Virus record (IMG/VR): IMGVR_UViG_3300045988_141150
Length of the DNA: 64,000 nt
Reading direction: 5' to 3' (one strand)
Source of the DNA: a virus
This document shows, one piece after another, positions 1-64,000 of this stretch (within the stretch, counting starts at the first letter, position 1; every line of letters starts with the position of its first letter). A model generated the notes under the pieces. It did no database searches and was not told the origin of the DNA. It saw only the letters and a program-made list of their open reading frames with translations. The translations under genes and the position numbers were made by a program.

Positions 1-1584
1 ATTAGTCCCAGAAGTAGTTATTTGAGTAACACCTTCAGCATTTTTCCACTAATATTCATAAATTCCATTTCCTAACTCACTAGTATTAGTGATATTAACA
101 ATATATTTTCCATTTTCAGTTTTTACTTCACCAGTAGGCACTAAATTGATAGGATCAAAATAATTAGTAAAATTAATTGGACCATAATCTATATTATCTT
201 TATTTTTATACCCATGAACTGTTAAAGTATAATTATCTTCTTGAGTTAAAGTTACAGTTTTTTCATTGCTAAATTCAGACCCATTCTTTGTCCAAAGATA
301 AGTACATTGAACTCCTTCATCATTCTACCCAATAGCAGTAATTGTATTAGAAGAGCCATAATAACATCCATTATCAGGAGAGGGATCAAGAATAATTTTA
401 AAATCTTCACTAATACCTTCCACAACAACACTTAATCCTACCCATTTAACTTCTCTACTTACTTGATTTGCGGTCGTACCATAGGCAGTTACACTATAAC
501 TTCCGCACCCGTCGACTTCACAATATTGGACTTTTAAATAAAGATCATTCTTTTTAGCAACATAATTCTCAAGATTAATATCGCTACTACTATTAATATA
601 AGTATCTCCATTTTTAGTGAAATAAGTCAATTTTTCGTTATAGGCCATATCTCCGCTAAAAATACTATTATCATCAACAATTTTTTTGTATTCATAGCCA
701 ATACCATTTTTTAATTCAGTATTAGTTCCTCTATAATTACAAATCCATTTATATTCAATAGTAGTATTGTCTGGATTGTTTAAAGTATCATTATAAGCTA
801 AAGCATATAATTTATCACCAGTTAAATAAACTGATTTATTATTTAAAATACTTGTCAAGAAAGCCACATTATCAGGGACTCCAAAGCCCGCAGATTTCTT
901 TGAATCAATTAAACTTTCTAAATACCCAGTTAAATAATCAACAGGTTGCGCGGTAATTAAGTCTTCATCAATGTCTAAAGTTTTATTAATAACCATTTGC
1001 GCGGGTAATGTATTAAATACATACATTAAATTATTATTATCTTTTGGATTTTTTTTGAAGAAAATAATAGAAAACTATAAAGTACCAGGTTCACTAGTTA
1101 CTTCATCACTAATTTGCCAACCAAAAATTAATTTTCCAGCAGTACCAATATCGGGGCAAATAGCTTCAGAATAACCTTGAATTTGATCGTTCAAATAATA
1201 CTAAATATAAATTTTAATATCATCAGCTGCTAAATCTTGTAAATCAAAATATCTATCAATTTGGAAATAAATTGTTTCTGCCAAATGATCATTTTCAACA
1301 GTAAGTAGTTGAGTTTTTCCAAATTCTTTAGTTAATTCAATTTGACGAGTATCAGCATTTATATTTATAATAGGCTCATCTAAGGGTATGCGAAGAACAG
1401 ATGGATCTAGTTTCTTCATTTGAACAATACCAGTGATGTTACTATAATAGTCTTCAATAGATTTTATTTCAACGATTTTTCCATTAACGTTTTTTATTTT
1501 ATTATCTTTAGCTAAAGTATTAATTTTCTTTTGAAGTTCTTCCCACTTAGCTTGTTCGATAACACTATCATTTTTAACTATCAA
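1..1584 (-). CDS. large virion/host-interaction protein with in-frame TAG codons, N-terminal part only; C-terminus lies left of the window
   Basis: ORF fragments 325..1026 and 1201..1584 share a frame and both end in TAG (cta on + strand); TTG start at 1584 with AGGAAGAG-like RBS; Gly/Asn/Thr/Tyr-rich beta-type composition. Confidence 0.4.
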
Positions 1585-1606
1585 ATCTATCTCTTCCTTT
1601 CTAAAA

Positions 1607-1650
1607 AAATTAGGTTAAATAGTTTTTTTCCTATTTAACCTAATTTTTTT
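1607..1650. terminator. bidirectional rho-independent terminator (A-tract, 13-bp stem, T-tract)
   Basis: aaaaaaattaggttaaatag-ttttttt-cctatttaacctaatttttttt palindrome directly downstream of minus-strand gene 1680..1880. Confidence 0.55.
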
Positions 1651-1679
1651 TATATTTAAATCAATGTATTCTGGCCTAT

Positions 1680-1880
1680 TTAAACCTCATACCATTCTTT
1701 TAATTCATTTTCAGGAACTAAAGGAGAGATGGAAAAGAATTCTTTTCCATCTCTTGTTAATTTTTTATTGTAATCTGCTATTAATCTATATAAAGTAGTT
1801 GCAGGAATTCCTGTTAATTGAATAGAAGATTCAATAATACCATTAGAACCCATATATCTATAAACAATTTCTTTTTCCAT
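1680..1880 (-). CDS. small protein (66 aa), possible HTH DNA-binding protein
   Basis: intact ORF; ATG at 1880 with GAGGAC RBS 7 nt upstream; TAA stop; segment GIPATTLYRLIADYNKK is HTH-like; no TAG. Confidence 0.5.
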   Translation of the reverse strand: MEKEIVYRYMGSNGIIESSIQLTGIPATTLYRLIADYNKKLTRDGKEFFSISPLVPENELKEWYEV

Positions 1881-1889
1881 AATTTGTCC

Positions 1890-4800
1890 TCACTTTACAA
1901 TAGGCTCTTCTTCAAAATTCGCTCTATTGGATATCATTGCTTCATAAATATTATGTAAAGTATTTTTAACACTTTCACCATAACTAGCCACATAATAATA
2001 TCTAAAACGACCTGTGTATCCATTAGCAACAGTAGGCATACCAGTTTGACGAGGAGTAAAAATATTACCAGAACTATCTGCTGTAATTTGTTTAATTGGG
2101 TGTTTATTAGTACCAATCTATACTTGGATAGCACCAGTATAACCTTTAAACTAATTACCAGACATATTTAAAATTGTCTGGCCAGAAAATGCATTTATAT
2201 CAAAATTAAGAATACCGTCTTTGCATCCCTCTATAATTAAATTATAAGGAGAATAAGAACCCATCTTACTTTGATAAAATGCTTGAGCTCCAAAAGTCAA
2301 ACCTTCAGTAGAAGAAGAATAAGGAATTATGTTATTACGGCTTAAAGGACATTGATAAAATGCTTTAGTGCCAATTTTCTTTAAACAATCACTAAATTGG
2401 AAATATTCTAATCCGCTATCTAAAATAAAGGCATAATCATCTATTACAGAAATTTTATTACTATCTTTTGGAGCAAAGAATATAGCAGTAATATTAGGAT
2501 TTACCTGAATACCAACTGCTGCTGAGGGGTTAACTTGACTATATTTAATTCTTGTAATTGGCTAACCATTATAAGTTGTAGGTAAAGTAATTTTGCCTTT
2601 TAAATTCTTAGCTAAGTCAGTCATTGCAAATGATAATTCTCCATCAGAGTTTATAATATCATAATATTTATGAGTAGCATCATTAGTTAAAATATTATCA
2701 TAAACACTAATCGGCTCTCCAACAGCATAAAATTCGCGGTCAGCATAGGCTAGTTGTTTAGTTAAATCAATTTTAACTCCATCCTTATCCGCCCATCCCG
2801 TCTATCTCCAAGTCCACTCTAATGGGTCTTCGCCTTCTGGTAAATCAGATACTTCTGTATTATTAAAATAATAGAATTCTTTTGGAACAGTAATTTTTTC
2901 ACCATAATTAAATACTTTCTTTACAGTTGAATCATTAATAATGCGGTCACCATTAACGAAAGTGATCGTATAAGATTTACGCTCAAATCTCGCTTTAAAA
3001 ATATAATCCATTTTATTAGGTTGTAAAGACAAAGAATTCCAATCGCTTTTTAAAACAACGTCTTCTTCATTTACATTTTTTCCAACAGTAATTACTAATT
3101 CTCCCGTATCATCTTCCCAACCTTTAAAATCATAAGTTGGCATTTTTTCTTGTAAGCTACCAAAAGAAATATAAGTTTCACTAGAAGAATTTGTTGGATC
3201 ATCAAAGAATTCACTGCTAGATAAGGGTAATTTCTAAGTTTTTAGAACCTCCTAAATTAACACTCCATCAATATCTTCTTTTTCTAAAATAAACTTGGCA
3301 GAACATTCTTGTTTAACGTTTTCTACAAAAATTATTAAATCAGGGTATTTATTCTATAACTCAGTCTAGATAATAGATTCATCAATCTAATTATTATTTT
3401 TTATATACATAACACCAGATATTTCTGGCTTATTAGTATTAAGACCCCTATAATTATTATAAATATCAATTAATAAATTATAATCAGTTATTATACTATG
3501 ATTATTATTGTCTCCATTTATTGTATCTAAATAATAAATCTGATTATTTTTAATATCAGATTTTGTTATTTTATTAACCTAATCTTTTGGAATAGCTACC
3601 AACTAAAAATGTCCATTATCTCTATAATAAGATTTTCTTTCTGGATCAAGAGTTGTTTTAGTGTCAGTCAGAAGTCTATATGGACTCCACTAAACATTAT
3701 TTAAATTAATAATACAATTAGATAAATCTAATTTACTATTTTTACTAGCTGAAATATATTTGCGTAATAATTTATAACTATTATAGCCTAAATTGCCACC
3801 TCGAATATCAAAAGTTCTTATCTCAGTTTTTTCTTTTCCTTCTTCAGCATCGGTAAGACCTTGAATATATAAACCACGATTTTCATCTAAAATCTCAAGT
3901 TTTCCAGTAATCGGATTTTTTTTAGGATATACATAATTAGTTATTAATTTCGTTAATAAATTAGCTTCTATTAAACTTAAATAATTTGTTCGATTAGTTA
4001 AATATAAAGTATTTAAAGCTACTCCAGGAGCGAAATTAACTCTCGGAATATTAGATTTAGTATTTCTAAAGTTTTCAAGTTTTTCACTTTTAGTTAAATC
4101 TAATGCACCCTAGTCTTTTTTAAAGTTAATATTACAAAGATTCATTTCTTTAAGTAAAGGCATTCCACCTTTTGGGAAGGACCAGTCATTTACATCATTA
4201 TTAAAATATTCATTACCGCTTTCATCTTTTCCATCATATCCTAATAATAAATCAGTTAAACGCTCCATTTTTCCTTCAGCTGCAAACTCTTGGAAATATA
4301 ATTTACTTAAATCACCAAGGGATTTCATTTGATCCATTCCATAAATATAATATAATTGTTCTTTATAATTACCGCTACTCATAATTCCTTTTTTAATATC
4401 AGGAGCTACATATTTAACCGGTTCTAAACCATTATATTTTTTTGAAGGAAAATTTTCTCCATCTGTACCAATAGTAACATAGGCATTACGCGCGGGTTCC
4501 ATGTTGATCCAATATTCACCATCAAACATATGATTTTTTTCTTCGAATTCAGCACCATTTTTCCAATACTGAGAATTTGTAATTAATCCTTCCATATTTT
4601 GAGTGTTAGTACCTTCAATCCATTTATCTGATGTATTCTTAGGATTGTTCGCGGAAATACGACTTCTAATATAGCTTCCTCCACCGTTTCTGGCATAAGT
4701 GCCAACAGTCAACCAAGAGTCAATGTAATTAAGACGATTAGCTAAAAATTGCGCGCGATAAAGATTTCTATCTCCTTGCAAAGCATAAAAATATTTATCA

Positions 4801-7800
4801 TCTTCAACCTCATATGAACCTCCATCAGTTAAACGGCCAAATACTGGCATATTTTCAGCTTTAGAATTTGTTGGAATAATATATTTAAATTCTTCATCTA
4901 AGCTTAAAGCAATAATTGGTCGATCTCCTAAAGCGGCATAACTATCAAGAAATACTGATGGATCAGTACGATACCATTTATCTACAATATCGCTCTTTTT
5001 AGCCCCTGCTCCTGCGCCTTTAGTAAAAATTTTATTTACTCTTGAATCATTTGGGCTATAAGAATTATTTTGAGTTCCCATTAATTGCTTATATTTATCT
5101 ACCATTTTATTCTTAAAGAAAGTATAAAAATTATTCCAAAGAACACTATCATTAGTCGAAAAACTTCCTTCTTCAGTAGCATCAATATAATATTCAAAAG
5201 ATGGGATACCGGTATTATTAATACCTAGTTGAGTATCAATATCATAAAAGATAGGATACCAAATATAATGCTATTTACCGGTAGATTTTTGAACATTGCC
5301 TTTTTGCGGACCCCAAGAAGCAAACATTGCATTTTTTCCACGAGAATCATAACATTCAAAAATTTCCGTCATCAAAAGATAAGAAGCCAAATATTCGATA
5401 TCAAAGAAATTACTTAATTCATTTTTAAATTTAGCTTGACGGTATTCTTTACTATCTTTAGTATAAGTAATAGAATCATAAGTTACTGGTTTAGGCAATC
5501 TCCATCTTTCATCAATAAGATCTTCATTTTTAACAAAAGAATAATAATCTAAAGAAGAATTAAATTTATCAGAACTTAATACATAAATTTCATTTTTACT
5601 ATCAACTAAAAGGTAGTAAGTATTTGTTTTATATACTTTACTCAAATCATTTGTAAGTTTTATACTTATATAATTTACTTTATTATTTTCATTAATCTAT
5701 TTATAATACCTTAATTCAGGATTATAATCTTCAGAAGCTAATTTATAAATAATTTTTCCATCTTTATTAACCCCATCTTCGATGTAATATTCATTAGGGG
5801 TGTATATAGCTGCTGCAAGTCCTTCAACTTTAGTATAAGTACCCATAGATTGAAGCTCTAATTTCTATCCATCCTCAAACTCAATCTTACCACAATCTAA
5901 ACAGGTACTCCATACCCAACTAACTGCATCTTCCCAGTTAGACATTAAAGCTAAGAGCAATTCTTGTTTACTTGTATTATTACCAACATTAAATTCTATT
6001 TCTTCTCCATCTGGATTTTTTATAATCCATTTAATAGATTTTACACCAGTAATTTCATCAATTATTTCTTTTTTAATAAGCCTATCAGGAGCTACATTTT
6101 TTAATTCTTCTCCAACAATCTTAGTCTATGTTCCATCTGGGTCATCCCAGTCTTTTAAATTAAATAACTATTCAGCAATTAAATCATCATTTGGATTATA
6201 TCTTGGTTCAAAAGAATCAACAACTTTTGGAGCGCCTTTAACTAATTCAGGATTATCTCCATCTGGAGGAATTACCATATTAGGATTCCTAAATGATAAT
6301 TTATAACGATTCCAAGGGTCGCGGAAAGAACAATATGTTCTTGAATTATTCTAAAATTCCCAACATTCAGCAATATCTCTTACTTTTGGAGTTCCATTAA
6401 TTTGATTCTATAAAACCTTTTTATCAGGCTTAAATCCATAGCATTCATCTGACCCTTTGTCTAATAGCATATTATATTTACCAATAAAAATACAATTACT
6501 GCTATTTTCTTTAGAATATGTATTATCATCATTAGACATATAATGGAAAGCTAAAACTGGGAATCCTTTCACTGAAGTACGATAATCTTCTAAATTTCCA
6601 TATAAATTATAATTATCAAAAGAATCTTTATAATCTTCTACGGGATGTTTAGAATAAATTTCATTAACTAAATTAGCAAACCCTCTATTATAATCTCCTG
6701 AAGATTCCATAAAATCTATTTTTAAAGTAAACTTAGTAGTACCAACTGTTTTATTATCCATATAAAACCATTCTAAATAACAAGGATGTTTAGTTATATC
6801 TTCATTATACTAATCTCCTGCTTTTTTATAAGCCTCAGCAAATGGGCCTCTATTTAAAAGCATTGATTTTTTACATTTAGCCTTATAATTACGACGAGGA
6901 TAAAATTGTGAAGAAGTGCCTTGGACTTGAAAAGTACATCCATTAAGAACAGTTATAAAACTAGGGCAATGATGTATATAATAATTCTATACAGCAGTAT
7001 ATTTTATTGTTTCTATCCCAGTCTCTTTATTTTTTTCAATTACAGGTTTCCATCCTTCTTTTATAGCAACTTTTTCTAATTCGCCACTATTATAAGCAGC
7101 ATCTAAAGCCGTATTAACAAATTCTAAAGTTCCTTCCTAACTTCCTTTTGCTTTAGAATAAGGTAATCTATTATCTGTGTTGTTTTTATTATTTTTAGTA
7201 GTTCTTAAAATAATATAAGGCATTAAAGGATCAGTAGGATGATTATCATTATACTTTTTCATTTTAGTATAAGAGAATACATCATCTTTTAATACCGTGT
7301 TATTCTCGTAAAGGTCTTTTTGATCCCATTGTTTTATACTTCTTTTATCAAAAGCATAATTTTGGACTATTTCAGGAATAGTTAAATCTGTATCATAAAC
7401 TCTAATACTATAAATATCAATATCACAAGTATTAGACATAAATTTAATGGAATCAGAATCAATATTCCAAACATCACTATTACAACGTACAACACTAGTT
7501 AAAACGCCATTCATAAAAATTTCTAATAATTTAGAATTTCCGCCTTCTATATCGCTTTTCTTTTTAGTATAAACAAATGAAAGATTTAGCATTTCATTTT
7601 CAATAAAATCAACTGAAACTGTTTCTTGAGCGCCATTAGCCGTAAATACAGCATCCTATGGACTAAAATAAATACCAGGAGAAACGGAACTTCCTAATTT
7701 ACCATACACACAAACTAAATTCTTTAAATTAAAATCTTGTTCTATTTTATTATACTCTAAATCATCATAACTATAATTAGTTGTCGGTAAATATTCTTTA

Positions 7801-9638
7801 ATTAAAAACTCATCATAATTAAGATATTTATTTTGAGCTTTAAATTTATCCCAAGCATCATCATCTTCCCAATTATCTTTACTTACTTTATATCTAGTAT
7901 ATTTAGTTATAACTTTAGCATAATTTTGAGGATTTTTTATTTTAAATTGAACCTCAATAGTAGCAGATGATGATCCATCTTTAAAAGCCATTTTCCCAAT
8001 TGGGATAGACACCTCGGCACCATTACTTACTCGCAAACAAGTCGTATTGTTTTCATCGAAAATCCAGCCATTATTATACCAATTAAAATTTTTAAATTCT
8101 ACGTATTTATTATTATTAATTAAATAAGTTTCACGACCTAATTTTCCCTCTGAGTTAGAACGACCAGTAGCTATAAAATTAACTTTTAAATTATCTTTTT
8201 TTGCTAATTTCATATCTCTTAAAGGATCAATTAAAATTGTAAAATTAAAATTACGAGAATAAGAATAAGGATCAGTACCAACTTTAATAGTATAATAAGA
8301 ACTATCATCTACAGTTAAATTAGTAATTTCCCAATATTGCCATTCTCTAACTTGTGAACTATCTAATTCTCTAGTTCCTACTTGGACGCCATTCTTATAA
8401 AGAGTTATAAAAGCTCCATTATTATTTGGGTCTAATACTTTAAAAGGAATTCTTATTGTCTCATAAGTATAATATTCTGTCTTAAAATCTTGCACCCAAA
8501 TTAAAGGCATTTTATTGCCTGGTTCTTGAATAACAATTTCCTTTTGAATAAAATCTGTTCCCGCGCCTTTTTTAGAATTATTCATTAAATATAACTTTGC
8601 TTTTATTATATGCTCACCATGAGTAAAATAATTTTTTAAAGTAGAAACTTTGTCAATCCCTAATATATTTGTATCAGGAGTAATAACAAAAGAATCTTCA
8701 GAAGAAGAATCAGTATCACTATAAGTTCTATCTAAAACTAAATAGTCATCAAAATAAACTTCAACAGATCTAGCGATATCTTCAGACATTAACCAGCTAA
8801 CAGATATTTGTCCGTTATCAATTGGACTATCATTACTAAAACTACTTTCTTTCCAACTGAAAGAAAGATGGTGCTTATTAATATTAATAGTGTCAGAGTT
8901 TTTCTAAAATCTATTATTTTCTTCATCAGGATTATAATAAATGCTAAAATTAATCTCACTAGAACATGAATTTCTTAAAATATTAGTTAAATCAATTTCT
9001 TGTGGAACATTATGTTCATAAGTAGTAGGAGGAGAAGTATAATATACTTCTTTTTCTGTAGCACTTTTAATTTCACTTATAGTTATAATTCCTTGCACAG
9101 AAGAAGATTGCGGAATACCACCAACAGTTCTACATTTAACCAAAACTTTTACTTTAACATTTTCTTCATTTAAGATATCAACAGGGCTGTCAGATGGAAT
9201 TCTTGTTAAAGAAACAGTTCCTAAAACTTTTTGTTCAGAGTCTCCTTCTCCGCCACCGCCCGCCCCGGCGACAGTTAATTTTTCACATCTCGCACATTCT
9301 TCGCGGTTTTCATTTAAAGCAAAACCTAAAATTCGATAAAAACATCCATCTAAATTTAAAATTAAATCATCTATATGACAATTTGTTATAGATAATTTTG
9401 ATAAAAGAATTAAATAAGCCACTGGGTTTTCATCCGCATCATATTCAATTTCCACAGTATTATCTGTACCGTAAATTACCTGAACACCACTAGACCCTAT
9501 TGGCATTTTATTTTCAGTTGCTGTATCTAAATAAACTCGGCCTGTATCTGTTGCAACATAAAAATATCCATCGCTTTGAGGATATTCTTTTATTTTTTCT
9601 TCTGGGCCCTATACAGGACGAAAACGTATTTTAGACAT
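1890..9638 (-). CDS. tail fibre / host-specificity region: one or more very large TAG-dense CDS in a single frame (up to about 2,580 codons); internal boundaries unresolved
   Basis: ATG at about 9638 with CTCC RBS 7 nt upstream; ORF fragments 8904, 7656, 7137, 6408, 5271, 4110 and 2802 are all in the same frame and all end in TAG; the gaps I translated (5106-5270, 6762-7136, 7593-7655, 8790-8903) hold no TAA or TGA; TGA stop at about 1890. Confidence 0.35.
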
Positions 9639-9666
9639 AATTTACTCCTTTCTATCCTAAAAAAAA

Positions 9667-9700
9667 TATGGGGAAAGAATATTTCATCTTTCCCCATAAA
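9667..9700 (-). terminator. rho-independent terminator after the fibre gene
   Basis: minus-strand hairpin tggggaaag..ctttcccca followed by a T-run, just downstream of the TAA at 9757. Confidence 0.55.
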
Positions 9701-9756
9701 AACATTCTTCTATATAAAATAGAAAAAATTATATTTATTATTAAATAGTATTGCCC

Positions 9757-11418
9757 TTAGAATGTTCCCCACTCTAGCTCAAAATTAACTTTAGCATCAT
9801 CAGTCTTAGTTGCCGCGGAAACATTAACCTTTAGACTATTACTTGCGAAAACAAGCGGTTTACCTTCAAGAACAGCACCCGCAACTTTAAGATTAGGAAT
9901 TAAAGTATTAGTACCATTTACCGTATAATCTGCATTAGCAATTTCTTGATGAGTATTTTTTACAGTAAAAGTTTTTTGAGTAGATTTAATTACATGCCCT
10001 TGAGCATCAATTTCAGTTGGCTCATTAATAGTAATAGTTTGTTCATCAGCATAAGATTGAGAAACTGGATCATTTACAGTTAAAGTATTACTATGTTTAA
10101 TAGTAACAACTTTAGAATTAGTAGGTTGACCTTTTGAATCTGTTAAAACTTCTGTTTCTAAAACAATACCACTTTCACCATGAAGAGCATAATCTAAAAG
10201 TTTTCTGGTAGACCCAAGTTTAATAATAAAACCAGCAGTACTATTATCATTGGCTCCTTCAATTTCAGTAACAGGATCATTAGCAGAAGGAACATAAGTC
10301 CAATTAATAGTACCAGTAATAACGCCATTAACCTCTTCCCCAGAAGCAATAATTAAATCACCAGGGCGTAAATAATGACCATTCCAAAGAGTATCTTCAG
10401 CTCCAGTATAAATAAAGGTATTACCTTCAGTAATTTCAGCAATATCAGAATTATCATAGGCAATAGCTCCATCTTTAACTTGGAATCCGCCACGGAATAC
10501 CATAGCATTAATAGTTCTAAGTTGATTATCAATATCTTGCTTACTATAAACAGGAAGAGTTAAAACACCATCTTTAAATTTGTAGCTACCAGTTTTACCT
10601 TCTAAAGCAATTTCCGGATCAATATCAGCAGATAAAGTTGTATTATTACCAGCCCCTTGAACACCAGGACCACTAATAGAAGCAGTAAAACCAGTACCAG
10701 TAGCATGATTAGCTACATCAATACTATCAACAGCTTTATTTACACTTAAAGTATAATTTCCAGTAGAAGTTTCAGCAATATTAACATTACTACCGGCGGT
10801 AATATTAAAATTACCTGCACCAGTATCGCCATTATTTAAATTAACATTTAAAGTTTTTTCGTTTAAAGAAGAATTTAATTGATAATTAATTCCTTTTAAA
10901 CTCAATTTAACAGTGTCTACACCGTTATCACCAATAGCAGGAACTGCTTCAATTTGGATATAATCGCTACCTATAATATCATAAGTTTCAGTAATAATAT
11001 TACCACTACTATCAGCAATAGTATTAGTTATAGAAGCTCCATTAGGTCTTTCAGGATTGTTATTTACTGATACATTACTATTCTCTTTTCTAGTATCTAA
11101 AACAGTATCAGTATTAGTTTGAATCCAATTTTTACCATTATTGATACATAAAATATTTTTATCTTTTATATAATAAAATTCGCCAGCAGTATTTTGGTTA
11201 AAACTTTGAGGTAAATCTGCGGTAGTATCAACTACATTAATGCCTTGATTTACAGGGACGCAATTATTTTCATCTACACCATAATAAAGACGGCTTGGTT
11301 TTTTATAGTCTTCGGCGGACTTATTGTCATTAATTACTAAATAAAACGCACCAGGTTTATATCTACCTGCCACCTTTTCAAATTCGGCTTGAGAGCCTTT
11401 TAAAAACTTAACGTTCAA
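9757..11418 (-). CDS. tail fibre / receptor-binding-like protein (553 aa), TAG-free
   Basis: intact ORF; TTG start with GGAGTG RBS 7 nt upstream; TAA stop; Gly/Asn/Thr-rich repetitive beta-type sequence typical of fibres. Confidence 0.6.
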   Translation of the reverse strand: MNVKFLKGSQAEFEKVAGRYKPGAFYLVINDNKSAEDYKKPSRLYYGVDENNCVPVNQGINVVDTTADLPQSFNQNTAGEFYYIKDKNILCINNGKNWIQTNTDTVLDTRKENSNVSVNNNPERPNGASITNTIADSSGNIITETYDIIGSDYIQIEAVPAIGDNGVDTVKLSLKGINYQLNSSLNEKTLNVNLNNGDTGAGNFNITAGSNVNIAETSTGNYTLSVNKAVDSIDVANHATGTGFTASISGPGVQGAGNNTTLSADIDPEIALEGKTGSYKFKDGVLTLPVYSKQDIDNQLRTINAMVFRGGFQVKDGAIAYDNSDIAEITEGNTFIYTGAEDTLWNGHYLRPGDLIIASGEEVNGVITGTINWTYVPSANDPVTEIEGANDNSTAGFIIKLGSTRKLLDYALHGESGIVLETEVLTDSKGQPTNSKVVTIKHSNTLTVNDPVSQSYADEQTITINEPTEIDAQGHVIKSTQKTFTVKNTHQEIANADYTVNGTNTLIPNLKVAGAVLEGKPLVFASNSLKVNVSAATKTDDAKVNFELEWGTF

Positions 11419-11432
11419 TTTTTTTCACTCCT

Positions 11433-12014
11433 TTAAATATCAGCCCAAGAAACAGTTTGTTCAACCGCTTCAACACGAGTTACCAAATTATCAGGACCCT
11501 TATCTACTAAATATTTATTAGCTATACTAATTGTTTCAATATCTCCCTAAGTTAATGTTCCTACTGGCATATCAATCCATGTACCAGCATCAGTGAGGAT
11601 ATGTTTTCCTTTAGTTTCATGCAAAGAAACTGGAACTAAACCTGGAACTCTACCCTTAAAAACAGGAGCTAATTTAGCTAAATTTTCTTCTGTAGATAAT
11701 TTTTCAACAATAGAATTAATTAAAGTCTCATTATTTTCTAAACTCTAATTAACCCATTTTTTTTGTTCTTCATTATAAGTTAAAACTTGATTTGTCTTAA
11801 CTTCATTGAGGACAATATCGCTTAAATCACTTAACTTACCTGCGGAACTAATTCCACCACAAATTAGACGACTACCTAAATAAAGTTCTCCAGAAGAATC
11901 ATTTTCCCCATAAATAAAATATAAAGTATCATTGTCTCTTTTTGTTCCTAAACTTTCAAAAGCAGTTTTAGAACCTCTGACAAATTTTACATATTTATTT
12001 AATGTATTAGGCAA
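11433..12014 (-). CDS. hypothetical virion protein (about 193 aa, 3 in-frame TAG)
   Basis: TTG start at 12014 with GGAAGGAG RBS; frame followed by hand through TAGs to TAA at about 11433. Confidence 0.45.
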
Positions 12015-12063
12015 GATAATCGACTCCTTCCTATTATTTATAAAATCTTTTTAATCAATACTA

Positions 12064-12096
12064 AAAGGGTTTGGCCTGTTAAGACCAAACCCTTTA
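12064..12096 (-). terminator. rho-independent terminator
   Basis: aagggtttgg..ccaaaccctt hairpin followed by a T-run on the minus strand, directly after the TAA at about 12103. Confidence 0.5.
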
Positions 12097-12102
12097 TTTA
12101 AA

Positions 12103-14376
12103 TTAAGTCGTCTCAGATGGAGTATCAGTATTATTTGAGCTATTTTTTAAAGCATCAACATCAGTTCTTAATCCAACAATTAAATTATTTAATTCAATGT
12201 CTTTATTCTATAATGCTTTGATGGTTGTATTTAACTACGTATTTTTATTCTATAATTCTACAATTAAATCAAACATTTCTGCTATTGTTTTAGCTCCATT
12301 ATTTCCAGAAGTCGCATTATATGTAAGACTGCGCACCGCGCTTTCATTTAATTTACTATTTGCTAAAGTATTTACATCAGCTAATGTGCCAGTATAACCA
12401 CCTAAAAGATTTGCTTTTAAAGTATTTAAACTACTCATAGTAGCAACTTTATTACTATTACTATAAGTTCCATCAAAAGTAATAGGCAAATCACTTTCTT
12501 GTAAAGCACTTCTTGAAACAGTTATTAAACCATCTTTTTCTTCTACCGCCGTAACAAATTGTTTATCTACCTTGTTATCAGCTTTATCTAATTTATCAAT
12601 AGCCTATTTAATACTATAAGCAACAGAATTAGTAGTAGATACATCTCCATTTAAAATATCAATTTTACTACTTAAATTACTAATACTAGTTCTATCACTA
12701 TTAATTCCTTGTCTTAAACCATAAAGAGTTGGGACAGTATCTTTACCAAAACTATTATTAGTTTGACCTAATAAAGTATTATATTTACTATCGCTATTAT
12801 CAATCAATTTAGTAATACTATCATTAAGAGTTGTATCTTTAGTGATAGTATTTAATTTATCGTTAGTAATATATCCAGTTCCTAATGTTAAAGTACCTAA
12901 ATAAGATTTCTCACTACTTAAAGCTCCAGTAGTATCAATAAAACTTAAAGAAGTAAGAACATTACCTTCTTTAGTATTTTCATAAGAGCCTTTTGGGATA
13001 CTAATTGAGAATGTTTCTTCTTTTACAACATGCCCAGCTCTATCAGTAAACAATTTAGGTAAATTAATGGAAGAACCAAAAGTATTAAAATCAACATCTT
13101 TACCATAACTTTTTGATGCTTTATTTACATCTAAATTATTATGGGTAATTATAATAGCTCCACCATTTTTTTCAATATCTGCATCTATTGAAATTAGATT
13201 ATCTCCCTAAATAGTTGCAGATTTCATATAATTATCATTAATATCATTGTCAGTTTCAGTAGAAAAGTAAATAAGTTTATTGGTCTCTAATTTTTCTAAA
13301 TTCATTTTTTTATTAAGAGTATTTAAAGCTCCCTTAACATTAGTTTTATCAAAATTAGTAACAGAATCATTACGATTTTGACCATAAAGTAAATCATAAG
13401 TTTCACATACCGCATTACCAAGAGCAGGAAGCTTTACTACAAGTGATTTGCGATCATAGCCATCTTCAATCGGTTCACCAACAACATTATCCTATTCTAC
13501 ATTATAATAAAATTTATATCCTGACTAACTTAATTTATAATTAATACTATTTTCTGTAATATTATCATAAGAGCGTTTTGTTTTACTAAATCCTTCTTTA
13601 TTATAATAAATATTATTATTATCTAAATCAAGTTGAAAATTAGTAGGAACTCTTAATTTATAAAGTAAATTTGTACTACTTTGATCAGCAGTTATTGCTG
13701 GTCCAAGTTCGCTTTCTAAATAATAAACGCGCCCTTCAGTTTTAGTATCATTATTATCTAATTTATAATGACTGTCAGCTTCATCGTAATAATAATACCT
13801 ACCTGGCTGATATACAATATTAGTACTATCAACCGCAACATATGGGTCTTGAGGAAGTAATGGATAAATTGAAAAATTCGGAACAACAGTATTTAATTCA
13901 GCAATCTAAATATAAGTTTCTTGGTTATTAACATATTGTTTTATCCAAACTGTAGAATCATATCCTCGTCCATAAACTGGATAATCTATTTGATAATTTT
14001 TATTATACTATTCATCATCAACTCTGTCATTAGTGATTCTAGTAAGATATCTCCAATATGGAGACCCATCAGATTTGGTATCTCCGGTATATAAATACCA
14101 ATATCTATTTCTATTAACCTTTACCATTTTACCTTTTTCACATAAAATAATGTGAGAATCACTTCTATCAACAGGATCATCATACATAATCTCATTATTG
14201 TCAAGGTAGCCTATTATATACTAAGAAGCCGGAAGGCCATACTCAACTAAAACATAGCGACCTAAAAATACTCCATCGCTTGCGCAATTGTTATCCATTT
14301 GAAGTCTATTATTATAAATCCTATCAAAAGTGAAGGTCGTTTTTGAAGTATTACTTATATTACCATAAAAACCCAT
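12103..14376 (-). CDS. baseplate / tail-associated protein (about 757 aa, multiple TAG)
   Basis: ATG at about 14376 with GAGGAGGG RBS; same frame as ORFs 12604..13053 and 12250..12489; I translated the whole frame by hand and found no TAA or TGA before the TAA at about 12103. Confidence 0.45.
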
Positions 14377-14378
14377 TA

Positions 14379-14723
14379 TCAACCCTCCTCAAATAAATAA
14401 TCTATAATAAGATATGCTTCTTTATTTTGATTAATCAAATTCATAGAACTTCTATCAAATTTAATTAAATTAATAGTAGAAATACCTTCTAAATCTAACT
14501 CATAAATACCAGTATTCCCAACAATAATAGCATTAGCACTATCATTCAAATAAAATTTTGTTCCTGGTAAAGTCTAAATACCCAACTGAGTAATCAACAC
14601 ATTTTGATTATTATTTTTAAATGCAGTTCCTGTAATTAGTTTACTCATATTGACATCACTTGGATAGTTCTTAGAATTAAGACCTTCACCATAATATCGA
14701 ATTTGTCTTATCTTTCTTGCCAT
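14379..14723 (-). CDS. small tail/baseplate protein (about 103 aa); the start-codon frame and the evident coding frame differ
   Basis: perfect GGAGGA-7nt-ATG at 14723 opens a 26-codon frame ending in TGA; the evident coding frame (ending TGA at about 14379) is -1 and has no start codon before an internal ATG. Confidence 0.3.
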
Positions 14724-14736
14724 TTAGTGATCCTCC

Positions 14737-17043
14737 TTAATATACTCTTGATATTGCTTTGGTGGCACTAATAGACATTAAACCATTATAAGTTAATGGA
14801 ATAGTTATTTTATTAACTAAATATTCTCCTTCAACGCCACTTCTTTTATCTTCAATATAAATTCTATTATTAGGTTCTAAATAATAAACTGGAATAGTAG
14901 AAATTGAAACACTTTCCGTACAATAGGCTGTTGTATAAAGCAAATCTTCAATTTCATCAACTGCGCTCTTACCTTTAGGACTAATTTTAAAATAATTATC
15001 ATATCCAGAAGGAATATTAATCCAAATATACCCACTTTCTGTTGGATAATTATTCTAAATAATAGAATCATAATCTGTCTATGTCATAAATAATACATCA
15101 GGTGTATCTCTATAACATATAACTTTTATATTAGTATCATTAATTGCTTTTGTTCTATCTCCAATTAATTGAACTGAGTATTTAGCGATATCCGCGTTTT
15201 CTTCCCCAATAAAATCAAACCAAAAATTTAAATTCTCAGGATTATTCTTTACTTCTTCTTTAAAATCTAATTTATCATAATCATAGATATCTCTCCAAAA
15301 AGAAAATAAATCTACATAATAAGTTTCATAGCCAGTTATTCCAGAAGGATAAAAATCAGGATTCGCGGCTGCCACTTTACTAGTAAAATCATCTGCATAA
15401 TTATATTGGTAATAATCTACAGCCATACGATATAAAACTTCACGCCAATCGCAATAAATAACTCCCGGCTCATTTTCACTTTGATACCATTTGTTTTTAT
15501 AAGTTTTTTGCTCTAATTGTGGATTCATAGTATCAAAAATATCATTATTATACATTGTAGATTTATACCTATTTATATCATTATCATTCACAATAATTGT
15601 AGTATATTGAATAGGTTTTTGATCTATTGCATATCTTAAATGAATAGGAATTTCCGCCCCACTGGCGCTTTCTCTCTATCCCCAAATAGAAAAATCATTT
15701 CTTAGATTAGCAATCTATGGAGTATTATTAAAAGAAATAACCGTCTATCCATCTCTAAAAGAATAAATTGAAGAAGAAGAATAAACCGCAGGCTCAATAT
15801 AATTATCTCCATTAGAATTCTTTACTATATTATTCCAAGATTGGTATTCATAAAATTTCTTTCGCTAAAAAATGAATCTACCATCTATATCATAGTAATA
15901 CTCAAAACAACTTAACATATTTTTAATTTTGTCTAATACGCTAGTTATATTTTCACCAACACTTGTAATAAGTTCTCCTGCATAGACTAAATCACAAATA
16001 CGATAACCAACTGTTTCATTAGTTACTCGACTTATAATAGTGTAAATAGTTCCATTATTTACCAGCCTTACTTTAGTCGGTTCAGAAACGTCATCTAATA
16101 ATTTATTACTATCTAAATTATCAAATTTAATACTACTTATATCAGTTATTTCATTATTGTTTATATCTAATAAAGTAGGCATTGTCCCTATCGAAGCATT
16201 AACTATTCTATTCGTTTGCGCATCTTTAAAGAAATACATAGTTTCATCACATTTATTAGCTAATAACTCATAACCATATTGATCTAAATCATTAATAATT
16301 ATATTACTTTCTTTTTCTTTGCCATAAACTGTAAGAAGTTTTTTAATAATAGTCTAAATAGGGATTGAAATTAAATTCAAATGACTCTCCCTTAAATAAT
16401 ACTCTTTATTACTAAACTCTTCTTCATCTAAAACATAATAAGTAGTTCGTTTATTCTAAGTAGAAATATAATAAATATTATGTTTTTTAGCTTCTTCTTC
16501 ACTATTAACAATATAACAATATTTACCTTTTATATAATTATCTTTAGTTATATTATTTTGTTTATTATAGCTATAAGTAATTACTTCTTCTTTTCCAAAA
16601 TCTACAGAAGCAGGTAAATCTCCTCCTAAGTCTCCGTTTAATAGACACATCTTATCTTTACCTTGGATAGAAATATTATATGAGCTAGCACTTTGAGAAG
16701 TATTAAAAGACGTAATTAAATAAATGCCTTGATTAAACCAAATAATATCTGGATATTTATTATCAATTTTATTTTCTAATCCAATAGCCAAACTAAATTT
16801 AGAATTTAAACCCCAAGAATATTGTTTATATAATTTCTCATTCGTGACCATAGTAAGAGAACAAGACCGGCGGACCGCAGATGTCCCATCAATATTAATT
16901 GATCCGCCGGTTATCTTACCCTCTATACTTTCTATTGGTAATTCATCAAATGTTAGTAGTTCAATACGAGCATAAACTACTTTATGTTTAAATTCATCTA
17001 ACTTTTTAAGAAAATCGGTATCATATTGTCTTTGAGTTTTCAT
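14737..17043 (-). CDS. tail/baseplate protein (about 768 aa, at least 4 TAG)
   Basis: ATG at 17043 with AGGAG RBS; ORFs 16456, 15865, 15079 and 14737 share one frame; gap 14944-15078 translated with no true stop; TAA at 14737. Confidence 0.45.
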
Positions 17044-17152
17044 ACTCCTCTACCGCCTTTCTTAAAGTATCAATAAATAAAGTATAAGTTTCATCTATAG
17101 TCTTTTGTAATTCTACTACTCTTCTATTGTATTTTTTTATACAATCCTGAAT

Positions 17153-19900
17153 ATTACTTTGATTTACATTATAAAATGGATCATCATTAGAAAAATCAGG
17201 ATTGCTTTTATCTTGTTCTAATTCTTTAAAATCTTTTAAAGCCTTTTTAGCTCTTAACCAATTTTGCTTTAATTGATAAATAGTTGTTGTAGTATAAGTC
17301 TAACCATTAAAAATTCTATAAGTAGTTTGATTATCATTTTCAAAAGAATAAACTATTTCTTGACGTTGTACTGATAATTCACATAAAACGCCAGGATCAA
17401 TTTCAATAGAAGTAATATCAGTCAAATCTTTTATTTGATATTCATTTTTATGGTCTATACCAATAATCTATTTATTATCTTCATTTATTCTAATATTACA
17501 TGCCCAGTTTTTCTCATCTACTAAAATACCTGAATCATAAATTTCCTTTTTAGTATAACCATCAATATAATAATCTCTTTCTTCATTTTCTTTAACTACA
17601 TACACATGATAAATTAAGGTTGGATCAAAATCTTCGCGCTTAATCTCCATGGTATAATTATTATCTTCCAATGCCCTATCAGGAGCTATATAAAAATTAA
17701 TTCTATTATTAGTATATAGTTTCTATACTTCGCGTTTCGTAAAACGTAAGAAATAAATTTTTGTGATTTTATATTTGAAATTATCATTATAAAGATTTAA
17801 AATATTACCTTCAGTACCATAATATTGTTCTAAAGGTAAATCAGCAACTTGAATATCACTAACGGTATCAAATTTACTTGCTTGTTTACCATAATAAGAA
17901 TATACAATAGTTCCTTGCTGTAATCCTATGTCGGATAATTCAATTATTTTTACACTATGAATAGGAGCTACATGATCTATTAAATAAGCTCCTGTAATAC
18001 CAATAACAATTTCTTCTCCATCAACATTAAATTTATCTCCAGGAGCAAAACCTTCAAATCGAATAGTTATCGCAGGAGAATTAGCCAAGATATCTTTAGT
18101 CTATAAACTATAATGATCTCCATTATAAAGTAACTCAAACATAGGATAAAAACTTAATGTTTGTAATAAATTGTCTAAACAAGTTTGTTTATTCGCTTGT
18201 AATTTCTTAATTTCTGCCTAAGTTAAATTTTCATTTTTTAAATTATCAATATAAGTATTTACATCATCAATATAGCCATTAATTTTATACCATCCATCAA
18301 AAGATACACTATCCCATTTAAGAATTTCACTTTCAGGCGGGTCCGCATCAATAAATCCATAAGTAGTAAGATTATCAAAACTAACTTTATCAATTTCATA
18401 TGCGGTTCCACTAAATGTGTGAAGCATACGACCTAATTTATCTTCTGGACTTAAACTCACATTCAATAAACGTACAATGAAATTTCCTTCTGTTGGAGAT
18501 TTAAATAATTTAGGTTCTCCATCAGTTAAAAACTCTAAAGCCTTAGTTTTAAATTGACGTTCTATATTAATATTATAATCAGTCAAATCAGTTGATGTAA
18601 AATCTTTAATTTCATCATCGCCCAATTTGTCCATAAATAAATGATCTTCATCCATAAGGTAAGAAATTAAACCACTTATAGGAAATTCGTGATAATAAGT
18701 ATTTCCATTTCTAAAAATATAAGGATATTGACTTCCAATAGTATCAGTTTTACTTTCAAGAGTATTGATTTTAAAACTACTTACTTTTGGATTAAATCTT
18801 ATTTTTAATAACTGCCCATTACTGTATAAAAAACTATCTTCAAAAATACTATATATCGTATTAGAAAAAATTTTATTACTGCGGATAGCGGTTTCATCGC
18901 TATATTGCTACACCGCATATTGATAACTAAATCCATGCTCAACAGTAAAATCTTTATACAATTCTCTTGAAGGAGTTTCACCAATTAATTTAAACTTTAA
19001 TATTGTATTCCAAGTATTAAAATCATCTTCGCTACTGGCTCTTAATAAAGCAAAAGCTCCTGTCGCGGGAATTTCTAATCCTGTCTTTTTATCACGAATT
19101 CCGTTTAAATTAATTTTTACATATCCATTATTTTCATCCATAATCGCAGAAAGAGTTGCTTGTAATTCTGGGTTAATAGTTTCTCTATTAATAATTTGAT
19201 AACGAATACTTTCTGCTTCATAGTTATTAATAGTGGTTATAGAATATTGAATAAAATAATTTTTATTCTTTTGTAATTCTTTATTTAATTCAAAACTATC
19301 ATAACTTTCATTTAATTCTGTATCATTAATTGAATTATGTAATTGCTCTCCGCTATCAGCAAAAATATTACCATTTTCATCATATACTTTAAATCTATAT
19401 GAATAAACTTTTTCAGTAATATCATCATTTTTTTCTTTTTGACTATATACTCCAATAAAATTTGTTTTATTTATTCCTACTAAATTATCTTCAAAACCTT
19501 TTATATAAACTGCGGGCTTAGTCGTGCATTTAGCAATACCAACCGTAGAATAATATCCAACTACTCCATTAGTATTAATATATGCTAACTGAACTTTGTA
19601 AGACTATCCTGGATTTAATTTATATTGGATAGGTTTTCCGCTATTAGTAATTGATTTAAGATTTATATTGAAAGTAATAGACCCTTGTTCCAAACAACCG
19701 CGGACTTTGCTTGGAGTAAAATCCGCGGTTGTCCCCTAAGCAATTACGACATTGCTTGACACTGTTTTAATTATATAACATAATCCTGAAACTTCTACCA
19801 TACTAACTGCACGATTCATTTGAAATGGAATAGTAATTTCCTATCCAACAAATGCTGGTAAAGTTCCAGGTATAATAGGTGGATATAATTTATTAACCAT
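17153..19900 (-). CDS. tail protein (about 915 aa, multiple TAG)
   Basis: ATG at about 19900 with GGAGGG RBS; ORFs 18908, 18218, 17723 and 17468 are in frame; frame followed to TAA at about 17153. Confidence 0.45.
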
Positions 19901-19915
19901 TTTATCCCTCCTAAT

Positions 19916-20078
19916 TATTTTCGTTATTCTTCTCCTCTTGAAGACTTACTAATCTATTTGTAAAATCTCTTAATTGTTTTAAACATTCTCCCATAAGAAT
20001 AGTATCTTCTCCTTTAGTTGTCACTAAAGAAAGAGTATTATATAAAACTTTTAAAAAATTAATATCTCGCTCATTCAT
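19916..20078 (-). CDS. small protein (about 55 aa)
   Basis: ATG with AGGAG RBS at about 20078; one TAG; the TAA abuts the ATG of the next gene. Confidence 0.3.
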
Positions 20079-20095
20079 TTTCCTTTTTCTCCTTC

Positions 20096-23000
20096 TTATT
20101 ATATTTAACCTGTTATGTCTCGTCCATTAAGAGTTAATGAACCATTTATTACAACAGGGCCGTCTAAATAAATAGAGTTATTAGTTACATTTAAATAATA
20201 TCCTGAACCGCCCATCATACCAACTGTTCCATTTCCCTAAACAATAAATTTAGCGCCTTCTTCATTATTCCAATAATGTAAATAAACATTTCCTGACCCC
20301 TATTTATAATTAAGGATTTGGCTTACATATGCTAATTGGCTAATAGCGTCGTCCGCCCTTGCCTAAGCATTAGCTATATCTTGAGTCCATGTGATAGAAG
20401 CCGTTGCCAAATCACTAGCTTCTTTGGCGGCTTTTCCAATCTAATTTAAAATATAACTTAAACTTCGATCGCCATAAGTCCATTCATCACCCGTGCTACC
20501 GGTATAATTAATTATAATGTCGCCTTTAAATGTACCAGTATTGGCAGTAATAGAACCATCATTTAAATTTATATACATTCCTGTAGTTCCATCTGTAGTA
20601 TAATTTTTAGACTTTAAATAATAACTATTATCTCCTACATTCATTAAAGTAGTATTACTAACAGGGTCTTTAATTGTTAAATATGGACTAGATTTATTTA
20701 ATAAAAAAGCACTATAATTATTACTTTTACCATCTATTTTACTTTCTTTTAAATCAATTAAAAGACCATTACCGCTATCATAACCAGCGGATTTTATTTT
20801 CCCAGAATCGCCTTTAATTTCAATCTAACCATTTCCAGATTTACCAAATGTCGCAGTACCATCATCTTTTAAAGCATAAACCTATTTACCTTGGTAATAT
20901 CCATAAACACCAGTATTTTTACTAAGACTACTATCTGATTTATTATCACCAAAAGATCCCATTAAGACACCAGTAAATGTATTATTATTTTCTTTTTTAC
21001 CAGCCGCGATCTGAGCAACACCAATAAAATTATTATCACTATCTATATTTAACTATCCGTCCCACTTATTTACCATTGCTGATGGATATTTATTCTAAAT
21101 GACTAAAATAGGTTGACTCCAAACTATCTTGCTTCCCTATTTTCCTTGAACTCCATAAGTGCTTACTCCATCAACATAAAAGTTCATAGGACTTAATCTA
21201 TATTCTTTTTTCTTATCATTATATTTAATCTATCCAATAAATTTATCGGTAGATCCAGTGGGATAAATACTCCAAGCCGCAGTTTCATCTACTTCGCCAT
21301 CTATAAATAATTTATAAGGCTCTTTAGAAAATGTAGGTTCACCATTACTTAAATAAATTACCTCTGTTGGACCATTTATATAAGCATTATCTAAAATCGT
21401 AATAGGAACTGGATAATAAGCAGTTAAATCATAATCTCCCCACCCAGATAACTTTACCTATAAAATAATTAAATTATTCATTATAGAATTTGTGGTATTA
21501 ACTCTTAACACGCAATTCTAATTATTAGTATTCTATAAATCAACATTATTAACCGTTGATCCAGACATAAAGCTCCAAGTCCAATTACATTTTTTAAAAT
21601 CAGTAATTTCCTTACCTTCATTATCATATAGCTAAGCTCTAAAAGTATAATTATCTCTTACACCACTTTTTATAGCAGTAAATACTTTATTATTTAAATT
21701 CTCGTGAGCTATCATATCAATTACTAAAGTACAGTCAGTACCATTAGTTCCTGCCTATCCAAAAGTGAAATCTTTAATGGCGGTATAAACAATACCATCT
21801 TTTTCCACCTTGGCAATTACGGTATTATTAGATTTATTACTACTATAAAAAGTATTAATAGTATAATTTAAAGAAAATTCTCCAGGAGAAACATTGACGT
21901 TTTCATTAGTTAAATCAATAATAATTTCTTTATAAGTAGCATCAGTTTCATCATCTTTAACACCAAAATTAAGCATAGTATTTTTAATAGGAATTTGCCA
22001 AATTACTCTCTAAGCTTCAACTAATTTACTTTCTCCATCCTAATTTTTACCAATTATACCATTATTAATAGCATAAGTCTTAGAATCAAAATGTAAAGTT
22101 AATTTACGACTAATCTTTCCATCTGATCTATTCATCAAATAATTAGCCTAATTATAAATTAAATAATTACCGTTAGTCTAATCTCCACAGTGAATAGACA
22201 AAGCATTTAAACTATCAATAGTCGCATCATTAGGAACTTGTTTTTCATTATTAAAAGTAATTATATTACTTCTATAAACTTTTCCATTATATAAAATAAT
22301 TACTTTAACCTATTCTTGATTTTTATTAGAGCGCGGTTTTAGCTAATAATAAAAATTATTTTTATTATCTTCAATCGCAGTCCAATAGACACCAGAATAT
22401 TCGTCTGCGGACGGCGCTCCAAATTCATACCTATACCAACGGACTTCAAAAGTATCATCTTTTTTATGCTCGGTTATTTGAGTTCTATTGCCATCTTCAT
22501 CAAAATGAACCCATTTTAATCTAATAATTTTAGAATCAATCTAACCTTTATCATCAATTACGTAAGTACTTCCATCTAATGAATATAATCTTACATATTC
22601 ATTTTCAATTTCGTCCGCGGAAATACCTAATCCCATATATATATCTTTTACAAAGATATTATTAGGCGGAATTGACATATTAAAATCATTGGCATAACTA
22701 ATTAAATTATTATTACTATCTTTAAAATTACCTTTTTGATATAAAAATATTTTTATATTATATATTTTAGCTACTGCGCTAGTATCAATAACAATTTCTT
22801 GAGAATAGTATCCTTCAAAATTATAAGGATTGCCATACATATCATTAGTATCTAAATCAATAGATGCAATTAAAGGGATTTCTCCATTATTTTTAATACT
22901 ATTTTCTATTTTTTTAATATTATCCGCAGTATCATCTTTAATACCATATATATTTAATTTTAATCCATAATTACCACTTACTACGCCGAGCGTTTCAAGC

Positions 23001-23503
23001 CAGGCGCGGAAATCGGCACGCAGCCCTAACCGCGTAAATCCCTATTGCTCATCAGTAAAAGTAATTCCGCCATTTGGGGTAATCTCAATTTCCTCTTCAT
23101 TGCCATTAGCTAAGATACTCCAAACTTCTTTATTATTATCTTTGGCAATAAAGAAATTACCAGTTAAATCAATAAAAGTATTAAAAGGATTGACAAAATT
23201 ATATGGCTTATCTTCATTTTTATCTGTCTTTTTACCGACAATAAATTTAGTGCTATTATAATCTCCTTTTGGGATCTATACATAGACTTTATCGCCTTTA
23301 TTATAAGTGGTTATTTGGGAATAAGCATAAAATTCCGCATAAGATTCATTTTTAACCTTATACTTACCAATAAGTTTATCAGTTGCATCAATAATGGTAC
23401 ATTCAATGGTACTATCAAATTTAACTTTATCAACACTTGAATTAGCAATAATACTCATTGCTTGACATAAACTTTCTTGAATATTTAGTGCCTTATCAGC
23501 CAA
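20096..23503 (-). CDS. tail tip region (distal-tail / tail-associated-lysin-like), at least one CDS of up to about 1,135 codons with many TAG
   Basis: ATG at 23503 with AGGAGGG RBS; ORFs 23276, 22541, 21755 and 20441 are all in frame and all end in TAG; TAA at about 20096; internal boundaries not checked. Confidence 0.4.
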
Positions 23504-23584
23504 AATAATCCCTCCTTTTACTCATTACTCTATAATTTTCTAAAAAATTAATTAGTTTTATTCAATATAATTACCCAAAAAGAA

Positions 23585-23620
23585 AAAGGGTGAAGCCTAT
23601 AAGACTTCACCCTTAATTTT
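23585..23620 (-). terminator. rho-independent terminator after the tape measure gene
   Basis: agggtgaag..cttcaccct hairpin plus T-run on the minus strand immediately after the TAA. Confidence 0.5.
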
Positions 23621-23623
23621 ATT

Positions 23624-26600
23624 TTCTATTGGCATACTAAGAAGCTACATTAACTAATGTATTAAATGCTTCTTGAATTTCGTATCTATCAGTAGCGTTC
23701 GGGAAACTAGCTTCAATTCTAACATTCTGCTCTAATGTTCCATCTTGAGAATTAACAGTAAATCCAGAAGAAGAAAGAGTAGAGATTTGTTGACTATTGA
23801 AGTCTAATTGTTTTGCGATCTATCTAACTAATTGAATAGAAGCTAACATATTTTCCGTGTCATCAGCATTAAGAACTAATTCTTTCTAATGTAAGAACGC
23901 TAATTTTCCATCATCATTCCAAGTGCCAGTATAACCACCACTTCTAAATCCAACTAATTGTTTCCAAACATTATCAGGAATATCAGTAAAATGACTATAA
24001 GTTTTTCCATTATAACTAATCGGCAATGCTAATCCTTTACGATAAAAAGCATCAACACGGGCGGTAGTAGCAGCTTCAACGTCATATCCTCCCCTAATAA
24101 CGTCTTCACGATTCTAATAATATTCATTATATTTGTCAGAACCATATTCAACTTGACCCATTTTTTCAGACCAATCAACTCTTGTTAAAGAATTACTACT
24201 TCCACTACCAAATCCGCTCTAAGCGCGCAATGTTGCTTGAATAGCGTTCAAAAGCTCTTCATAAGCTCTAATAGTATCAAGTAATTGCTGACGATGTTGT
24301 GCCCAAGCTTCAGTAGCACTACGAACGGAACTTAACTCGTTTTCAAGAGCAGGAATAACTCTATTAGATACTTCTTGATAAAGTTTATTACTTTCATCAG
24401 TAACATCTTTAACTTTCTATTGAGTGTCTTTTAAATCATCCCCAACAATTTTACTAATTTCATCCATACTATCTTGCCATTCTTTAAATGTATCATTGAT
24501 AATATTAGTATTTTCAGTAATAGTGTCTTTCCAACTATTACTGTTATCTTTGATAATATCAAAAGAATTTACCCAAGCATCTTGAACTACTCTACTGTCT
24601 TCTTCTTGCGCTTTCGCATAAAGATTTCCAGCAGTAGTAATTAAATCAGTATATTGTTGAATTACTAATGCGCGTTCTTGCTGATATGTAGTCTCGCGGT
24701 AAACGGCATCTTCCGCGGCTTTCTAATCAAGTTCCGCAAGCTTTTCAGCCAACTCTTTCTCATATTGAAGTTTTTGTTGACCATATTTATTTGTCGCATC
24801 AAGGCGAATATTATATAAGTCATTTTCCGCGTCTGCCAAAGCCTATTGCGCGTCATTTACTTTCTCTTGGTCTGCGGTATACACATAACCAAAATTACCC
24901 TCATTATCACGTTGCAGTCTAACTGTAGACTTTGCGTTTTGAGCTTCCTCTAATGCAATTTGTGCTTCAAGCACTTTATATTTAGCCTAAGCAATTTCTA
25001 ATTCTAATTGACTTAATTTATCTTTATCTCTTAACTACTCAATTTCTTTAGTAAATTGCTGGTATCTATTTTTAGCTGCTTGATTATTTGTCTTATCAAT
25101 AGCCTAATTAACATTATTAAGTAGTTTATTCATTTCATAAATCTAATTAGTCTTTGTTAAATATTCATCTTGATAAGAAGACATTCTATCCAAAGCATCA
25201 TTTAAAGCATCCCAACCAGAAATATTAAAGTTATTACCATTAATACTCACTTTAGTAGTGCTCAATTGCTTATTCATTTCATCCGCAGCTTGTTCCATCT
25301 TTGTAGTAAGAATTTCTTTTAATGCTTCACCATATTCTTCCGCTTTAGAAAGCATATCCTCTTCCGCTTCATCGAACGCGGCTAATATAGCATCATAATT
25401 CTTTTGAAGCACTTCACGCTCAGCCTCATCAGTTGAACTGGCTAAAGCCGCGGCCGCTGCATCACGTTCACGTTTCAAACTTTCATACCATTGTTTAGAA
25501 GCATCAAAATTATTTTTCTTAGTCTAAGCAGTTCCATTTAAAACTGATAAAACTTTATCATAATCTTTATCTTTACCTAACAAAGTAATAATAGAACGAT
25601 AATGATCCAATACACTAGTCAAATGCTCCATATGATCTGTATATTTAGATAATTCATCATTTGCTAAATCTATAGTATTACCATAATATTCAAGCATTTC
25701 TTTATCTAAATCCTATAAAGCATTTAAATTATCTAATGTATTATCATATACATCTTGTAAGCCTTCAATATAATTTTCTTGAGAAATTTCTCCATTAGAA
25801 TAAGCATTATTTAACTGACCATAGAAATTTTCGTAAGTTCCTAACTGACTAATTACTGGATCAAATTGACCTTGTAAATATCCAAGAGCTTCAGCAGCTT
25901 TATAAATATTATCACTTAATTTATCAAAATAATATTCTAATTTCTTAGTATCATTTTCATCTAATTGGACTTTTACTTCAACTTCATAAGTAAGCATTTG
26001 ATAATTTTTATCTTGCCACTCATTTATTTTATCTTGAATATTATCAGTTAATTCTTCGACTAAATCTCTTGTATCTTCATATTGACTAATGGCGTCTTTT
26101 AACTCATCAATTTTCTTTTGAATCGGATCTAAAGTTGCTTCTTTATAAGCATCTTGAGCGTCTTTTGTAGAAAAAGAATTTGCTTTATCCTAAGCGGCTA
26201 CAAGCTAATTATAAAGTTTAGTCATCTAATCAGTATAATTAGAAATATCACCATCTTCATCAAATGTGAAAGTAATTCCAGCTTTTTTCGCAGCTTGCTA
26301 TAAAGTAGCTTTATCTGTCTTTAAATAAGCCTAAGCTTCTTTTTGCTTTTGTTTTAATAAATCAACTTCCTTAAGAGTTAATTTATTACTTTTAGCCATT
26401 GCATCAAGATGAGCTTTGCCCCAAAGCCTATCGGCAGATTTATTAGCTTTATCTAAAGCACGAGTAGTATCATTGATGCTATCAGTTATTTCTTTATATC
26501 TATCAACGACATCAGATTTTTTAGATTTATCAATTTTAGAAGGCTTAGAAGAAGAAGAACCACCACTTGATTTGCTTCCTCCTCCTGACCCTCCAGAATT

Positions 26601-29600
26601 AGTAGAAGAATGATTGTTCGAACTGCCGGTAGCTTTTCGATGAAATCCCTAAATTTTAGGAGGAGTTTTTCCGCCGCTAAAAGATACTAAACGCATACCG
26701 CCAGGAGATTTTGTAGGTTCCTCAGCTTTTGTTTCTGTTATTGTTGAAATTGAAGGTAAATTAATAGTATGTTTACCTAAGAATCCAAGATCAAAAGTTT
26801 TAGGATTGTCAGCCTTAATATCTACTACGCGAGTAATAGTTTCAGCATTTGGCATTTCCGCAGAGGTATCAATATCTTCTGCGTTATAGACTGGTTCATA
26901 GCCAATTCCTGCAAAATAAGCATTAGCTTCATCTGCAGTCATCTAAGATTCCTTAACTAAGTTATTAGCTGCTTCTAAGAAATCAGCATCATCAACTTTT
27001 GCTCCAATCTCAATGGTCGGATCAAGTTTAGAGCAAGCATCTTTAACTTTCTAGTCTAAAGAATTTATCTAAGCAGTAAATTCTTCATCTTGTCCTAAAG
27101 TGATTCTAGCAATAATCTCTTCATCCATTGAATTTCTTAAAGAATCAATAGCTTTTTCATCGCCTTTAGCTGCTTTAGCAATTTCATCTAAATGGCTAGT
27201 AACAAAATCATCTGAAATAAACTCTTCTTCAACATCAAGGACATCAGATAAAGCAGAACGGGTTTTAGTTAAAGCATTAAAATATTCTTGACTGCCCTTA
27301 GTACTATTCTTTAAAATATCATTCCAAGTTTCAAAATTACCTGATAAAGTTTCTACTCCTTTATTCATTCGAGTAATCTAAACTGCTAAACGGGCAGCTG
27401 CGTTAGCATTCTAAGAAACACTATCATCAAATTCTGATGAATTTTTAGATACTTCAAGAATATAAGAAGCATAATCTTTCATAGACTAAACTTCATCATC
27501 ACTTAGTCCCATTTCTTTACCGGCATTAGTAAAGAAATCAGACATACTATTTAATTCTCCGATAGCATTTAACTCTTTAAGACCATCTTTAAATTCATCA
27601 ATGGTTACCTATCCATTAGCTAATTGCTATACTAATCTTTGATAAGCTTCGCTTTGTTTGTCTATATATTTAATACTTTCACTAAAATTCTATAAATCTT
27701 CTTCAGAAGTACCATAGGCTTTAACGATTTTATTAAAATACTTAGTACCTAATTCTGTATCACCAAAAGATTCTTGTAAGCTTCTCTAAAAACTATCTAA
27801 ATAATTTAATTGATTTAAATCTAAATTACTTAAATCTATACCGTTTAAAGATTTCTGCAAAGTATTCTATAAAGCTGTAGTAAATTTTTCAGCTACTTCA
27901 GGAGAAGAATAAGCTTCTGCTAACTAACTATAAAATTGATCTGCACTAACTTTTAATTCTTCATCATCGACTTTCAAAATCATATTACCATTACGCTAAG
28001 CAACATAAGATACATCTTCATATCCTTGCTATTTAAGTAACTAAATATAATCTTGAATTTCTTGCTCATTACCACTATAATTTATATGTTTATTCCATTT
28101 AAAATCTTTCTATAATTTAGATTTCTAATCTGCAACAGTTTGACTATAAATATCTTCTCCATTAAATAAGTCATTTATTTCATCAGCAGTCCTATCACTT
28201 CCAAGAGCTGAAAATTCCGCTTCCAATAAATTATTATATAATAATTTTCCCTATTCTTTTAAAGAAGAATTTTTAATTATCTAATCTTTATTTTCTAAAA
28301 TAAATTGATAAAAAGCTTCAGCAGTCTCATCACTAATAGCTCCAATACTAGTTCCAGTGGCATCTACTATAGCAGTTAATAACTCTCTTGCTCCTTCTTT
28401 AGTATATAACATATTACCAAAGTTAGGATTATCAGCAGCATTCTAAATCATTTCACTTATACCTGCTTTAGTAAGAATACTTTTACTTGACACTAAATCA
28501 ATAATATTCTAAATACCCTAATCACTATCTTTAAATTGATTATAACTATTAGTAATTTGCTAATCATTTACCGCAATCTAGTCTCTTATTTTTGTCGCAG
28601 TAAAAATTTTAAGATTTTCTTTTTGAGATTCTCCTAAATATTTTCGCCCTTCATCACTAATATCCATAGCTCCATTTTCATCAATGCTGACGTATTTAGA
28701 TAACTCAGGATATTTCTCTAATAATTTAGTAATTTCAGCATTAACATCAGAAATGGCTTTATACCATTCAATTGTGCCAGGAACTAAATCACCAATTGTA
28801 TCTTTATAAGACTATAATTTTTCTAATGCTGAGTTAGTTTCATCAATATTATTATTTAATTTATCAAAAGCTTCAGAACTCGCTTTTGCATTCTCTTCTA
28901 ACTTTTTTAATTTTGCTTCTGGAGTGCTTTCCTGCATTTTTTTAAATCCAATAGCAATTAAAGTTACAGCTCCCGCTAAAGCAATAAAAGCTCCAGCCGC
29001 AATAAGCGCAGTTGCGGCAACTAAACTTATACCCATTTTTGCTGCTAATAAAGCTGCCGTCTAAATTAATAAACTATTAGCAAATTTTGTTGACGCAAGA
29101 GCAGCCTAAATCTCTGCTAAAGTCATCTCTTTAGTAATAACTATTTTGCCTTTTCCCGCTGCAGTATTAGCATTTATAGCAATAGTTTCAAGTAATGTCT
29201 ATGCTGTTGATTTTAATTGAGCAGCAGTTTTCTTTAATTCTGCTTGTTTAAATTGATTTACAGCAGAAGTTAAAGAAACTAAAGCCATACTTAAAGACAT
29301 AGTAATAGATAATAGTTTATCTCCAATACTCATATCTTCATCTTGTAAGGTATCAATAGCTCCTTTTAAAGACATTAACCCCATTGATAAAGAAGAAAGG
29401 GCTGTAAAACTCTAAGTAATTGATTTACCAAAATCATTTAAAGCACTTTGATATCCGCTAATAGCACTTTTTATCTCGACAAACTAATTACGTAATCCTT
29501 CGTGACCTTTTTTTACAATTTCAATTTTTTCTTTTAATTTTAATAGAGTATTTCCTAAAGCTTCAGCCAAATCGTCAAATTCTTTAGCAGCTTTACCAGT

Positions 29601-31877
29601 TATTCCAAACTATTCTTTTAAAAATTGTACTCGAGCACTTATTTCAATCGCAGTATCAGATAATAAATCCCCCGCATTTACATTTTCTAACTTTTCGAAT
29701 TCTTCTCTAAAAGCTTTGACATCTAATTCTCCATTTTCAAAACGAGCTGATAAATTTCTCACTGCTTTAGCGGATTCTGTTAAATGTACCTAATCTAATG
29801 CTTTAGCTAATATTTCAAACTCAGCATGAAGCTCGGTAGATCTATTTTTTAAAATCCCAATTTTTTCATTAATGGTATTTAAAGCAGCCGCTCCTTGGTA
29901 TCCTGTATCTACGACACCATTTAAACTTTGTCTTATTTGTGAATAACTTTTTAAATTATTTTCTATACTACCATTTTTAGAATCATTTCTTATAATTGAT
30001 CTTAAATCAGTATTAATGCTCTATAACTCTTCAGTTACCTAGTCTTTAGCCTAAGCCGCCTTAATAACCTAATCTCCATAAGCCTAATTAATTTTAATTA
30101 AATTTTCTAACTATTCTCTTTCTTGTGAAGTTATATCACCAGAAATTTTCTAAATTTCTTTTTTTAATTCTAAAGTATATTTTAATTGTTCACCAGAAAC
30201 AGCATCTGCTTCAGTAACATTATCAAAAGCCATATTAGATGCTCTAGTATAAGCTTCTTCTTTCATCTACTCAGCAGAGCGTTTAGTGTATCCTACCAAA
30301 GACTATATACCAAATCCAACATTACTTAATCCCTAAGCGATTTGCTTATTAAAAACTTTGGTAAATATAATTCCAACAGCAGCAATTACTCCTGGTAAGC
30401 CACCCATACTTTCTATTAAATCATTTATTTTATCTAAAACGTCGGCTAATAAATCGTTTAATGTAATAAAAAATTTATCATTAATCAGCTCAGCATAGAC
30501 GCTCTATGCAGCTGCTTTTACTCTGTTACTAGCAGCTTCCCAAGATTCCGCATAAATATCAGCTTGTTTTTGAAGAGATCCATCAGCACTCTATGCTCTA
30601 GCAAGATTTTCTTTATAATAATCAAAATGGTCCATCAAAGCAATTAATTGAGTATATTGACGGACACCCGCAACCTATTGTGCTAAAGCCACTTGCTAAT
30701 CTTTATTAATACTCTGCCATTTATTACCCATTTCTTCGATGATGTTATCCATATCTTTTAATTCACCATTAGAATCTTTGATATTAATTCCAACTTTTTC
30801 AAGAGCCTATGAGTATTGATTTAATGTAGTACCATCTTCTAAAGTTTCGCCAAGCTTCAAGCCTTGAATACGAGCAAAGATAGTTTTTAAAGCTGTACCT
30901 ACGACATCTTCACTTTGACGAGTAGTAGCAGTAATAGTAGCTAACGCGGCAGCTGCGTTATCAAAGCTTAAACCAATAGTATCAGCGACAGCGGCGAATT
31001 TTTCAAGACCGCCAGCAATTTCGTCAGAGCTAGATGCGGTATCTACACCTAAGCGCACCATCGCATCAGCGTAATGCTCTAATGATTGACTTCCATCATA
31101 AAAGTTATTCCAAACAGCAGTCATCTGATCTGAAACTATTTCAGCACTTTCACGAGCTACATTTGCCATTTTAATAGTAATATCAGTGCGTTCTTTTACC
31201 TATTCATCATTTAAACCCTATTGATAATAAATTAAAGCAGCGTCAGTATATTCAGTAGTAGTTGTGCTTAAAGTTCTGGCCGCGATATTTGCCTATTTAG
31301 CAAATTTAGCCATCTAATCAGAGCTCTAACCTGTAACAATACGGATATTATTTAAAGATTTATTTAAATCTTGAGCGTATCCATAAGCAGTCTAAACTGC
31401 TCCCATAAAACTATGAATTGCACTTGAAGAAATCTGCCAACGAACTGTATTCTTCATAACAGTCCACATTTCAGATACTAAAGCACTTGTTCTTTTTAAT
31501 GGAACGTCAGCCTCAATAATAGATTGAGATAAAGTCATAAAGGCCTTTTGGCCTTCTGGTCCTAATTCCATTAAATTACTCTATAATTTTTCTAAGTTTA
31601 AATTACTCTATCTTAAAGACTAAGAGAACTTAGTCAAATCCATTTTCCCAGTTTTTATATTTACCGTTTGAGATAAAATAGTCTATAACTTAGAAGCGGC
31701 TATTTGTGCTTCCGTCAATTCTTTTGTTATAGGTAATTTTTGAGTTTGAACTTCATTTATTGAAGACTTCAATAAATTATCTAACTAAAATTGCAAATCT
31801 CTAATTTGATTCTAAGCTGATTTAGCATCAGTAGTAAATTGTAAATTAACCTAATAACTATTTAATTGTTTAGCCAT
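23624..31877 (-). CDS. tail tape measure protein (about 2,750 aa, TAG about every 80-100 codons)
   Basis: ATG at about 31877 with AGGAG RBS; N-terminal segment (ORF 30807..31169) resembles the TP901-family tape-measure core; Ala/Gln/Glu-rich helical repeats; transmembrane segment (ORF 28812..29036); same frame from 30807 to 25143, then followed by hand to TAA at about 23624. Confidence 0.7.
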
Positions 31878-31924
31878 AGAAATCTCCTTTCTCTCCAAGT
31901 TTTATCTTTATATAAAAATAAAAC

Positions 31925-31953
31925 GGGGATAAGAGCAATTATACTCTTATCCC
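31925..31953 (-). terminator. rho-independent terminator
   Basis: ggggataagag..ctcttatcccc hairpin followed by gttttattttt on the minus strand after the TAA at 32000. Confidence 0.5.
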
Positions 31954-31999
31954 CATCACTCTATTATTTTTCAAAAAATAATATTATTAACTAATTTAA

Positions 32000-32533
32000 T
32001 TAGCCCAATTTAGTAAGCACATCTTTCAATAAAGCCATATTATCTGGATCATTTAACTTCTTTTGAATGTCTGTCGCATCCAAATCTAAATTACTGTAAT
32101 CTGCGGAAATTGCTTCCATAATACCCATAGCAGAATTGCGATATGTCACAATATTATTAGCCATTTCATGAGTCGTTTTATTTAAATAATAAAATTCTCC
32201 ATCTGGCACAAGACCAATAATAAGATTAAGCACTTTAGAAGCATTAAGCATATCATAAAGCTTCATTGGATCTTCCTTTTGTTTTTCAGTAAATGAAATA
32301 TTACTATAAGCATAAACAATCTCTAAACCAAGATTCATATCTAACTTTAAAAGATTATAATATCCAGTATTTTCATCCACTGAGTTATTCAATACACGAG
32401 TAATCAATTCACTCTTTTCCGCAATGGGAAGATATTGCTTTACTTCAATAGTCTAATCATTGTATTCAACAGTTTGAACTTTATTAAGTTCATCCTTAGT
32501 AATTCCTAATTTATTATATGAAATTTTAGCCAT
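32000..32533 (-). CDS. tail assembly chaperone-like protein (about 178 aa, 1 TAG)
   Basis: ATG at about 32533 with GGAGG RBS; in frame with ORF 32000..32407; TAA stop; position between major tail and tape measure. Confidence 0.4.
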
Positions 32534-32596
32534 AATTAGCCTCCTTTTACTCTTTATTATATTATACAAAAAATTTTTTATTTAGTCAAAATTCAA

Positions 32597-33622
32597 TTAT
32601 TTTTTATTAAATAATAATTCTTCAGTTAATTTTTCGCCATGATAGCGGACTAATCCATCAATACTTTTTTGACTTAATTCTCTTATCTAACTAATTCTTT
32701 TTTCTTTTTCTTCAATAGTGAAACGATTTATGAAATCAGCAAAACTTTGAGGTGAAAACTATTTATCTCTTAAAATTTTTAACCATTTTATTATAGTAGT
32801 ATATTTCTATGGAGATCCGCCTTCACCCTTAACTGCATATTGGATTTTCCCTCCAGATACATCTCCAATTAAAAATCCATTCATATTATCAGCATTAATC
32901 GCACCCATAGTAGGATCTAACATAAAATAATCAATATTTGTTTCAAGATCTGAATTAAATTTAATATTATTTATATAAAAAGATACAAATGCTTCATTAA
33001 TAGGACCACGAGTAGACATTGTATATCCTTTCCACGAATCTTTATACCATAATATTCTCTTTTTATATTTATTATATCTTAATTCTACTTGCATTGCTGT
33101 ATTCTATAATCCTTTATTATCATCATCCGGCAAAGCATTTTTTAAATTTTCATAATGCTAATTCATATCATATTCTAATTTAGCATAATTATAACCCTAT
33201 ACAGACGTTTTTTTAACTGCTTGAATATTTTTTATATCATTATCCATTAATCTAATTTCTCTTTGGCCTGTAATTGGATCGACATAGACAGCAGTAATTT
33301 TTATTTCTTGATTTAAAAACTCATTAATTAAATTCTATAAATTAAAAAATTCCTAATAGATTAATATTTTTTTCTACTCTAATAGATTTAAAGTCATAGT
33401 CATTGATTTATTTATTTTACTATTATACTTTTTCTAAATATTATCAAAAATAGTAAAATGATTAATTAATATTTCTGATGATTTTCTTATTTTTTCATAT
33501 AATTCTTTAAAATGTTCCTACTATAACTACTCTTTTACCATATCTTCAGTCCAATAAATAAAATCTTCGGCAATTTTCTAACTTTCTTGACTATTATCGC
33601 TATAATTATTTTTAATTACCAA
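32597..33622 (-). CDS. hypothetical tail protein (about 341 aa, about 10 TAG including a TAG-TAG pair)
   Basis: TTG start at about 33622 with AGGAGGA RBS 7 nt upstream; frame followed by hand through ORF 32807..33094 to TAA at about 32597. Confidence 0.4.
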
Positions 33623-33642
33623 ATTTAATCCTCCTTTTCCGC

Positions 33643-33675
33643 ATAACAAAAAAATGGGAGAGAATATTTTTATTC
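33643..33675 (-). terminator. rho-independent terminator
   Basis: atgggagagaata..tattctctcccat hairpin plus T7 on the minus strand after the stop at 33687. Confidence 0.5.
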
Positions 33676-33686
33676 TCTCCCATTAA

Positions 33687-33869
33687 TTAATCTTTTTTAT
33701 CTAATTCAGATAAAATCTTACTTACCTCATCTTCCTCTTGAAGAATTACTTCCTCAATAGGTTCGATAAGCTCTTTCTTTACAGCCTTTTCTACTTTTGG
33801 CTGCTTTTTAGTAGATTCTTTTTTAGGCTGTTTTGGTGGAGTATATTTTACTGGACCTTTTACAACCAT
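33687..33869 (-). CDS. small Lys/Glu-rich protein (60 aa)
   Basis: intact ORF directly downstream of the major tail gene; TAG-free. Confidence 0.45.
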   Translation of the reverse strand: MVVKGPVKYTPPKQPKKESTKKQPKVEKAVKKELIEPIEEVILQEEDEVSKILSELDKKD

Positions 33870-33874
33870 ATTAA

Positions 33875-34858
33875 TTAGCCTCCAATAGCAATGGTGCTAT
33901 TAGCAGCGGTCTTTCTACGAATATCGTTGTCAACAGTTTCGTCTTCTTCAATAATCTGAATAGCAGCCAAAACTTTCTTACTATGATCGAAACGAGTATA
34001 ATCAGGGAATGCGTCCATAGTAAAAGTGAAAGTGGAAGGATCACCAGAAGAAGCCATTGTAAAGTTAAAGTTGGATTGAATCTTGCAGTTAGGAATAATA
34101 AATTCAGCAGGCATATCTACGCCGTCTTGATTGCGGAATAAGGTAGAAGCTTCAAGATAGTAGTTACCACCGAACTTATCAGCAGTAATTTCAATCTGCT
34201 TAGCGCCAGATTCACGCTCAGTATAATAATCAACCATTACGGAGTCGCATTTAGCATAATCATTCTCTAAATCGTTAGTGGTATAAGCCACTCCACTAGC
34301 ACGATCAAATCCTTTTACGGTAATACTAAAACCAGTCTCTCCCGTAGTAACTCCTTCATGCGCCAGATAAGGCTCAGAAATAATTTCGCCATCTTTCATA
34401 AAGAAAACATAAACATAATCGTCATCTTTATGCTCATTATCAAGATAAGGGGCATAAGAAACAGGAACGATTAGTCCATCAGTCTTAATGTTTTTTCCAG
34501 CGTTAGCAGGGACAATGTCTTTAGTCTTATCAACAGTTTGAGTAATATGTTGCTTAATCTTATTATCAGCAGAAGCCTCAACAAGACCAGCACCGGAAAG
34601 AATCATGAAACCTTCAGGAGAAATAAGAGCATCTTCCATTGTGAAGGTAACAGTACGCTCGCCTTCCCATGCGACTAAGTTAGTATTACCACGACCACCT
34701 TGTGCGTATACGGTGGTAGCAGCGCCTTCCATACTGGAAGTCTTTAAAGTGTCGAAATAAATAACTGGCTCATTCTTATAAAATTGCTTATTACCAATCT
34801 TTTGATTAGCCTTTGCCTTTAAAACGACATCGCAAATTTCGCGTACACCAAATTTCAT
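33875..34858 (-). CDS. major tail (tube) protein candidate (327 aa), TAG-free and GC-richer
   Basis: intact ORF; position upstream of the chaperones and tape measure; roughly 40% GC against roughly 28% for its neighbours; TAA stop. Confidence 0.5.
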   Translation of the reverse strand: MKFGVREICDVVLKAKANQKIGNKQFYKNEPVIYFDTLKTSSMEGAATTVYAQGGRGNTNLVAWEGERTVTFTMEDALISPEGFMILSGAGLVEASADNKIKQHITQTVDKTKDIVPANAGKNIKTDGLIVPVSYAPYLDNEHKDDDYVYVFFMKDGEIISEPYLAHEGVTTGETGFSITVKGFDRASGVAYTTNDLENDYAKCDSVMVDYYTERESGAKQIEITADKFGGNYYLEASTLFRNQDGVDMPAEFIIPNCKIQSNFNFTMASSGDPSTFTFTMDAFPDYTRFDHSKKVLAAIQIIEEDETVDNDIRRKTAANSTIAIGG

Positions 34859-34882
34859 AGGTTTTTTTCCTCCTTAAAAAAT

Positions 34883-35605
34883 TTAATGGATATTTTTCAT
34901 CCAGTTATCCGGCTTATTATCAGGCTTTGCGCCTGCTAATCTAGACCGGATATCAATATCCCAATTAATATAAAGTTGATATCTTTCAACAAGGTCATAG
35001 AGTTGGAACATTGTTAAATCCATTAAATCCTGTAAAGACATTGAATCAAGACCTATAGTAAGCATTGAAAGATACTAACTAAATATACTAGCATTAGCCG
35101 TGCCGTTTAATTCAGCGACACGTTGTCTACCTCGCATTAATTTATCGGCTATCTTTTTCGCGGCCGCACTTCCAGGATTAAATCCCATTTCTTGCGAAGC
35201 ATTAGATTTAAAACAAAATATTTCTTTAATATATTCCTATAATATATTAAAATTGCTTTCGTCAATCATTATTTGTGGGTCACCTTGTAAAACAATTGAC
35301 CTAGGGGTAAATAAAACATTTTGCTTTGGAAACAATAATGTAAGAACCTACATAGATGCTTGTTTTTTATCGGCCATCTCTTTTTCTTTCATCATTGTCA
35401 TAAATATCTAAAAATTATTTGTTTCTCTTAAAAGACTTTCGCCCGAATTCTCTATTATGTTTTTATCAATACATAAACACTAAATCCCCAAGAAAAGATC
35501 TTTTTCACCTATAAAAGAAATTTCTTTTATAGATGGCTAATGAATAGTGACTTCTAATTCAGGTATTGGTAAATCAATACCTGTCATTAATCCAAGTCTG
35601 ATATC
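34883..35605 (-). CDS. hypothetical neck/tail completion protein (about 241 aa, about 7 TAG)
   Basis: ATG overlaps the stop of the upstream gene (TAATG); frame followed by hand into ORF 34883..35065; TAA stop. Confidence 0.4.
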
Positions 35606-35607
35606 CA

Positions 35608-36189
35608 TTACTCTTCAGTTCTTTTTTTAAAATCTTCTATAAATCTTTCCTCGTCATTAGGATTTGGCATAGATTTTTTATCTTCTTCACCATGAACTGC
35701 CTGATACATAAGACACAAACCCGCATATTCATCAGTTAAAATAATTTGATTTGCTCCAAGAAATTCTAACTTACCAATACCGGTTAAATGCGTTTTATCT
35801 ATCATGCTATCAATTTCTGCGGCAATACGATAAGGGCGCAATTGGTAATCTTTTAAATGCCATTGATCAAAATGACAAATAATATCGAATTCAATAATAT
35901 TGTCTCTAAACTCAGGATTTCCACTTTGTGTAAAATTATCAAAATTAATAATTAAATAATTTAATACACTTCCATCAACATAAAGCTTAGGAATTAATTT
36001 AATATTTTTATTAAATAATTGAATCATTTGTTCATCATTTAGATCTGGCTTATCAATAGCATCTTTTGTTGTATAATACAATAATCGCTTTAATCTCTCA
36101 TTTTTACAGAGATGTCTTACAATAATTTCTAAATCTTTTTCAACAGAAAGAAAACTTGATTTAGGTAAATTTACACCATTAATTTTCAT
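35608..36189 (-). CDS. hypothetical head-tail joining protein (193 aa), TAG-free
   Basis: intact ORF; TAA stop. Confidence 0.5.
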   Translation of the reverse strand: MKINGVNLPKSSFLSVEKDLEIIVRHLCKNERLKRLLYYTTKDAIDKPDLNDEQMIQLFNKNIKLIPKLYVDGSVLNYLIINFDNFTQSGNPEFRDNIIEFDIICHFDQWHLKDYQLRPYRIAAEIDSMIDKTHLTGIGKLEFLGANQIILTDEYAGLCLMYQAVHGEEDKKSMPNPNDEERFIEDFKKRTEE

Positions 36190-37550
36190 AACACCTTTTA
36201 CTCCTTAAAACAATGATTGAACTACAATCGTTTTCTTATAATCTCCATAACATAAATCGAACTATCCACTATATCCAGAAGTCCAACTTATTTCAACTGT
36301 TGGCTTTTTTGCTTCTTTAATAACTTTTAAAGAAACTGGCAACTTTTTATTATTCTTTATTTTCCATTCTAGAACAACTTCACCATCAAAATAATAAGTA
36401 TAAGTTTTCTTTGGGAAAATAAATGTTTCCCCTATAATATCAGTTGTCGTAGGATTTGGATCAATTGGTTCCGCAATTAAAGAACCAACAGTCTTATTAT
36501 CTAAATTATCTTCCTACTCATTAATATAATATTCAGTCGCATTAACTTCTAAAATACCTGGCATACTTATTGAATCTACAGCTTCAACACGCCAACAAAT
36601 TAAATTGTCTCCCTCATCCTAACCATCTAAATAAAATTTAGTATAACGCCTAAAATAACTTAAAGTATCTTTATTTTTTGGCATTAAAATATTTAATGAA
36701 TAATTAGGATTATCTACACTAATTTCATGTTTCTAAATATAATTAATTTTCGTTTCTACCGGACCGCGGATTGCTGCATAAGTAGATTTTTTCTCTCCAT
36801 TATCTACCCAATTTATTTTATAAGAGCATTTTCTAATATCTCCTCTAAAATAAGCCAATTCAGTTAAATCCTAAAGATAACAAATCCAATAGGTATTAGT
36901 TCCGCACCATTCAAAGATATCTCCCGGTTTAAACTAATACTCATTTCCAACAGACAAAATCTTGTCATCATAATCCTATTTTAATTTATTGGGATTAATT
37001 AAACACCTAATAGGTTTTTTATATTCCGCATCCTATTTAATAATTTCTGCGGCTTGATATGAATTCCATACTGCTCTATCCAAGCTTCTGCGCTTAGATA
37101 AAATCATACGCTCTTGTTGGCGGTTTCCGCCCATTTGACCGAGCCGAACCGCCATATAATTAACGCCTTCAACAGGGCTACCTTCAAAGGGTGGTTTATC
37201 ATAAATTCCTAAGCGACCTTGCTATAATCTAAAAGGTTGCTTACTACTATAATCAAACCCTGACGCCATAATTTATCTCCTATAAAAGACTGATCGTTTC
37301 AAATACAGTCTTACGATAAAAATTAAAATCAGTATCTCGATTCTACAATCCCTCAAGTTTATTTAATAACTATAAATAAAGGGGTTCAGCGTTAAAAATC
37401 ACACTAAACCCCACAATTTCATTTATAACAGTTTCTAGCTATTTATGCCAATCTTCATTATTTTCGCGCATTGGAATTAATTTCCATAATTGATTGGTTA
37501 AGCGCAAACAATTTACCTTTATACTCTCTATTGGAATATCAAAATTATAT

Positions 37551-38124
37551 TTAGTAATCATATCGACTTTTAAACACATCCCAATTAGATTCATACTCAC
37601 CTTTGTCATTTAGACGTCTGCGTTTATATAAACGCTACATATGGTGAGATTGTCTTTGGCATTCACTTAACAAACTTAACAGCTTTGATAGATGATTTGC
37701 CTAAGAAGTAAATTTAAAATCAGAGCCACTATATTTCATTCGAGTATTCTCAATTGAAGTGACTTGCCTTTGCGTCCAACCGCACATCATTAAAATAGCT
37801 AAAATATTAATTTCTTCTTCAGTTAGATCACAATTAAAACTAGATCTATCAACTAAAACTTGAGGTTCTTCACCCGGTTCTGGAAGTTCTCCCCATACCG
37901 TTCCTACAATAAAATCATCCGGCATAGCATCAGATTCATTAATAGTAGCAACATCTAAATTATAATCTAAAAGATTTTTTCGCGGAAATTCAAATCCAGG
38001 AATAGCATCTATTATAAGATTCTATAAATCTCTTAAAGTATCTTCAGGAGTCAACTCCAGATACATGTCATCAGTAACCTTGTTTAGAAAGCGATTATAA
38101 ACAGCTGAGAATAATGTTCCCACT
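37551..38124 (-). CDS. head completion / connector-like protein (about 191 aa, 3 TAG)
   Basis: GTG start with GGAGGG RBS 6 nt upstream; frame includes ORF 37701..37925; TAA at about 37551. Confidence 0.35.
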
Positions 38125-38142
38125 TAATCGCCCTCCTATAAA

Positions 38143-38736
38143 TTATTTCTTGGAGGAAGTTTCCTCGGTTTTATTAATTACTTTATATCCAGAACCGCTT
38201 GTGCGACGACCTTGAGTAGTAGGTTCTTCTCTTACTACACGGCGCTTAGCTGCTGGTTCTTTCTCTACAATAGTATCTTCTTCTTTACTAGCGATATCAT
38301 TAGCAATAGCTTTATCAACATCAAACCCAGTTTTTTCCTTCAAAGCTCTACGCTTATTAATATCAGTAATAGGAAGGCTAACAGATAAATTCTTGATTAA
38401 GTCAATAATTCCAATAGGAGCAAAATCAAGAGCATCTAAGAAAGCATCTAATGAGCCATTAAGAATTAAATCAGCAACTTGTTGCTCTGACATATTATAT
38501 TCAGGTTCAGTATGAACATTAAGAGTATGAGTTACTTCTGGCTCTAAAATTTGTAAAAAATTAGCAATCAATTCGCGGCCGCCTGCCTGATAAGTTAACT
38601 TCTCTAACTCACCAAATGGAATACGTTTAGTTTCACCGGGCGCAAATTCACGACGCAAATTAGTATCAGGAATAGTATAAACAACTACGCTAGTGCTTCT
38701 ATTTTTTACATTATAAATATCTTCATTATTAATCAT
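38143..38736 (-). CDS. hypothetical head protein (197 aa), TAG-free
   Basis: intact ORF with RBS; follows the terminator after the capsid gene. Confidence 0.45.
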   Translation of the reverse strand: MINNEDIYNVKNRSTSVVVYTIPDTNLRREFAPGETKRIPFGELEKLTYQAGGRELIANFLQILEPEVTHTLNVHTEPEYNMSEQQVADLILNGSLDAFLDALDFAPIGIIDLIKNLSVSLPITDINKRRALKEKTGFDVDKAIANDIASKEEDTIVEKEPAAKRRVVREEPTTQGRRTSGSGYKVINKTEETSSKK

Positions 38737-38771
38737 TATTCAATTTCTCCTTTTACTCATAAAACAAAAAT

Positions 38772-38804
38772 ATGGGGAGAGGGAGTTTAATCCCTTCTCC
38801 CCAT
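38772..38804 (-). terminator. rho-independent terminator after the capsid gene
   Basis: atggggagagggag..tcccttctccccat hairpin plus T-run on the minus strand. Confidence 0.5.
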
Positions 38805-38822
38805 GGAATAATTTATATTAAA

Positions 38823-39929
38823 TTAGACATTGCCATCAAGACGGCCATCATAAGTGACAACCTTACCGGTGACTCCATCATAATTCCAAGTATACATCTG
38901 ACCGAGAAGTGAAGTATCAACATAGGCACAGATGTTATTAGCAAGCATACAAACTACGCCAACCTTCTTGTAAACCTGAATCTCACGAGAACGATCATAA
39001 TTGTTAAACTCGTCAACAATAGTGCCGCCTTCGAAAGCAATCTTTACAGGCTTACCATCAGCGCCCGTAGGAATAACCCAAGCATAACCAGGATCAATAA
39101 CCTTACGAGTATTGGTTTCATCTTCAAAGCCCTGCTCAAGAATAATAACCTTAGTGCCCTTGTAAGTAGCAAGACGACCATTATTCCAAAGCTCGTTCTT
39201 CATAGCTTCAGTATATCTCCAAGCCTCATGAGGAATCATCTTAACAGCGAACTCATAAGTGCAATAAATAGTAGGAGTACCATAAGCAGAAGCAATAGTA
39301 ATCAAACGATCCATAGCCGCTTCATCAAATCCGGCAGCCGCAACGCGGTTAGCAGGAGGAAGTTGATTGATAGAAGATCTAAGAGCAGCAGCAACTTCTT
39401 TATAAATAAGTTCATCCATACCATCCATGATGATCTTGGTTACTTCACCAAAATCAACACGACCATCAAGGAACTCTTCGAAGCCAATCTGAGCAGCTCC
39501 GCCGATAGCGCTAGTACGTACCTCGAAGGCTTCATTCTCTTTAGGTCCGAGCTTGAAGACTTCATAAATACCAGCAAGACCAACGCGAGTTACAAACTGT
39601 TTAGCACGAGCACGATTATTAAGAGGACGACGGAAGACAGGCTTATCACCCTGAGCGAAAGTCTTAACCTCAGCAAACTGATCATATTGCTGAATAACTT
39701 TCTTAGGAAGAACCTCATCAAGAGTCTCCTCAATCATAGAGAAAATAAGATTCTTATTTTCACGATAAAGAGCGTAAGTACCAGCCAACTCATTCATTTC
39801 ATTACGAAGAGTTTCATTTAAGGCTTCATAACTAAGATTTTTTCCCTCATAACTATAAGCAACAGGAGCAGAAGGATCAGCCTTAGCAACTTGCTTCATA
39901 AGAGCAACTAAATTATTTTTATCTAACAT
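38823..39929 (-). CDS. major capsid protein candidate (HK97-fold-like, 368 aa), TAG-free and GC-richer
   Basis: intact ORF; size, composition and a helical N-terminal segment typical of HK97-type capsid proteins; follows the scaffold; roughly 42% GC. Confidence 0.5.
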   Translation of the reverse strand: MLDKNNLVALMKQVAKADPSAPVAYSYEGKNLSYEALNETLRNEMNELAGTYALYRENKNLIFSMIEETLDEVLPKKVIQQYDQFAEVKTFAQGDKPVFRRPLNNRARAKQFVTRVGLAGIYEVFKLGPKENEAFEVRTSAIGGAAQIGFEEFLDGRVDFGEVTKIIMDGMDELIYKEVAAALRSSINQLPPANRVAAAGFDEAAMDRLITIASAYGTPTIYCTYEFAVKMIPHEAWRYTEAMKNELWNNGRLATYKGTKVIILEQGFEDETNTRKVIDPGYAWVIPTGADGKPVKIAFEGGTIVDEFNNYDRSREIQVYKKVGVVCMLANNICAYVDTSLLGQMYTWNYDGVTGKVVTYDGRLDGNV

Positions 39930-39946
39930 TATCCTTTTCTCCTTTC

Positions 39947-40864
39947 TTACTTAATACGCATTACCTTGACGCCCTTTTGACCATCAGGCATAGTATAAAC
40001 TTTAACAACCTGCCAGATCATTGAATCGTCACCAGTTTTGCTAAGAATACCCTTTGTAGCAGCAGAAGGAGAAAGTTTATCTCCAACAGCAAGAGTCTCT
40101 TCATTAATCATATTAGTAGTGTAAAGATCACCAATCATGGTCTTAAATACACGAGGAACCATAGAAGTGCCAGATTCCATGAACTTCTCATGATAGATAC
40201 CTAACTTATGATATGGATCATTGGTCCAATTTGCTTCATATATATCAGGAACATCAGTAAGAAGTTTATCATAGTAATACTTTACAGGAACATTAGCAAC
40301 CTGATGATTACTATCAAGAGTATATTCATTACCATCATAAGTAAACTTGCCAGTTTCATCAACATCATAAACACGGCCAGCAATAGTAACAGTCTTTAAA
40401 CCCTGATCAGCGGAAACGGTCTGATTGATCAATTTATAAGTTTGACCCTTATCATCAACGCCGTTCCAGAAACGACCACCATATTCAACCTCGGTATGCT
40501 CCCAATCATAAGGGCTATAAACACGAGCCTGATAGTCATCCTTAAGCATAGCAAATTCGCAATCCCACTGCTTACTGCCATCAGAATGATCACGATAAAG
40601 CTTAATCTCGTTATAAACGAGCATCCATTCACCTTCGCCAGTAAAGTTGACTTCGCCGATACCATTACCATTAGCAGCATAGTCATACTTTACAAACTGA
40701 CCGTTTTCAAGAATCTCAATGTCTTTATTGGCGGGAAGTTGAGCATAGATTTGAGCATTTCTTTGTGCGGAAAGGTGATTAGGCTCGACCTGACCGTAAC
40801 CAAACTCAACATACTTTGCCTGAGACTTAATAGGAAGATTCTTATTCAAAAAGTCTTTAAACAT
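39947..40864 (-). CDS. abundant head protein of unknown function (305 aa), TAG-free
   Basis: intact ORF between the scaffold and the capsid gene; higher GC. Confidence 0.4.
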   Translation of the reverse strand: MFKDFLNKNLPIKSQAKYVEFGYGQVEPNHLSAQRNAQIYAQLPANKDIEILENGQFVKYDYAANGNGIGEVNFTGEGEWMLVYNEIKLYRDHSDGSKQWDCEFAMLKDDYQARVYSPYDWEHTEVEYGGRFWNGVDDKGQTYKLINQTVSADQGLKTVTIAGRVYDVDETGKFTYDGNEYTLDSNHQVANVPVKYYYDKLLTDVPDIYEANWTNDPYHKLGIYHEKFMESGTSMVPRVFKTMIGDLYTTNMINEETLAVGDKLSPSAATKGILSKTGDDSMIWQVVKVYTMPDGQKGVKVMRIK

Positions 40865-40881
40865 TTAGTATGTCCTCCTTA

Positions 40882-42471
40882 TTAATTTTTGTTGGCGGTA
40901 GCAAAAGCCGCCTTCACCCAAGCGGGCATATCATCATCTTCTGAACCATTATTGTTCAAATTAAAAGTAGTAGCACCATTGGGCTTATTATTTTCGTCAA
41001 GGTCGAAACTCACCTTGTTGCGAACACAAATAACAGATAATTTAGCTTCAATATCATCAAGAGAATATTTATCAATATTTTTAACAACATCAGCCTTATC
41101 TTCATCAGAAAGCATATAGAATTTAGCAATCATATCTTCTTTATCTTTCTTCTCAGCAGCATTTTTAAATTCAGCAAGTGGAGCAATTTGCTCTTTCAAG
41201 CTATTATTTTCAGTTTCAAGAGCCGCGAATTTAGTCTGTAATTCATCATACTGAGCTTTAAGTTCAGTATATTCAACGACATCTTCAAGAGAATAATTTT
41301 TCTTTTTCTTTTTATCATCGTCATCATTCTCGCCTTTGTCGCCTTTGTCAGACTTATTAGAGGGTTCTCCATTATCAGGATTCTTCTTATTATCATTGCC
41401 CTCTGATTTATTATCAGGGTTTTGGCCATTAGATTTATTATTTTTGTCCTCTTCCTCAGCCTTTTTCTTTGAAGCATAATTAGTCTCAAAAGCTTCAATA
41501 TCAGCAAGAGCAAACTGAGGCTCTGCTGCCGGAGTATAAGACTTAGTTACTTCAGTTAAAGCGTCAGAAGGAACAAAGCCTTCTGCATCGGTAAGAGAAA
41601 AGTCCATGCGATAATATTTTTGATCTTGTCTATTTTGAAGAATAGCAAACTTTTGTCCAGCATCTTCATAAACGCCTTCAATGCGATAAATAGAACAATA
41701 ACTACTAGGCTCGCCAGGATACTTAGTCTCAATATAAGACCAGAGAGAATTCCACAAACTATCGCCAATTTCAACAGCATATTGTGTAAACACTTTGGGT
41801 CCTCCTTCTTTCATAAATTCTTTAAGTTCATTCATCATGGAGAACAAAGTGTTCTTAAAACCATCATCGAATGAAAAATTCACATTGATTTGGGAGCCTT
41901 CGAAACAAGGTTCATTTTCTTCTCCCAAAATACAAAGTTTAGAAATAATTGCCTTATTTATAATAAAAAACTAAGGCTTTCCATTACTATCTTTTGCCCA
42001 CGTAGCATTTAATGTTTTTTCATCAAGCTCCATAGAATGATTATTCCCTTTATCAACTACACGTTTACATTCAGGATACTAACCAGTCCACAAATAACCT
42101 TCAGTCATTAAATATTCACGTTCGACAACACCATCATCCAAAAATTTCTAGAACCAAACTTTAGCTCCAAGATCAACAAAACCATAAGGGCGAGTATTAT
42201 CTCTCATTCTAAATTCGCCATTAGATAATTCAATTATCCTATTATGTTCTTCAAAATCTTCGGTATTTTCGTTAAAAAAGCCAACAATAGGACTGCCTGG
42301 AAGACTATTAGCCATCTCAGTCGCTACATCTTTAGTGATTACGCTTTTATTACGATTAGGCTTATCATCTACATAGCAAACCTTAATTTGGCATTTAGAA
42401 ATTAAAGGATTTACAGGAGTTATATTTATAAACTCACAAGGTGTATTTAATTTAATACTTGTATGTTTCAT
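40882..42471 (-). CDS. scaffolding protein, possibly with an N-terminal protease-like domain (about 529 aa, 3 TAG in the N-terminal third)
   Basis: ATG at 42471 with GGAGG RBS; frame followed by hand through 3 TAGs into ORF 40882..41928; acidic, Lys/Asp/Glu-rich coiled-coil C-terminus typical of scaffolds. Confidence 0.45.
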
Positions 42472-42480
42472 AAATCCTCC

Positions 42481-44130
42481 TTATTTCATTGCTTCTTTAT
42501 TTTGAATAGTTTTTTCACTTTTCTAATCATCAGGTTTTTCCGGACGTCCTGCTTCGCCATTAGAAACTTTAGCAGTTCCAGAACCTGAGCTTCCTGAATT
42601 ATTTTGAGTTTTATTATTAGATGATGAACCTTTTAAACCCAAAATATCTTCACTACCCATAGTAGAACTCATAAGAGGAGGAATCATAATTTCACTTAAA
42701 TGTAAAATCTCATTTTCAAAATGAGCTGCATTAAGAATAAAACTCTATGAATGTCCAAGAGCAATCTAAGACAATAGTTTTGATTGTCCCATTTGCGCTT
42801 GTTCTTTATACATTTTAGAAAGTGTTTGATAATTATTCTGAGTAGTTTCTAATAAATAAAATCTAAAATTATATTTCTTATTACTACTCTTTTTTTCAAT
42901 AATTCTATTAAAGAATATATTAAACTATAAAATTAAACTTCTTATTGTAGATTCATCATTTAATACTGATTTTTCTAAAGCCATATTGCCATCAGTATTA
43001 AACAAATTCTATGAAATACCTAATGAATTATAAACACTACGTTCAACTTTAGCTAAATCATCTGTCGTTGTAGTAGTATTTTTATCAGACATATCAATAG
43101 AATCTACATCAGTAAATGTAGTTAAAACATCTACTCCAATAGCCCTCTATAACATCTAAACGGCATTATTATGGATATCTCTGGCTTCATCAACATCAAA
43201 TATCAAATCACCATTTTTATCCATTGGGAGCTTTTGGACTAAAATTTTAAGCAACTTCTACATTTGTTTCTTGCGGTCAAGATCTTGCGCTGCATCTAAA
43301 TCCATAATAGTAGGAATGGAATTTACAAAAATAGGAACATCACTATTATTAATATTAAATTTAATACAATTTTCTGGCTCAAGAACATACCAACTACCAG
43401 TATGCTAGCATCCAACCGCATCTTCTAAAGCAAGTTTTCCTTGCTTATATAAAACATAACCTTTAGCAAATTCTTCTGGGAATAATTTTAATACTTTTAA
43501 GCGATAATTCATATCTTTAAAAGTATCAAAAAATCGCATATCAAATTCGACAACTGGGATATTATTTACACTATAACGTGTTCTACAATATCTAACTGGC
43601 AATTCTTGTAAAATTAGATTTTTCTCTGAAGGAACTATATATCCATAATAGCATCCATTTTTAACAACTTGCAAAGCAATATCTCCACAAATCTTTTTAA
43701 TATAACTATTATCAAAATAATTCAACATTCTATAAAAATCTTTTAAAACTTTTTCTTCTTTTACATTATCATCATAAGTTTCGGCTGCAATATACCAATC
43801 ATAGCGGTATAAAAAAGCAACATAATTACAAACTCGTTGATATACACCACTTATATCATAATAAAAATTAGAAATGTATCGCAAAGTATTTAAATCTCTT
43901 TCTGCGAGTGCGCGAAGCACATCAGGTTTCGTAATAATACGATTTTGACCTGGGTATCTAATCTTACTATAATCACCAAGTTTTAAAATAGCATCATCTA
44001 AAGTTTTTGTGCCAACTTTTATTTTTCTATTGGCATAATCCGTAGCATCATTATAATTATATTCACAACGACCATTATAAATATCAAAACCTTTAGCATG
44101 AATCTAATCATTACGATCTTGCGTATCCAA
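42481..44130 (-). CDS. portal protein (about 549 aa, multiple TAG)
   Basis: TTG start with GGAGG RBS; frame followed by hand into ORF 43405..43920; TAA at about 42481; size and position between terminase and scaffold. Confidence 0.5.
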
Positions 44131-44143
44131 AGTTCCACCTCCT

Positions 44144-44500
44144 TTAATAACCTGCTAATTTCATTATATAATCATAAGAAATAAGGTTTTCGTCGGTATA
44201 TGGAATCTCTATTAATCTAAAATCATGTAAAGCGCAAAAACGTCTTTTTTGATTATCATTATATTGCTACTGGTATAAACCGCGTTTTCCGCCAAATTTA
44301 GAACTGGCTTCATAATGCTATTTTCCCTAATACTCAATAATGAAATCAATTTTTCCATCATCATCAAATATAACAAAATCAAAACGAAGCGGACGCCCGC
44401 TGGGGCTTTTTAAATCTGGAAAGATATATTCCATTTTAAAAGGTAGTCCTGCTTCTTCTAAGATTTCTTCAATTTTAATTTCTCCTCTTGAAGCACGCAT
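44144..44500 (-). CDS. small PD-(D/E)XK-type (Vsr/DUF559-like) nuclease-fold protein (about 118 aa, 3 TAG)
   Basis: ATG at 44500 with GGAGGG RBS; motif RFDFVIFDDDGKIDFIIEY*GK*HYE resembles the DUF559 core (vDF..iElDGgqH) when TAG is read as a sense codon; TAA stop. Confidence 0.35.
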
Positions 44501-44512
44501 TTTCCACCCTCC

Positions 44513-46066
44513 TTAATTTAAAAAGCACCAATCAGCTGCATTAAACTTTTTACGTTTTTTCTTTTTATCTTCTTCAAGTTTTAAATAATATAATCCATAT
44601 TCAAAAGCCGAAAATTTATCTTTACGAATTCCGCGATTTGCTTGTTTTAGAATAATATTAATACCTTCATTTTCTTCGCGTAAATTCATCATTTCTTCTT
44701 TTAATATGGAGGTTAAAGTAAATGGTTTTAAATAATCTGCCCTTTGTTCAGGAGTCATTTTTGAACCTTTTTGAGTAGCTAATAATTTTTCTTTAGCCGT
44801 TCTCTCATCTATTAAGAATTTTACCTTACCCGCTTGTAATTGAGTCTGAGCATTAGCATGACATTCAGTATTTATTGGAGCATTTGCTTTAATAACATAC
44901 ATAGCATCAAATTGAGTATTTGGTGTGCGATATTTTTTATAATATCCATCATCATCATTCTCAACGCCAAAATCAGGTAAAAATTCACCATCTTCATCAT
45001 TTTGAGATTTTACCATATAATCTAAAAGCCCAATACCTAAACCATTACCGTCTATAACTAAAGTTTTAGCTTTATATTTATAAAATAATTTCTTTAATTT
45101 AATAGCCTAATCTTCAAAATGATCATCTGACATAGTATACATATTTACTAATGATTTAATAGCTGGACCTTGAGCTTGTGGTGTTACTTTAAATACACAA
45201 ACTACTGAATCGCATCCCTTACGGCCTACATCTACAGAAAGCACATAATAAGCTTGCGCGCCCGCACGTCCAGAAGCTTCATACTCAGGCTATAATAATT
45301 TTCTATTTCTATCAAAATGCTCTCCATTAAAGAAAGCATCTTCAACAGTTCCTGACCACTTAGATTCATATTCACGCTCAAATGAGGCCTCGTTATAAGT
45401 TCCTTCATTCTTTTGGTCAGTAATAAATGTCTTACTTTGTAATCCTACCGCAACAGGAGTTCGCCATGTTCCGCCTAATACCATACAACGATCGGGCTAA
45501 GTTACCATACGAACTAAGAAACCAATAAGTCTATCATAAGGGAACGTGCCCTTATAACCAGCAGTAGTAATATAGATTTGTGATTTATTTAATGGCTCTT
45601 GCTCATTGGTAGTGCCATCTTTAGCTCTACGGGAAATTGCCATAACAGGAATAATAACTTCACGAAGGATGGCATCATCAATACCAACACACTCTTCCAT
45701 TAGTCCACCATGACGACGCTGACCACGAGTGCTTTCACGAGCTGCGAGGTTATCTAAAACTGAACCATTTTTAAATACATATCTAACTTTATCTTTTCCT
45801 TCAAGAGTTTTTCCTCGGCTCCAATCAATTTCTCGATTAAAACTTGGAATAAGTTCACATATTTCTTGAACTTTATCATGAAGAATACTAGCACCTTGTT
45901 CTTTACCTCCAGAAGTAACGAATAGATGCGCACCAGGATACAAAATACATCTAATCATTAATGCCATAACAGACAAAAATGATTTAGAATAAGCACGAGG
46001 AAAAACCGCGTAAACATACTAATAACGCATAACAGAACGGAGAAATACTCTCTAATAAAAATAAAA
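44513..46066 (-). CDS. terL: terminase large subunit (about 515 aa, at least 4 TAG)
   Basis: ORFs 45497..45976, 45290..45484 and 44513..45016 share one frame; ATPase-like N-terminal region and nuclease-like C-terminus; position upstream of the portal; TAA at 44513; start not resolved. Confidence 0.55.
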
Positions 46067-46251
46067 ATTAAATTCTCCATCTTTTATTTCAGTGCGTCTT
46101 CCTCGCACCATAAAATCTACAAATAAATCAGGATATTCTCTCCAAAAAGCAACGTATTTTCGGATGATGGGCATTACCGCCTCTACTCGCTCCGGTGATA
46201 AACCTATTTTTCTACGGCTATCACTTAACTACAGTAAATCTTGTAATGCCA

Positions 46252-47439
46252 TTATTTATTCAAACCCTATAAGAACTCATTATCTTGCGCGGACTCCTAT
46301 TCTTTAAATTCCTCAAAGTCCGCGTAATCACTATCTTTAATAGTTTTTTCAAGTTCTTCAATACTTAAATCAGCATCATCAACGATATCACTTTCCACGT
46401 TCTTTGCTTTCTCTTCATCTTCTTTAGCATTTTCGCGTAAAGCCTTTTCTACCATTGTGCTAATATTAGTTTCATCTTCAATAAGAGTGCGAGTATAACG
46501 TTGCATATCTTGAATAGTTAAATCCACTTTATCATGTGGCTATTCAACATAATATCTTTCAATATATCCTTCTTTTTCACACAATTCAATTAATTCACCA
46601 ATTGAATCAACAAATTCACCTGATTCTGCTTTATTTTGAGCAGCGGTAAATTTACCAGACTTCATTAAGCTATCGTATACTTTGCTCATCTTTTGGAAAC
46701 CTTCAATATCACCAATATCGATCAATTGATTTGCCTTTAAAGATGTCTTACATATTAATTTTAGCGTATCTTTGTGTCCGGCACCTTGAATATCATAAGA
46801 AGCCATCATTTCTTCATACAACTATTCAAGCTTAACCCATTCTTCAGGCTTATAAGTTTTGCCCCATTTAAGTCTTAAATAAGTGCGGTCTTCATCAGTT
46901 AAATCTAATTCTTGTTCCACTTCACCACTCTATTGTGCGAAATAATCTTCCGTAGGAGCATTAGGTGGTGGAGCATAAACCGGCTCTTTTAGTTCTCCTT
47001 CTGGAATAGCGATAGAACTTTTTTCAATAGCAGTTGCAATCTATTGAGCGTCATATCCTTGGCGTTTCATAGTTTGCTCTAATTTATTATTTGCCATCTA
47101 CTGTAAAAATTCTGTATCTTTCCAACGATAATCTTTAAACTATTTGAGTTTCATTTTTGACAAATAACGTCCAAGAATTGTCATACCGGTCATAGACTGC
47201 GGATCGCGCCCATATTTTTCCATTAATTTATTCCATTCGTCTGGGACATAAGGAACATCCGCTTCTTGTAAAATCCATAAATAAGTATCTGGATTCCAAT
47301 TATCGACGTGCATTGTCATACATTTTTTGCACACAGGGAATTTACCATCATTAGGATATTTTTCTAAATTATTAGATGAATAAAATTCCGTGCCATTCAT
47401 TGTGCGGTTACATTTTTCGCAATAATATGTTTCAGCCAT
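46252..47439 (-). CDS. hypothetical protein with N-terminal zinc ribbon (about 395 aa, about 9 TAG); possible small-terminase position
   Basis: ATG at 47439 with AGGAG RBS; CxxC..CxxC; frame followed by hand through ORFs 46540..46821 and 46297..46527 to TAA at about 46252. Confidence 0.35.
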
Positions 47440-47488
47440 AAATAAGATATTCTCCTTTCAATTATTTATTATAAACAAAAGGACAATA

Positions 47489-48544
47489 TTAAGATTTTTT
47501 GGCCTTAGAATTTCGACAACTTTTACAAATACTATAAAAGCCATCTTTACTTGTTTTATTTTTACTAAAATATTTATTGTGAGCTAATTTTATTTTGCCA
47601 CAACGACTACATTTTTTATATTTACCTTTTTCAACATTTAAATAATAATTATCTAAGTATTCATCTTCCGCAGTCGAAGCAATTAATTTTGGAATTTTAT
47701 TACGCCATAAACTTGAAATATATTCAAGGCTGTGCTTAATACCAAATTCCATTTGTATTTTCTCTTGAATGTCAATATTTTGTAAACCATCAATTTTATA
47801 TTCAACGATTCTATCATAAAGAGGATAATTAGCTAAAGCTTTATCACAAAGTTTATCAAAATCCTCCATTAAATACCATAAATCTTTATCATATTCGCCC
47901 CAACTATCTTGCTTTAATCGGGAATAATTACATAAAATCGCAGAACATATCTCAGGTCTTAATAAACTAATTCCATCAGGAATGGGAAAACCATCATCAT
48001 CAAAAATAAATGTTTCATCATCTAATGGAATATAAGACTTTGATCTGGTTAATTTTGTAGGCACTATTGGACGACGATAAGCATTTTTTATAACATACTA
48101 ATCTTTACGCATTTCAATAAGAGCCTTTTTAATAACAAAAGCATCTTTACCTTCTGTTACTTTTAATTTAGCCTCCCAAACATTAATGGCTTCTCTTAAC
48201 TAATTTAAACTTGGTATCTCTTCTAAATCTTTTTTTGTAATTGTAATATGTGGTTGAAATATTGTATTTCTATTATCTGTAATTAAATTATAAATTCCAT
48301 CTTCGCCATTTTCGAGTTGGGAAACAAGACCTTCAAAAGAAGTCTCACGTTTATTAACTGTAGCCATACGATTATCAGTTAATAATTTTTTCTCCTTTTT
48401 TTCTTGTTTCTCCATACAAAGAACCAAATAGTCTGCTAAAATTTCTAAATACTTTTCAGGCGGATCTGGATTATCAGCCAAAATTTGTTCGACTAATTGA
48501 TTTCTTTCTTCTGGAGTTTGTAAAGAATAATCAAGTTTTATCAT
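47489..48544 (-). CDS. first late-operon protein (351 aa if both TAG are read through; 114 aa if TAG terminates), C-terminal zinc ribbon
   Basis: ATG at 48544 with GGAGG RBS; TAG at codon 115 (48200) and a second TAG (48098); same frame continues into ORF 47489..48064; TAA stop. Confidence 0.5.
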
Positions 48545-48568
48545 TTTTTACCTCCAGTCTATGTTTAT

Positions 48569-48597
48569 ATTATACTCGAAAAAATTTTTTTTGTCAA
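48569..48597 (-). promoter_or_regulatory. sigma70/sigmaA consensus promoter for the late operon
   Basis: minus-strand TTGACA (48592-97), 17-nt spacer, TATAAT (48569-74), about 20 nt upstream of the RBS and ATG of gene 47489..48544. Confidence 0.55.
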
Positions 48598-48679
48598 GTT
48601 TCATTTAAAAATTTTTCTTTTTATATTTAAAAATTTTTTTAACAAAACAAATAACTTTTGCCCAATCACGCCCTACGAT

Positions 48680-48708
48680 TTGACATTTTTTATTTTTTAT
48701 TTTATTAT
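48680..48708 (+). promoter_or_regulatory. promoter for the first plus-strand gene
   Basis: TTGACA-17-TATTAT. Confidence 0.4.
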
Positions 48709-48736
48709 TATTATAAGAAAAAGAAAAGGAGTATTT

Positions 48737-49129
48737 ATGGAAATTATTTTTATTGTATTATTGAGTTGTGCGTTAGTAGTATCCCTCCTTTTTTTATGGT
48801 TATACAGAAAAGCCTTTTGGGTATTATACCAAAAAATGGCAAATCAGCAAAAAGAATTAAATAAATGGCCAATCGCGCAATATGAGTGTATGTTATTATT
48901 AAATATATTTTATAATTATGACTTTGAGGGAAGAGCAGTAGATTTTTCGCGATATGAAACGCAAGGACTAATTGTTTATAATTGTTTTCATGAAGCGAAA
49001 AATAGTCCAAAAGGAATTACAAATGATGGAATTGTTTCATCATTTTATAAACAAGCATTTGTATATGAATTAGATGATGGAACATTTGAATGGGAGGATA
49101 TTGAAAATGGGTCGGAACCAGCCTTTTGA
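48737..49129 (+). CDS. small membrane protein (131 aa)
   Basis: ATG with AAAGGAG RBS; N-terminal transmembrane helix; standard code; AT-rich. Confidence 0.55.
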   Translation: MEIIFIVLLSCALVVSLLFLWLYRKAFWVLYQKMANQQKELNKWPIAQYECMLLLNIFYNYDFEGRAVDFSRYETQGLIVYNCFHEAKNSPKGITNDGIVSSFYKQAFVYELDDGTFEWEDIENGSEPAF

Positions 49130-49502
49130 AGTAAGAGGAATAGATGCGGTAATATTTAGATTAGAACAAGAATATTCTAACGCAACAAGAGATAAAGATC
49201 CTTTTGTAAGAGATTGGAAATTATTTAAAACAATACGTATTGAGAAAAAGGATAATGGGTCAAGAACAATTACTTACAGACCTTTATCAGACGCGGAAAA
49301 GGCTCAATTAAGCACCAAAGAAGAACAAGAAGAATATCAGTTAAACAAATACAAATATGTATTAGAGCACTTAATGGAAAAATATGATATAAATACTATT
49401 AATAGATATATTGATAGTTGTAAATATAAAGATAAATTAATTGAATATATTGAGAAAAAATTAAATGCGGAAACCACTCAGCCCTTTGAAGGCAATTGCT
49501 AA
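49107..49502 (+). CDS. hypothetical protein (131 aa)
   Basis: ATG at 49107 with GGAGG RBS; overlaps the end of the upstream gene. Confidence 0.5.
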   Translation: MGRNQPFEVRGIDAVIFRLEQEYSNATRDKDPFVRDWKLFKTIRIEKKDNGSRTITYRPLSDAEKAQLSTKEEQEEYQLNKYKYVLEHLMEKYDINTINRYIDSCKYKDKLIEYIEKKLNAETTQPFEGNC

Positions 49503-49596
49503 AAAGTGTCAGCAGAAAGTCACTTATTCTGTTACTTCTGGATTATACACTCTTATGCAGGGTGAGAAACCTAAAAGAGGTAGAAAAAAGAAATCA

Positions 49597-49707
49597 TGAT
49601 TTGAAATTAAAAATTGATTTGTTGTTTTAACCGTATTCTGAAATTGAAAATTGATTTAGATAAATTTAAATTATTCTTCGTGATTTGAAATTGAAAATTG
49701 ATTTAGA
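49597..49707. repeat. three iteron-like direct repeats (tgatttgaaattgaaaattgattt), spaced about 42-45 bp apart
   Basis: copies at about 49597, 49637 and 49682 in the non-coding stretch where GC content switches. Confidence 0.6.
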
Positions 49708-49739
49708 TTGCGTTTTGACCACGCAAAAGGAAAAACACA

Positions 49740-50079
49740 AATAAAAAAAAATTTTTTCCCGAAATACACCCCCGCCCTATAAGGTTCTAACTTGTTTATT
49801 CTCTGAGAGTATACCAGCCTTACTCTCGCTCTTTTGCGGAACGCAAGACCCCATCCCGCATAAATGCCCCGGTAAACGTTGCTCGGCTCGCTGGCGGTAG
49901 TGGCGAGCCGAGTTTTATAAAAATCAGCAGTTTGCACAAATTTCTCGCCGAAACTTCGTCATAATGCACAAACATCAAAATGCCCGAAACTACGCCATCA
50001 CATTTGGGTAAAATGACTATTGACAATCCAGTAGCCATGTGCTATACTTGTATCATCAAAAAGAAAGAGGTAAATCAAA
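49740..50079 (+). repeat. partial, diverged copy of the early intergenic cassette (TTTTTTCCC box, GC hairpin, GCACAAA box, promoter)
   Basis: hairpin gctcggctcgc..gcgagccgag (49881-49913) followed by gagtttt; ttgcacaaattt box; ttttttccc at 49751. Confidence 0.4.
50020..50048 (+). promoter_or_regulatory. consensus promoter
   Basis: TTGACA-17-TATACT with TG extension (tgtgcTATACT). Confidence 0.55.
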
Positions 50080-50445
50080 ATGAAGAACATTTCCAAAATC
50101 ATCACCATGGCCATTGCTATCATTCTCTCCGTGTCTTTCTTTGGCCCGTTCCACGACCACACAACCGCGGAAGCCTGTGAGGAAGCGCCCCAGTCCTACG
50201 ACCTCTCGGTCATTGAGAATTGGTGCGGTTCAGGCACGGAGCGCGGAAGTATCCGTTTCGTCGGCGCAGAGGTCTATGAGCGCGAGGGCGATACACTGAC
50301 GCTCATTGATGAGCAAGGCAATCTGTGGGACGTGGAAGCACTCAACATTGATGACAACGACTTCTTGCTCTTGTGGATTAACGACAATGACACTGACACT
50401 GTGGAAGATGATACAATCATTAAGGTATGGAGAGAGGCTTACTAA
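50080..50445 (+). CDS. secreted or membrane-anchored protein with an N-terminal signal peptide (121 aa)
   Basis: RBS AAGAGG; hydrophobic N-terminus MKNISKIITMAIAIILSVSFF; acidic. Confidence 0.55.
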   Translation: MKNISKIITMAIAIILSVSFFGPFHDHTTAEACEEAPQSYDLSVIENWCGSGTERGSIRFVGAEVYEREGDTLTLIDEQGNLWDVEALNIDDNDFLLLWINDNDTDTVEDDTIIKVWREAY

Positions 50446-50476
50446 GTCTCTCTCTTTCTTGCGGATCGGCGAAGAT

Positions 50477-50494
50477 TGTTAAAAAATTAACAAG
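50477..50494. promoter_or_regulatory. perfect 18-bp palindrome TTGTTAAAAAATTAACAA (candidate operator or activator site)
   Basis: centre lies 29.5 bp upstream of the -35 box at 50515; identical copy at 50899 with identical spacing. Confidence 0.45.
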
Positions 50495-50514
50495 CAAAGA
50501 AGAGTAAAAAACTC

Positions 50515-50543
50515 TTGACAAATGCGCAATGATGTGCTACAAT
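50515..50543 (+). promoter_or_regulatory. consensus promoter
   Basis: TTGACA-17-TACAAT (tgtgcTACAAT). Confidence 0.55.
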
Positions 50544-50573
50544 GTAGATACAATAAGAAAGGGGAATACTCAG

Positions 50574-50864
50574 ATGACTAATAAGAATTTTTATAATGCT
50601 CTCAAAGCAGAAAAGGAACGGTTGATGAACGAAAGCAAGCAGGCATCCCGCGACTGCCAGATTAAGCATGGTGAGATGTCAAAGGCATGGAACATTGTCA
50701 ATGCCCTTGAAAGCTTGGGTAAGTTTGGCACGCAGGAACTCAGCAACGCGTATGATAACTATGAGGAAGCCAGCTACGCAAGTATGTTAGCAGACAACCA
50801 CTTCGATGACATTGATGAAGCCATTGATAAGATAAATGGATTGATGGGTCTTTACGAAGAATAA
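50574..50864 (+). CDS. small acidic protein (96 aa)
   Basis: ATG with AAAGGGG RBS; TAA stop. Confidence 0.55.
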   Translation: MTNKNFYNALKAEKERLMNESKQASRDCQIKHGEMSKAWNIVNALESLGKFGTQELSNAYDNYEEASYASMLADNHFDDIDEAIDKINGLMGLYEE

Positions 50865-50888
50865 GGGAGCAGTAATGCTCCCTTTCTA
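50865..50888 (+). terminator. rho-independent terminator
   Basis: gggagc-agtaat-gctccc then ttt. Confidence 0.5.
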
Positions 50889-50898
50889 ACGGCGTAGA

Positions 50899-50916
50899 TT
50901 GTTAAAAAATTAACAA
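50899..50916. promoter_or_regulatory. second copy of the palindrome TTGTTAAAAAATTAACAA
   Basis: identical sequence; centre 29.5 bp upstream of the -35 box at 50937. Confidence 0.45.
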
Positions 50917-50936
50917 AGATTTTTCTCAAAAAGGTC

Positions 50937-50970
50937 TTGACAAATCAGTTAGAATGTGGTATTCTATAAT
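50937..50970 (+). promoter_or_regulatory. consensus promoter
   Basis: TTGACA-17-TATTCT overlapping TATAAT. Confidence 0.5.
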
Positions 50971-50994
50971 CACAAAGGGAAAGGGGAAAGAAAA

Positions 50995-51204
50995 ATGATT
51001 TATGGCATTGTTTATTATACTAAGGGCGGTCAGGGCTATCTCTTCCAGCAAGCGTTCGAAGAACAGCGCGCTATGGAGATTGCAGGTAAGATGAACGACT
51101 TACTCGCGACAGGTGCTACGATGTATAATGATAAGTCCTATGGCAAGCTCGACTTGCGGAACGTTGAGTATTTCACAGTTGAACCCAGTAGCGAAATGTA
51201 TTAA
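50995..51204 (+). CDS. small protein (69 aa)
   Basis: RBS AAAGGGGAAAG; TAA stop. Confidence 0.5.
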   Translation: MIYGIVYYTKGGQGYLFQQAFEEQRAMEIAGKMNDLLATGATMYNDKSYGKLDLRNVEYFTVEPSSEMY

Positions 51205-51208
51205 GGGC

Positions 51209-51236
51209 GGGAGCGGGCTCCCCGCTCTTTCTCTTG
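51209..51236 (+). terminator. rho-independent terminator
   Basis: gagcggg-ctcc-ccgctc followed by tttctctt. Confidence 0.5.
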
Positions 51237-51327
51237 CGCCGTGGGGCGCGTGTAGAGCGTCCCAGCCCGAACTTTATCACAGTAAAGCATTAAAGCAAAA
51301 TTTTTTCCATTTTTTGCCAAAAACCAC

Positions 51328-51356
51328 TTGACATTCCTATCCCGAAATGCTATAAT
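51328..51356 (+). promoter_or_regulatory. consensus promoter
   Basis: TTGACA-17-TATAAT (tgcTATAAT). Confidence 0.55.
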
Positions 51357-51389
51357 AGTATCATCAAAAGAAAGAAAGAGGTAAATCAA

Positions 51390-51512
51390 ATGTCTATTCA
51401 CGATGGTCTTGTTCTTCTCGCTATCTATGTTGGTGTTATCGGCGCGGGCGCGCTCATCGAATACGTGGAGCACCGCGTAAAGAGAGCGGTTCATCGCAGA
51501 AAGAGAAGTTGA
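51390..51512 (+). CDS. hydrophobic micro-protein (40 aa, single transmembrane helix with basic tail)
   Basis: RBS AAGAGG; MSIHDGLVLLAIYVGVIGAGALIEYVEHRVKRAVHRRKRS; below the ORF-track size cut-off. Confidence 0.4.
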   Translation: MSIHDGLVLLAIYVGVIGAGALIEYVEHRVKRAVHRRKRS

Positions 51513-51530
51513 AAAACTTCTCTTTTTTTA
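51502..51530 (+). terminator. rho-independent terminator
   Basis: agagaagtt-gaaaa-aacttctct then T7. Confidence 0.5.
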
Positions 51531-51540
51531 TAAAAAACAC

Positions 51541-51574
51541 TTGACAAATCCAACAGCCGGTGCTATACTATAAT
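51541..51574 (+). promoter_or_regulatory. consensus promoter driving a transcript of about 140 nt with no convincing ORF
   Basis: TTGACA-17-TATACT/TATAAT; transcript begins tTGTCAAGAGGGG. Confidence 0.5.
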
Positions 51575-51726
51575 TGTCAAGAGGGGAAGAGATAAGTTAC
51601 TTCCCAAAGGGTGTGTGGCAAGTAGCCATTTCCTTTGATAAAACGCTTAGTTGGAGCGACCAGACAGGGCGCGCACTGTCCGCAAAAGTAGAGAATAAAA
51701 AAATTCCAACTTCTCAAAAAAACCTC

Positions 51727-51755
51727 TTGACAGACCCCTTAGAGTGTGATACAAT
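51727..51755 (+). promoter_or_regulatory. consensus promoter flanked by the 9-bp inverted repeat CTCTTGACA ... TGTCAAGAG
   Basis: cCTCTTGACAgacccc..TACAAT..aTGTCAAGAGg. Confidence 0.5.
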
Positions 51756-51759
51756 AAGG

Positions 51760-51813
51760 ATGTCAAGAGGCAGACAGGAGCGAACAACCTCTCCCCAATG
51801 CGTAGTTGGGTGA
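51760..51813 (+). CDS. leaderless micro-ORF MSRGRQERTTSPQCVVG (17 aa)
   Basis: ATG 5 nt after the -10 box with no RBS; one of a family beginning MS(R/G)G. Confidence 0.25.
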   Translation: MSRGRQERTTSPQCVVG

Positions 51814-51859
51814 AGTAAAACAAAATCTCCCTACCGAACAAAAAAGTTCAAAAAACCTC

Positions 51860-51888
51860 TTGACAAACCCCTTAGAGTGTGATACAAT
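51860..51888 (+). promoter_or_regulatory. consensus promoter driving the tRNA-like RNA
   Basis: cCTCTTGACAaacccc-17-TACAAT. Confidence 0.5.
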
Positions 51889-51900
51889 AAGGGTACAGAT

Positions 51901-52012
51901 GGCGGTGAGGTAGAACGGTTCTACTTCCACAAAGATGGCTGAGATACAAAAGTGTCGCTCACTTGGAAACGTTCGCTATTGGAAAATGTGGGTTCAACTC
52001 CCACCACCGCCT
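51901..52012 (+). ncRNA. tRNA-like small RNA (about 112 nt): 7-bp acceptor stem, D-arm with GG, canonical TTCAACT T-arm, but an aberrant 34-nt anticodon region
   Basis: ggcggtg pairs with caccgcc; D-arm gtag-aacggtt-ctac; T-arm gtggg-ttcaact-cccac; own promoter; no ORF; stem ttcca/tggaa (25-29 with 64-68) encloses 34 nt; no CTA triplet in the loop. Confidence 0.35.
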
Positions 52013-52032
52013 CAAAATTTTTTGAAAAAACA

Positions 52033-52061
52033 CTTGACAAATCCAAAAGTAGATGTTATAA
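52033..52061 (+). promoter_or_regulatory. consensus promoter
   Basis: TTGACA-17-TATAAT (tgtTATAAT). Confidence 0.55.
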
Positions 52062-52093
52062 TGTAGATACAATAAGAAAGGGGATAAAAACCA

Positions 52094-52356
52094 TGACTAC
52101 TTACAACATTCTCACTATTGGCCCTTCTCGTGAACCGAAGCTCGCGGGCAAGTTCAACGTTGCGGATACTGAAAACTTCCTTGACCGGTTAGAGGAAACG
52201 CTCTACATTCTCTTTGAATTAGAGCCGAAATCCCGCGAATGGAAACGCGAATTTCTCAAACATCTTTTTGCGGAATTCACTTATCACTTTTGCGAAGATT
52301 CCCGCGTTGAAAAGCAAGGCAACAATATTATCGTTTATGAAGAAAATGAGGGCTGA
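52094..52356 (+). CDS. hypothetical protein (87 aa)
   Basis: RBS AAAGGGG; TGA stop. Confidence 0.55.
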
Positions 52357-52375
52357 AAAAGCCCTCATTTTTTTT
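52348..52375 (+). terminator. rho-independent terminator
   Basis: gagggct-gaaaaa-gccctc then T8. Confidence 0.55.
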
Positions 52376-52396
52376 CAAACTTTTTTCAAAAAACTA

Positions 52397-52428
52397 TTGA
52401 CATTTACTGCCCTAAGTGGTATTATAAT
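52397..52428 (+). promoter_or_regulatory. consensus promoter
   Basis: TTGACA-17-TATTAT/TATAAT. Confidence 0.55.
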
Positions 52429-52472
52429 ATCAGAAAGGGAAAGGAAAATCCCGAACACCAGAAAGGTTAGCT

Positions 52473-52664
52473 ATGGATACTTTCGAAATGTATTACGAGA
52501 AATTCATGAAGATGCGCAAGGCTGACATTATTCGCGAGGGTCAGACTTGGGATATTTGGGCAAACTGCCAAAGCACTGCCGATAGCCTGATGAAGTGGAC
52601 AAAGCCCGTTCTTGCGAGAGTTCTTGCTGGACGCCTGGACCGTTTGGAAAAGCGGGGCTACTAA
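52473..52664 (+). CDS. hypothetical protein (63 aa)
   Basis: RBS AAAGG; TAA stop. Confidence 0.5.
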   Translation: MDTFEMYYEKFMKMRKADIIREGQTWDIWANCQSTADSLMKWTKPVLARVLAGRLDRLEKRGY

Positions 52665-52680
52665 GCCCCGCTTCTTTCTT
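52650..52680 (+). terminator. rho-independent terminator
   Basis: aagcggggc-tacta-gccccgctt then ctttctt. Confidence 0.5.
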
Positions 52681-52691
52681 GAAAAAAGTTC

Positions 52692-52720
52692 TTGACAAAT
52701 CTCGAATCTATGGTATAATA
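52692..52720 (+). promoter_or_regulatory. consensus promoter
   Basis: TTGACA-17-(tgg)TATAAT. Confidence 0.55.
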
Positions 52721-52749
52721 AGAGTATAAAAGGAAAGGGGATAAACAAA

Positions 52750-52989
52750 ATGACTTTGGACATGATTAAAAATGTAATTGGCACGGTAAAAGGCGCGCTG
52801 ATGTTCTATGAGGGGAATGGCGTCGAAGTGATAAACGAAAACACTTGCGGTCGCTATCTCAAAGACCGCAAAGGTCGCATGACTTTGAATGGTGATGTGT
52901 TAGACGCAAGCGAAGAGTGGGTGCTGGGATTGCCGGTCAGCGATTTGAAAGCCAGAGATAACGTTCTCATTATTTATGTTGATGGCTAA
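52750..52989 (+). CDS. hypothetical protein (79 aa)
   Basis: RBS AAAGGGG; TAA stop. Confidence 0.5.
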   Translation: MTLDMIKNVIGTVKGALMFYEGNGVEVINENTCGRYLKDRKGRMTLNGDVLDASEEWVLGLPVSDLKARDNVLIIYVDG

Positions 52990-53004
52990 AATTAAATTTT
53001 TTGA

Positions 53005-53250
53005 ATTAAAAATCTCCCCAAAAATGGGGAGATTTTTTTGTACATTTTATCTATTGACAATCCCAAAACTTCATGGTATAATCGGCCGGCGCGCGAACGG
53101 ACCTGGCGCGCCGAGTTTTTGTCAATAGGCGGGTTGCACAAATTTTTGGGGCAAATCTTTGTGCATAATGTCAATAGACAGAATCCCGAATTGGTGCTAT
53201 ACTATAATCACAGTAAGGGAAGGAAAACCTACCAAACCGGAAAGGGATAA
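53005..53250 (+). repeat. early intergenic cassette, short type: terminator, promoter P1, GC hairpin plus T-tract, GCACAAA box, promoter P2
   Basis: terminator 53009-53040; P1 TTGACA 53045 with TATAAT 53068; hairpin cggcgcgc..gcgcgccg 53078-53104 then agttttt; P2 TAGACA-17-TATACT 53166-53194. Confidence 0.6.
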
Positions 53251-53254
53251 CAAC

Positions 53255-53563
53255 ATGATTAACATTCGTTCTATTCTCAAACTCGCTGAAAATGACGGTC
53301 TGACCCTCAAACATGGCAAGAAGGTCAATTACAAGTCCGGCTGGCAGGTCGCCACTAATGGCGTTGAATGTAAGACCGCCCGCGAAGCCATTAACGCGGT
53401 CAAGGAATATGGCGGCAACTGCGGCGTGTGGTTTGCGAACGGCATTTATTATGTTGACAAGTCCAAGAGGGTGCAGACCAAGAAGCAGGCGCTTGAAATC
53501 GGCAAGGCGTGCAACCAAATCAGTGTATATGGCTGGGCGCGCGGCAATCTGGCTTACTGCTAA
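53255..53563 (+). CDS. hypothetical protein (102 aa)
   Basis: true start at the internal ATG 53255 with AAAGGGA RBS; TAA stop. Confidence 0.5.
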   Translation: MINIRSILKLAENDGLTLKHGKKVNYKSGWQVATNGVECKTAREAINAVKEYGGNCGVWFANGIYYVDKSKRVQTKKQALEIGKACNQISVYGWARGNLAYC

Positions 53564-53573
53564 AAAATTAAAT

Positions 53574-53609
53574 AGAGGGCTTGACAAAACAAGCCCTCTA
53601 TGCTATAAT
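53574..53609 (+). promoter_or_regulatory. promoter whose -35 box sits in the loop of a 7-bp hairpin (agagggc-TTGACAAAACAA-gccctct)
   Basis: TTGACA 53581-86, 17-nt spacer, TATAAT 53604-09. Confidence 0.5.
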
Positions 53610-53641
53610 AAAGGCACAATAAAGGAAAGGGAGAAAACAAC

Positions 53642-53911
53642 ATGGAAATTAAATATGCTCACGAAATGGCGGCTATCGCTAAGGACATCCGCACCGCCAA
53701 GCGCGCCAAAGATACTGCTACGGCCCGCGCCTATCTTGAAGAAAACCTGATGAAAGATATTGAAGACCACGCGGAAAAAGGCGAGAATTATCTGTCTCGC
53801 TGTCTCGTTGCCATTGAAGATGAAGCCGTGAAAGAAGCCTTAAAAAATCTTTTGCGGAATTATGGCTATACAACTTCTTATTCAAACGGCGTTCTCACCG
53901 TAAGGTGGTAA
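53642..53911 (+). CDS. hypothetical protein (89 aa)
   Basis: RBS AAAGGGAG; TAA stop. Confidence 0.55.
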   Translation: MEIKYAHEMAAIAKDIRTAKRAKDTATARAYLEENLMKDIEDHAEKGENYLSRCLVAIEDEAVKEALKNLLRNYGYTTSYSNGVLTVRW

Positions 53912-53916
53912 GGTAA

Positions 53917-53946
53917 AAGAGGGAAAATTTTTCCCTCTTTTTCTAA
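53917..53946 (+). terminator. rho-independent terminator
   Basis: agagggaaaa-ttttt-ccctcttt then ttc. Confidence 0.5.
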
Positions 53947-53954
53947 AAAACTTC

Positions 53955-53983
53955 TTGACAAATCCAAAAGCAGATGTTATAAT
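53955..53983 (+). promoter_or_regulatory. consensus promoter
   Basis: TTGACA-17-TATAAT. Confidence 0.55.
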
Positions 53984-54015
53984 AAAAGCACAATAAAGGA
54001 AAGGGGAATAAATTA

Positions 54016-54087
54016 ATGGAATGTCCTTATTGCGATGGAAAGTGCGGAACACATGCTCAATGCGTTAAATGCGGAAAAGGGAAATAA
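54016..54087 (+). CDS. zinc-ribbon micro-protein MECPYCDGKCGTHAQCVKCGKGK (23 aa)
   Basis: RBS AAGGAAAGGGG; four Cys arranged as CxxC..CxxC; overlaps the RBS of the next gene. Confidence 0.35.
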   Translation: MECPYCDGKCGTHAQCVKCGKGK

Positions 54088-54089
54088 AA

Positions 54090-54446
54090 ATGGGAACGGA
54101 ATTCTTAATTATTGGCGGAATTTTTAGCGCAGTCCTTGCGCTGTTTGTCTGCCTTGTCTGTTGGTGCCGCATGGAAAAGTCTCACCCAATAGTCAGATTG
54201 TTAGTTGGTATCCTTATTTCGTGCGCCATCGGTTATGGCATGACGGGCGCGTTAGTCGCAGAACATAATGCCGATAGAAAAGCATGGAACAACGGCTATT
54301 GCTCCATTTGCGGAAATGAAATGGAATTTGTAAATGCTTCTCATGGTCGGCATGGAACAGTTTATTACTATTGGTATTGCGATGAGTGCGGTCATACGTT
54401 AGAGTTAACTTCTAACTTTGCAAAGGGGGAAACAGATAATGAATGA
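54090..54446 (+). CDS. membrane protein with two transmembrane helices and a C-terminal zinc ribbon (118 aa)
   Basis: internal ATG 54090 with GGGAAATAAAA RBS; CSICGN..CDECGH. Confidence 0.5.
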   Translation: MGTEFLIIGGIFSAVLALFVCLVCWCRMEKSHPIVRLLVGILISCAIGYGMTGALVAEHNADRKAWNNGYCSICGNEMEFVNASHGRHGTVYYYWYCDECGHTLELTSNFAKGETDNE

Positions 54447-54645
54447 AAAAACTATCCCACAGGCTTTGAGAGAACAGGCAGACGCCATTGAAAAGTTAGC
54501 TCAAAGAATTGCGAAAGAAAGCAAGGAATTTCCAGACGAGGAAGACCGCAGAGACGGCGGAGAACTTGCGGACGCTTTATTTGCGATTCAATCAAAGCTC
54601 CGCTATGAGTACTCTTGGATTGCGGAAACCATGTGGGACGTGTAA
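54439..54645 (+). CDS. small acidic protein (68 aa)
   Basis: ATG 54439 overlaps the upstream gene by 8 nt (operon); TAA stop. Confidence 0.5.
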   Translation: MNEKTIPQALREQADAIEKLAQRIAKESKEFPDEEDRRDGGELADALFAIQSKLRYEYSWIAETMWDV

Positions 54646-54646
54646 T

Positions 54647-54688
54647 TTTCAGGCGAGATTTAATTATCTCGCCTGAAAATTTTTTTCA
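54647..54688 (+). terminator. rho-independent terminator
   Basis: ttttcaggcgagat..atctcgcctgaaaa then T7. Confidence 0.55.
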
Positions 54689-54729
54689 AAAAACTATTGA
54701 CAAACTCACCCCGTTGTGGTATTATAATC

Positions 54730-54798
54730 ATGTCAAGAGGAAGTGGTAAGCCTCTTGAAGTAGTGAACAAATTTCTCATACTATGGTTTGCGCGGTAG
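54730..54798 (+). CDS. leaderless micro-ORF MSRGSGKPLEVVNKFLILWFAR (22 aa) that ends in TAG
   Basis: ATG immediately after the -10 box; one of only two early-region reading frames terminated by TAG. Confidence 0.25.
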   Translation: MSRGSGKPLEVVNKFLILWFAR

Positions 54799-54830
54799 CC
54801 GATAATTACCGCGCCCTTTCTATTTCATTT

Positions 54831-54848
54831 TTGTTAAAATTTTAACAA
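54831..54848. promoter_or_regulatory. third palindrome TTGTTAAAATTTTAACAA (variant of the 50477 and 50899 site)
   Basis: perfect 18-bp palindrome; same half-site TTGTTAAAA. Confidence 0.35.
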
Positions 54849-54893
54849 TGATTGTTCGGCCGGGCGCGCACGGACCACGCGCCCGGAATTTCA

Positions 54894-54922
54894 ATTATAT
54901 CACAGGGCCAGCAATTTGTCAA
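54894..54922 (-). promoter_or_regulatory. reverse-strand consensus promoter firing leftward into the GC hairpin
   Basis: plus strand reads ATTATA-17-TGTCAA, which is TTGACA-17-TATAAT on the minus strand; the only minus-strand signals in a plus-strand region. Confidence 0.5.
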
Positions 54923-55048
54923 GCAAAAAGTCGCGAAAATTTGCATAAATTATTTTTCCCAATTTTGTGCGATCCGTCAATAGACAAATCTCTAAGAGTG
55001 TGTTATATTATAATTGTTCCAAGGGAACAGAAAGATGAGGTAAATAAA

Positions 55049-55255
55049 ATGACTAACTACAACATTCACTCTTTTATCAAGACCCAGCTTCTCCATGCCG
55101 AGCAGATGCCCAGCGATGCCGAACTTTTCAAGCATAACGCCTATGGCGCAGTCTCGTGGGAGTTATATCGCACGAATGACCATGCCCTTGAAGAACAGTG
55201 GGCAAATGTATATGCTCCCAAGTTCGACGCCATCATCAGAAATTATCATTTCTGA
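55049..55255 (+). CDS. hypothetical protein (68 aa)
   Basis: internal ATG 55049 with GAGG RBS; TGA stop. Confidence 0.5.
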   Translation: MTNYNIHSFIKTQLLHAEQMPSDAELFKHNAYGAVSWELYRTNDHALEEQWANVYAPKFDAIIRNYHF

Positions 55256-55261
55256 TAAAAA

Positions 55262-55296
55262 GGGCTTGACAAAAGCCCTTTCGCATGATATAATAC
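55262..55296 (+). promoter_or_regulatory. promoter with its -35 box in a hairpin loop (aagggc-TTGACAAA-gccctt)
   Basis: TTGACA 55268-73, 17-nt spacer, TATAAT 55291-96. Confidence 0.5.
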
Positions 55297-55324
55297 ATAT
55301 ACAATCAAGAAAGAGGTAAAACAA

Positions 55325-55663
55325 ATGCTTATCAAAATGTCAAAACACGCCACGCAAGACCGCATTGACCGCCTGCTCTTCATCTACGATAATGTAGGAA
55401 TCGGCGAACCGTATATCGACAGTGTTGAGGACGATGTTCTCTACACTATCACTACAACAGGTATTCTTCTTGTTCGTAGTGCTAAGGACGGAACACTCAT
55501 TACAGCCTATATCGCGGATATTGATAAAATCACCGCAATATGGAGAAATAAGCACGGCGAGCGCCCTATGCCTGATAACCTTTACAAGCGGGTTCTCGCA
55601 AACGCGTTCTTTGATAGAATGTGGAATAAGCAAGAAAAGGAGAAAAAGAAAAATGTTCGGTAA
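55325..55663 (+). CDS. hypothetical protein (112 aa)
   Basis: RBS AAGAGG; TAA stop; first gene of a 3-gene operon. Confidence 0.55.
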   Translation: MLIKMSKHATQDRIDRLLFIYDNVGIGEPYIDSVEDDVLYTITTTGILLVRSAKDGTLITAYIADIDKITAIWRNKHGERPMPDNLYKRVLANAFFDRMWNKQEKEKKKNVR

Positions 55664-56006
55664 GAAAAAGAAGCCTTTCAATCCATATGAAAAACGCGCG
55701 GACGATGCGCTTTATGAAGTATGGGAAACGCGCGACCGCCTTTATGAAAAGACAAGGCAAGTCATTACGCGCGTAGGGGTGATTAACCTTTACCCCAATG
55801 GCGCTGACCGCGAGAAAGCCGTCTCTGACGCCGAAGAAGCGAAGCACGCTTTGCTTGTAGCTATTGGAGCATACGACACCGCGCGCATGGAATACAATGA
55901 TTATGTTGAAAAAAACGCGGAAAAGTTTGACAACCATAAAGAAAAATGGACTACCACGAGCCATGAAATTATCGAATGGGCTTACAAATACTATTATAAA
56001 GGGTGA
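55653..56006 (+). CDS. hypothetical protein (117 aa)
   Basis: internal ATG 55653 with AAGGAG RBS; overlaps the upstream gene by 11 nt. Confidence 0.5.
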   Translation: MFGKKKKPFNPYEKRADDALYEVWETRDRLYEKTRQVITRVGVINLYPNGADREKAVSDAEEAKHALLVAIGAYDTARMEYNDYVEKNAEKFDNHKEKWTTTSHEIIEWAYKYYYKG

Positions 56007-56011
56007 ATAAA

Positions 56012-56245
56012 ATGAAGATTACTATTAAGAATAATAAACTCGCCCCCTTTGGAGAAATTGCCAAGGGCGTAGTTTTCAAAGACCCGACCGCCGAAGATTA
56101 TTACATCAAAATCGCCGCAGAGGTCGATGAAAATACCGGTGATGATGAATGGAATTGTCTCCATTTGGACAATTACGCTCTCGACTGTTTCGGCCTAAAA
56201 GATATGGTTCTCCCCATCTACGATGCGGAACTGATTATTCCCTGA
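56012..56245 (+). CDS. hypothetical protein (77 aa)
   Basis: ATG 56012 with AAAGGG RBS; the ORF-track start at 56003 is GTG. Confidence 0.45.
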   Translation: MKITIKNNKLAPFGEIAKGVVFKDPTAEDYYIKIAAEVDENTGDDEWNCLHLDNYALDCFGLKDMVLPIYDAELIIP

Positions 56246-56358
56246 TAAAACCGGACTTTGTCCGCGTTTCTCTCCCCCTTTCCTATGGCTTTGGCGGTTG
56301 TACCCCAAAAAACAACCGCCACCCTTTCCAAAAAATAAATTGAATGGAGATAAAAAAG

Positions 56359-56535
56359 ATGAAGAATGAGAAACTTAGTGAGGTTGTTAAAACTGTGTGC
56401 TTGATGGCACGATACGGCATTCAGAAGGGATATCCCTCGGGCGGGACAGAAGCAAATGACATGATTGAACGTGTCGCGCTTCTTGAAAACAAGCTCGTTC
56501 CCATTCTCGTCGACCTTGAAGCCGTAGAAAACTAA
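56359..56535 (+). CDS. hypothetical protein (58 aa)
   Basis: ATG 56359 with GGAG RBS; the alternative ATG at 56344 lacks an RBS. Confidence 0.4.
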   Translation: MKNEKLSEVVKTVCLMARYGIQKGYPSGGTEANDMIERVALLENKLVPILVDLEAVEN

Positions 56536-56757
56536 ATGAAAAATCACCCAATTTGGGTGATTTTTTTTGTTTACTTTCACTATTGACAAAGTTCCTTGAA
56601 TGTGATAAAATCGTCGGCGCGCGGACGATTGTGGCGCGCCGAGTTTTTTGTCAAGAGGTAAGTTCAACAAATTTTCGCACGAATTTTTGTGTAAAATGCC
56701 AATAGACAAAAATCCTATAATGTGGTAAGATGTATACAACAAATAGAGGGGGCTAAA
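56536..56757 (+). repeat. early intergenic cassette, short type (terminator, P1, GC hairpin plus T-tract, GCACGAA box, P2)
   Basis: terminator 56540-68; P1 TTGACA 56583 with TAAAAT 56606; hairpin cggcgcgc..gcgcgccg 56615-41 then agtttttt; P2 TAGACA-17-TAAGAT 56703-31; same stem sequence as the copy at 53078. Confidence 0.6.
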
Positions 56758-57105
56758 ATGATGGTTGCATGGTATTGGTTAATTCTCGCGTTTTGCGTGG
56801 GTATTGCGTTCGCTACAATCACTGATGAGTGGTATGATTGGGAAAACACTTTAACTGACATTCTTGCATGGATTGCTCTGATTATCGGCTTCGTTCCTTT
56901 GACTTTCTATTGCATATTTCTCAAACTGACGGTTTTCCACCCCACTACGCGAGAGAAGTTTGAGGAAGTCAAAAAGGTTAGCGAAGAAACTTGTAAAATC
57001 TATCGAGTATGCGGAAACGTGTATTTCTGGATTGACCTTAAAGCAACAAAAATCTATAACAAGGTATTCTTTATTCGAGTAAAGGAAACTGAAAACAATG
57101 GGTGA
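56758..57105 (+). CDS. membrane protein (115 aa, two transmembrane helices)
   Basis: internal ATG 56758 with AGAGGGGG RBS. Confidence 0.5.
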   Translation: MMVAWYWLILAFCVGIAFATITDEWYDWENTLTDILAWIALIIGFVPLTFYCIFLKLTVFHPTTREKFEEVKKVSEETCKIYRVCGNVYFWIDLKATKIYNKVFFIRVKETENNG

Positions 57106-57256
57106 AAGAGTTAATGTTTTATGTTTAATTGAGTGGTTGCGCGCTTGGACGGAAACCTTTAATGACTGCGCTTGTTGTCCTTTGTCCAACGAGTGCGACC
57201 GCCGGAGCATCAGTTATGAATGTGCTGATGACCTATTAGAAAAATTAAAGGAGTAA
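57098..57256 (+). CDS. Cys-rich micro-protein (52 aa)
   Basis: ATG overlaps the end of the upstream gene; 6 Cys; weak RBS. Confidence 0.25.
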   Translation: MGERVNVLCLIEWLRAWTETFNDCACCPLSNECDRRSISYECADDLLEKLKE

Positions 57257-57271
57257 ATTAAAAACTCTCTA

Positions 57272-57306
57272 TTGACATTTTTGTTATAATATGATATTAT
57301 TATAAT
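57272..57306 (+). promoter_or_regulatory. consensus promoter
   Basis: TTGACA-17-TATTAT/TATAAT. Confidence 0.5.
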
Positions 57307-57329
57307 AGAAAAAGGAAAGGGTGATAATA

Positions 57330-57803
57330 ATGAATACAATTCTTCTGTTCGCGCTTTGCACGGCGGTGAATGTTATTCTGTCAACTATCAAAAGCATTTT
57401 GACTGTTAAGGGCGGAAAACTTAGCGCGTCTTTCATCAACGCTCTCACTTATGGTTTTTATTCCTATGTGATTGTGCTGACTTCTGCGGACGGTATGCCT
57501 ATTTGGTTAAAAATGGCTATTACTGCCATTTGTAATTTCGTAGGCGTTTACCTTGTCAAGTGGATTGAAGAAAAAGCGCGTAAAGATAAATTATGGAAAG
57601 TCGAGCTTACCGTACCGACAAGATACACTAATACCATTGACTTTGACTTACATGATGTTCCACATTCTTACATTGAATTGAGCGATAAACATACGCTTTT
57701 CAATTTTTACTGCGCGACCCAAAAGGAAAGCGCAAAAGTCAAGGCTATCGCTAATCAGTATGAAGCAAAATATTTTGTTGCGGAAAGCAAAAATCTTGAA
57801 TAA
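57330..57803 (+). CDS. membrane protein (157 aa)
   Basis: ATG 57330 with AAAGGGTG RBS; multiple transmembrane helices; TAA stop. Confidence 0.5.
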   Translation: MNTILLFALCTAVNVILSTIKSILTVKGGKLSASFINALTYGFYSYVIVLTSADGMPIWLKMAITAICNFVGVYLVKWIEEKARKDKLWKVELTVPTRYTNTIDFDLHDVPHSYIELSDKHTLFNFYCATQKESAKVKAIANQYEAKYFVAESKNLE

Positions 57804-57837
57804 AGGGCTTGACAAAAGCCTTTTATTCTGCTATACT
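57802..57837 (+). promoter_or_regulatory. promoter with its -35 box in a hairpin loop (aaagggc-TTGACAAA-gcctttt)
   Basis: TTGACA 57809-14, 17-nt spacer, TATACT 57832-37. Confidence 0.5.
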
Positions 57838-57867
57838 TAACGTATCAAGTGAAAGGGGAAAATTAAA

Positions 57868-58320
57868 ATGAAAGCTACTGGTATCGTTCGCAGAATTGAT
57901 GACCTTGGACGTGTGGTCATTCCGAAAGAGATTCGCCGGACTTTGAAGATCCGCGAGGGCGACCCGCTTGAAATCTTCCTTGGAGAGGACAACTGCGTTT
58001 GCTTCAAGAGGTATTCAGTGCTTGGTTCGTTGACCGAAGAGGCTCTGCGAACCGCTATTACAATGGCGTCAAATTCCGGTCTACGCCCTATCGCAATTTA
58101 TGATACTACTGTAAAACTGCGGGGCATGGAAAACTTTTCGGCCTATGTCCCGACCCAGTGGGAATTTGAAAGAAAGCCATTTGTTTTCAATAATACCTAT
58201 GGCGTTTATCCGGTTTGCGCGGACGGCGACCTTGTGGGTTATGCGGTTTGCGACCAGCAAGACATGGGGTGTGAAATGGACATGATTGTTCGCTACCTCA
58301 GCATTGTGTCTGAACGTTAA
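57868..58320 (+). CDS. abrB-like: AbrB/SpoVT-family swapped-hairpin transcriptional regulator (150 aa)
   Basis: N-terminus MKATGIVRRIDDLGRVVIPKEIRRTLKIREGDPLEIF closely matches the AbrB/SpoVT N-domain (MKSTGIVRKVDELGRVVIPIELRRTLGI...); about 100-aa C-terminal extension. Confidence 0.7.
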   Translation: MKATGIVRRIDDLGRVVIPKEIRRTLKIREGDPLEIFLGEDNCVCFKRYSVLGSLTEEALRTAITMASNSGLRPIAIYDTTVKLRGMENFSAYVPTQWEFERKPFVFNNTYGVYPVCADGDLVGYAVCDQQDMGCEMDMIVRYLSIVSER

Positions 58321-58327
58321 AAAAATA

Positions 58328-58367
58328 GCACAAGGGGCTTGACAAAACAAGTCCCTTGTGCTATAAT
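58328..58367 (+). promoter_or_regulatory. promoter with its -35 box in the loop of a 9-bp hairpin (gcacaaggg..cccttgtgc)
   Basis: TTGACA 58339-44, 17-nt spacer, TATAAT 58362-67. Confidence 0.5.
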
Positions 58368-58396
58368 AAAACCATCAAAGGAAAGGGGCAAATAAA

Positions 58397-58573
58397 ATGG
58401 AAATTGAAAAGAAATTCCAGGTTGATTATAGCGGTAAAAATCCTTGGGACCAGTATTACGACAATCGGGTTAATTTTGATTCCGAAGAAAAAGCCGATGC
58501 TTTTATCCAAAAGTTGATGGAAGATGAAAATATCTATCAAATTTTCAAAACCATTACTGCCAGATACAGATAA
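58397..58573 (+). CDS. hypothetical protein (58 aa)
   Basis: RBS AAAGGGG; TAA stop; below the ORF-track size cut-off. Confidence 0.45.
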   Translation: MEIEKKFQVDYSGKNPWDQYYDNRVNFDSEEKADAFIQKLMEDENIYQIFKTITARYR

Positions 58574-58811
58574 AATTTGAGGTGAAAATTCACCTCATTT
58601 TTTTGGTTATTTTGCCTATTGACAAAAATCCAATAGTGTGATAAAATGGCCGGCCGTTTACGTATGCCACGGCCGGAACTTCAATTATACCAGAAGCCAG
58701 CAAATTTGTCAATCGGCAAAATGCACAAAAATCTAATTAGTTTTTTTCCCAAAATGTGCTTGACAAAATCCAGCAGATGCGCTATAATGTATTTAGAAAG
58801 AGGTGAAAAAC
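58574..58811 (+). repeat. early intergenic cassette, long type: terminator, P1, GC hairpin, reverse promoter, GCACAAA box, TTTTTTCCC box, P2
   Basis: terminator 58576-58606; P1 TTGACA 58619 with TAAAAT 58642; hairpin ccggccg..cggccgg 58650-76; reverse promoter 58684-58712; P2 58760-58788. Confidence 0.6.
58684..58712 (-). promoter_or_regulatory. reverse-strand perfect consensus promoter converging on P1 across the hairpin
   Basis: plus strand ATTATA-17-TGTCAA; the predicted minus transcript is hairpin plus UUUUAU (about 40 nt). Confidence 0.5.
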
Positions 58812-58970
58812 ATGGATAATTTCAAGAAAGCCACTGTAAAAGATTATACTGCTTGGGATTTGAATTGTAGAAACATTTGCCCTCACGATAAATCTTCTAA
58901 TAAACTGGAAAAGCGTATCAAGCGCAAGGCTCGCAGAAGTCTTAAACAAAATTTGAAAAAAAAGTATTGA
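58812..58970 (+). CDS. basic micro-protein (52 aa)
   Basis: RBS AAGAGGTG; its stop codon overlaps the -35 box of the next promoter. Confidence 0.4.
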   Translation: MDNFKKATVKDYTAWDLNCRNICPHDKSSNKLEKRIKRKARRSLKQNLKKKY

Positions 58971-58995
58971 CAAAATACAGCAAATGCGCTATAAT
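58967..58995 (+). promoter_or_regulatory. consensus promoter
   Basis: TTGACA-17-TATAAT (gcgcTATAAT). Confidence 0.55.
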
Positions 58996-59027
58996 GTAAG
59001 TACAGTAAAGGAAAGGGGTAAACACCA

Positions 59028-59528
59028 ATGAAAATCACTTACATCAAGTCTCACGTTGTGACCACTCGACGCTCTATCAACTTTGACATGGACGGCACTA
59101 TCGCTGACCTCTACGGCGTCAAGGATTGGCTCGCGCTTCTCCGTTCGGAAAATCCCACACCCTATCGGACTGCCGCTCCTATGTGCGATATGGCTGAATT
59201 GAATGAGGTTTGCGAACTTCTCCGCGCCGAGGGTTGGGAAATCAACATCATCACTTGGCTTTCCAAAGATTCGAGCGAGGAATACAAAAACCTCGTGCGT
59301 AAAGCAAAGCGTGCGTGGCTTGAAGAACAGGGCTTCCACTATGACCACTTCCACGGCGTCCAGTATGGCGCGACCAAAGCCGACAGCGTGCGCGACCGCT
59401 ATGACGTGTCCATCTTGGTTGACGATAATGAAAAGGTTCGGAATGGTTGGCACTTGGGCGCTACCATTGACCCGACCGCAGTAAACATTATCGAAAAACT
59501 TTCGGAACTTTTGGAGAAAAGGGCTTGA
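59028..59528 (+). CDS. HAD-superfamily 5'(3')-deoxyribonucleotidase-like phosphatase (166 aa)
   Basis: motif I INFDMDGTIADLYG (DxDGT); size and layout of the NT5C-type dNMP phosphatases common in phages. Confidence 0.55.
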   Translation: MKITYIKSHVVTTRRSINFDMDGTIADLYGVKDWLALLRSENPTPYRTAAPMCDMAELNEVCELLRAEGWEINIITWLSKDSSEEYKNLVRKAKRAWLEEQGFHYDHFHGVQYGATKADSVRDRYDVSILVDDNEKVRNGWHLGATIDPTAVNIIEKLSELLEKRA

Positions 59529-59553
59529 CAAAGCCCTACTCCAATGGTATAAT
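59520..59553 (+). promoter_or_regulatory. promoter with its -35 box in a hairpin loop (agggc-TTGACAA-agccct)
   Basis: TTGACA 59525-30, 17-nt spacer, TATAAT 59548-53. Confidence 0.5.
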
Positions 59554-59582
59554 AAATACATCAAATGAAAGGGGAAAATAAA

Positions 59583-59792
59583 ATGTTTGTTCTTTTAATT
59601 CTGCTGTCTCTCACAATTTCGTTCCTGCTTATCTCTGGTTTAGTTTGGCTTCTCTGTTGGCTTCTCCCTGCCATTGGTATCACCGCAATCGGCACTTTCA
59701 CCATCGTGTTCTCGTGGAAGCTGGCACTCGCAATTTGGATTATTCTCCTGCTTCTGAGCACTATCTTCCCGAGCGGTAGTAATAGGGGGTGA
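59583..59792 (+). CDS. small membrane protein (69 aa, two transmembrane helices)
   Basis: ATG 59583 with AAAGGGG RBS. Confidence 0.5.
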   Translation: MFVLLILLSLTISFLLISGLVWLLCWLLPAIGITAIGTFTIVFSWKLALAIWIILLLLSTIFPSGSNRG

Positions 59793-59795
59793 AAA

Positions 59796-59939
59796 ATGAT
59801 GCCTTATTTTTGGCTTACTCTTGGCGTTCTCGCCAAAGTGACCGGACGAACTGCCGGTGGTAATTATCGCTATGAAACGGTTGTCTCTAAGGAAATCGGA
59901 CTTGTGACCGCAGACTGGGTCAATACTCATCTGCTGTAA
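59796..59939 (+). CDS. micro-protein (47 aa) with a hydrophobic N-terminus
   Basis: RBS AGGGGGTG; TAA stop. Confidence 0.3.
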   Translation: MMPYFWLTLGVLAKVTGRTAGGNYRYETVVSKEIGLVTADWVNTHLL

Positions 59940-59957
59940 AAGAAAGGGGAAACAAAA

Positions 59958-60215
59958 ATGAAAGTAAATTTTGGCACTAAGGGTCAGGTTCAGATTATTA
60001 ACATTCTCAGCGGTGGCACATTCACCGACCCGCGCACCAATGGTAACGGTATGGGAATGTATCTCAAAATTGACAGCCATAACAACACGCCGTTTGTCCG
60101 GTCGAGAGGTTCGCAGTTTTGCTATGCTGTGAATCTTGAAACGGGTCAGATTCGCGAGTTCCCGCGCGAAAAGATGGTAACGCCAGTCAAGACCGAGGTC
60201 AATGTAATTGGCTAA
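59958..60215 (+). CDS. hypothetical protein (85 aa)
   Basis: RBS AAAGGGG; TAA stop. Confidence 0.55.
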   Translation: MKVNFGTKGQVQIINILSGGTFTDPRTNGNGMGMYLKIDSHNNTPFVRSRGSQFCYAVNLETGQIREFPREKMVTPVKTEVNVIG

Positions 60216-60451
60216 AAGAAAATCTCCCCAAAAATGGGGAGATTTTTTTGTTTACTTTGACTATTGACAAAGTTCCTTGAATGTGATATAATGGGCCGGC
60301 CGTTTCCGCGCGCTACGGCCGGAATTCACCATTATACACCCTGCCAGCATTTTTGTCAAGAGAAATTTCGCACAAATTTCAATTTTATTTTTTCCCGTTA
60401 TTTGGTCATTTTACCAATAGACAAATCAAGACCAATCTGTTATACTACATA
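60216..60451 (+). repeat. early intergenic cassette, long type; its terminator is identical to the one at 53009..53040
   Basis: terminator 60219-50; P1 60264-92; hairpin ccggccg..cggccgg 60296-60322; reverse promoter 60331-59; P2 TAGACA-17-TATACT 60418-46. Confidence 0.6.
60331..60359 (-). promoter_or_regulatory. reverse-strand consensus promoter
   Basis: plus strand ATTATA-17-TGTCAA. Confidence 0.5.
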
Positions 60452-60571
60452 ATGTCAGGAGGAAAGAGTAAGACCTACGGAAAGGCAGTTCCCTTGACCA
60501 TTATACCAGAAGCCGACACAAGGAATGTTCCAAGCGTGGCATGCCGAACAAACTTTCAAAAAAAAGTTTGA
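60452..60571 (+). CDS. leaderless micro-ORF MSGGKSKTYGKAVPLTIIPEADTRNVPSVACRTNFQKKV (39 aa)
   Basis: ATG 5 nt after the -10 box; related in sequence to the micro-ORF at 62767. Confidence 0.3.
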   Translation: MSGGKSKTYGKAVPLTIIPEADTRNVPSVACRTNFQKKV

Positions 60572-60579
60572 AAAACCCC

Positions 60580-60608
60580 TTGACAAACCGCTCGACTTAT
60601 GGTATAAT
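60580..60608 (+). promoter_or_regulatory. consensus promoter
   Basis: TTGACA-17-(tgg)TATAAT. Confidence 0.55.
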
Positions 60609-60639
60609 GAATACATCAAATGAGAGAGGTAAAAACAAG

Positions 60640-60669
60640 ATGACTTCTAATGCTCGCCCACCGCCTTAA
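60640..60669 (+). CDS. 9-codon micro-ORF MTSNARPPP ending Pro-Pro-Pro-stop (candidate leader peptide)
   Basis: RBS AGAGGTAAAAACAAG; a tandem related copy follows at 60721. Confidence 0.25.
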   Translation: MTSNARPPP

Positions 60670-60720
60670 AAACTGATTTGATTTCTTGACTTAAAGATTG
60701 TAGATAGAGGTATAAACAAG

Positions 60721-60753
60721 ATGTATAGTAATAAAGCTCGCGACCGCCCCTAA
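60721..60753 (+). CDS. 10-codon micro-ORF MYSNKARDRP ending Pro-stop
   Basis: RBS AGAGGTATAAACAAG; same context as the 60640 micro-ORF. Confidence 0.25.
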   Translation: MYSNKARDRP

Positions 60754-60771
60754 AAAAATTCGCAAAACCTA

Positions 60772-60800
60772 TTGACAACCTGCTCCGCATATGATATAAT
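60772..60800 (+). promoter_or_regulatory. consensus promoter
   Basis: TTGACA-17-(tga)TATAAT. Confidence 0.55.
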
Positions 60801-60851
60801 AACTACATCAAAGACAAGGACAGTCTCAAAAACCAGAAAGGAATTGATACT

Positions 60852-61226
60852 ATGGCTACTTCTACTACTAAGAAGCTCACTAAGCGTGACCGTTTCGAGG
60901 CTCTGCTCAAAATGTCCGAGGTTCAGGCAAATCCTGATATGGTGGCGTTCATCGAGCATGAGATTGAACTGCTCGCCAAGAAGAACGCGGGCGACAAGAA
61001 GCCCACGGCTAAGCAGATGGAGAACGACGCCGTGAAGCAGGTCATTCTGGACGAGATGATCGCAAACCCTGACAAGCTCTACACTGTAACCGAACTCATC
61101 AAAGGCGTTCCCGAACTTGCGGAGTATTCCAATCAGCGCGTTTCCGCTCTTCTGCGCCAGATGATTGACGCCAACGCGGTTGTCAAGACGGTTGACAAGC
61201 GCAAGTCCTACTTCTCCCTCGCGTGA
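60852..61226 (+). CDS. hypothetical protein, paralogue A (124 aa)
   Basis: RBS AAAGGAATTGATACT; about 70% identical to the protein at 63203..63580. Confidence 0.55.
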   Translation: MATSTTKKLTKRDRFEALLKMSEVQANPDMVAFIEHEIELLAKKNAGDKKPTAKQMENDAVKQVILDEMIANPDKLYTVTELIKGVPELAEYSNQRVSALLRQMIDANAVVKTVDKRKSYFSLA

Positions 61227-61233
61227 GGGCAAG

Positions 61234-61262
61234 GGCAGGGGATAAAAAAAATCCCCTGCCCT
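61234..61262 (+). terminator. hairpin with an A8 loop (gggcaggggat-A8-tcccctgccc), atypical terminator
   Basis: follows the paralogue gene; no 3' U-tract. Confidence 0.3.
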
Positions 61263-61274
61263 ATAAAAAAACTG

Positions 61275-61303
61275 TTGACAAACCAATAGCAAAGTGCTAT
61301 ACT
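61275..61303 (+). promoter_or_regulatory. consensus promoter
   Basis: TTGACA-17-(tgc)TATACT. Confidence 0.55.
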
Positions 61304-61325
61304 ATTATCAGAGGTTGAGAGAACG

Positions 61326-61355
61326 ATGGTAAATCTCAATCTACTTTTCCAATAG
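61326..61355 (+). CDS. upstream micro-ORF MVNLNLLFQ terminated by TAG inside the RBS of the exonuclease gene
   Basis: the TAG at 61353-55 overlaps the AGGAG RBS of the gene starting at 61367. Confidence 0.25.
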   Translation: MVNLNLLFQ

Positions 61356-61366
61356 GAGATGGTAAA

Positions 61367-62143
61367 ATGGGTATTGATAGGCGCAAAAACTACGGCATTA
61401 TGCTGGACACGGAAACCGCAAACACCATTCAAGACGGCGATAAGCTGGATATGTCAAATGTGCTTCCATACGACTTCGGCTGGGCGGTCATTGATTCCAA
61501 GGGAAATGTTTATGAAACTCATTCTTTTGTGAATCGCGATATTTTCTGCTACGAGCGCGACCTCATGCAGTCTGCCTACTACGCCGACAAAATTCCCCGC
61601 TATGTCGAGGATATTAAGAACGGCACTCGCATTATGGCTGACCTTTACGAAATTCGTCTTGCATTCTGTGAATGTGTCGAGCGTTATAACTGCTCTTTTG
61701 TCTGCGCTCATAATATGCGGTTCGACCTTAACGCCTGTAATAACGCGCAAAGATGGGATACGAAAAGCAAGTATCGCTATTTTTTCCCCTACGGCCTTGA
61801 AGTTTGGGACACGCTGAAAATGGCGCGACAGGTTATTGGCAAAATGCCCACTTACCGCGACTATTGCGAAAAGAATGGCTACAAGACCAAAAACGGACAG
61901 CTCCGTTTTACAGCAGAAATTCTTTACCGCTTTATCAGCGGTGAAGATAGTTTTGATGAGTCCCACACGGGACTTGAAGATGTCCTCATTGAAGTTGAGA
62001 TTTTGCGCTATTGCGTCCGACAGCACAAGAAAATGGAAAAGTCCCTTTTCAAAAATTCCACGGTGGAACGCCCTAAGCCTACCGAGTTTCAGCGCGCGCT
62101 CATGCGAAACATTAAGGAAAATCCTATGATAAACATGAGCTAA
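61367..62143 (+). CDS. DEDDh 3'-5' exonuclease (DnaQ / RNase T-like, 258 aa)
   Basis: Exo I motif IMLDTETAN, Exo II motif FVCAHNMRFDLN, Exo III motif SHTGLEDVLIEVEIL. Confidence 0.6.
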   Translation: MGIDRRKNYGIMLDTETANTIQDGDKLDMSNVLPYDFGWAVIDSKGNVYETHSFVNRDIFCYERDLMQSAYYADKIPRYVEDIKNGTRIMADLYEIRLAFCECVERYNCSFVCAHNMRFDLNACNNAQRWDTKSKYRYFFPYGLEVWDTLKMARQVIGKMPTYRDYCEKNGYKTKNGQLRFTAEILYRFISGEDSFDESHTGLEDVLIEVEILRYCVRQHKKMEKSLFKNSTVERPKPTEFQRALMRNIKENPMINMS

Positions 62144-62149
62144 AAAAAT

Positions 62150-62190
62150 AGGGAATAGGGCTTGACAAGTCCTATTCCCTATGGTATAAT
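62150..62190 (+). promoter_or_regulatory. promoter with its -35 box in the loop of a 10-bp hairpin (agggaatagg..cctattccct)
   Basis: TTGACA 62162-67, 17-nt spacer, TATAAT 62185-90. Confidence 0.5.
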
Positions 62191-62219
62191 CAATACATCA
62201 AATGAAAGAGGTGTTCCAC

Positions 62220-62498
62220 ATGACTGCTAAACAAGTCCTTTTTGTAGTCCCCGATGAAAATGACCCTCACATGGGCATTTTAATCAACCATGACTATGTT
62301 ATCTGCGCTGAATGCGGTGGCGTCTTTGAAGTCGATGAGGTTTTCATCATCAAGACCTATGACGTTTGGGTAAACTTTGAAGACGAAATTGCGGACGAGC
62401 TTGACCTGCTGACCGCAAAAGACATTGGCAAAGAGCTGAATAGCAAGGGAGAATCCGGTCGTTACGCATGGAAAGAAGCAATTAAGAGGGAGTTTTGA
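62220..62498 (+). CDS. hypothetical protein (92 aa) with a CxxC pair
   Basis: internal ATG 62220 with AAGAGGTG RBS; TGA stop. Confidence 0.5.
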   Translation: MTAKQVLFVVPDENDPHMGILINHDYVICAECGGVFEVDEVFIIKTYDVWVNFEDEIADELDLLTAKDIGKELNSKGESGRYAWKEAIKREF

Positions 62499-62520
62499 AA
62501 ATGGATTTGGATTTCCACCT

Positions 62521-62766
62521 GCTGGAATAAATAAAAAACTGCCCAAAAATGGGCAGTTTTTTTTTGTCTATTTTGCCTATTGACAAATGCGGATTTTTGT
62601 GATAAAATGGTCGGCCCGCTAACGCCCAAAGCGGGCCGAACTCACCATTATACCACGCCCCGCCAATTTTGTCAAGAGAAAAGTTGCACAAAAATGAAAA
62701 AAATTTTTTCCCGTAATTTGGCTATTCTGTCAATTGTATTCTGTGGGCAATCTGCTATAATAGATA
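62521..62766 (+). repeat. early intergenic cassette, long type
   Basis: terminator 62536-66; P1 TTGACA 62579 with TAAAAT 62602; hairpin tcggcccgc..gcgggccga 62610-38; reverse promoter 62646-74; TTTTTTCCC box; P2 with extended -10 tgcTATAAT 62756-61. Confidence 0.6.
62646..62674 (-). promoter_or_regulatory. reverse-strand consensus promoter
   Basis: plus strand ATTATA-17-TGTCAA. Confidence 0.5.
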
Positions 62767-62865
62767 ATGTCAGGAGGGAACAGTGAATTGCCGAACGGCT
62801 TCGCTGATGGGTGTGATAACTCGGTAACTGACCCGTTTTCAAAGAAATTTGAAATTCCCTCTTGA
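62767..62865 (+). CDS. leaderless micro-ORF MSGGNSELPNGFADGCDNSVTDPFSKKFEIPS (32 aa)
   Basis: ATG 6 nt after the -10 box; related to the micro-ORF at 60452. Confidence 0.3.
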   Translation: MSGGNSELPNGFADGCDNSVTDPFSKKFEIPS

Positions 62866-62890
62866 CAAACCCCTGCGAGTGTGCTACAAT
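62862..62890 (+). promoter_or_regulatory. consensus promoter flanked by the inverted repeat CTCTTGACA ... TGTCAAGAG
   Basis: TTGACA-17-TACAAT; aTGTCAAGAGgg at the start site. Confidence 0.5.
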
Positions 62891-62895
62891 AGAAA

Positions 62896-63009
62896 ATGTC
62901 AAGAGGGAGTAGCCCAAGAAATCCGAGGGCGCGCGACCTTGAGAAAGTACAGGAAGTAAACATAATACACCACGTTGTAAAGCCAAACGTTGAACGCGAA
63001 AGTGAGTGA
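62896..63009 (+). CDS. leaderless micro-ORF MSRGSSPRNPRARDLEKVQEVNIIHHVVKPNVERESE (37 aa); alternatively the 5' end of a small RNA
   Basis: ATG 5 nt after the -10 box; followed by about 90 nt of structured non-coding sequence. Confidence 0.25.
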   Translation: MSRGSSPRNPRARDLEKVQEVNIIHHVVKPNVERESE

Positions 63010-63123
63010 GAGTGAGCCAGCTATACTTGAAGCGATTTTCGCTGACAGATAGACTGAGCCAACGGGCAATACCTTATCCGTCAGGTCGGGGTAGTAATTC
63101 GTGTAAAAAGTTTGCGAAACCTC

Positions 63124-63152
63124 TTGACAAACATTTCAAAGTGTGGTACACT
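63124..63152 (+). promoter_or_regulatory. promoter
   Basis: cTCTTGACAaac-17-(tgg)TACACT. Confidence 0.45.
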
Positions 63153-63202
63153 TAATATATCAAAAGGGTAGCGACCTACCGCCAAAGAAAGGAATTGATA
63201 CT

Positions 63203-63580
63203 ATGTCTACTTCTACTACTAAGAAGCTCACTAAGCGCGACCGTTTCGAGGCTCTGCTCAAGATGTCCGAGGTTCAGGCTGACCCCGCCATGGTTGAGTT
63301 TATCAATCACGAGATTGACCTGCTGGCTCGCAAGAATGCCGGTGATAAGAAGCCGACCGCGAATCAGATTGCCAACGATGGTTACAAGGACATTATCTTT
63401 GCCGAGCTGTCCGCCAATCCTGACAAGCTCTACACTGTGACCGAACTCATTAAGACTGTGGACGGTTTGGGTGACCTCTCCAATCAGCGCGTCTCCGCTC
63501 TTCTGCGTCAGATGATTGAAGCGAACGGTGTCGAGAAGATTGTCGACAAGCGCAAGTCCTATTTCCGTCTCGCCCACTGA
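63203..63580 (+). CDS. hypothetical protein, paralogue B (125 aa)
   Basis: internal ATG 63203 with the same RBS context as 60852; about 70% identical to paralogue A. Confidence 0.55.
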   Translation: MSTSTTKKLTKRDRFEALLKMSEVQADPAMVEFINHEIDLLARKNAGDKKPTANQIANDGYKDIIFAELSANPDKLYTVTELIKTVDGLGDLSNQRVSALLRQMIEANGVEKIVDKRKSYFRLAH

Positions 63581-63586
63581 TTCAGC

Positions 63587-63616
63587 GGGAGCGCCTAAAA
63601 AAAATTAGGCGCTCCC
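63587..63616 (+). terminator. hairpin with an A6 loop (gggagcgcctaa-A6-ttaggcgctccc)
   Basis: same architecture as the hairpin after paralogue A. Confidence 0.3.
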
Positions 63617-63627
63617 AAAAATTTCTC

Positions 63628-63656
63628 TTGACATTTGCTAACGGCGGTGTTATAAT
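63628..63656 (+). promoter_or_regulatory. consensus promoter
   Basis: TTGACA-17-(tgt)TATAAT. Confidence 0.55.
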
Positions 63657-63680
63657 CATACTTGAAAGGGGGCAAAGAAA

Positions 63681-64000
63681 ATGCCTAAAATGAGTGAAAA
63701 AGACTTTCAGGCAAAGATTGATAATCTGATGAAAAAGTTGGATTGTACTGCCGAGGAAGCAAAAGAAATTCTCATGGACGATGATGACATTGACCATGGA
63801 ATTGCCAAAGATTTTGACCTGTCCGCGGAAAAGCTCAAAGAAGCTAACAAGTACTCTAAGACTGGAACGCGCAAAGCGCCGACCGCTTATAAGTTTGAGA
63901 AGCGACAGCGCAAGGAAAATCCCACAAAACGCTCGATTATCGCTGAACTTGCAACTTTTTTGCGTGAAAACAGCGAAAATGCGTGTGAAAACGTGGAAAT
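63681..64000 (+). CDS. hypothetical acidic protein, 5' part only (runs off the right end of the window)
   Basis: ATG 63681 with AAGGGGG RBS; open to the window end; absent from the ORF track because no stop is reached. Confidence 0.5.
   Translation, partial: MPKMSEKDFQAKIDNLMKKLDCTAEEAKEILMDDDDIDHGIAKDFDLSAEKLKEANKYSKTGTRKAPTAYKFEKRQRKENPTKRSIIAELATFLRENSENACENVE

Follow-up and report, generated by a model that had tools for sequence, protein, structure and literature searches.

Cassettes of the early region

The window, i.e. the whole 64-kb stretch of DNA analysed here, derives from an uncultivated, TAG-recoded phage. It encodes TerL, a portal protein and, by sequence reading, a putative tape-measure protein, and thus belongs to a tailed phage; two giant ORFs look like the tape-measure protein and a tail-fibre protein. 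Searching the 64 kb with a covariance model of a 27-nt GC-rich stem-loop (model R1, cmsearch, filters off) identified exactly seven copies (E-values 5e-14 to 2e-9), all on the + strand and all within the 43%-GC early region (49.9-62.7 kb), where about 35 promoters are found in 14 kb. The best R1 score elsewhere has an E-value of 0.07; the same search gave no R1 matches in positions 1-49000 and no stem-loops in the 48-kb late region. Five copies belong to full cassettes (c1 to c5), alignable over about 250 nt with their parts in a common order, in agreement with the sequence-only reading of this DNA; the other two are referred to as p49 and p54. The repeated intergenic cassette is thus confirmed as an observation, and its sequence features support a regulatory role.

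Each full cassette begins with T1, on the + strand at 53009..53040 (c1), 56538..56566 (c2), 58578..58604 (c3), 60216..60250 (c4) and 62533..62565 (c5). All five are terminator-like on both strands, that of c1 being an A-tract/stem/T-tract canonical terminator of the upstream gene, which recurs in c4 (53009-53040 and 60219-60250 match at all 32 nt, as reported earlier). Promoter P1 follows on the same strand at 53054..53082 (c1, TTGACA-17-TATAAT), 60264..60292 (c4, perfect consensus), and 56583..56611 (c2), 58619..58647 (c3) and 62580..62608 (c5), these three being TTGACA-17-TAAAAT; TG is present in all. The end of the P1 -10 box lies 4, 2 and 3 nt from the stem in c1, c3 and c4, respectively, and 2-4 nt from it in 68 of 95 copies, closer to the 7-bp core stem than the 5-8 nt first proposed. 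By this geometry the predicted P1 start falls within the 5' arm of the stem, the GTCAAGAGG units of the same region, whose conserved 5' ends lie 7-8 nt past a promoter -10, providing a calibration of the start position. The earlier placement of the start inside the stem stands, but not the claim that P1 transcripts cannot fold it: only the outer 3-5 pairs are lost, and the inner 3-6 could still form (-3 to -14 kcal/mol, vs -15 to -23 kcal/mol for the full hairpin).

The stem-loop itself (all + strand) is the first element of the early region at p49 (49877..49920; 34.5 bits, E 1.9e-9, also found by hairpin scan; fold -23.3 kcal/mol), where the core stem (49884-49910) can lengthen to 10 bp, is followed by TTTTATAAAAAT and has neither P1 nor reverse promoter. 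The c1 copy (53080..53123, 41 bits; core 53087-113) has arms CGGCGCGC/GCGCGCCG, an 11-nt loop and, on its 3' side, AG and T5, then TGTCAA; c2 (56608..56651, 44.7 bits; core 56614-642) has a 9-bp stem and continues with G and T6, then TGTCAA. At c3 (58643..58686, 42.9 bits; core 58650-676, CCGGCCG(T)/(A)CGGCCGG) the 3' flank is AACTTCAAT and the T-tract is absent. The c4 copy lies at 60289..60332 (44.8 bits; core 60296-322) and that of c5, with arms TCGGCCCGC/GCGGGCCGA, at 62605..62648 (39.6 bits; fold -20.4 kcal/mol; core 62611-639). The locus at 54643, described as a partial cassette, does hold a stem-loop (p54, 54853..54896, 47.1 bits, -19.9 kcal/mol; core 54860-886, 9-bp stem, 9-nt loop), but it lacks an adjacent P1, and a non-coding unit of roughly 100 nt (54733-54830) separates promoter from hairpin. 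Instead of two stem families we find five stem types in the window: cggcgcgc (c1 and c2), ccggccg (c3 and c4), cggcccgc (c5), ccgggcgcg (54860) and cggctcgc (49884).

Downstream of the stem-loop, GCACAAA and T5-7CCC boxes were found where they had been described. In c1 the interval between hairpin and P2 carries inverted boxes TTGCACAAA ... TTTGTGCA (53136..53164, +), a probable protein operator; their half-sites do not covary in the relatives' sequences. P2 (+ strand) is TAGACA-17-TATACT in c1 (53175..53203; gene 53255-53563), TAGACA-17-TATATT at p54 (54981..55009; gene 55049-55255), TAGACA-17-TAAGAT in c2 (56703..56731; gene 56758-57105), TTGACA-17-TATAAT in c3 (58760..58788; gene 58812-58970) and TAGACA-17-TATACT in c4 (60418..60446), where a non-coding unit beginning GTCAGGAGG follows at 60455. 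A non-coding unit with the same beginning follows c5 at 62770, behind a TATAAT -10 (62756..62761) with a poor -35.

T-tracts and reverse promoters

The stem-loops fall into two classes by what follows the stem. Those of class A (c1, c2 and 49884), with stems of -18 to -23 kcal/mol and then T4-6, are predicted to be ordinary forward intrinsic terminators. Those of class B (54860, c3, c4 and c5) have merely 2-3 T past the stem, which argues against forward termination, and all four are faced by a minus-strand TTGACA-17-TATAAT matching at 12 of 12 positions, as had been noted. These reverse promoters lie at 54894..54922 (p54, with TG; -10 to stem 7 nt), 58684..58712 (c3, with TG; predicted start ~58677, the stem base), 60331..60359 (c4; -10 to stem 8 nt) and 62647..62675 (c5, with TG). 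The offset from the hairpin is the same in all four, and by our own arithmetic about 1e-3 such perfect promoters are expected by chance per strand in 14 kb. The -10 to stem distance is 7-8 nt in 43 of 95 copies, which puts the predicted start 0-2 nt from the stem, i.e. at its base. They are not quite the sole minus-strand signals of the early region: weaker sites (10/12) occur at 58871, 57327 and 54749, and a further perfect promoter (48597-48569) lies just beyond it. The slot after the hairpin does exist in both of the forms proposed, T-tract or reverse promoter, yet sequence comparison indicates that these are states of a single 25-26-nt indel polymorphism, the insert replacing the T-tract and completing, with the pre-existing TGTCAA, the consensus head-on promoter. 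The A(A/G)TTT 3' flank is retained with or without the reverse promoter, and the hexamers and TG of the latter remain consensus in contigs with differing spacers.

A reverse RNA of roughly 40 nt ending in a U-tract, as first suggested, is plausible for some copies only. Past the stem, a U-tract is supplied by the P1 -10 in c3 and c5 (AUUUUA) and in c4 (AUUAUA); it is absent from the 54860 RNA. Without it, the RNA would continue for about 100-110 nt until it reached the bidirectional terminator upstream. The RNA predicted for c5 (~62640 to ~62530) would comprise the 5' GC hairpin, a linker and the T1 hairpin read backwards. Of the 62 cassettes that have a reverse promoter, 39 carry TAAAAT as the P1 -10, vs 13 of the 37 that lack one, which agrees with the complement of this box serving as U-tract.

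Conservation, pairing and distribution

Besides the seven window copies, the element is present in numerous IMG/VR contigs, which come from about 18 samples, and in three binned metagenome contigs; Rfam and GenBank phages gave no match. All model matches (seven in the window; 115, 51 and 16 in relatives) have a single orientation per locus, and 56 of 109 unique copies have a terminator-like site no more than 130 nt upstream, vs 4% of nearby positions picked at random. The hairpin of the most distant relatives stands 8-12 nt past the T-tract of T1, and P1 is absent there. By this comparison, what is conserved is a core made up of T1, the terminator of the upstream gene, and the stem-loop; P1, previously listed as a constant of the cassette, is a clade-specific insertion outside it.

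Stem cells are 97% paired in 36 diverse copies, with double changes in 57 cells, at four of eight pairs, a level reached by none of 500 shuffles, in a sample that had been picked for intact stems. Flank-located copies, a less biased sample, keep the stem through CGGCCCG/CGGGCCG, CGGACCG/CGGTCCG and CCGGTCG/CGACCGG, and 100 of 127 unique 27-nt segments, taken at a fixed distance from a promoter and with no more than a single mismatch in the 7-bp stem, have a perfect stem. Compensatory changes are also seen at syntenic copies in relatives. Selection for pairing is thereby supported, and a plain duplex operator, which compensatory pairing rules out, was rejected. An 8-bp stem with an 11-nt loop makes a poor cruciform, so that RNA is the likelier level of action. 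Single-mismatch stems (six G:U vs eight A:C) show no bias and do not single out the relevant strand.

Cassettes are 71-77% identical to one another over 150-270 nt, and breakpoints between close relatives are located at cassette joints. One relative (L002) lacks window positions 54704-56563, promoter to promoter; the genes at 58397-58573, 58812-58970 and 62780-62860 vary among close relatives; and in another relative (L009) hairpin variants are common to different cassette positions of one genome, suggesting gene conversion. Concerted evolution with modular shuffling fits this identity and these breakpoints better than the recent duplication proposed from the identical terminators.

A possible boundary module and its alternatives

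From the observed anatomy, conservation, covariation and geometry we tentatively propose that the cassette may be an orientation-specific boundary module acting at the RNA level, in which the closing element is a T-tract or else head-on transcription yielding a short hairpin-capped antisense RNA; the steps of transcription, termination and interference we infer. Host sigma-A/sigma-70 RNA polymerase would transcribe the early region, and the cassette would be a composite boundary and regulatory module, its core an ordinary bidirectional T1 and then the stem-loop as a second, orientation-specific stop on RNA. In class A, stem-loop and T4-6 would form a complete forward intrinsic terminator. Class B might achieve the same by other means: RNA polymerase bound at or firing from the head-on promoter would start exactly at the stem base and would block or collide with polymerases arriving from the left. 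Its product, a short antisense RNA that opens with the hairpin, would end past the stem (P1 -10 giving AUUUUA) or at T1 read backwards. P1, put between T1 and stem-loop in this clade and starting inside the 5' arm, would give transcripts that escape the stop for want of the outer pairs abutting the T-tract. Downstream expression would then depend on how P1 and the reverse promoter, with overlapping footprints and starts ~23-27 bp apart, compete with each other, and also on P2, which is weaker and has operator-like boxes (TTGCACAA/TTGTGCAA) flanking it.

The element always stands after a canonical terminator and before the next gene's own promoter, which fits a boundary role, and this part of the insulator-like layout first suggested is supported. 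What a pure insulator leaves unexplained is a consensus P1 upstream of the weaker, operator-flanked P2, since P1 would transcribe the downstream gene anyway unless itself blocked. A second stop 10-45 nt past an already strong T1 also looks redundant, intrinsic terminators do not usually have loops of 9-13 nt, and the constant spacing of P1 and stem may stem from the shared ancestry of duplicated cassettes (given their 71-77% identity), not from selection.

The reverse RNA might itself be functional, as a family of abundant cis-antisense small RNAs, very stable and about 40-110 nt long, with the GC hairpin as 5' stabiliser and backward T1 as 3' end, which would pair with upstream mRNA 3' ends, on the model of lambda oop, or with the P1 5' end, altering stability, or act as decoys. 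The hairpin would then mainly protect the 5' end, and in Firmicutes RNA is indeed stabilised by 5'-terminal stem-loops. Divergent contigs keep the perfect TG-extended reverse promoter with its start at the stem, the predicted RNAs fold as 5' hairpin, linker and terminator (-38 to -44 kcal/mol), that of 54860 would lie antisense to a non-coding unit with its own promoter, and P1 is absent from 16 of 78 copies having the reverse promoter. We nevertheless think this unlikely: 52 of 95 unique copies from protein-retrieved relatives have no reverse promoter and still keep hairpin and asymmetric flanks, class A copies are unable to make such an RNA, the RNAs overlap intergenic DNA and no coding sequence, sharing only promoter-complement sequence beyond the hairpin, and stem mismatches show no excess of A:C, the minus-strand wobble. 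It is rather less plausible that the cassettes are chiefly recombination modules shuffling early ORFan genes, the hairpin being a redundant second terminator carried along and the reverse promoter a by-product with no dedicated role. The terminator-plus-P1 part does resemble the PeSLs of T4-type phages, composite motifs of terminator and near-consensus sigma-70 promoter at indel sites (PMC4122927), and the identity among cassettes, the breakpoints at joints and the shared L009 hairpin variants would all follow. With about 35 promoters in 14 kb, however, breakpoints are to be expected close to promoters in any case, the hexamers of the reverse promoter remain perfect although its spacers diverge, and compensatory stem upkeep, strict orientation and fixed promoter distances are still seen at protein identities as low as 59-62%, which argues that the hairpin itself is functional.

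A constant overall length of 27 nt, invariant stem positions (C.G..CG / CG..C.G), conserved asymmetric flanks (GG 5', ARTTT 3') and one co-oriented copy per transcription unit would suit a site bound specifically by a protein of phage or host, on RNA or on extruded DNA, such as a nut/boxB-like antitermination site read on RNAs that enter each unit, or an N4-type hairpin promoter for a phage-encoded RNA polymerase. Such a site is improbable, as loops are variable and relatives swap loop for extra pairs (10-14-bp stems, 4-6-nt loops), so that no loop motif is required. N4-type hairpin promoters have 5-7-bp stems and 3-nt loops, unlike the stem-loops here; the window showed no RNA polymerase gene, and with so many consensus sigma-70 promoters the early genes do not need a second polymerase. 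Action on DNA, with the convergent promoters priming replication in origin-like fashion or forming an Frpo-type folded single-strand promoter, seems hardly credible. In principle, both leading strands could be primed from convergent starts spaced about 25 bp apart, and single-stranded P1-hairpin-reverse-promoter DNA folds as one long hairpin with -35/-35 and -10/-10 paired (-15 to -23 kcal/mol, z -2.9 to -5.5), but this fold follows trivially from two convergent consensus promoters, its spacers being unpaired. Seven to twelve copies in about 15 kb are implausible as origins, and some copies have neither promoter. Tailed phages package double-stranded DNA, which gives no reason for single-stranded entry.

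Of the boundary module that we tentatively favour, the P2 promoters may indicate the use. The region has four TAGACA-type promoters (weak -35), and all are cassette P2s, suggesting that the genes behind cassettes have a distinct, probably regulated promoter needing shielding from read-through. Judged from its sequence, the cassette looks like a previously undescribed means of fencing off adjacent transcription units.

Structure and copies of the stem-loop

The repeated intergenic cassette consists of the upstream gene's terminator (T1), a forward promoter (P1), a GC-rich stem-loop, a T-tract or a head-on promoter on the minus strand, a set of boxes, and a second forward promoter (P2) in front of the gene. 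The five full cassettes (c1 to c5) align over some 250 nt in this same order, as the sequence-only reading had held, and a covariance model of the stem-loop (R1), built from 36 diverse copies and run filter-free over the whole 64 kb, finds exactly seven copies, namely these five and two in partial cassettes (stems at 49884 and 54860). All seven matches have E below 2e-9, are on the plus strand and fall within 49877-62648. The perfect minus-strand promoters described in four copies were recovered as 12/12 promoters at a fixed offset after four of the seven R1 matches, and the two T1 terminators said to be identical do match over 32 nt.

Hairpins in the window have stems of 7-10 bp, loops of 9-13 nt and fold energies of -15.1 to -23.3 kcal/mol. 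Retrieval via the neighbouring protein gave 76 distinct hairpin variants across 22 loci, the common form being (T/C/G)GG, C-S-G-N-N-C-G (plus 1-2 bp), 9-13 nt, C-G-N-N-C-S-G and A(A/G)TTT. Overall length is ~27 nt in contigs close to the window and reaches 37-38 nt in more distant contigs, where extra pairs partly replace the loop to give 10-14-bp stems with 4-6-nt loops; thus no loop motif is needed. Since the flanks of the element itself are asymmetric and an upstream A-tract is absent, the stem-loop is not bidirectional in itself.

In the 36-sequence alignment, a sample picked for intact stems, 97% of stem cells are paired and double changes occur at four of eight pairs (57 cells), a degree of pairing approached by 0 of 500 shuffles and by no slid register. 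Two less biased samples agree. Copies located by their flanks alone, at the same syntenic position, keep the stem via CGGCCCG/CGGGCCG, CGGACCG/CGGTCCG and CCGGTCG/CGACCGG. When 27-nt segments were taken at a fixed promoter distance and allowed up to one mismatch in the 7-bp stem, 100 of 127 unique ones had a perfect stem. A duplex operator for a dimeric protein was rejected because variable stem positions keep their complementarity; such an operator needs no complementary changes at uncontacted positions, and intrastrand pairing is therefore taken as the conserved property. Single stem mismatches are unbiased (6 G:T versus 8 A:C), so wobble pairs reveal no functional strand.

Position, promoters and predicted transcripts

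R1 matches of any one locus all share a strand (115, 51 and 16 matches in relatives). A terminator-like site lies no more than 130 nt upstream in 56 of 109 unique copies, versus 4% of random nearby positions, and downstream of the element come operator-like boxes and then the next gene's own promoter, P2. T1 and P1 are present in the five cassettes, with a promoter match of 11-12/12 and a TG. In 68 of 95 unique copies, 2-4 nt separate the end of P1's -10 from the stem. Other promoters of the region are followed by a conserved GTCAAGAGG 5' end 7-8 nt past the -10, and by this yardstick P1 would start at stem position 4-6. P1 is absent in a 59%-identity relative (L144), where the hairpin stands 8-12 nt past the terminator's T-tract, and is irregular in a 62%-identity clade.

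In 43 of 95 copies the reverse -10 and the stem are 7-8 nt apart, which places the predicted reverse start at the stem base, ~23-27 bp from the predicted start of P1. Copies lacking the reverse promoter read hairpin, AG, T4-6 and TGTCAA; they keep the reverse -35, and the 25-26 nt holding the spacer and the reverse -10 are missing. The alternation of T-tract and reverse promoter proposed earlier is thus a single indel polymorphism of 25-26 nt, and both states of the indel are present throughout the family. The stem is followed by AG and T5 in c1, by G and T6 in c2 and by T4 in 49884, and by T4 or more in ~40% of relatives; these three window copies are predicted to be ordinary forward intrinsic terminators. 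The other four (54860, c3, c4 and c5) have the flanks AATTTC, AACTTC, AATTCA and AACTCA, respectively, and with merely 2-3 T after the stem they should not be forward intrinsic terminators.

Ahead of the reverse promoter lie the upstream gene's 3' end and, 70-110 nt away, a bidirectional terminator. No credible minus-strand ORF was found behind the reverse promoters, only short overlapping ORFs without ribosome-binding sites. The predicted RNA carries a 5' GC hairpin, followed by CCAUUUUAUCAC wherever the -10 of P1 is TAAAAT. This hexamer occurs in 39 of 62 cassettes with the reverse promoter versus 13 of 37 without it, in sequences that are related and not independent. As the upstream T1 elements are terminator-like on both strands, the reverse RNA would end after ~40 nt or after ~100-110 nt.

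The element belongs to no Rfam family: in the window nothing matched the hairpins at the gathering score or at E up to 1, and the sole gathering-score match is a tRNA-like gene. Sub-threshold matches to STnc230, an enterobacterial sRNA, with 29-37 bits against a cut-off of 50, lie on the minus strand at 53004-53079, 56530-56608 and 62526-62605. They coincide exactly with the bodies of the predicted reverse-promoter RNAs, and probably reflect the terminator together with A/U-rich composition.

Several other identities were considered and rejected or judged unlikely. An HDV-like or theta ribozyme, considered since such phages are recoded (PMC10879173), would need a larger loop than is available here for P2/P3/L3, and there is no Rfam match. 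A CRISPR-repeat mimic (RNA anti-CRISPR) is disfavoured by loops far larger than those of repeat hairpins and by the lack of a repeat-like 3' handle. The stems are too short for an RNase III site, and a DNA cruciform is unlikely with 8-bp arms and 11-nt spacers. Mobile palindromes of the REP or MITE type would be dispersed in varied contexts and orientations, whereas the copies always take the same cassette position and are co-oriented. Their 5' flank is (T/C/G)GG and not the GTAG of REP elements with a RAYT transposase, and no transposase was seen among the early genes scanned. A single-strand promoter (Frpo/ssi) would need both arms to rebuild a duplex -35, spacer and -10 in single-stranded DNA entering the cell; here the hexamers pair and the spacers do not, and the pairing is a trivial consequence of two convergent consensus promoters. 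The window encodes a large terminase (TerL) and a portal, and tailed phages package double-stranded DNA.

The early region of a TAG-recoded phage

Positions 1-48547 have ~29% GC and minus-strand genes that are sensible only with TAG read as sense. Read-through of TAG yields near-continuous coding there, including ORFs of 2583 and 2760 aa that appear solely under read-through; from sequence alone we read one of these giant ORFs as tape-measure-like and the other as tail-fibre-like, and the products of this late block as tail fibre, tape measure, baseplate parts, portal and TerL. From ~49740 to the window end the DNA has ~43% GC and uses the standard code. Small ORFan genes on the plus strand are crowded together there, and each of them is preceded by a near-perfect TTGACA-17-TATAAT, mostly with extended TG, and by a strong purine-rich ribosome-binding site. 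A scan gave 87 promoter-like sites versus 33 expected, and the early region has one promoter per ~400 nt. Pfam and PHROGs identify only three of its products (AbrB/MazE-like, HAD/PNKP-like and exonuclease-like), with the AbrB-like gene at 57868-58320. In this uncultivated, TAG-recoded tailed phage, the stretch ~49740-64000 is the early region for host takeover.

No DNA similarity to GenBank phages was found for the region or the cassette (megablast and blastn against 50,697 phages). Relatives were found as IMG/VR contigs of 85-197 kb, and a host look-up in GTDB genomes added only three binned contigs from metagenomes, with the labels Mollicutes, Clostridia and uncultured bacterium. The style of the promoters and ribosome-binding sites suggests a probable Firmicutes-type host.

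The jump of 14 points in GC between 1-48547 and 49740-64000 is striking for one phage genome. Exactly on the boundary of these two compositional domains, at 49597-49704, are direct repeats of TGATTTGAAATT(A/G)AAAATTGATTT, two copies near-exact with a third, looser one in between, which may be iterons or mark a genome end. A perfect minus-strand TTGACA-17-TATAAT at 48569-48597 heads the recoded late/structural block and precedes a 352-aa ORF (47489-48547), so at least the first gene of that block appears to have a host-type promoter.

Boxes, non-coding units and neighbouring genes

The stretch from the hairpin to P2 contains TTGCACAA/TTGTGCAA boxes (53136-53164, 54964-54970, 56686-56692, 58723-58729, 60370-60376 and 62686-62692), about 10 nt away from the reverse -35; they also occur in the relatives L015-L017 and L144. 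Their half-sites neither covary nor compensate and so look like protein sites, probably an operator for a regulator, and they bear a loose resemblance to a relaxed DnaA box.

A tRNA-like gene of 112 nt (51901-52012, plus strand), preceded by a consensus promoter of its own (51860-51888), reaches the Rfam tRNA gathering score with 37 bits. Its acceptor stem is GGCGGTG/CACCGCC and its T arm is canonical. ARAGORN rejects it whether or not introns are allowed. It might represent an unusual tRNA, or one related to suppressors, in a phage that recodes TAG. Six further plus-strand units driven by promoters (51575, 51762, 54733, 60455, 62770 and 62897) have no credible ORF and no Rfam match, and start with GTCAAGAGG or GTCAGGAGG 7-8 nt past the -10; two of them are the products of the P2 promoters of c4 and c5. 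These Shine-Dalgarno-like 5' ends may serve as 5' stabilisers.

The blocks 60216-61226 and 62521-63580 are a tandem duplication of a whole block, comprising cassette, non-coding unit, promoter and a gene of 124/125 aa. The paralogous genes (60852-61226 and 63203-63580) share ~75-78% DNA identity, and their products have no Pfam or PHROGs match. Upstream of the first, behind a promoter at 60580-60608, are two tiny plus-strand ORFs in tandem with good ribosome-binding sites, MTSNARPPP* (60640-60669) and MYSNKARDRP* (60722-60754). They may be leader peptides, the first of which ends in a proline run.

Distribution among metagenomic phages

When IMG/VR was searched for pairs of perfect promoters that converge at a spacing of 30-45 nt, at least 120 stretches matched, where by our own arithmetic the chance expectation is well below one. 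Among the matches listed, about half belong to the GC-hairpin family and come from ~18 different samples, and the other pairs are face-to-face promoters of divergent gene pairs, which look like lysis-lysogeny switches and are distinct from the cassette. Six unrelated IMG/VR contigs (L024, L028, L030, L042, L101 and L116) are of this latter type, with perfect face-to-face promoters 31-39 nt apart between divergent genes, and some such pairs enclose a different hairpin (TGGGTAA...TTACCCA). Switch-like arrangements of this kind seem common in metagenomic phages.

Beyond the position corresponding to the window's right end, relatives carry more cassette variants (L003 13605-13800 and L013 13313-13400). 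These have CCGATCGG palindromes within the P1 spacer and again past the hairpin, and in L003 a pair of hairpins is spaced 120 nt apart. A second type of operator is suggested by this.

Proposed function and comparison with known systems

The cassette is real, conserved and widespread and its regulatory architecture is plausible; what it does we infer from sequence. The simplest account, favoured only tentatively, is that the stem-loop acts at the RNA level as a boundary element, a second stop behind T1, completed either by the T-tract or by the head-on promoter. In the latter case the head-on polymerase, together with the short RNA it makes, would fill the 70-110 bp from hairpin to T1. A start within the 5' arm would cost P1 transcripts exactly those outer pairs that must abut the T-tract. 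Such an element would account for both classes of copy, for their strict orientation and their place behind a terminator, and for the conservation of the ARTTT flank. All four promoters of the region with the weak -35 TAGACA are cassette P2s, which fits with regulated P2 genes in need of shielding. The account has weak points: T1 already looks efficient, and with a consensus P1 lying upstream of P2, shielding would serve no purpose unless something restrains P1, as operators might, or the reverse promoter, whose start is ~25 bp away. Moreover, as the cassettes are 71-77% identical to one another, their fixed distances are possibly inherited and not selected. Slightly more doubtful is the wider proposal of a widespread boundary class in TAG-recoded gut and rumen phages, in which a stem-loop would follow each early terminator, P1 would bypass it from within the 5' arm, and closure would come from a T-tract or from a head-on promoter firing a hairpin-capped mini-RNA into the terminator. 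This would be a natural promoter-in-terminator insulator and interference toggle, used 4-12 times per genome to time early genes.

The stem-loop resembles an intrinsic terminator in its GC-rich stem of -15 to -23 kcal/mol, in the T4-6 that follow it in three of the copies (c1, c2 and 49884), and in closing a transcription unit right behind another terminator. It differs in having loops of 9-13 nt and two unpaired purines between the stem and the T's, in that four of the seven copies have merely 2-3 T, and in the promoter start inside the stem. Other known systems each share one piece of logic with the cassette. The face-to-face promoters of phages P2 (Pe/Pc) and 186 (pR/pL) are switches in which each promoter drives genes. 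Face-to-face switches act by transcriptional interference (PMC5001618, PMC6593788). The cassette likewise has strong convergent promoters with overlapping predicted transcripts and operator-like boxes beside one promoter, and with predicted starts ~23-27 bp apart the P1 and reverse open complexes should exclude each other; however, its reverse promoter drives no credible ORF and the module occurs 4-8 times per genome, not once. In lambda, sib is an RNase III site that acts on int mRNA stability. Like sib/tI, the cassette has an RNA structure complete solely in transcripts started far upstream, so that transcript classes would be handled differently, but RNase III would need a longer hairpin than these 8-9 bp, and termination is the effect proposed.

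A somewhat unlikely alternative is that the reverse RNA is the real product, an oop-like antisense RNA stabilised by its 5' hairpin. Lambda oop and P22 sar are single-occurrence antisense RNAs overlapping coding or ribosome-binding sequence of a specific target. The reverse unit is similarly a promoter-to-terminator unit, shorter than ~110 nt, that lies on the opposite strand and converges with a major early transcript, yet its overlap is intergenic only (T1 with or without P1) and the common feature is the 5' hairpin. It is unlikely that the cassette is a recombination module with a passenger terminator, comparable to the promoter-early stem-loops (PeSLs) described in T4-type phages by Arbiol et al. 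(2010, PMC2839356) and Comeau et al. (2014, PMC4122927). PeSLs are composites of a terminator and a near-consensus sigma-70 early promoter, repeated among ORFans at indel sites (PMC4122927). Whatever the standing of the recombination reading, T1 and P1 match this published definition in layout, a stem-loop terminator followed by a near-perfect TTGACA-N17-TATAAT in many copies among small ORFan early genes. Mosaic breakpoints between relatives (insertions, deletions and replacements) fall at these joints, at 53004-53033, 54704, 56535-56563, 58326/58601, 58753/58990 and 62514-62517, a coincidence uncontrolled for promoter density and to be expected anyway with a promoter every ~400 nt; one relative (L002) lacks window positions 54704-56563, promoter to promoter. 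In contrast to PeSLs, there is a second, GC-rich and covarying stem-loop downstream of the promoter, with the predicted start site inside; ~40% of copies have a perfect head-on promoter and then a second, operator-flanked promoter; distant relatives drop the promoter part and keep the hairpin; and the phage, TAG-recoded with the ~2760-aa ORF read as tape-measure and a probable Firmicutes host, is unrelated to T4-like myoviruses. Distinctly unlikely is a protein-binding hairpin, nut-like or N4-like. The N4 hairpin promoters have a 5-7-bp stem, a 3-nt loop and conserved flanks. With the 7-10-bp stems and 9-13-nt loops found here a promoter of that type was judged unlikely, and no virion RNA polymerase gene was recognised in the 64-kb window. 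A role in replication priming or as an origin is very improbable. The combination of a covarying GC stem-loop, a start inside the stem and a gene-less head-on promoter is absent from PeSLs, and no other described match was found in the literature on recoded-phage early promoters and on face-to-face promoters with hairpins.

Significance

If the boundary reading is true, the cassette would be a compact natural device in which one RNA structure is visible to one class of transcript and invisible to another, and head-on promoters would act as boundaries at repeated points of a phage's takeover region. This would bear on terminator bypass, promoter interference and the behaviour of fully consensus promoters in bacterial transcription, and on synthetic biology, where short insulators are wanted. 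The motif, searchable as RNA or DNA, and its covariance model would serve to mark early regions in a large group of phages from metagenomes, and would extend beyond T4-like phages the PeSL idea of early-gene shuffling via repeated regulatory cassettes. For phage biology, the reading would concern temporal control in uncultivated phages with recoded stop codons, in which the early regions have to function in the standard code.

Follow-up and report, generated by a model that had tools for sequence, protein, structure and literature searches.

We found that six strong promoters in a 64,000-nt stretch of viral DNA (IMG/VR record IMGVR_UViG_3300045988_141150, hereafter the window) each overlap an inverted repeat placed at the end of the preceding gene. 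We estimate at roughly 55% the probability that these elements are composite promoter and terminator/attenuator cassettes resembling promoter-early stem-loops (PeSLs). Elements of this kind are already known from T4-like phages, and the uncultivated phage studied here, which is TAG-recoded and probably Firmicutes-infecting, provides another instance.

Stem-loops spanning the -35 box

Six of the 39 strong sigma-70/sigma-A-type promoters located between 49.9 and 64 kb have a -35-spanning inverted repeat (H1–H6, Table 1). The initial annotation had placed six such repeats here and a -10 box 17 nt from each -35; all are present, each overlaps a promoter, and the 17-nt distance is true of every one. 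Without exception, these promoters combine a TTGACA -35, a 17-nt spacer, a TATAAT or TATACT -10 and a TGn extension. The stems turned out to be longer than the 5–10 bp first assigned (7–17 bp, with loops of 3–6 nt and RNAfold z-scores from -3.4 to -10.8). The loops, which had been read as TTGACAAA, hold only (G)ACA(AAA) in the RNAfold structures rather than the complete -35 box, since the stem takes up CTT(G) and, in most cases, the TTG of the -35.

Table 1. Stem-loops H1–H6 and the promoters that they overlap (dG and z from RNAfold)
Feature	Position	Strand	Sequence elements	Stem	dG	z	Gene driven
H1 stem-loop	53572..53601	+	ATAGAGGGCTTG / ACAAAA / CAAGCCCTCTAT	12 bp	-20.9	-6.8	
H1 promoter	53581..53609	+	TTGACA, 17 nt, TGcTATAAT				53642-53911
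H2 stem-loop	55259..55281	+	AAAGGGCTT / GACAA / AAGCCCTTT	9 bp	-12.9	-3.4	
H2 promoter	55266..55294	+	TTGACA, 17 nt, TGaTATAAT				55325-55663
H3 stem-loop	57798..57828	+	GAATAAAGGGCTT / GACAA / AAGCCTTTTATTC	13 bp, one G.U	-16.9	-6.4	
H3 promoter	57809..57837	+	TTGACA, 17 nt, TGcTATACT				57868-58320 (AbrB/antitoxin-like)
H4 stem-loop	58325..58364	+	ATAGCACAAGGGGCTTG / ACAAAA / CAAGTCCCTTGTGCTAT	17 bp, one G.U	-29.2	-10.8	
H4 promoter	58339..58367	+	TTGACA, 17 nt, TGcTATAAT				58397-58573
H5 nested stem-loop	59511..59544	+	TTGGAG aaa AGGGCTT / GACA / AAGCCCT a CTCCAA	7-bp inner, 6-bp outer	-19.1	-5.2	
H5 promoter	59525..59553	+	TTGACA, 17 nt, TGgTATAAT				59583-59792
H6 stem-loop	62148..62182	+	ATAGGGAATAGGGCTT / GAC / AAGTCCTATTCCCTAT	16 bp, one G.U	-23.9	-7.1	
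H6 promoter	62162..62190	+	TTGACA, 17 nt, TGgTATAAT				62220-62498

The cassettes measure ~50–70 bp and are situated between an early gene's stop codon and the RBS of the gene that follows. Their inverted repeats start 0–8 nt past this stop codon, the upstream gene being co-directional, or overlap it. For H1, H2, H4 and H6 the distance is 3–8 nt, namely 8 nt past gene 53255-53563, 3 nt past gene 55049-55255, 4 nt past gene 57868-58320 and 4 nt past the exonuclease-like gene 61367-62143, respectively. The 5' arm of H3 contains the upstream stop codon TAA (57801-57803), while the 5' half of H5 still codes for the end of gene 59028-59528, which stops at the TGA contained in TTGACA. At its other end, the 3' arm of H4 reaches the first three bases (TAT) of the -10.

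The occurrence of six such hairpins exceeds chance. In the remaining 33 promoters, -35-spanning stems do not exceed 6 bp. When flanks and spacers of the non-hairpin promoters were cross-paired as a null for stem length, only 1.7% of the cases gave stems of at least 7 bp, and therefore the binomial probability of at least 6 hairpin promoters among 39 is 5e-5; flank shuffling matched the observed five stems of at least 9 bp in none of 3000 trials. Paralogous cassettes have the core GGGCTTGACAA...GCCC in common, with a variable spacing between the GGGC and GCCC half-sites (7–12 nt; loops of 3–6 nt and more), and their outer stem sequences are wholly different between copies, yet remain complementary.

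Conservation and strand polarity of the stems

The stems are kept in relatives by compensatory changes. H1 orthologues exchange AGAGGGC/GCCCTCT and ATAGGGC/GCCCTAT, compensatory changes in H4 were found in L006, L010 and L015, and AATAGGG/TCCTATT of H6 is replaced by AACAGGG/TCCTGTT in L013; moreover, the G.U pair of H6 is retained in 14 relatives and H5 is also conserved. In an alignment of 16 H1/H4-class sequences, both sides changed in 5 of the 17 pairs (24 cells), the covariation score was not reached by any of 500 shuffles, and pairing dropped from 94% to 29–51% when the partner was slid by 1–3 columns. Distant relatives (exonuclease 47–63% identical) carry other stems, GGGGTTGA/TCAACCCC, at the same place.

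For family hairpins that have 9 or more Watson-Crick pairs, internal mismatches were read on the + strand. The transition mismatches comprised 18 distinct G.U and no A.C (41:0 over all instances), counts which, like the others made over relatives, are phylogenetically non-independent; other kinds of mismatches in the same hairpins numbered 4 distinct (8 over all instances). H3, H4 and H6 also fold better on the + than on the - strand. In the wider phage set the wobble asymmetry is weak (13 G.U versus 8 A.C, p = 0.19).

Selection appears to act on arm complementarity across IMG/VR phages: a pattern search recovered 66 stretches with complementary arms versus 5 for a composition-matched non-complementary control, and the stem extended outward by at least 3 bp in 59 of 147 hits, versus 1.6% expected. 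Among cultured phages, an Enterococcus Saphexavirus carries a canonical version, AAGGGGCTTGACAAAAGCCCTTTTTTGTGTTATAAT, between two co-directional CDS.

Gene junctions and recombination of cassettes

Each of the 82 distinct hairpin-promoter contexts is preceded by a co-directional ORF, with a median stop-to--35 distance of 9 nt (at most 30 nt in 98%, versus 33% of other promoters). This position and the conserved structure agree with the earlier proposal that one sequence serves both as the stem-loop at the end of a gene and as the start of the next promoter. A separate hairpin with a T-run was present within 70 nt upstream of only 1/82 hairpin promoters versus 112/354 others (Fisher 5e-11), and the same comparison in the window alone gave 0/6 versus 11/16 (p = 0.012). 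One junction alternates between the two arrangements: in the window, a classical terminator and then a promoter precede the MECPYC gene, while at this place L003, L006, L010 and L012 carry AGAAAAAGGGCTTgacaaaAAGCCCTTTTTCT, a hairpin that holds the -35 in its loop and has a genuine T-run.

Comparison of the relatives shows that the cassettes double as indel and recombination units. The whole H3 cassette is missing from L013, which fuses the stop codon to the RBS. In L004 and L005, the 5' arm of H1 and the 3' arm of another hairpin form a chimera, joined in the shared GGGCTTGACAA, with deletion of the intervening genes, and in L001 a hairpin 3' arm forms a chimera with a classical terminator. 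Because their core is common, the cassettes may serve as sites of homologous recombination.

Possible termination signals and alternative functions

Like classical intrinsic (Rho-independent) terminators, the hairpins have a GC-rich stem of 7–17 bp and a short loop just past the stop codon of a co-directional gene, and in H3 and many relatives a U-run follows the stem. They differ in that, on the transcribed + strand, no U-tract is present in five of the six; the T-run is located on the other strand. Only H3 has a U-rich tail past the GC core (UUUUAUUCU); the tail of H2, counted from the GC core, is TTTCGCAT, and H5 has no U-tract on the + strand. A consensus terminator scan flagged none of the six on the + strand, and H1 and H3 on the - strand. 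Of the family hairpins, only 16% have at least 4 T among the 6 nt past the GC core, and 76% have the T-run on the opposite strand (i.e., the upstream A-run); in other IMG/VR phages, the spacer holds a T-rich tail in 32–39% of such hairpins. Spacer TTTT is ~1.5–2x enriched over non-hairpin promoters (24% versus 16% in the family, not significant; 20% versus 10% in the wide set, p = 0.0015). With nearest-neighbour values after Sugimoto 1995, the RNA:DNA hybrid over the 9 nt past the stems is predicted at -6.1 to -10.6 kcal/mol, i.e., moderately weak, compared with -1.6 to -4.8 kcal/mol for the classical terminators of the window and a background mean of -10.9. The terminator role assigned in the initial annotation is supported insofar as the hairpins take the place of separate terminators and show + strand wobble; missing U-tracts in five copies and the lack of any + strand call speak against it. 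In view of the latter two results and of hybrids that are only moderately weak, efficient intrinsic termination is what we infer, and a stop of RNA polymerase is least certain at the five copies devoid of a U-tract.

Alternatively, the hairpins might act post-transcriptionally, with no stop of RNA polymerase, either as a block to 3'->5' exonucleases, stabilising the upstream message after downstream cleavage, or, in the long forms H1, H4 and H6 (12–17 bp), as a processing site for a double-strand RNase, comparable to the RNase III sites between early genes of T7 or SP82. Such a role would fit a structure that is conserved and + strand specific in the family, yet mostly without a U-tract, as well as the U-less gene-end hairpins at ~61228-61262 and 63588-63616, which do not overlap promoters, and the long stems that occupy the whole spacer and so leave no room for a tail. 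We nevertheless regard it as unlikely, as a nearby 3' end must still be made, mutual exclusion (1/82 versus 112/354) and junction interchange fit replacement of a terminator better than an added stabiliser, typical RNase III substrates are longer than the 7–10-bp stems (H2, H5 and many relatives), and a PeSL stem-loop terminated in vivo (PMC2839356). That the hairpin has little function of its own, its core being kept alike by inter-cassette recombination and its stem being the by-product of a mobile, self-propagating promoter cassette, is suggested by chimeric and missing cassettes among close relatives and by the proposal of PeSLs as recombination vehicles (PMC2839356). We find this improbable, since homogenisation leaves unexplained the compensatory outer-stem changes, the G.U polarity and the differing stems at the same position in divergent relatives, nor does it account for complementary arms being 13-fold more frequent than non-complementary ones across unrelated phages.

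Less probable again is that the hairpins are minus-strand or bidirectional intrinsic terminators directed against antisense transcription, which would come from perfect minus-strand promoters in repeated units (-35 at 54922, 58712, 60359 and 62675) or from beyond the window. Consensus minus-strand promoters are indeed present downstream, the scan called H1 and H3 as minus-strand terminators, and a T-run follows each stem when read on that strand (e.g., AUUUUUUUA in both H4 and H6), with at least 4 T in 6 in 76% of family and 64% of wide-set hairpins. However, ~50–55% of hairpin-less promoters, as well as PeSLs (PMC2839356), likewise have an A-run in the 12 nt before the -35, and this run is therefore largely a UP-like AT-rich promoter feature that includes the TAA stop. 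Besides, the G.U pairs of H3, H4 and H6 and 18/18 distinct family transition mismatches become A.C on the minus strand, the region of 49.5–64 kb contains no minus-strand genes, and each minus-strand promoter first meets a GC-rich hairpin and a bidirectional terminator. We give least credence to the inverted repeat acting as double-stranded DNA, be it as the operator of a dimeric phage or host regulator over the -35 or as a supercoiling-switched cruciform: palindromes do cover the -35 of very strong promoters and paralogous copies have their core in common, but half-site spacing and loop size vary, outer stems diverge wholly between copies while staying complementary, family mismatches are G.T only and on one strand, and distant relatives carry other arms.

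Comparison with known systems

In the SPO1 host-takeover module and the terminal-repeat arrays of Herelleviridae, short early genes are densely arrayed, and each is driven by a near-consensus sigma-A promoter of its own, with an A-rich stretch and usually also a terminator ahead of it. The array described here is likewise dense, with one promoter per short early gene and an A-rich stretch before each, yet in SPO1 terminator and promoter are separate; in the SPO1 early promoters that we examined, no convincing -35-spanning hairpin was found (stems of at most 6 bp, bar one of 8 bp). RNase III processing hairpins sit between early genes of T7 and SP82. These resemble the present elements as conserved intergenic hairpins without U-tracts in early transcripts, where a protective 3' stem would remain, but they belong to long polycistronic RNAs with no promoter per gene, are longer and have internal loops, whereas here every hairpin forms one unit with a promoter, and stems can be as short as 7–9 bp.

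The closest counterparts are the PeSLs of the T4-like phages RB49/phi1, PST/T4 and nt-1/KVP40 (Arbiol et al., 2010, PMC2839356; Comeau et al., 2014, PMC4122927). In these, a stop codon within an AT-rich stretch is combined with a consensus promoter, a polyG-polyC stem that includes G-T pairs, and a Shine-Dalgarno sequence, and the elements mediate modular shuffling (PMC2839356, PMC4122927). One PeSL stem-loop lowered lacZ expression like rrnB T1, i.e., it was an in vivo terminator (PMC2839356). Since PeSL positional subclasses already include stem-loops overlapping the -35 (PMC2839356, PMC4122927), the present arrangement, proposed earlier as a second, simpler combination of terminator and promoter, is not a new one. 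Both systems show the same order of an upstream stop codon in an AT-rich stretch, a near-consensus sigma-70 promoter with a stable stem-loop, and a Shine-Dalgarno sequence with the start of a small gene. In both, the stem has a G-run followed by a C-run and includes G-T pairs, the element is present in many copies where small ORFan genes are clustered, and it is linked with indels and internal recombination; the nt-1 consensus A3-4G3-loop-C3T3-4 resembles AAAGGGC...GCCCTTT of this phage, and the 'terminator then promoter' units of the window match the PST/nt-1 type. In contrast, this phage belongs to another lineage, with late genes that are TAG-recoded, and its promoters are of sigma-A type with a TGn-extended -10 and strong Shine-Dalgarno sites. 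The -35-in-loop arrangement is the sole overlapping form seen in it, while RB49/phi1 stem-loops most commonly cover the -10 or lie in the interval that separates it from the -35. Several stems of this phage, at 12–17 bp, are much longer and take up the whole spacer as far as the -10. For PeSLs, experiments addressed promoter and terminator activity as well as mini-circles, whereas the cassettes described here are known from sequence.

In these PeSL-like cassettes, the sequence upstream of the -35 (G-rich 5' arm and CTTG) is complementary to the early part of the 17-nt spacer (CAAG and C-rich 3' arm), and therefore the sequence-constrained -35 lies at the hairpin top, where terminators have no pairing constraint. 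The 3' arm and, given room, a U-run are placed in the spacer, where promoter sequence is almost unconstrained. Transcripts starting at the cassette's own promoter do not contain the hairpin, which is present only in RNA read in from the upstream gene; there it would terminate or attenuate read-through and so set where the upstream message ends. The next strong promoter would thereby be insulated and the build-up of transcription along the array limited, while the shared core may let recombination delete, insert and swap small early genes.

Genome setting of the early-gene array

The left, late and structural part of the window (1-49.5 kb) has a GC content of about 29% and carries minus-strand genes, including those for a terminase and a portal protein, for which only generic PHROG matches were obtained. 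With TAG read as sense, the ORFs of 150 codons or more in this part total 15,132 aa and the longest open frame spans 2,760 codons, versus a total of only 6,276 aa and a longest open frame of 555 under code 11; one ORF of 2,752 aa alone contains 80 in-frame TAGs. This large gain indicates that 1-49.5 kb reads properly only with TAG as a sense codon. A tRNA search of the window returned no genes, hence no suppressor tRNA. Near 49.5 kb, strand, code and composition all switch.

The early-gene array of this large uncultivated phage occupies 49.5-64 kb (about 43% GC, standard code, some 30 small genes on the plus strand). Its genes encode products of 25-258 aa and their content varies among close relatives, which are IMG/VR contigs of 97-197 kb; in a PHROG scan, three of five early genes were without a match. 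No cultured phage matched the region at the DNA level in a Megablast search, and the exonuclease-like protein has its closest cultured relatives in Enterococcus phages (39% identity). We counted 78 promoter-like sites in the region, compared to 27.5 in shuffles, and 39 strong promoters of the sigma-70/sigma-A type in the 14 kb of the array.

The array also contains a non-coding unit of 190-250 bp, present in six copies (see table) and with no Rfam match. The order within a unit is bidirectional terminator, consensus plus-strand promoter, GC-rich hairpin (GGCCGG... / GGCGCGC...), perfect minus-strand consensus promoter facing this hairpin (-35 at 54922, 58712, 60359 and 62675) and plus-strand promoter of the TAGACA type; the convergent promoters lie only a few tens of bp apart. 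These units are probably what the initial annotation had in mind as a first way of joining a terminator and a promoter. Elsewhere, four consensus promoters are packed within 500 bp (51541-52062; -35 at 51541, 51727, 51860 and 52034) in a stretch where no gene was called (51512-52093), those at 51727 and 51860 being near-identical repeats. Two tiny ORFs with good Shine-Dalgarno sites, 60640-60669 (MTSNARPPP*) and 60721-60753 (MYSNKARDRP*), follow consensus promoters, precede the gene at 60852-61226 and look like proline-rich leader peptides.

Six early promoters with a hairpin across the -35 box

We found that six promoters of the array, designated H1-H6 after the inverted repeats that span their -35 boxes, match the consensus at 11-12 of 12 positions, with TTGACA as the -35, TATAAT or TATACT as the -10, a 17-nt spacer and a TGn extension. 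The initial annotation had described these six inverted repeats as stems of 5-10 bp with the -35 box in a loop consisting of TTGACAAA. All six are present around a -35 box with the -10 at a 17-nt distance; however, RNAfold gives longer stems, and the loop is reduced to 3-6 nt because CTT(G) is itself base-paired. The observation is real and non-random with its anatomy corrected, while its interpretation as terminator and promoter in one finds partial support.

Features of the early-gene array and a comparable element in a cultured phage
Feature	Position	Strand	Description
H1	53572-53601	+	12-bp stem, dG -20.9 kcal/mol (RNAfold)
H2	55259-55281	+	9-bp stem, dG -12.9 kcal/mol (RNAfold)
H3	57798-57828	+	13-bp stem, one G.U, dG -16.9 kcal/mol (RNAfold)
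H4	58325-58364	+	17-bp stem, one G.U, dG -29.2 kcal/mol (RNAfold)
H5	59511-59544	+	7 bp inner + 6 bp outer, dG -19.1 kcal/mol (RNAfold)
H6	62148-62182	+	16-bp stem, one G.U, dG -23.9 kcal/mol (RNAfold)
Non-coding unit	53000-53215
Non-coding unit	54640-55025
Non-coding unit	56530-56745
Non-coding unit	58570-58800
Non-coding unit	60210-60460
Non-coding unit	62525-62775
L143 (Enterococcus phage vB_OCPT_CCS2)	3003-3040 (ON113173.1 ~12398-12435)		-35-in-loop hairpin with true T-run in spacer, between two co-directional CDS

The z-scores of the six folds range from -3.4 to -10.8. The cassettes share an upstream A-run and a Shine-Dalgarno sequence with ATG about 30 nt past the -10, and the stop codon of the upstream gene lies 3-8 nt before the stem, within the 5' arm (H3) or in the TGA of TTGACA (H5). 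For the genes at 59028-59528 and 58812-58970, the stop TGA (59526-59528 and 58968-58970) sits inside the next -35 TTGACA, leaving no intergenic space before the next promoter.

At the other 33 promoters of the array, stems spanning the -35 do not exceed 6 bp. As a null, flanks of non-hairpin promoters were cross-paired with other spacers; 1.7% of these combinations yielded a stem of 7 bp or more, and the probability of at least six among 39 promoters is thus 5e-5. None of 3000 flank shuffles attained the five stems of 9 bp or more that were observed. This cross-pairing, together with the higher thresholds, replaced within-promoter shuffles and spacer swaps, which were over-conservative at the 7-bp threshold (means of 1.4-1.8) because they retain the complementary G-rich/C-rich composition and the shared core.

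Conservation, strand of folding and shuffling

In 22 related loci, retrieved via the neighboring exonuclease-like gene and thus independently of the hairpins, 103 promoters (79 distinct sequences) out of 786 possess a -35-spanning stem of at least 7 bp. Paired double changes were detected among orthologues of H1 (AGAGGGC/GCCCTCT vs ATAGGGC/GCCCTAT), H4 (GCACAAGGGG/CCCTTGTGC vs TCACAAAGGA/TCCTTTGTGA) and H6 (AATAGGG/TCCTATT vs AACAGGG/TCCTGTT). In a gap-free alignment of 16 sequences of the H1/H4 class, five of the 17 pairs vary on both sides (24 cells), with a covariation score matched by none of 500 shuffles, and a shift of the 3' partner by 1-3 columns lowers pairing from 94% to 29-51%. Farther relatives retain the same geometry with other arms (GGGGTTGA/TCAACCCC).

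Among family hairpins with at least nine Watson-Crick pairs, internal transition mismatches on the plus strand comprise 18 distinct G.U and no A.C (41:0 over all instances); mismatches of other types number four distinct cases. For H3, H4 and H6 the plus-strand fold is more stable than the minus-strand one. This polarity and the stabler plus-strand fold indicate that it is plus-strand RNA which folds; such RNA can arise only by read-in from the upstream gene, since transcripts of the embedded promoter begin downstream of the hairpin.

Comparison of close relatives uncovered recombination joints within these cassettes. In one relative (L013), the entire H3 cassette is absent upstream of the orthologue of gene 57868-58320 and the stop codon is joined to the RBS. 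In two others (L004 and L005), the 5' arm of H1 and the 3' arm of another hairpin form a chimera upstream of the orthologue of 55325-55663, joined within the shared GGGCTTGACAA and with the intervening genes deleted. A classical terminator is fused to a hairpin 3' arm in L001.

Occurrence in other phages

The loose pattern GGGC-TTGACAA-N0-6-GYCC...TAYAAT was found in more than 120 IMG/VR stretches, and 59 of 147 matches have at least three further outward pairs, as compared to 1.6% expected. A stricter complementary pattern retrieved 66 IMG/VR stretches versus five for a composition-matched non-complementary control. Many matches of this wide set represent textbook terminators whose U-run falls within the spacer, e.g., GGGCttgacaaGCCCtttttttacgacTATAAT. 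The wobble polarity in the wide set is 13:8, which is not significant and is kept as a caveat only. In cultured Enterococcus phages of the genus Saphexavirus, AAGGGGCTTGACAAAAGCCCTTTTTTGTGTTATAAT separates a pair of co-directional CDS; matches occur in dozens of Enterococcus phage records, at 2-5 places each in the records listed. The host-takeover module of SPO1, considered as a mapped example, was set aside, as its early promoters have no convincing -35-spanning hairpin. An Rfam search of 49.5-64 kb at E <= 1 had no hit at the hairpins, and no gathering score was exceeded.

Relation to terminators

All 82 distinct hairpin-promoter contexts are preceded by a co-directional ORF, with a median gap of 9 nt between its stop codon and the -35. 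A separate hairpin followed by a T-run within 70 nt upstream accompanies one of these 82 promoters versus 112 of 354 others (Fisher 5e-11), the counts not being phylogenetically independent; in the window alone, a separate upstream terminator precedes none of the six hairpin promoters versus 11 of 16 others (p = 0.012). The junction upstream of the MECPYC gene consists, in the window, of a classical terminator and then a separate promoter, and in four related loci (L003, L006, L010 and L012) of AGAAAAAGGGCTTgacaaaAAGCCCTTTTTCT, a -35-in-loop hairpin with a true T-run.

As for canonical terminator traits, the six have a GC-rich stem, a short loop and a position downstream of a co-directional gene. 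A terminator scan called none of them on the plus strand; its calls for H1 and H3 were on the minus strand. Only H3 is followed by a U-rich tail on the plus strand, and at least four T in the 6 nt past the GC core occur in 16% of family hairpins and 32% of the wide set. Using nearest-neighbor values, the RNA:DNA hybrids predicted past the six stems amount to -6.1 to -10.6 kcal/mol, as compared to -1.6 to -4.8 for the classical terminators of the window and a background mean of -10.9. Given the missing U-rich tails and the comparatively strong predicted hybrids, efficient canonical termination is not expected at H1, H2, H5 and H6, and "attenuator" may be the better term. U-less GC-rich hairpins with A6-A8 loops also occur at ~61228-61262 and ~63588-63616, 12-13 nt before the next -35, after two paralogous genes (60852-61226 and 63203-63580); overlap with a promoter is thus not a general property of U-less hairpins at gene ends.

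Discussion

The closest known counterparts are promoter-early stem-loops (PeSLs) of T4-like phages. In these composite elements the upstream gene stops within an AT-rich stretch; the other parts are a consensus sigma-70 promoter, a stable stem-loop in which a G-run pairs with a C-run and G-T pairs occur, and an SD/ATG (PMC2839356, PMC4122927). They fall into five positional subclasses, which include stem-loops overlapping the -35; in a lacZ assay, termination at one PeSL stem-loop resembled that at rrnB T1, and ORFans are shuffled by recombination between PeSLs (PMC2839356, PMC4122927). Our literature search on terminator/promoter overlap yielded no relevant description besides the PeSL papers. 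The six cassettes display all structural and evolutionary traits that define PeSLs: indels, replacements and recombination joints of close relatives fall within them, and copies are numerous in a region whose gene content is plastic and whose genes are small and mostly unknown. In contrast, the phage is not T4-like, having TAG-recoded late genes and generic terminase and portal matches; yet a T4-like lineage is a circumstance of the discovery of PeSLs and not a mechanistic criterion.

We favor, with a probability of roughly 0.55, a PeSL-like role in which the hairpin formed in read-in RNA would end or attenuate the upstream transcript, while the same DNA would start the next one. Termination or attenuation by the hairpin is supported indirectly, by the mutual exclusion with separate terminators and by the U-tract-bearing versions in relatives. 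The hairpins might instead act post-transcriptionally, as 3' stabilizers or processing sites, which we consider rather unlikely. RNase III-type sites have roughly two turns of dsRNA (~20 bp); the stems here measure 9-17 bp, H4 (17) and H6 (16) coming near that length and H2 and H5 not. We regard it as quite improbable that the cassettes serve mainly recombination, with a stem of little function. A T-run on the opposite strand (i.e., an upstream A-run) in 76% of family and 64% of wide-set hairpins would suit terminators acting on the minus strand; nevertheless, the wobble polarity is contrary, and roughly half of the promoters lacking a hairpin likewise carry AAAA no more than 12 nt ahead of the -35, the A-run probably being mostly a promoter feature. 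We regard this option as very improbable. Least credible is a DNA-level operator or cruciform, as half-site spacing is not fixed (7-12 nt), different copies have unrelated outer arms that nevertheless stay complementary within each copy, and G.T mismatches are confined to one strand.

As to how release could occur at the favored composite element, the long stems of H1, H4 and H6 stop 0-3 nt from the -10. It is conceivable, though improbable, that with the -35 as the hairpin loop the all-A/U TATAAT(AAA) would substitute for a U-tract in these three as a weak-hybrid release site, and that RNA polymerase released within the promoter would be recaptured with sigma. Both promoter hexamers would then be co-opted by the terminator, and polymerase would be handed from gene to gene while the RNA is cut. 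Local recycling of this sort is reported to have been described for RNA polymerase sliding after termination (Kang et al. 2020, Harden et al. 2020). Two related schemes were rejected. A roadblock, with promoter-bound polymerase stalling the incoming one so that the hairpin releases it, fails on geometry derived from known footprints: with an open complex extending over about -55 to +20, the incoming polymerase would halt before the hairpin is transcribed. Sigma-dependent pausing at the -10 was discarded as a pause signal, since such pauses arise about 10-12 nt beyond a -10-like element (as at lambda PR'), too far from the stem.

Descriptions of composite promoter/terminator cassettes had so far been confined to T4-like phages of Gram-negative hosts; these findings extend them to an unrelated family of TAG-recoded gut-type phages, to cultured Enterococcus phages and to many other uncultivated phages. 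They suggest a general design rule for compact early-gene arrays, by which the loop of the terminator accommodates the -35 and the spacer of the promoter accommodates the 3' arm or U-run. The conserved, covarying U-less hairpins offer a possible test of the U-tract requirement of Firmicutes-type RNA polymerases. For annotation, the cassettes mark both transcription-unit borders and the joints at which early genes were shuffled by recombination.
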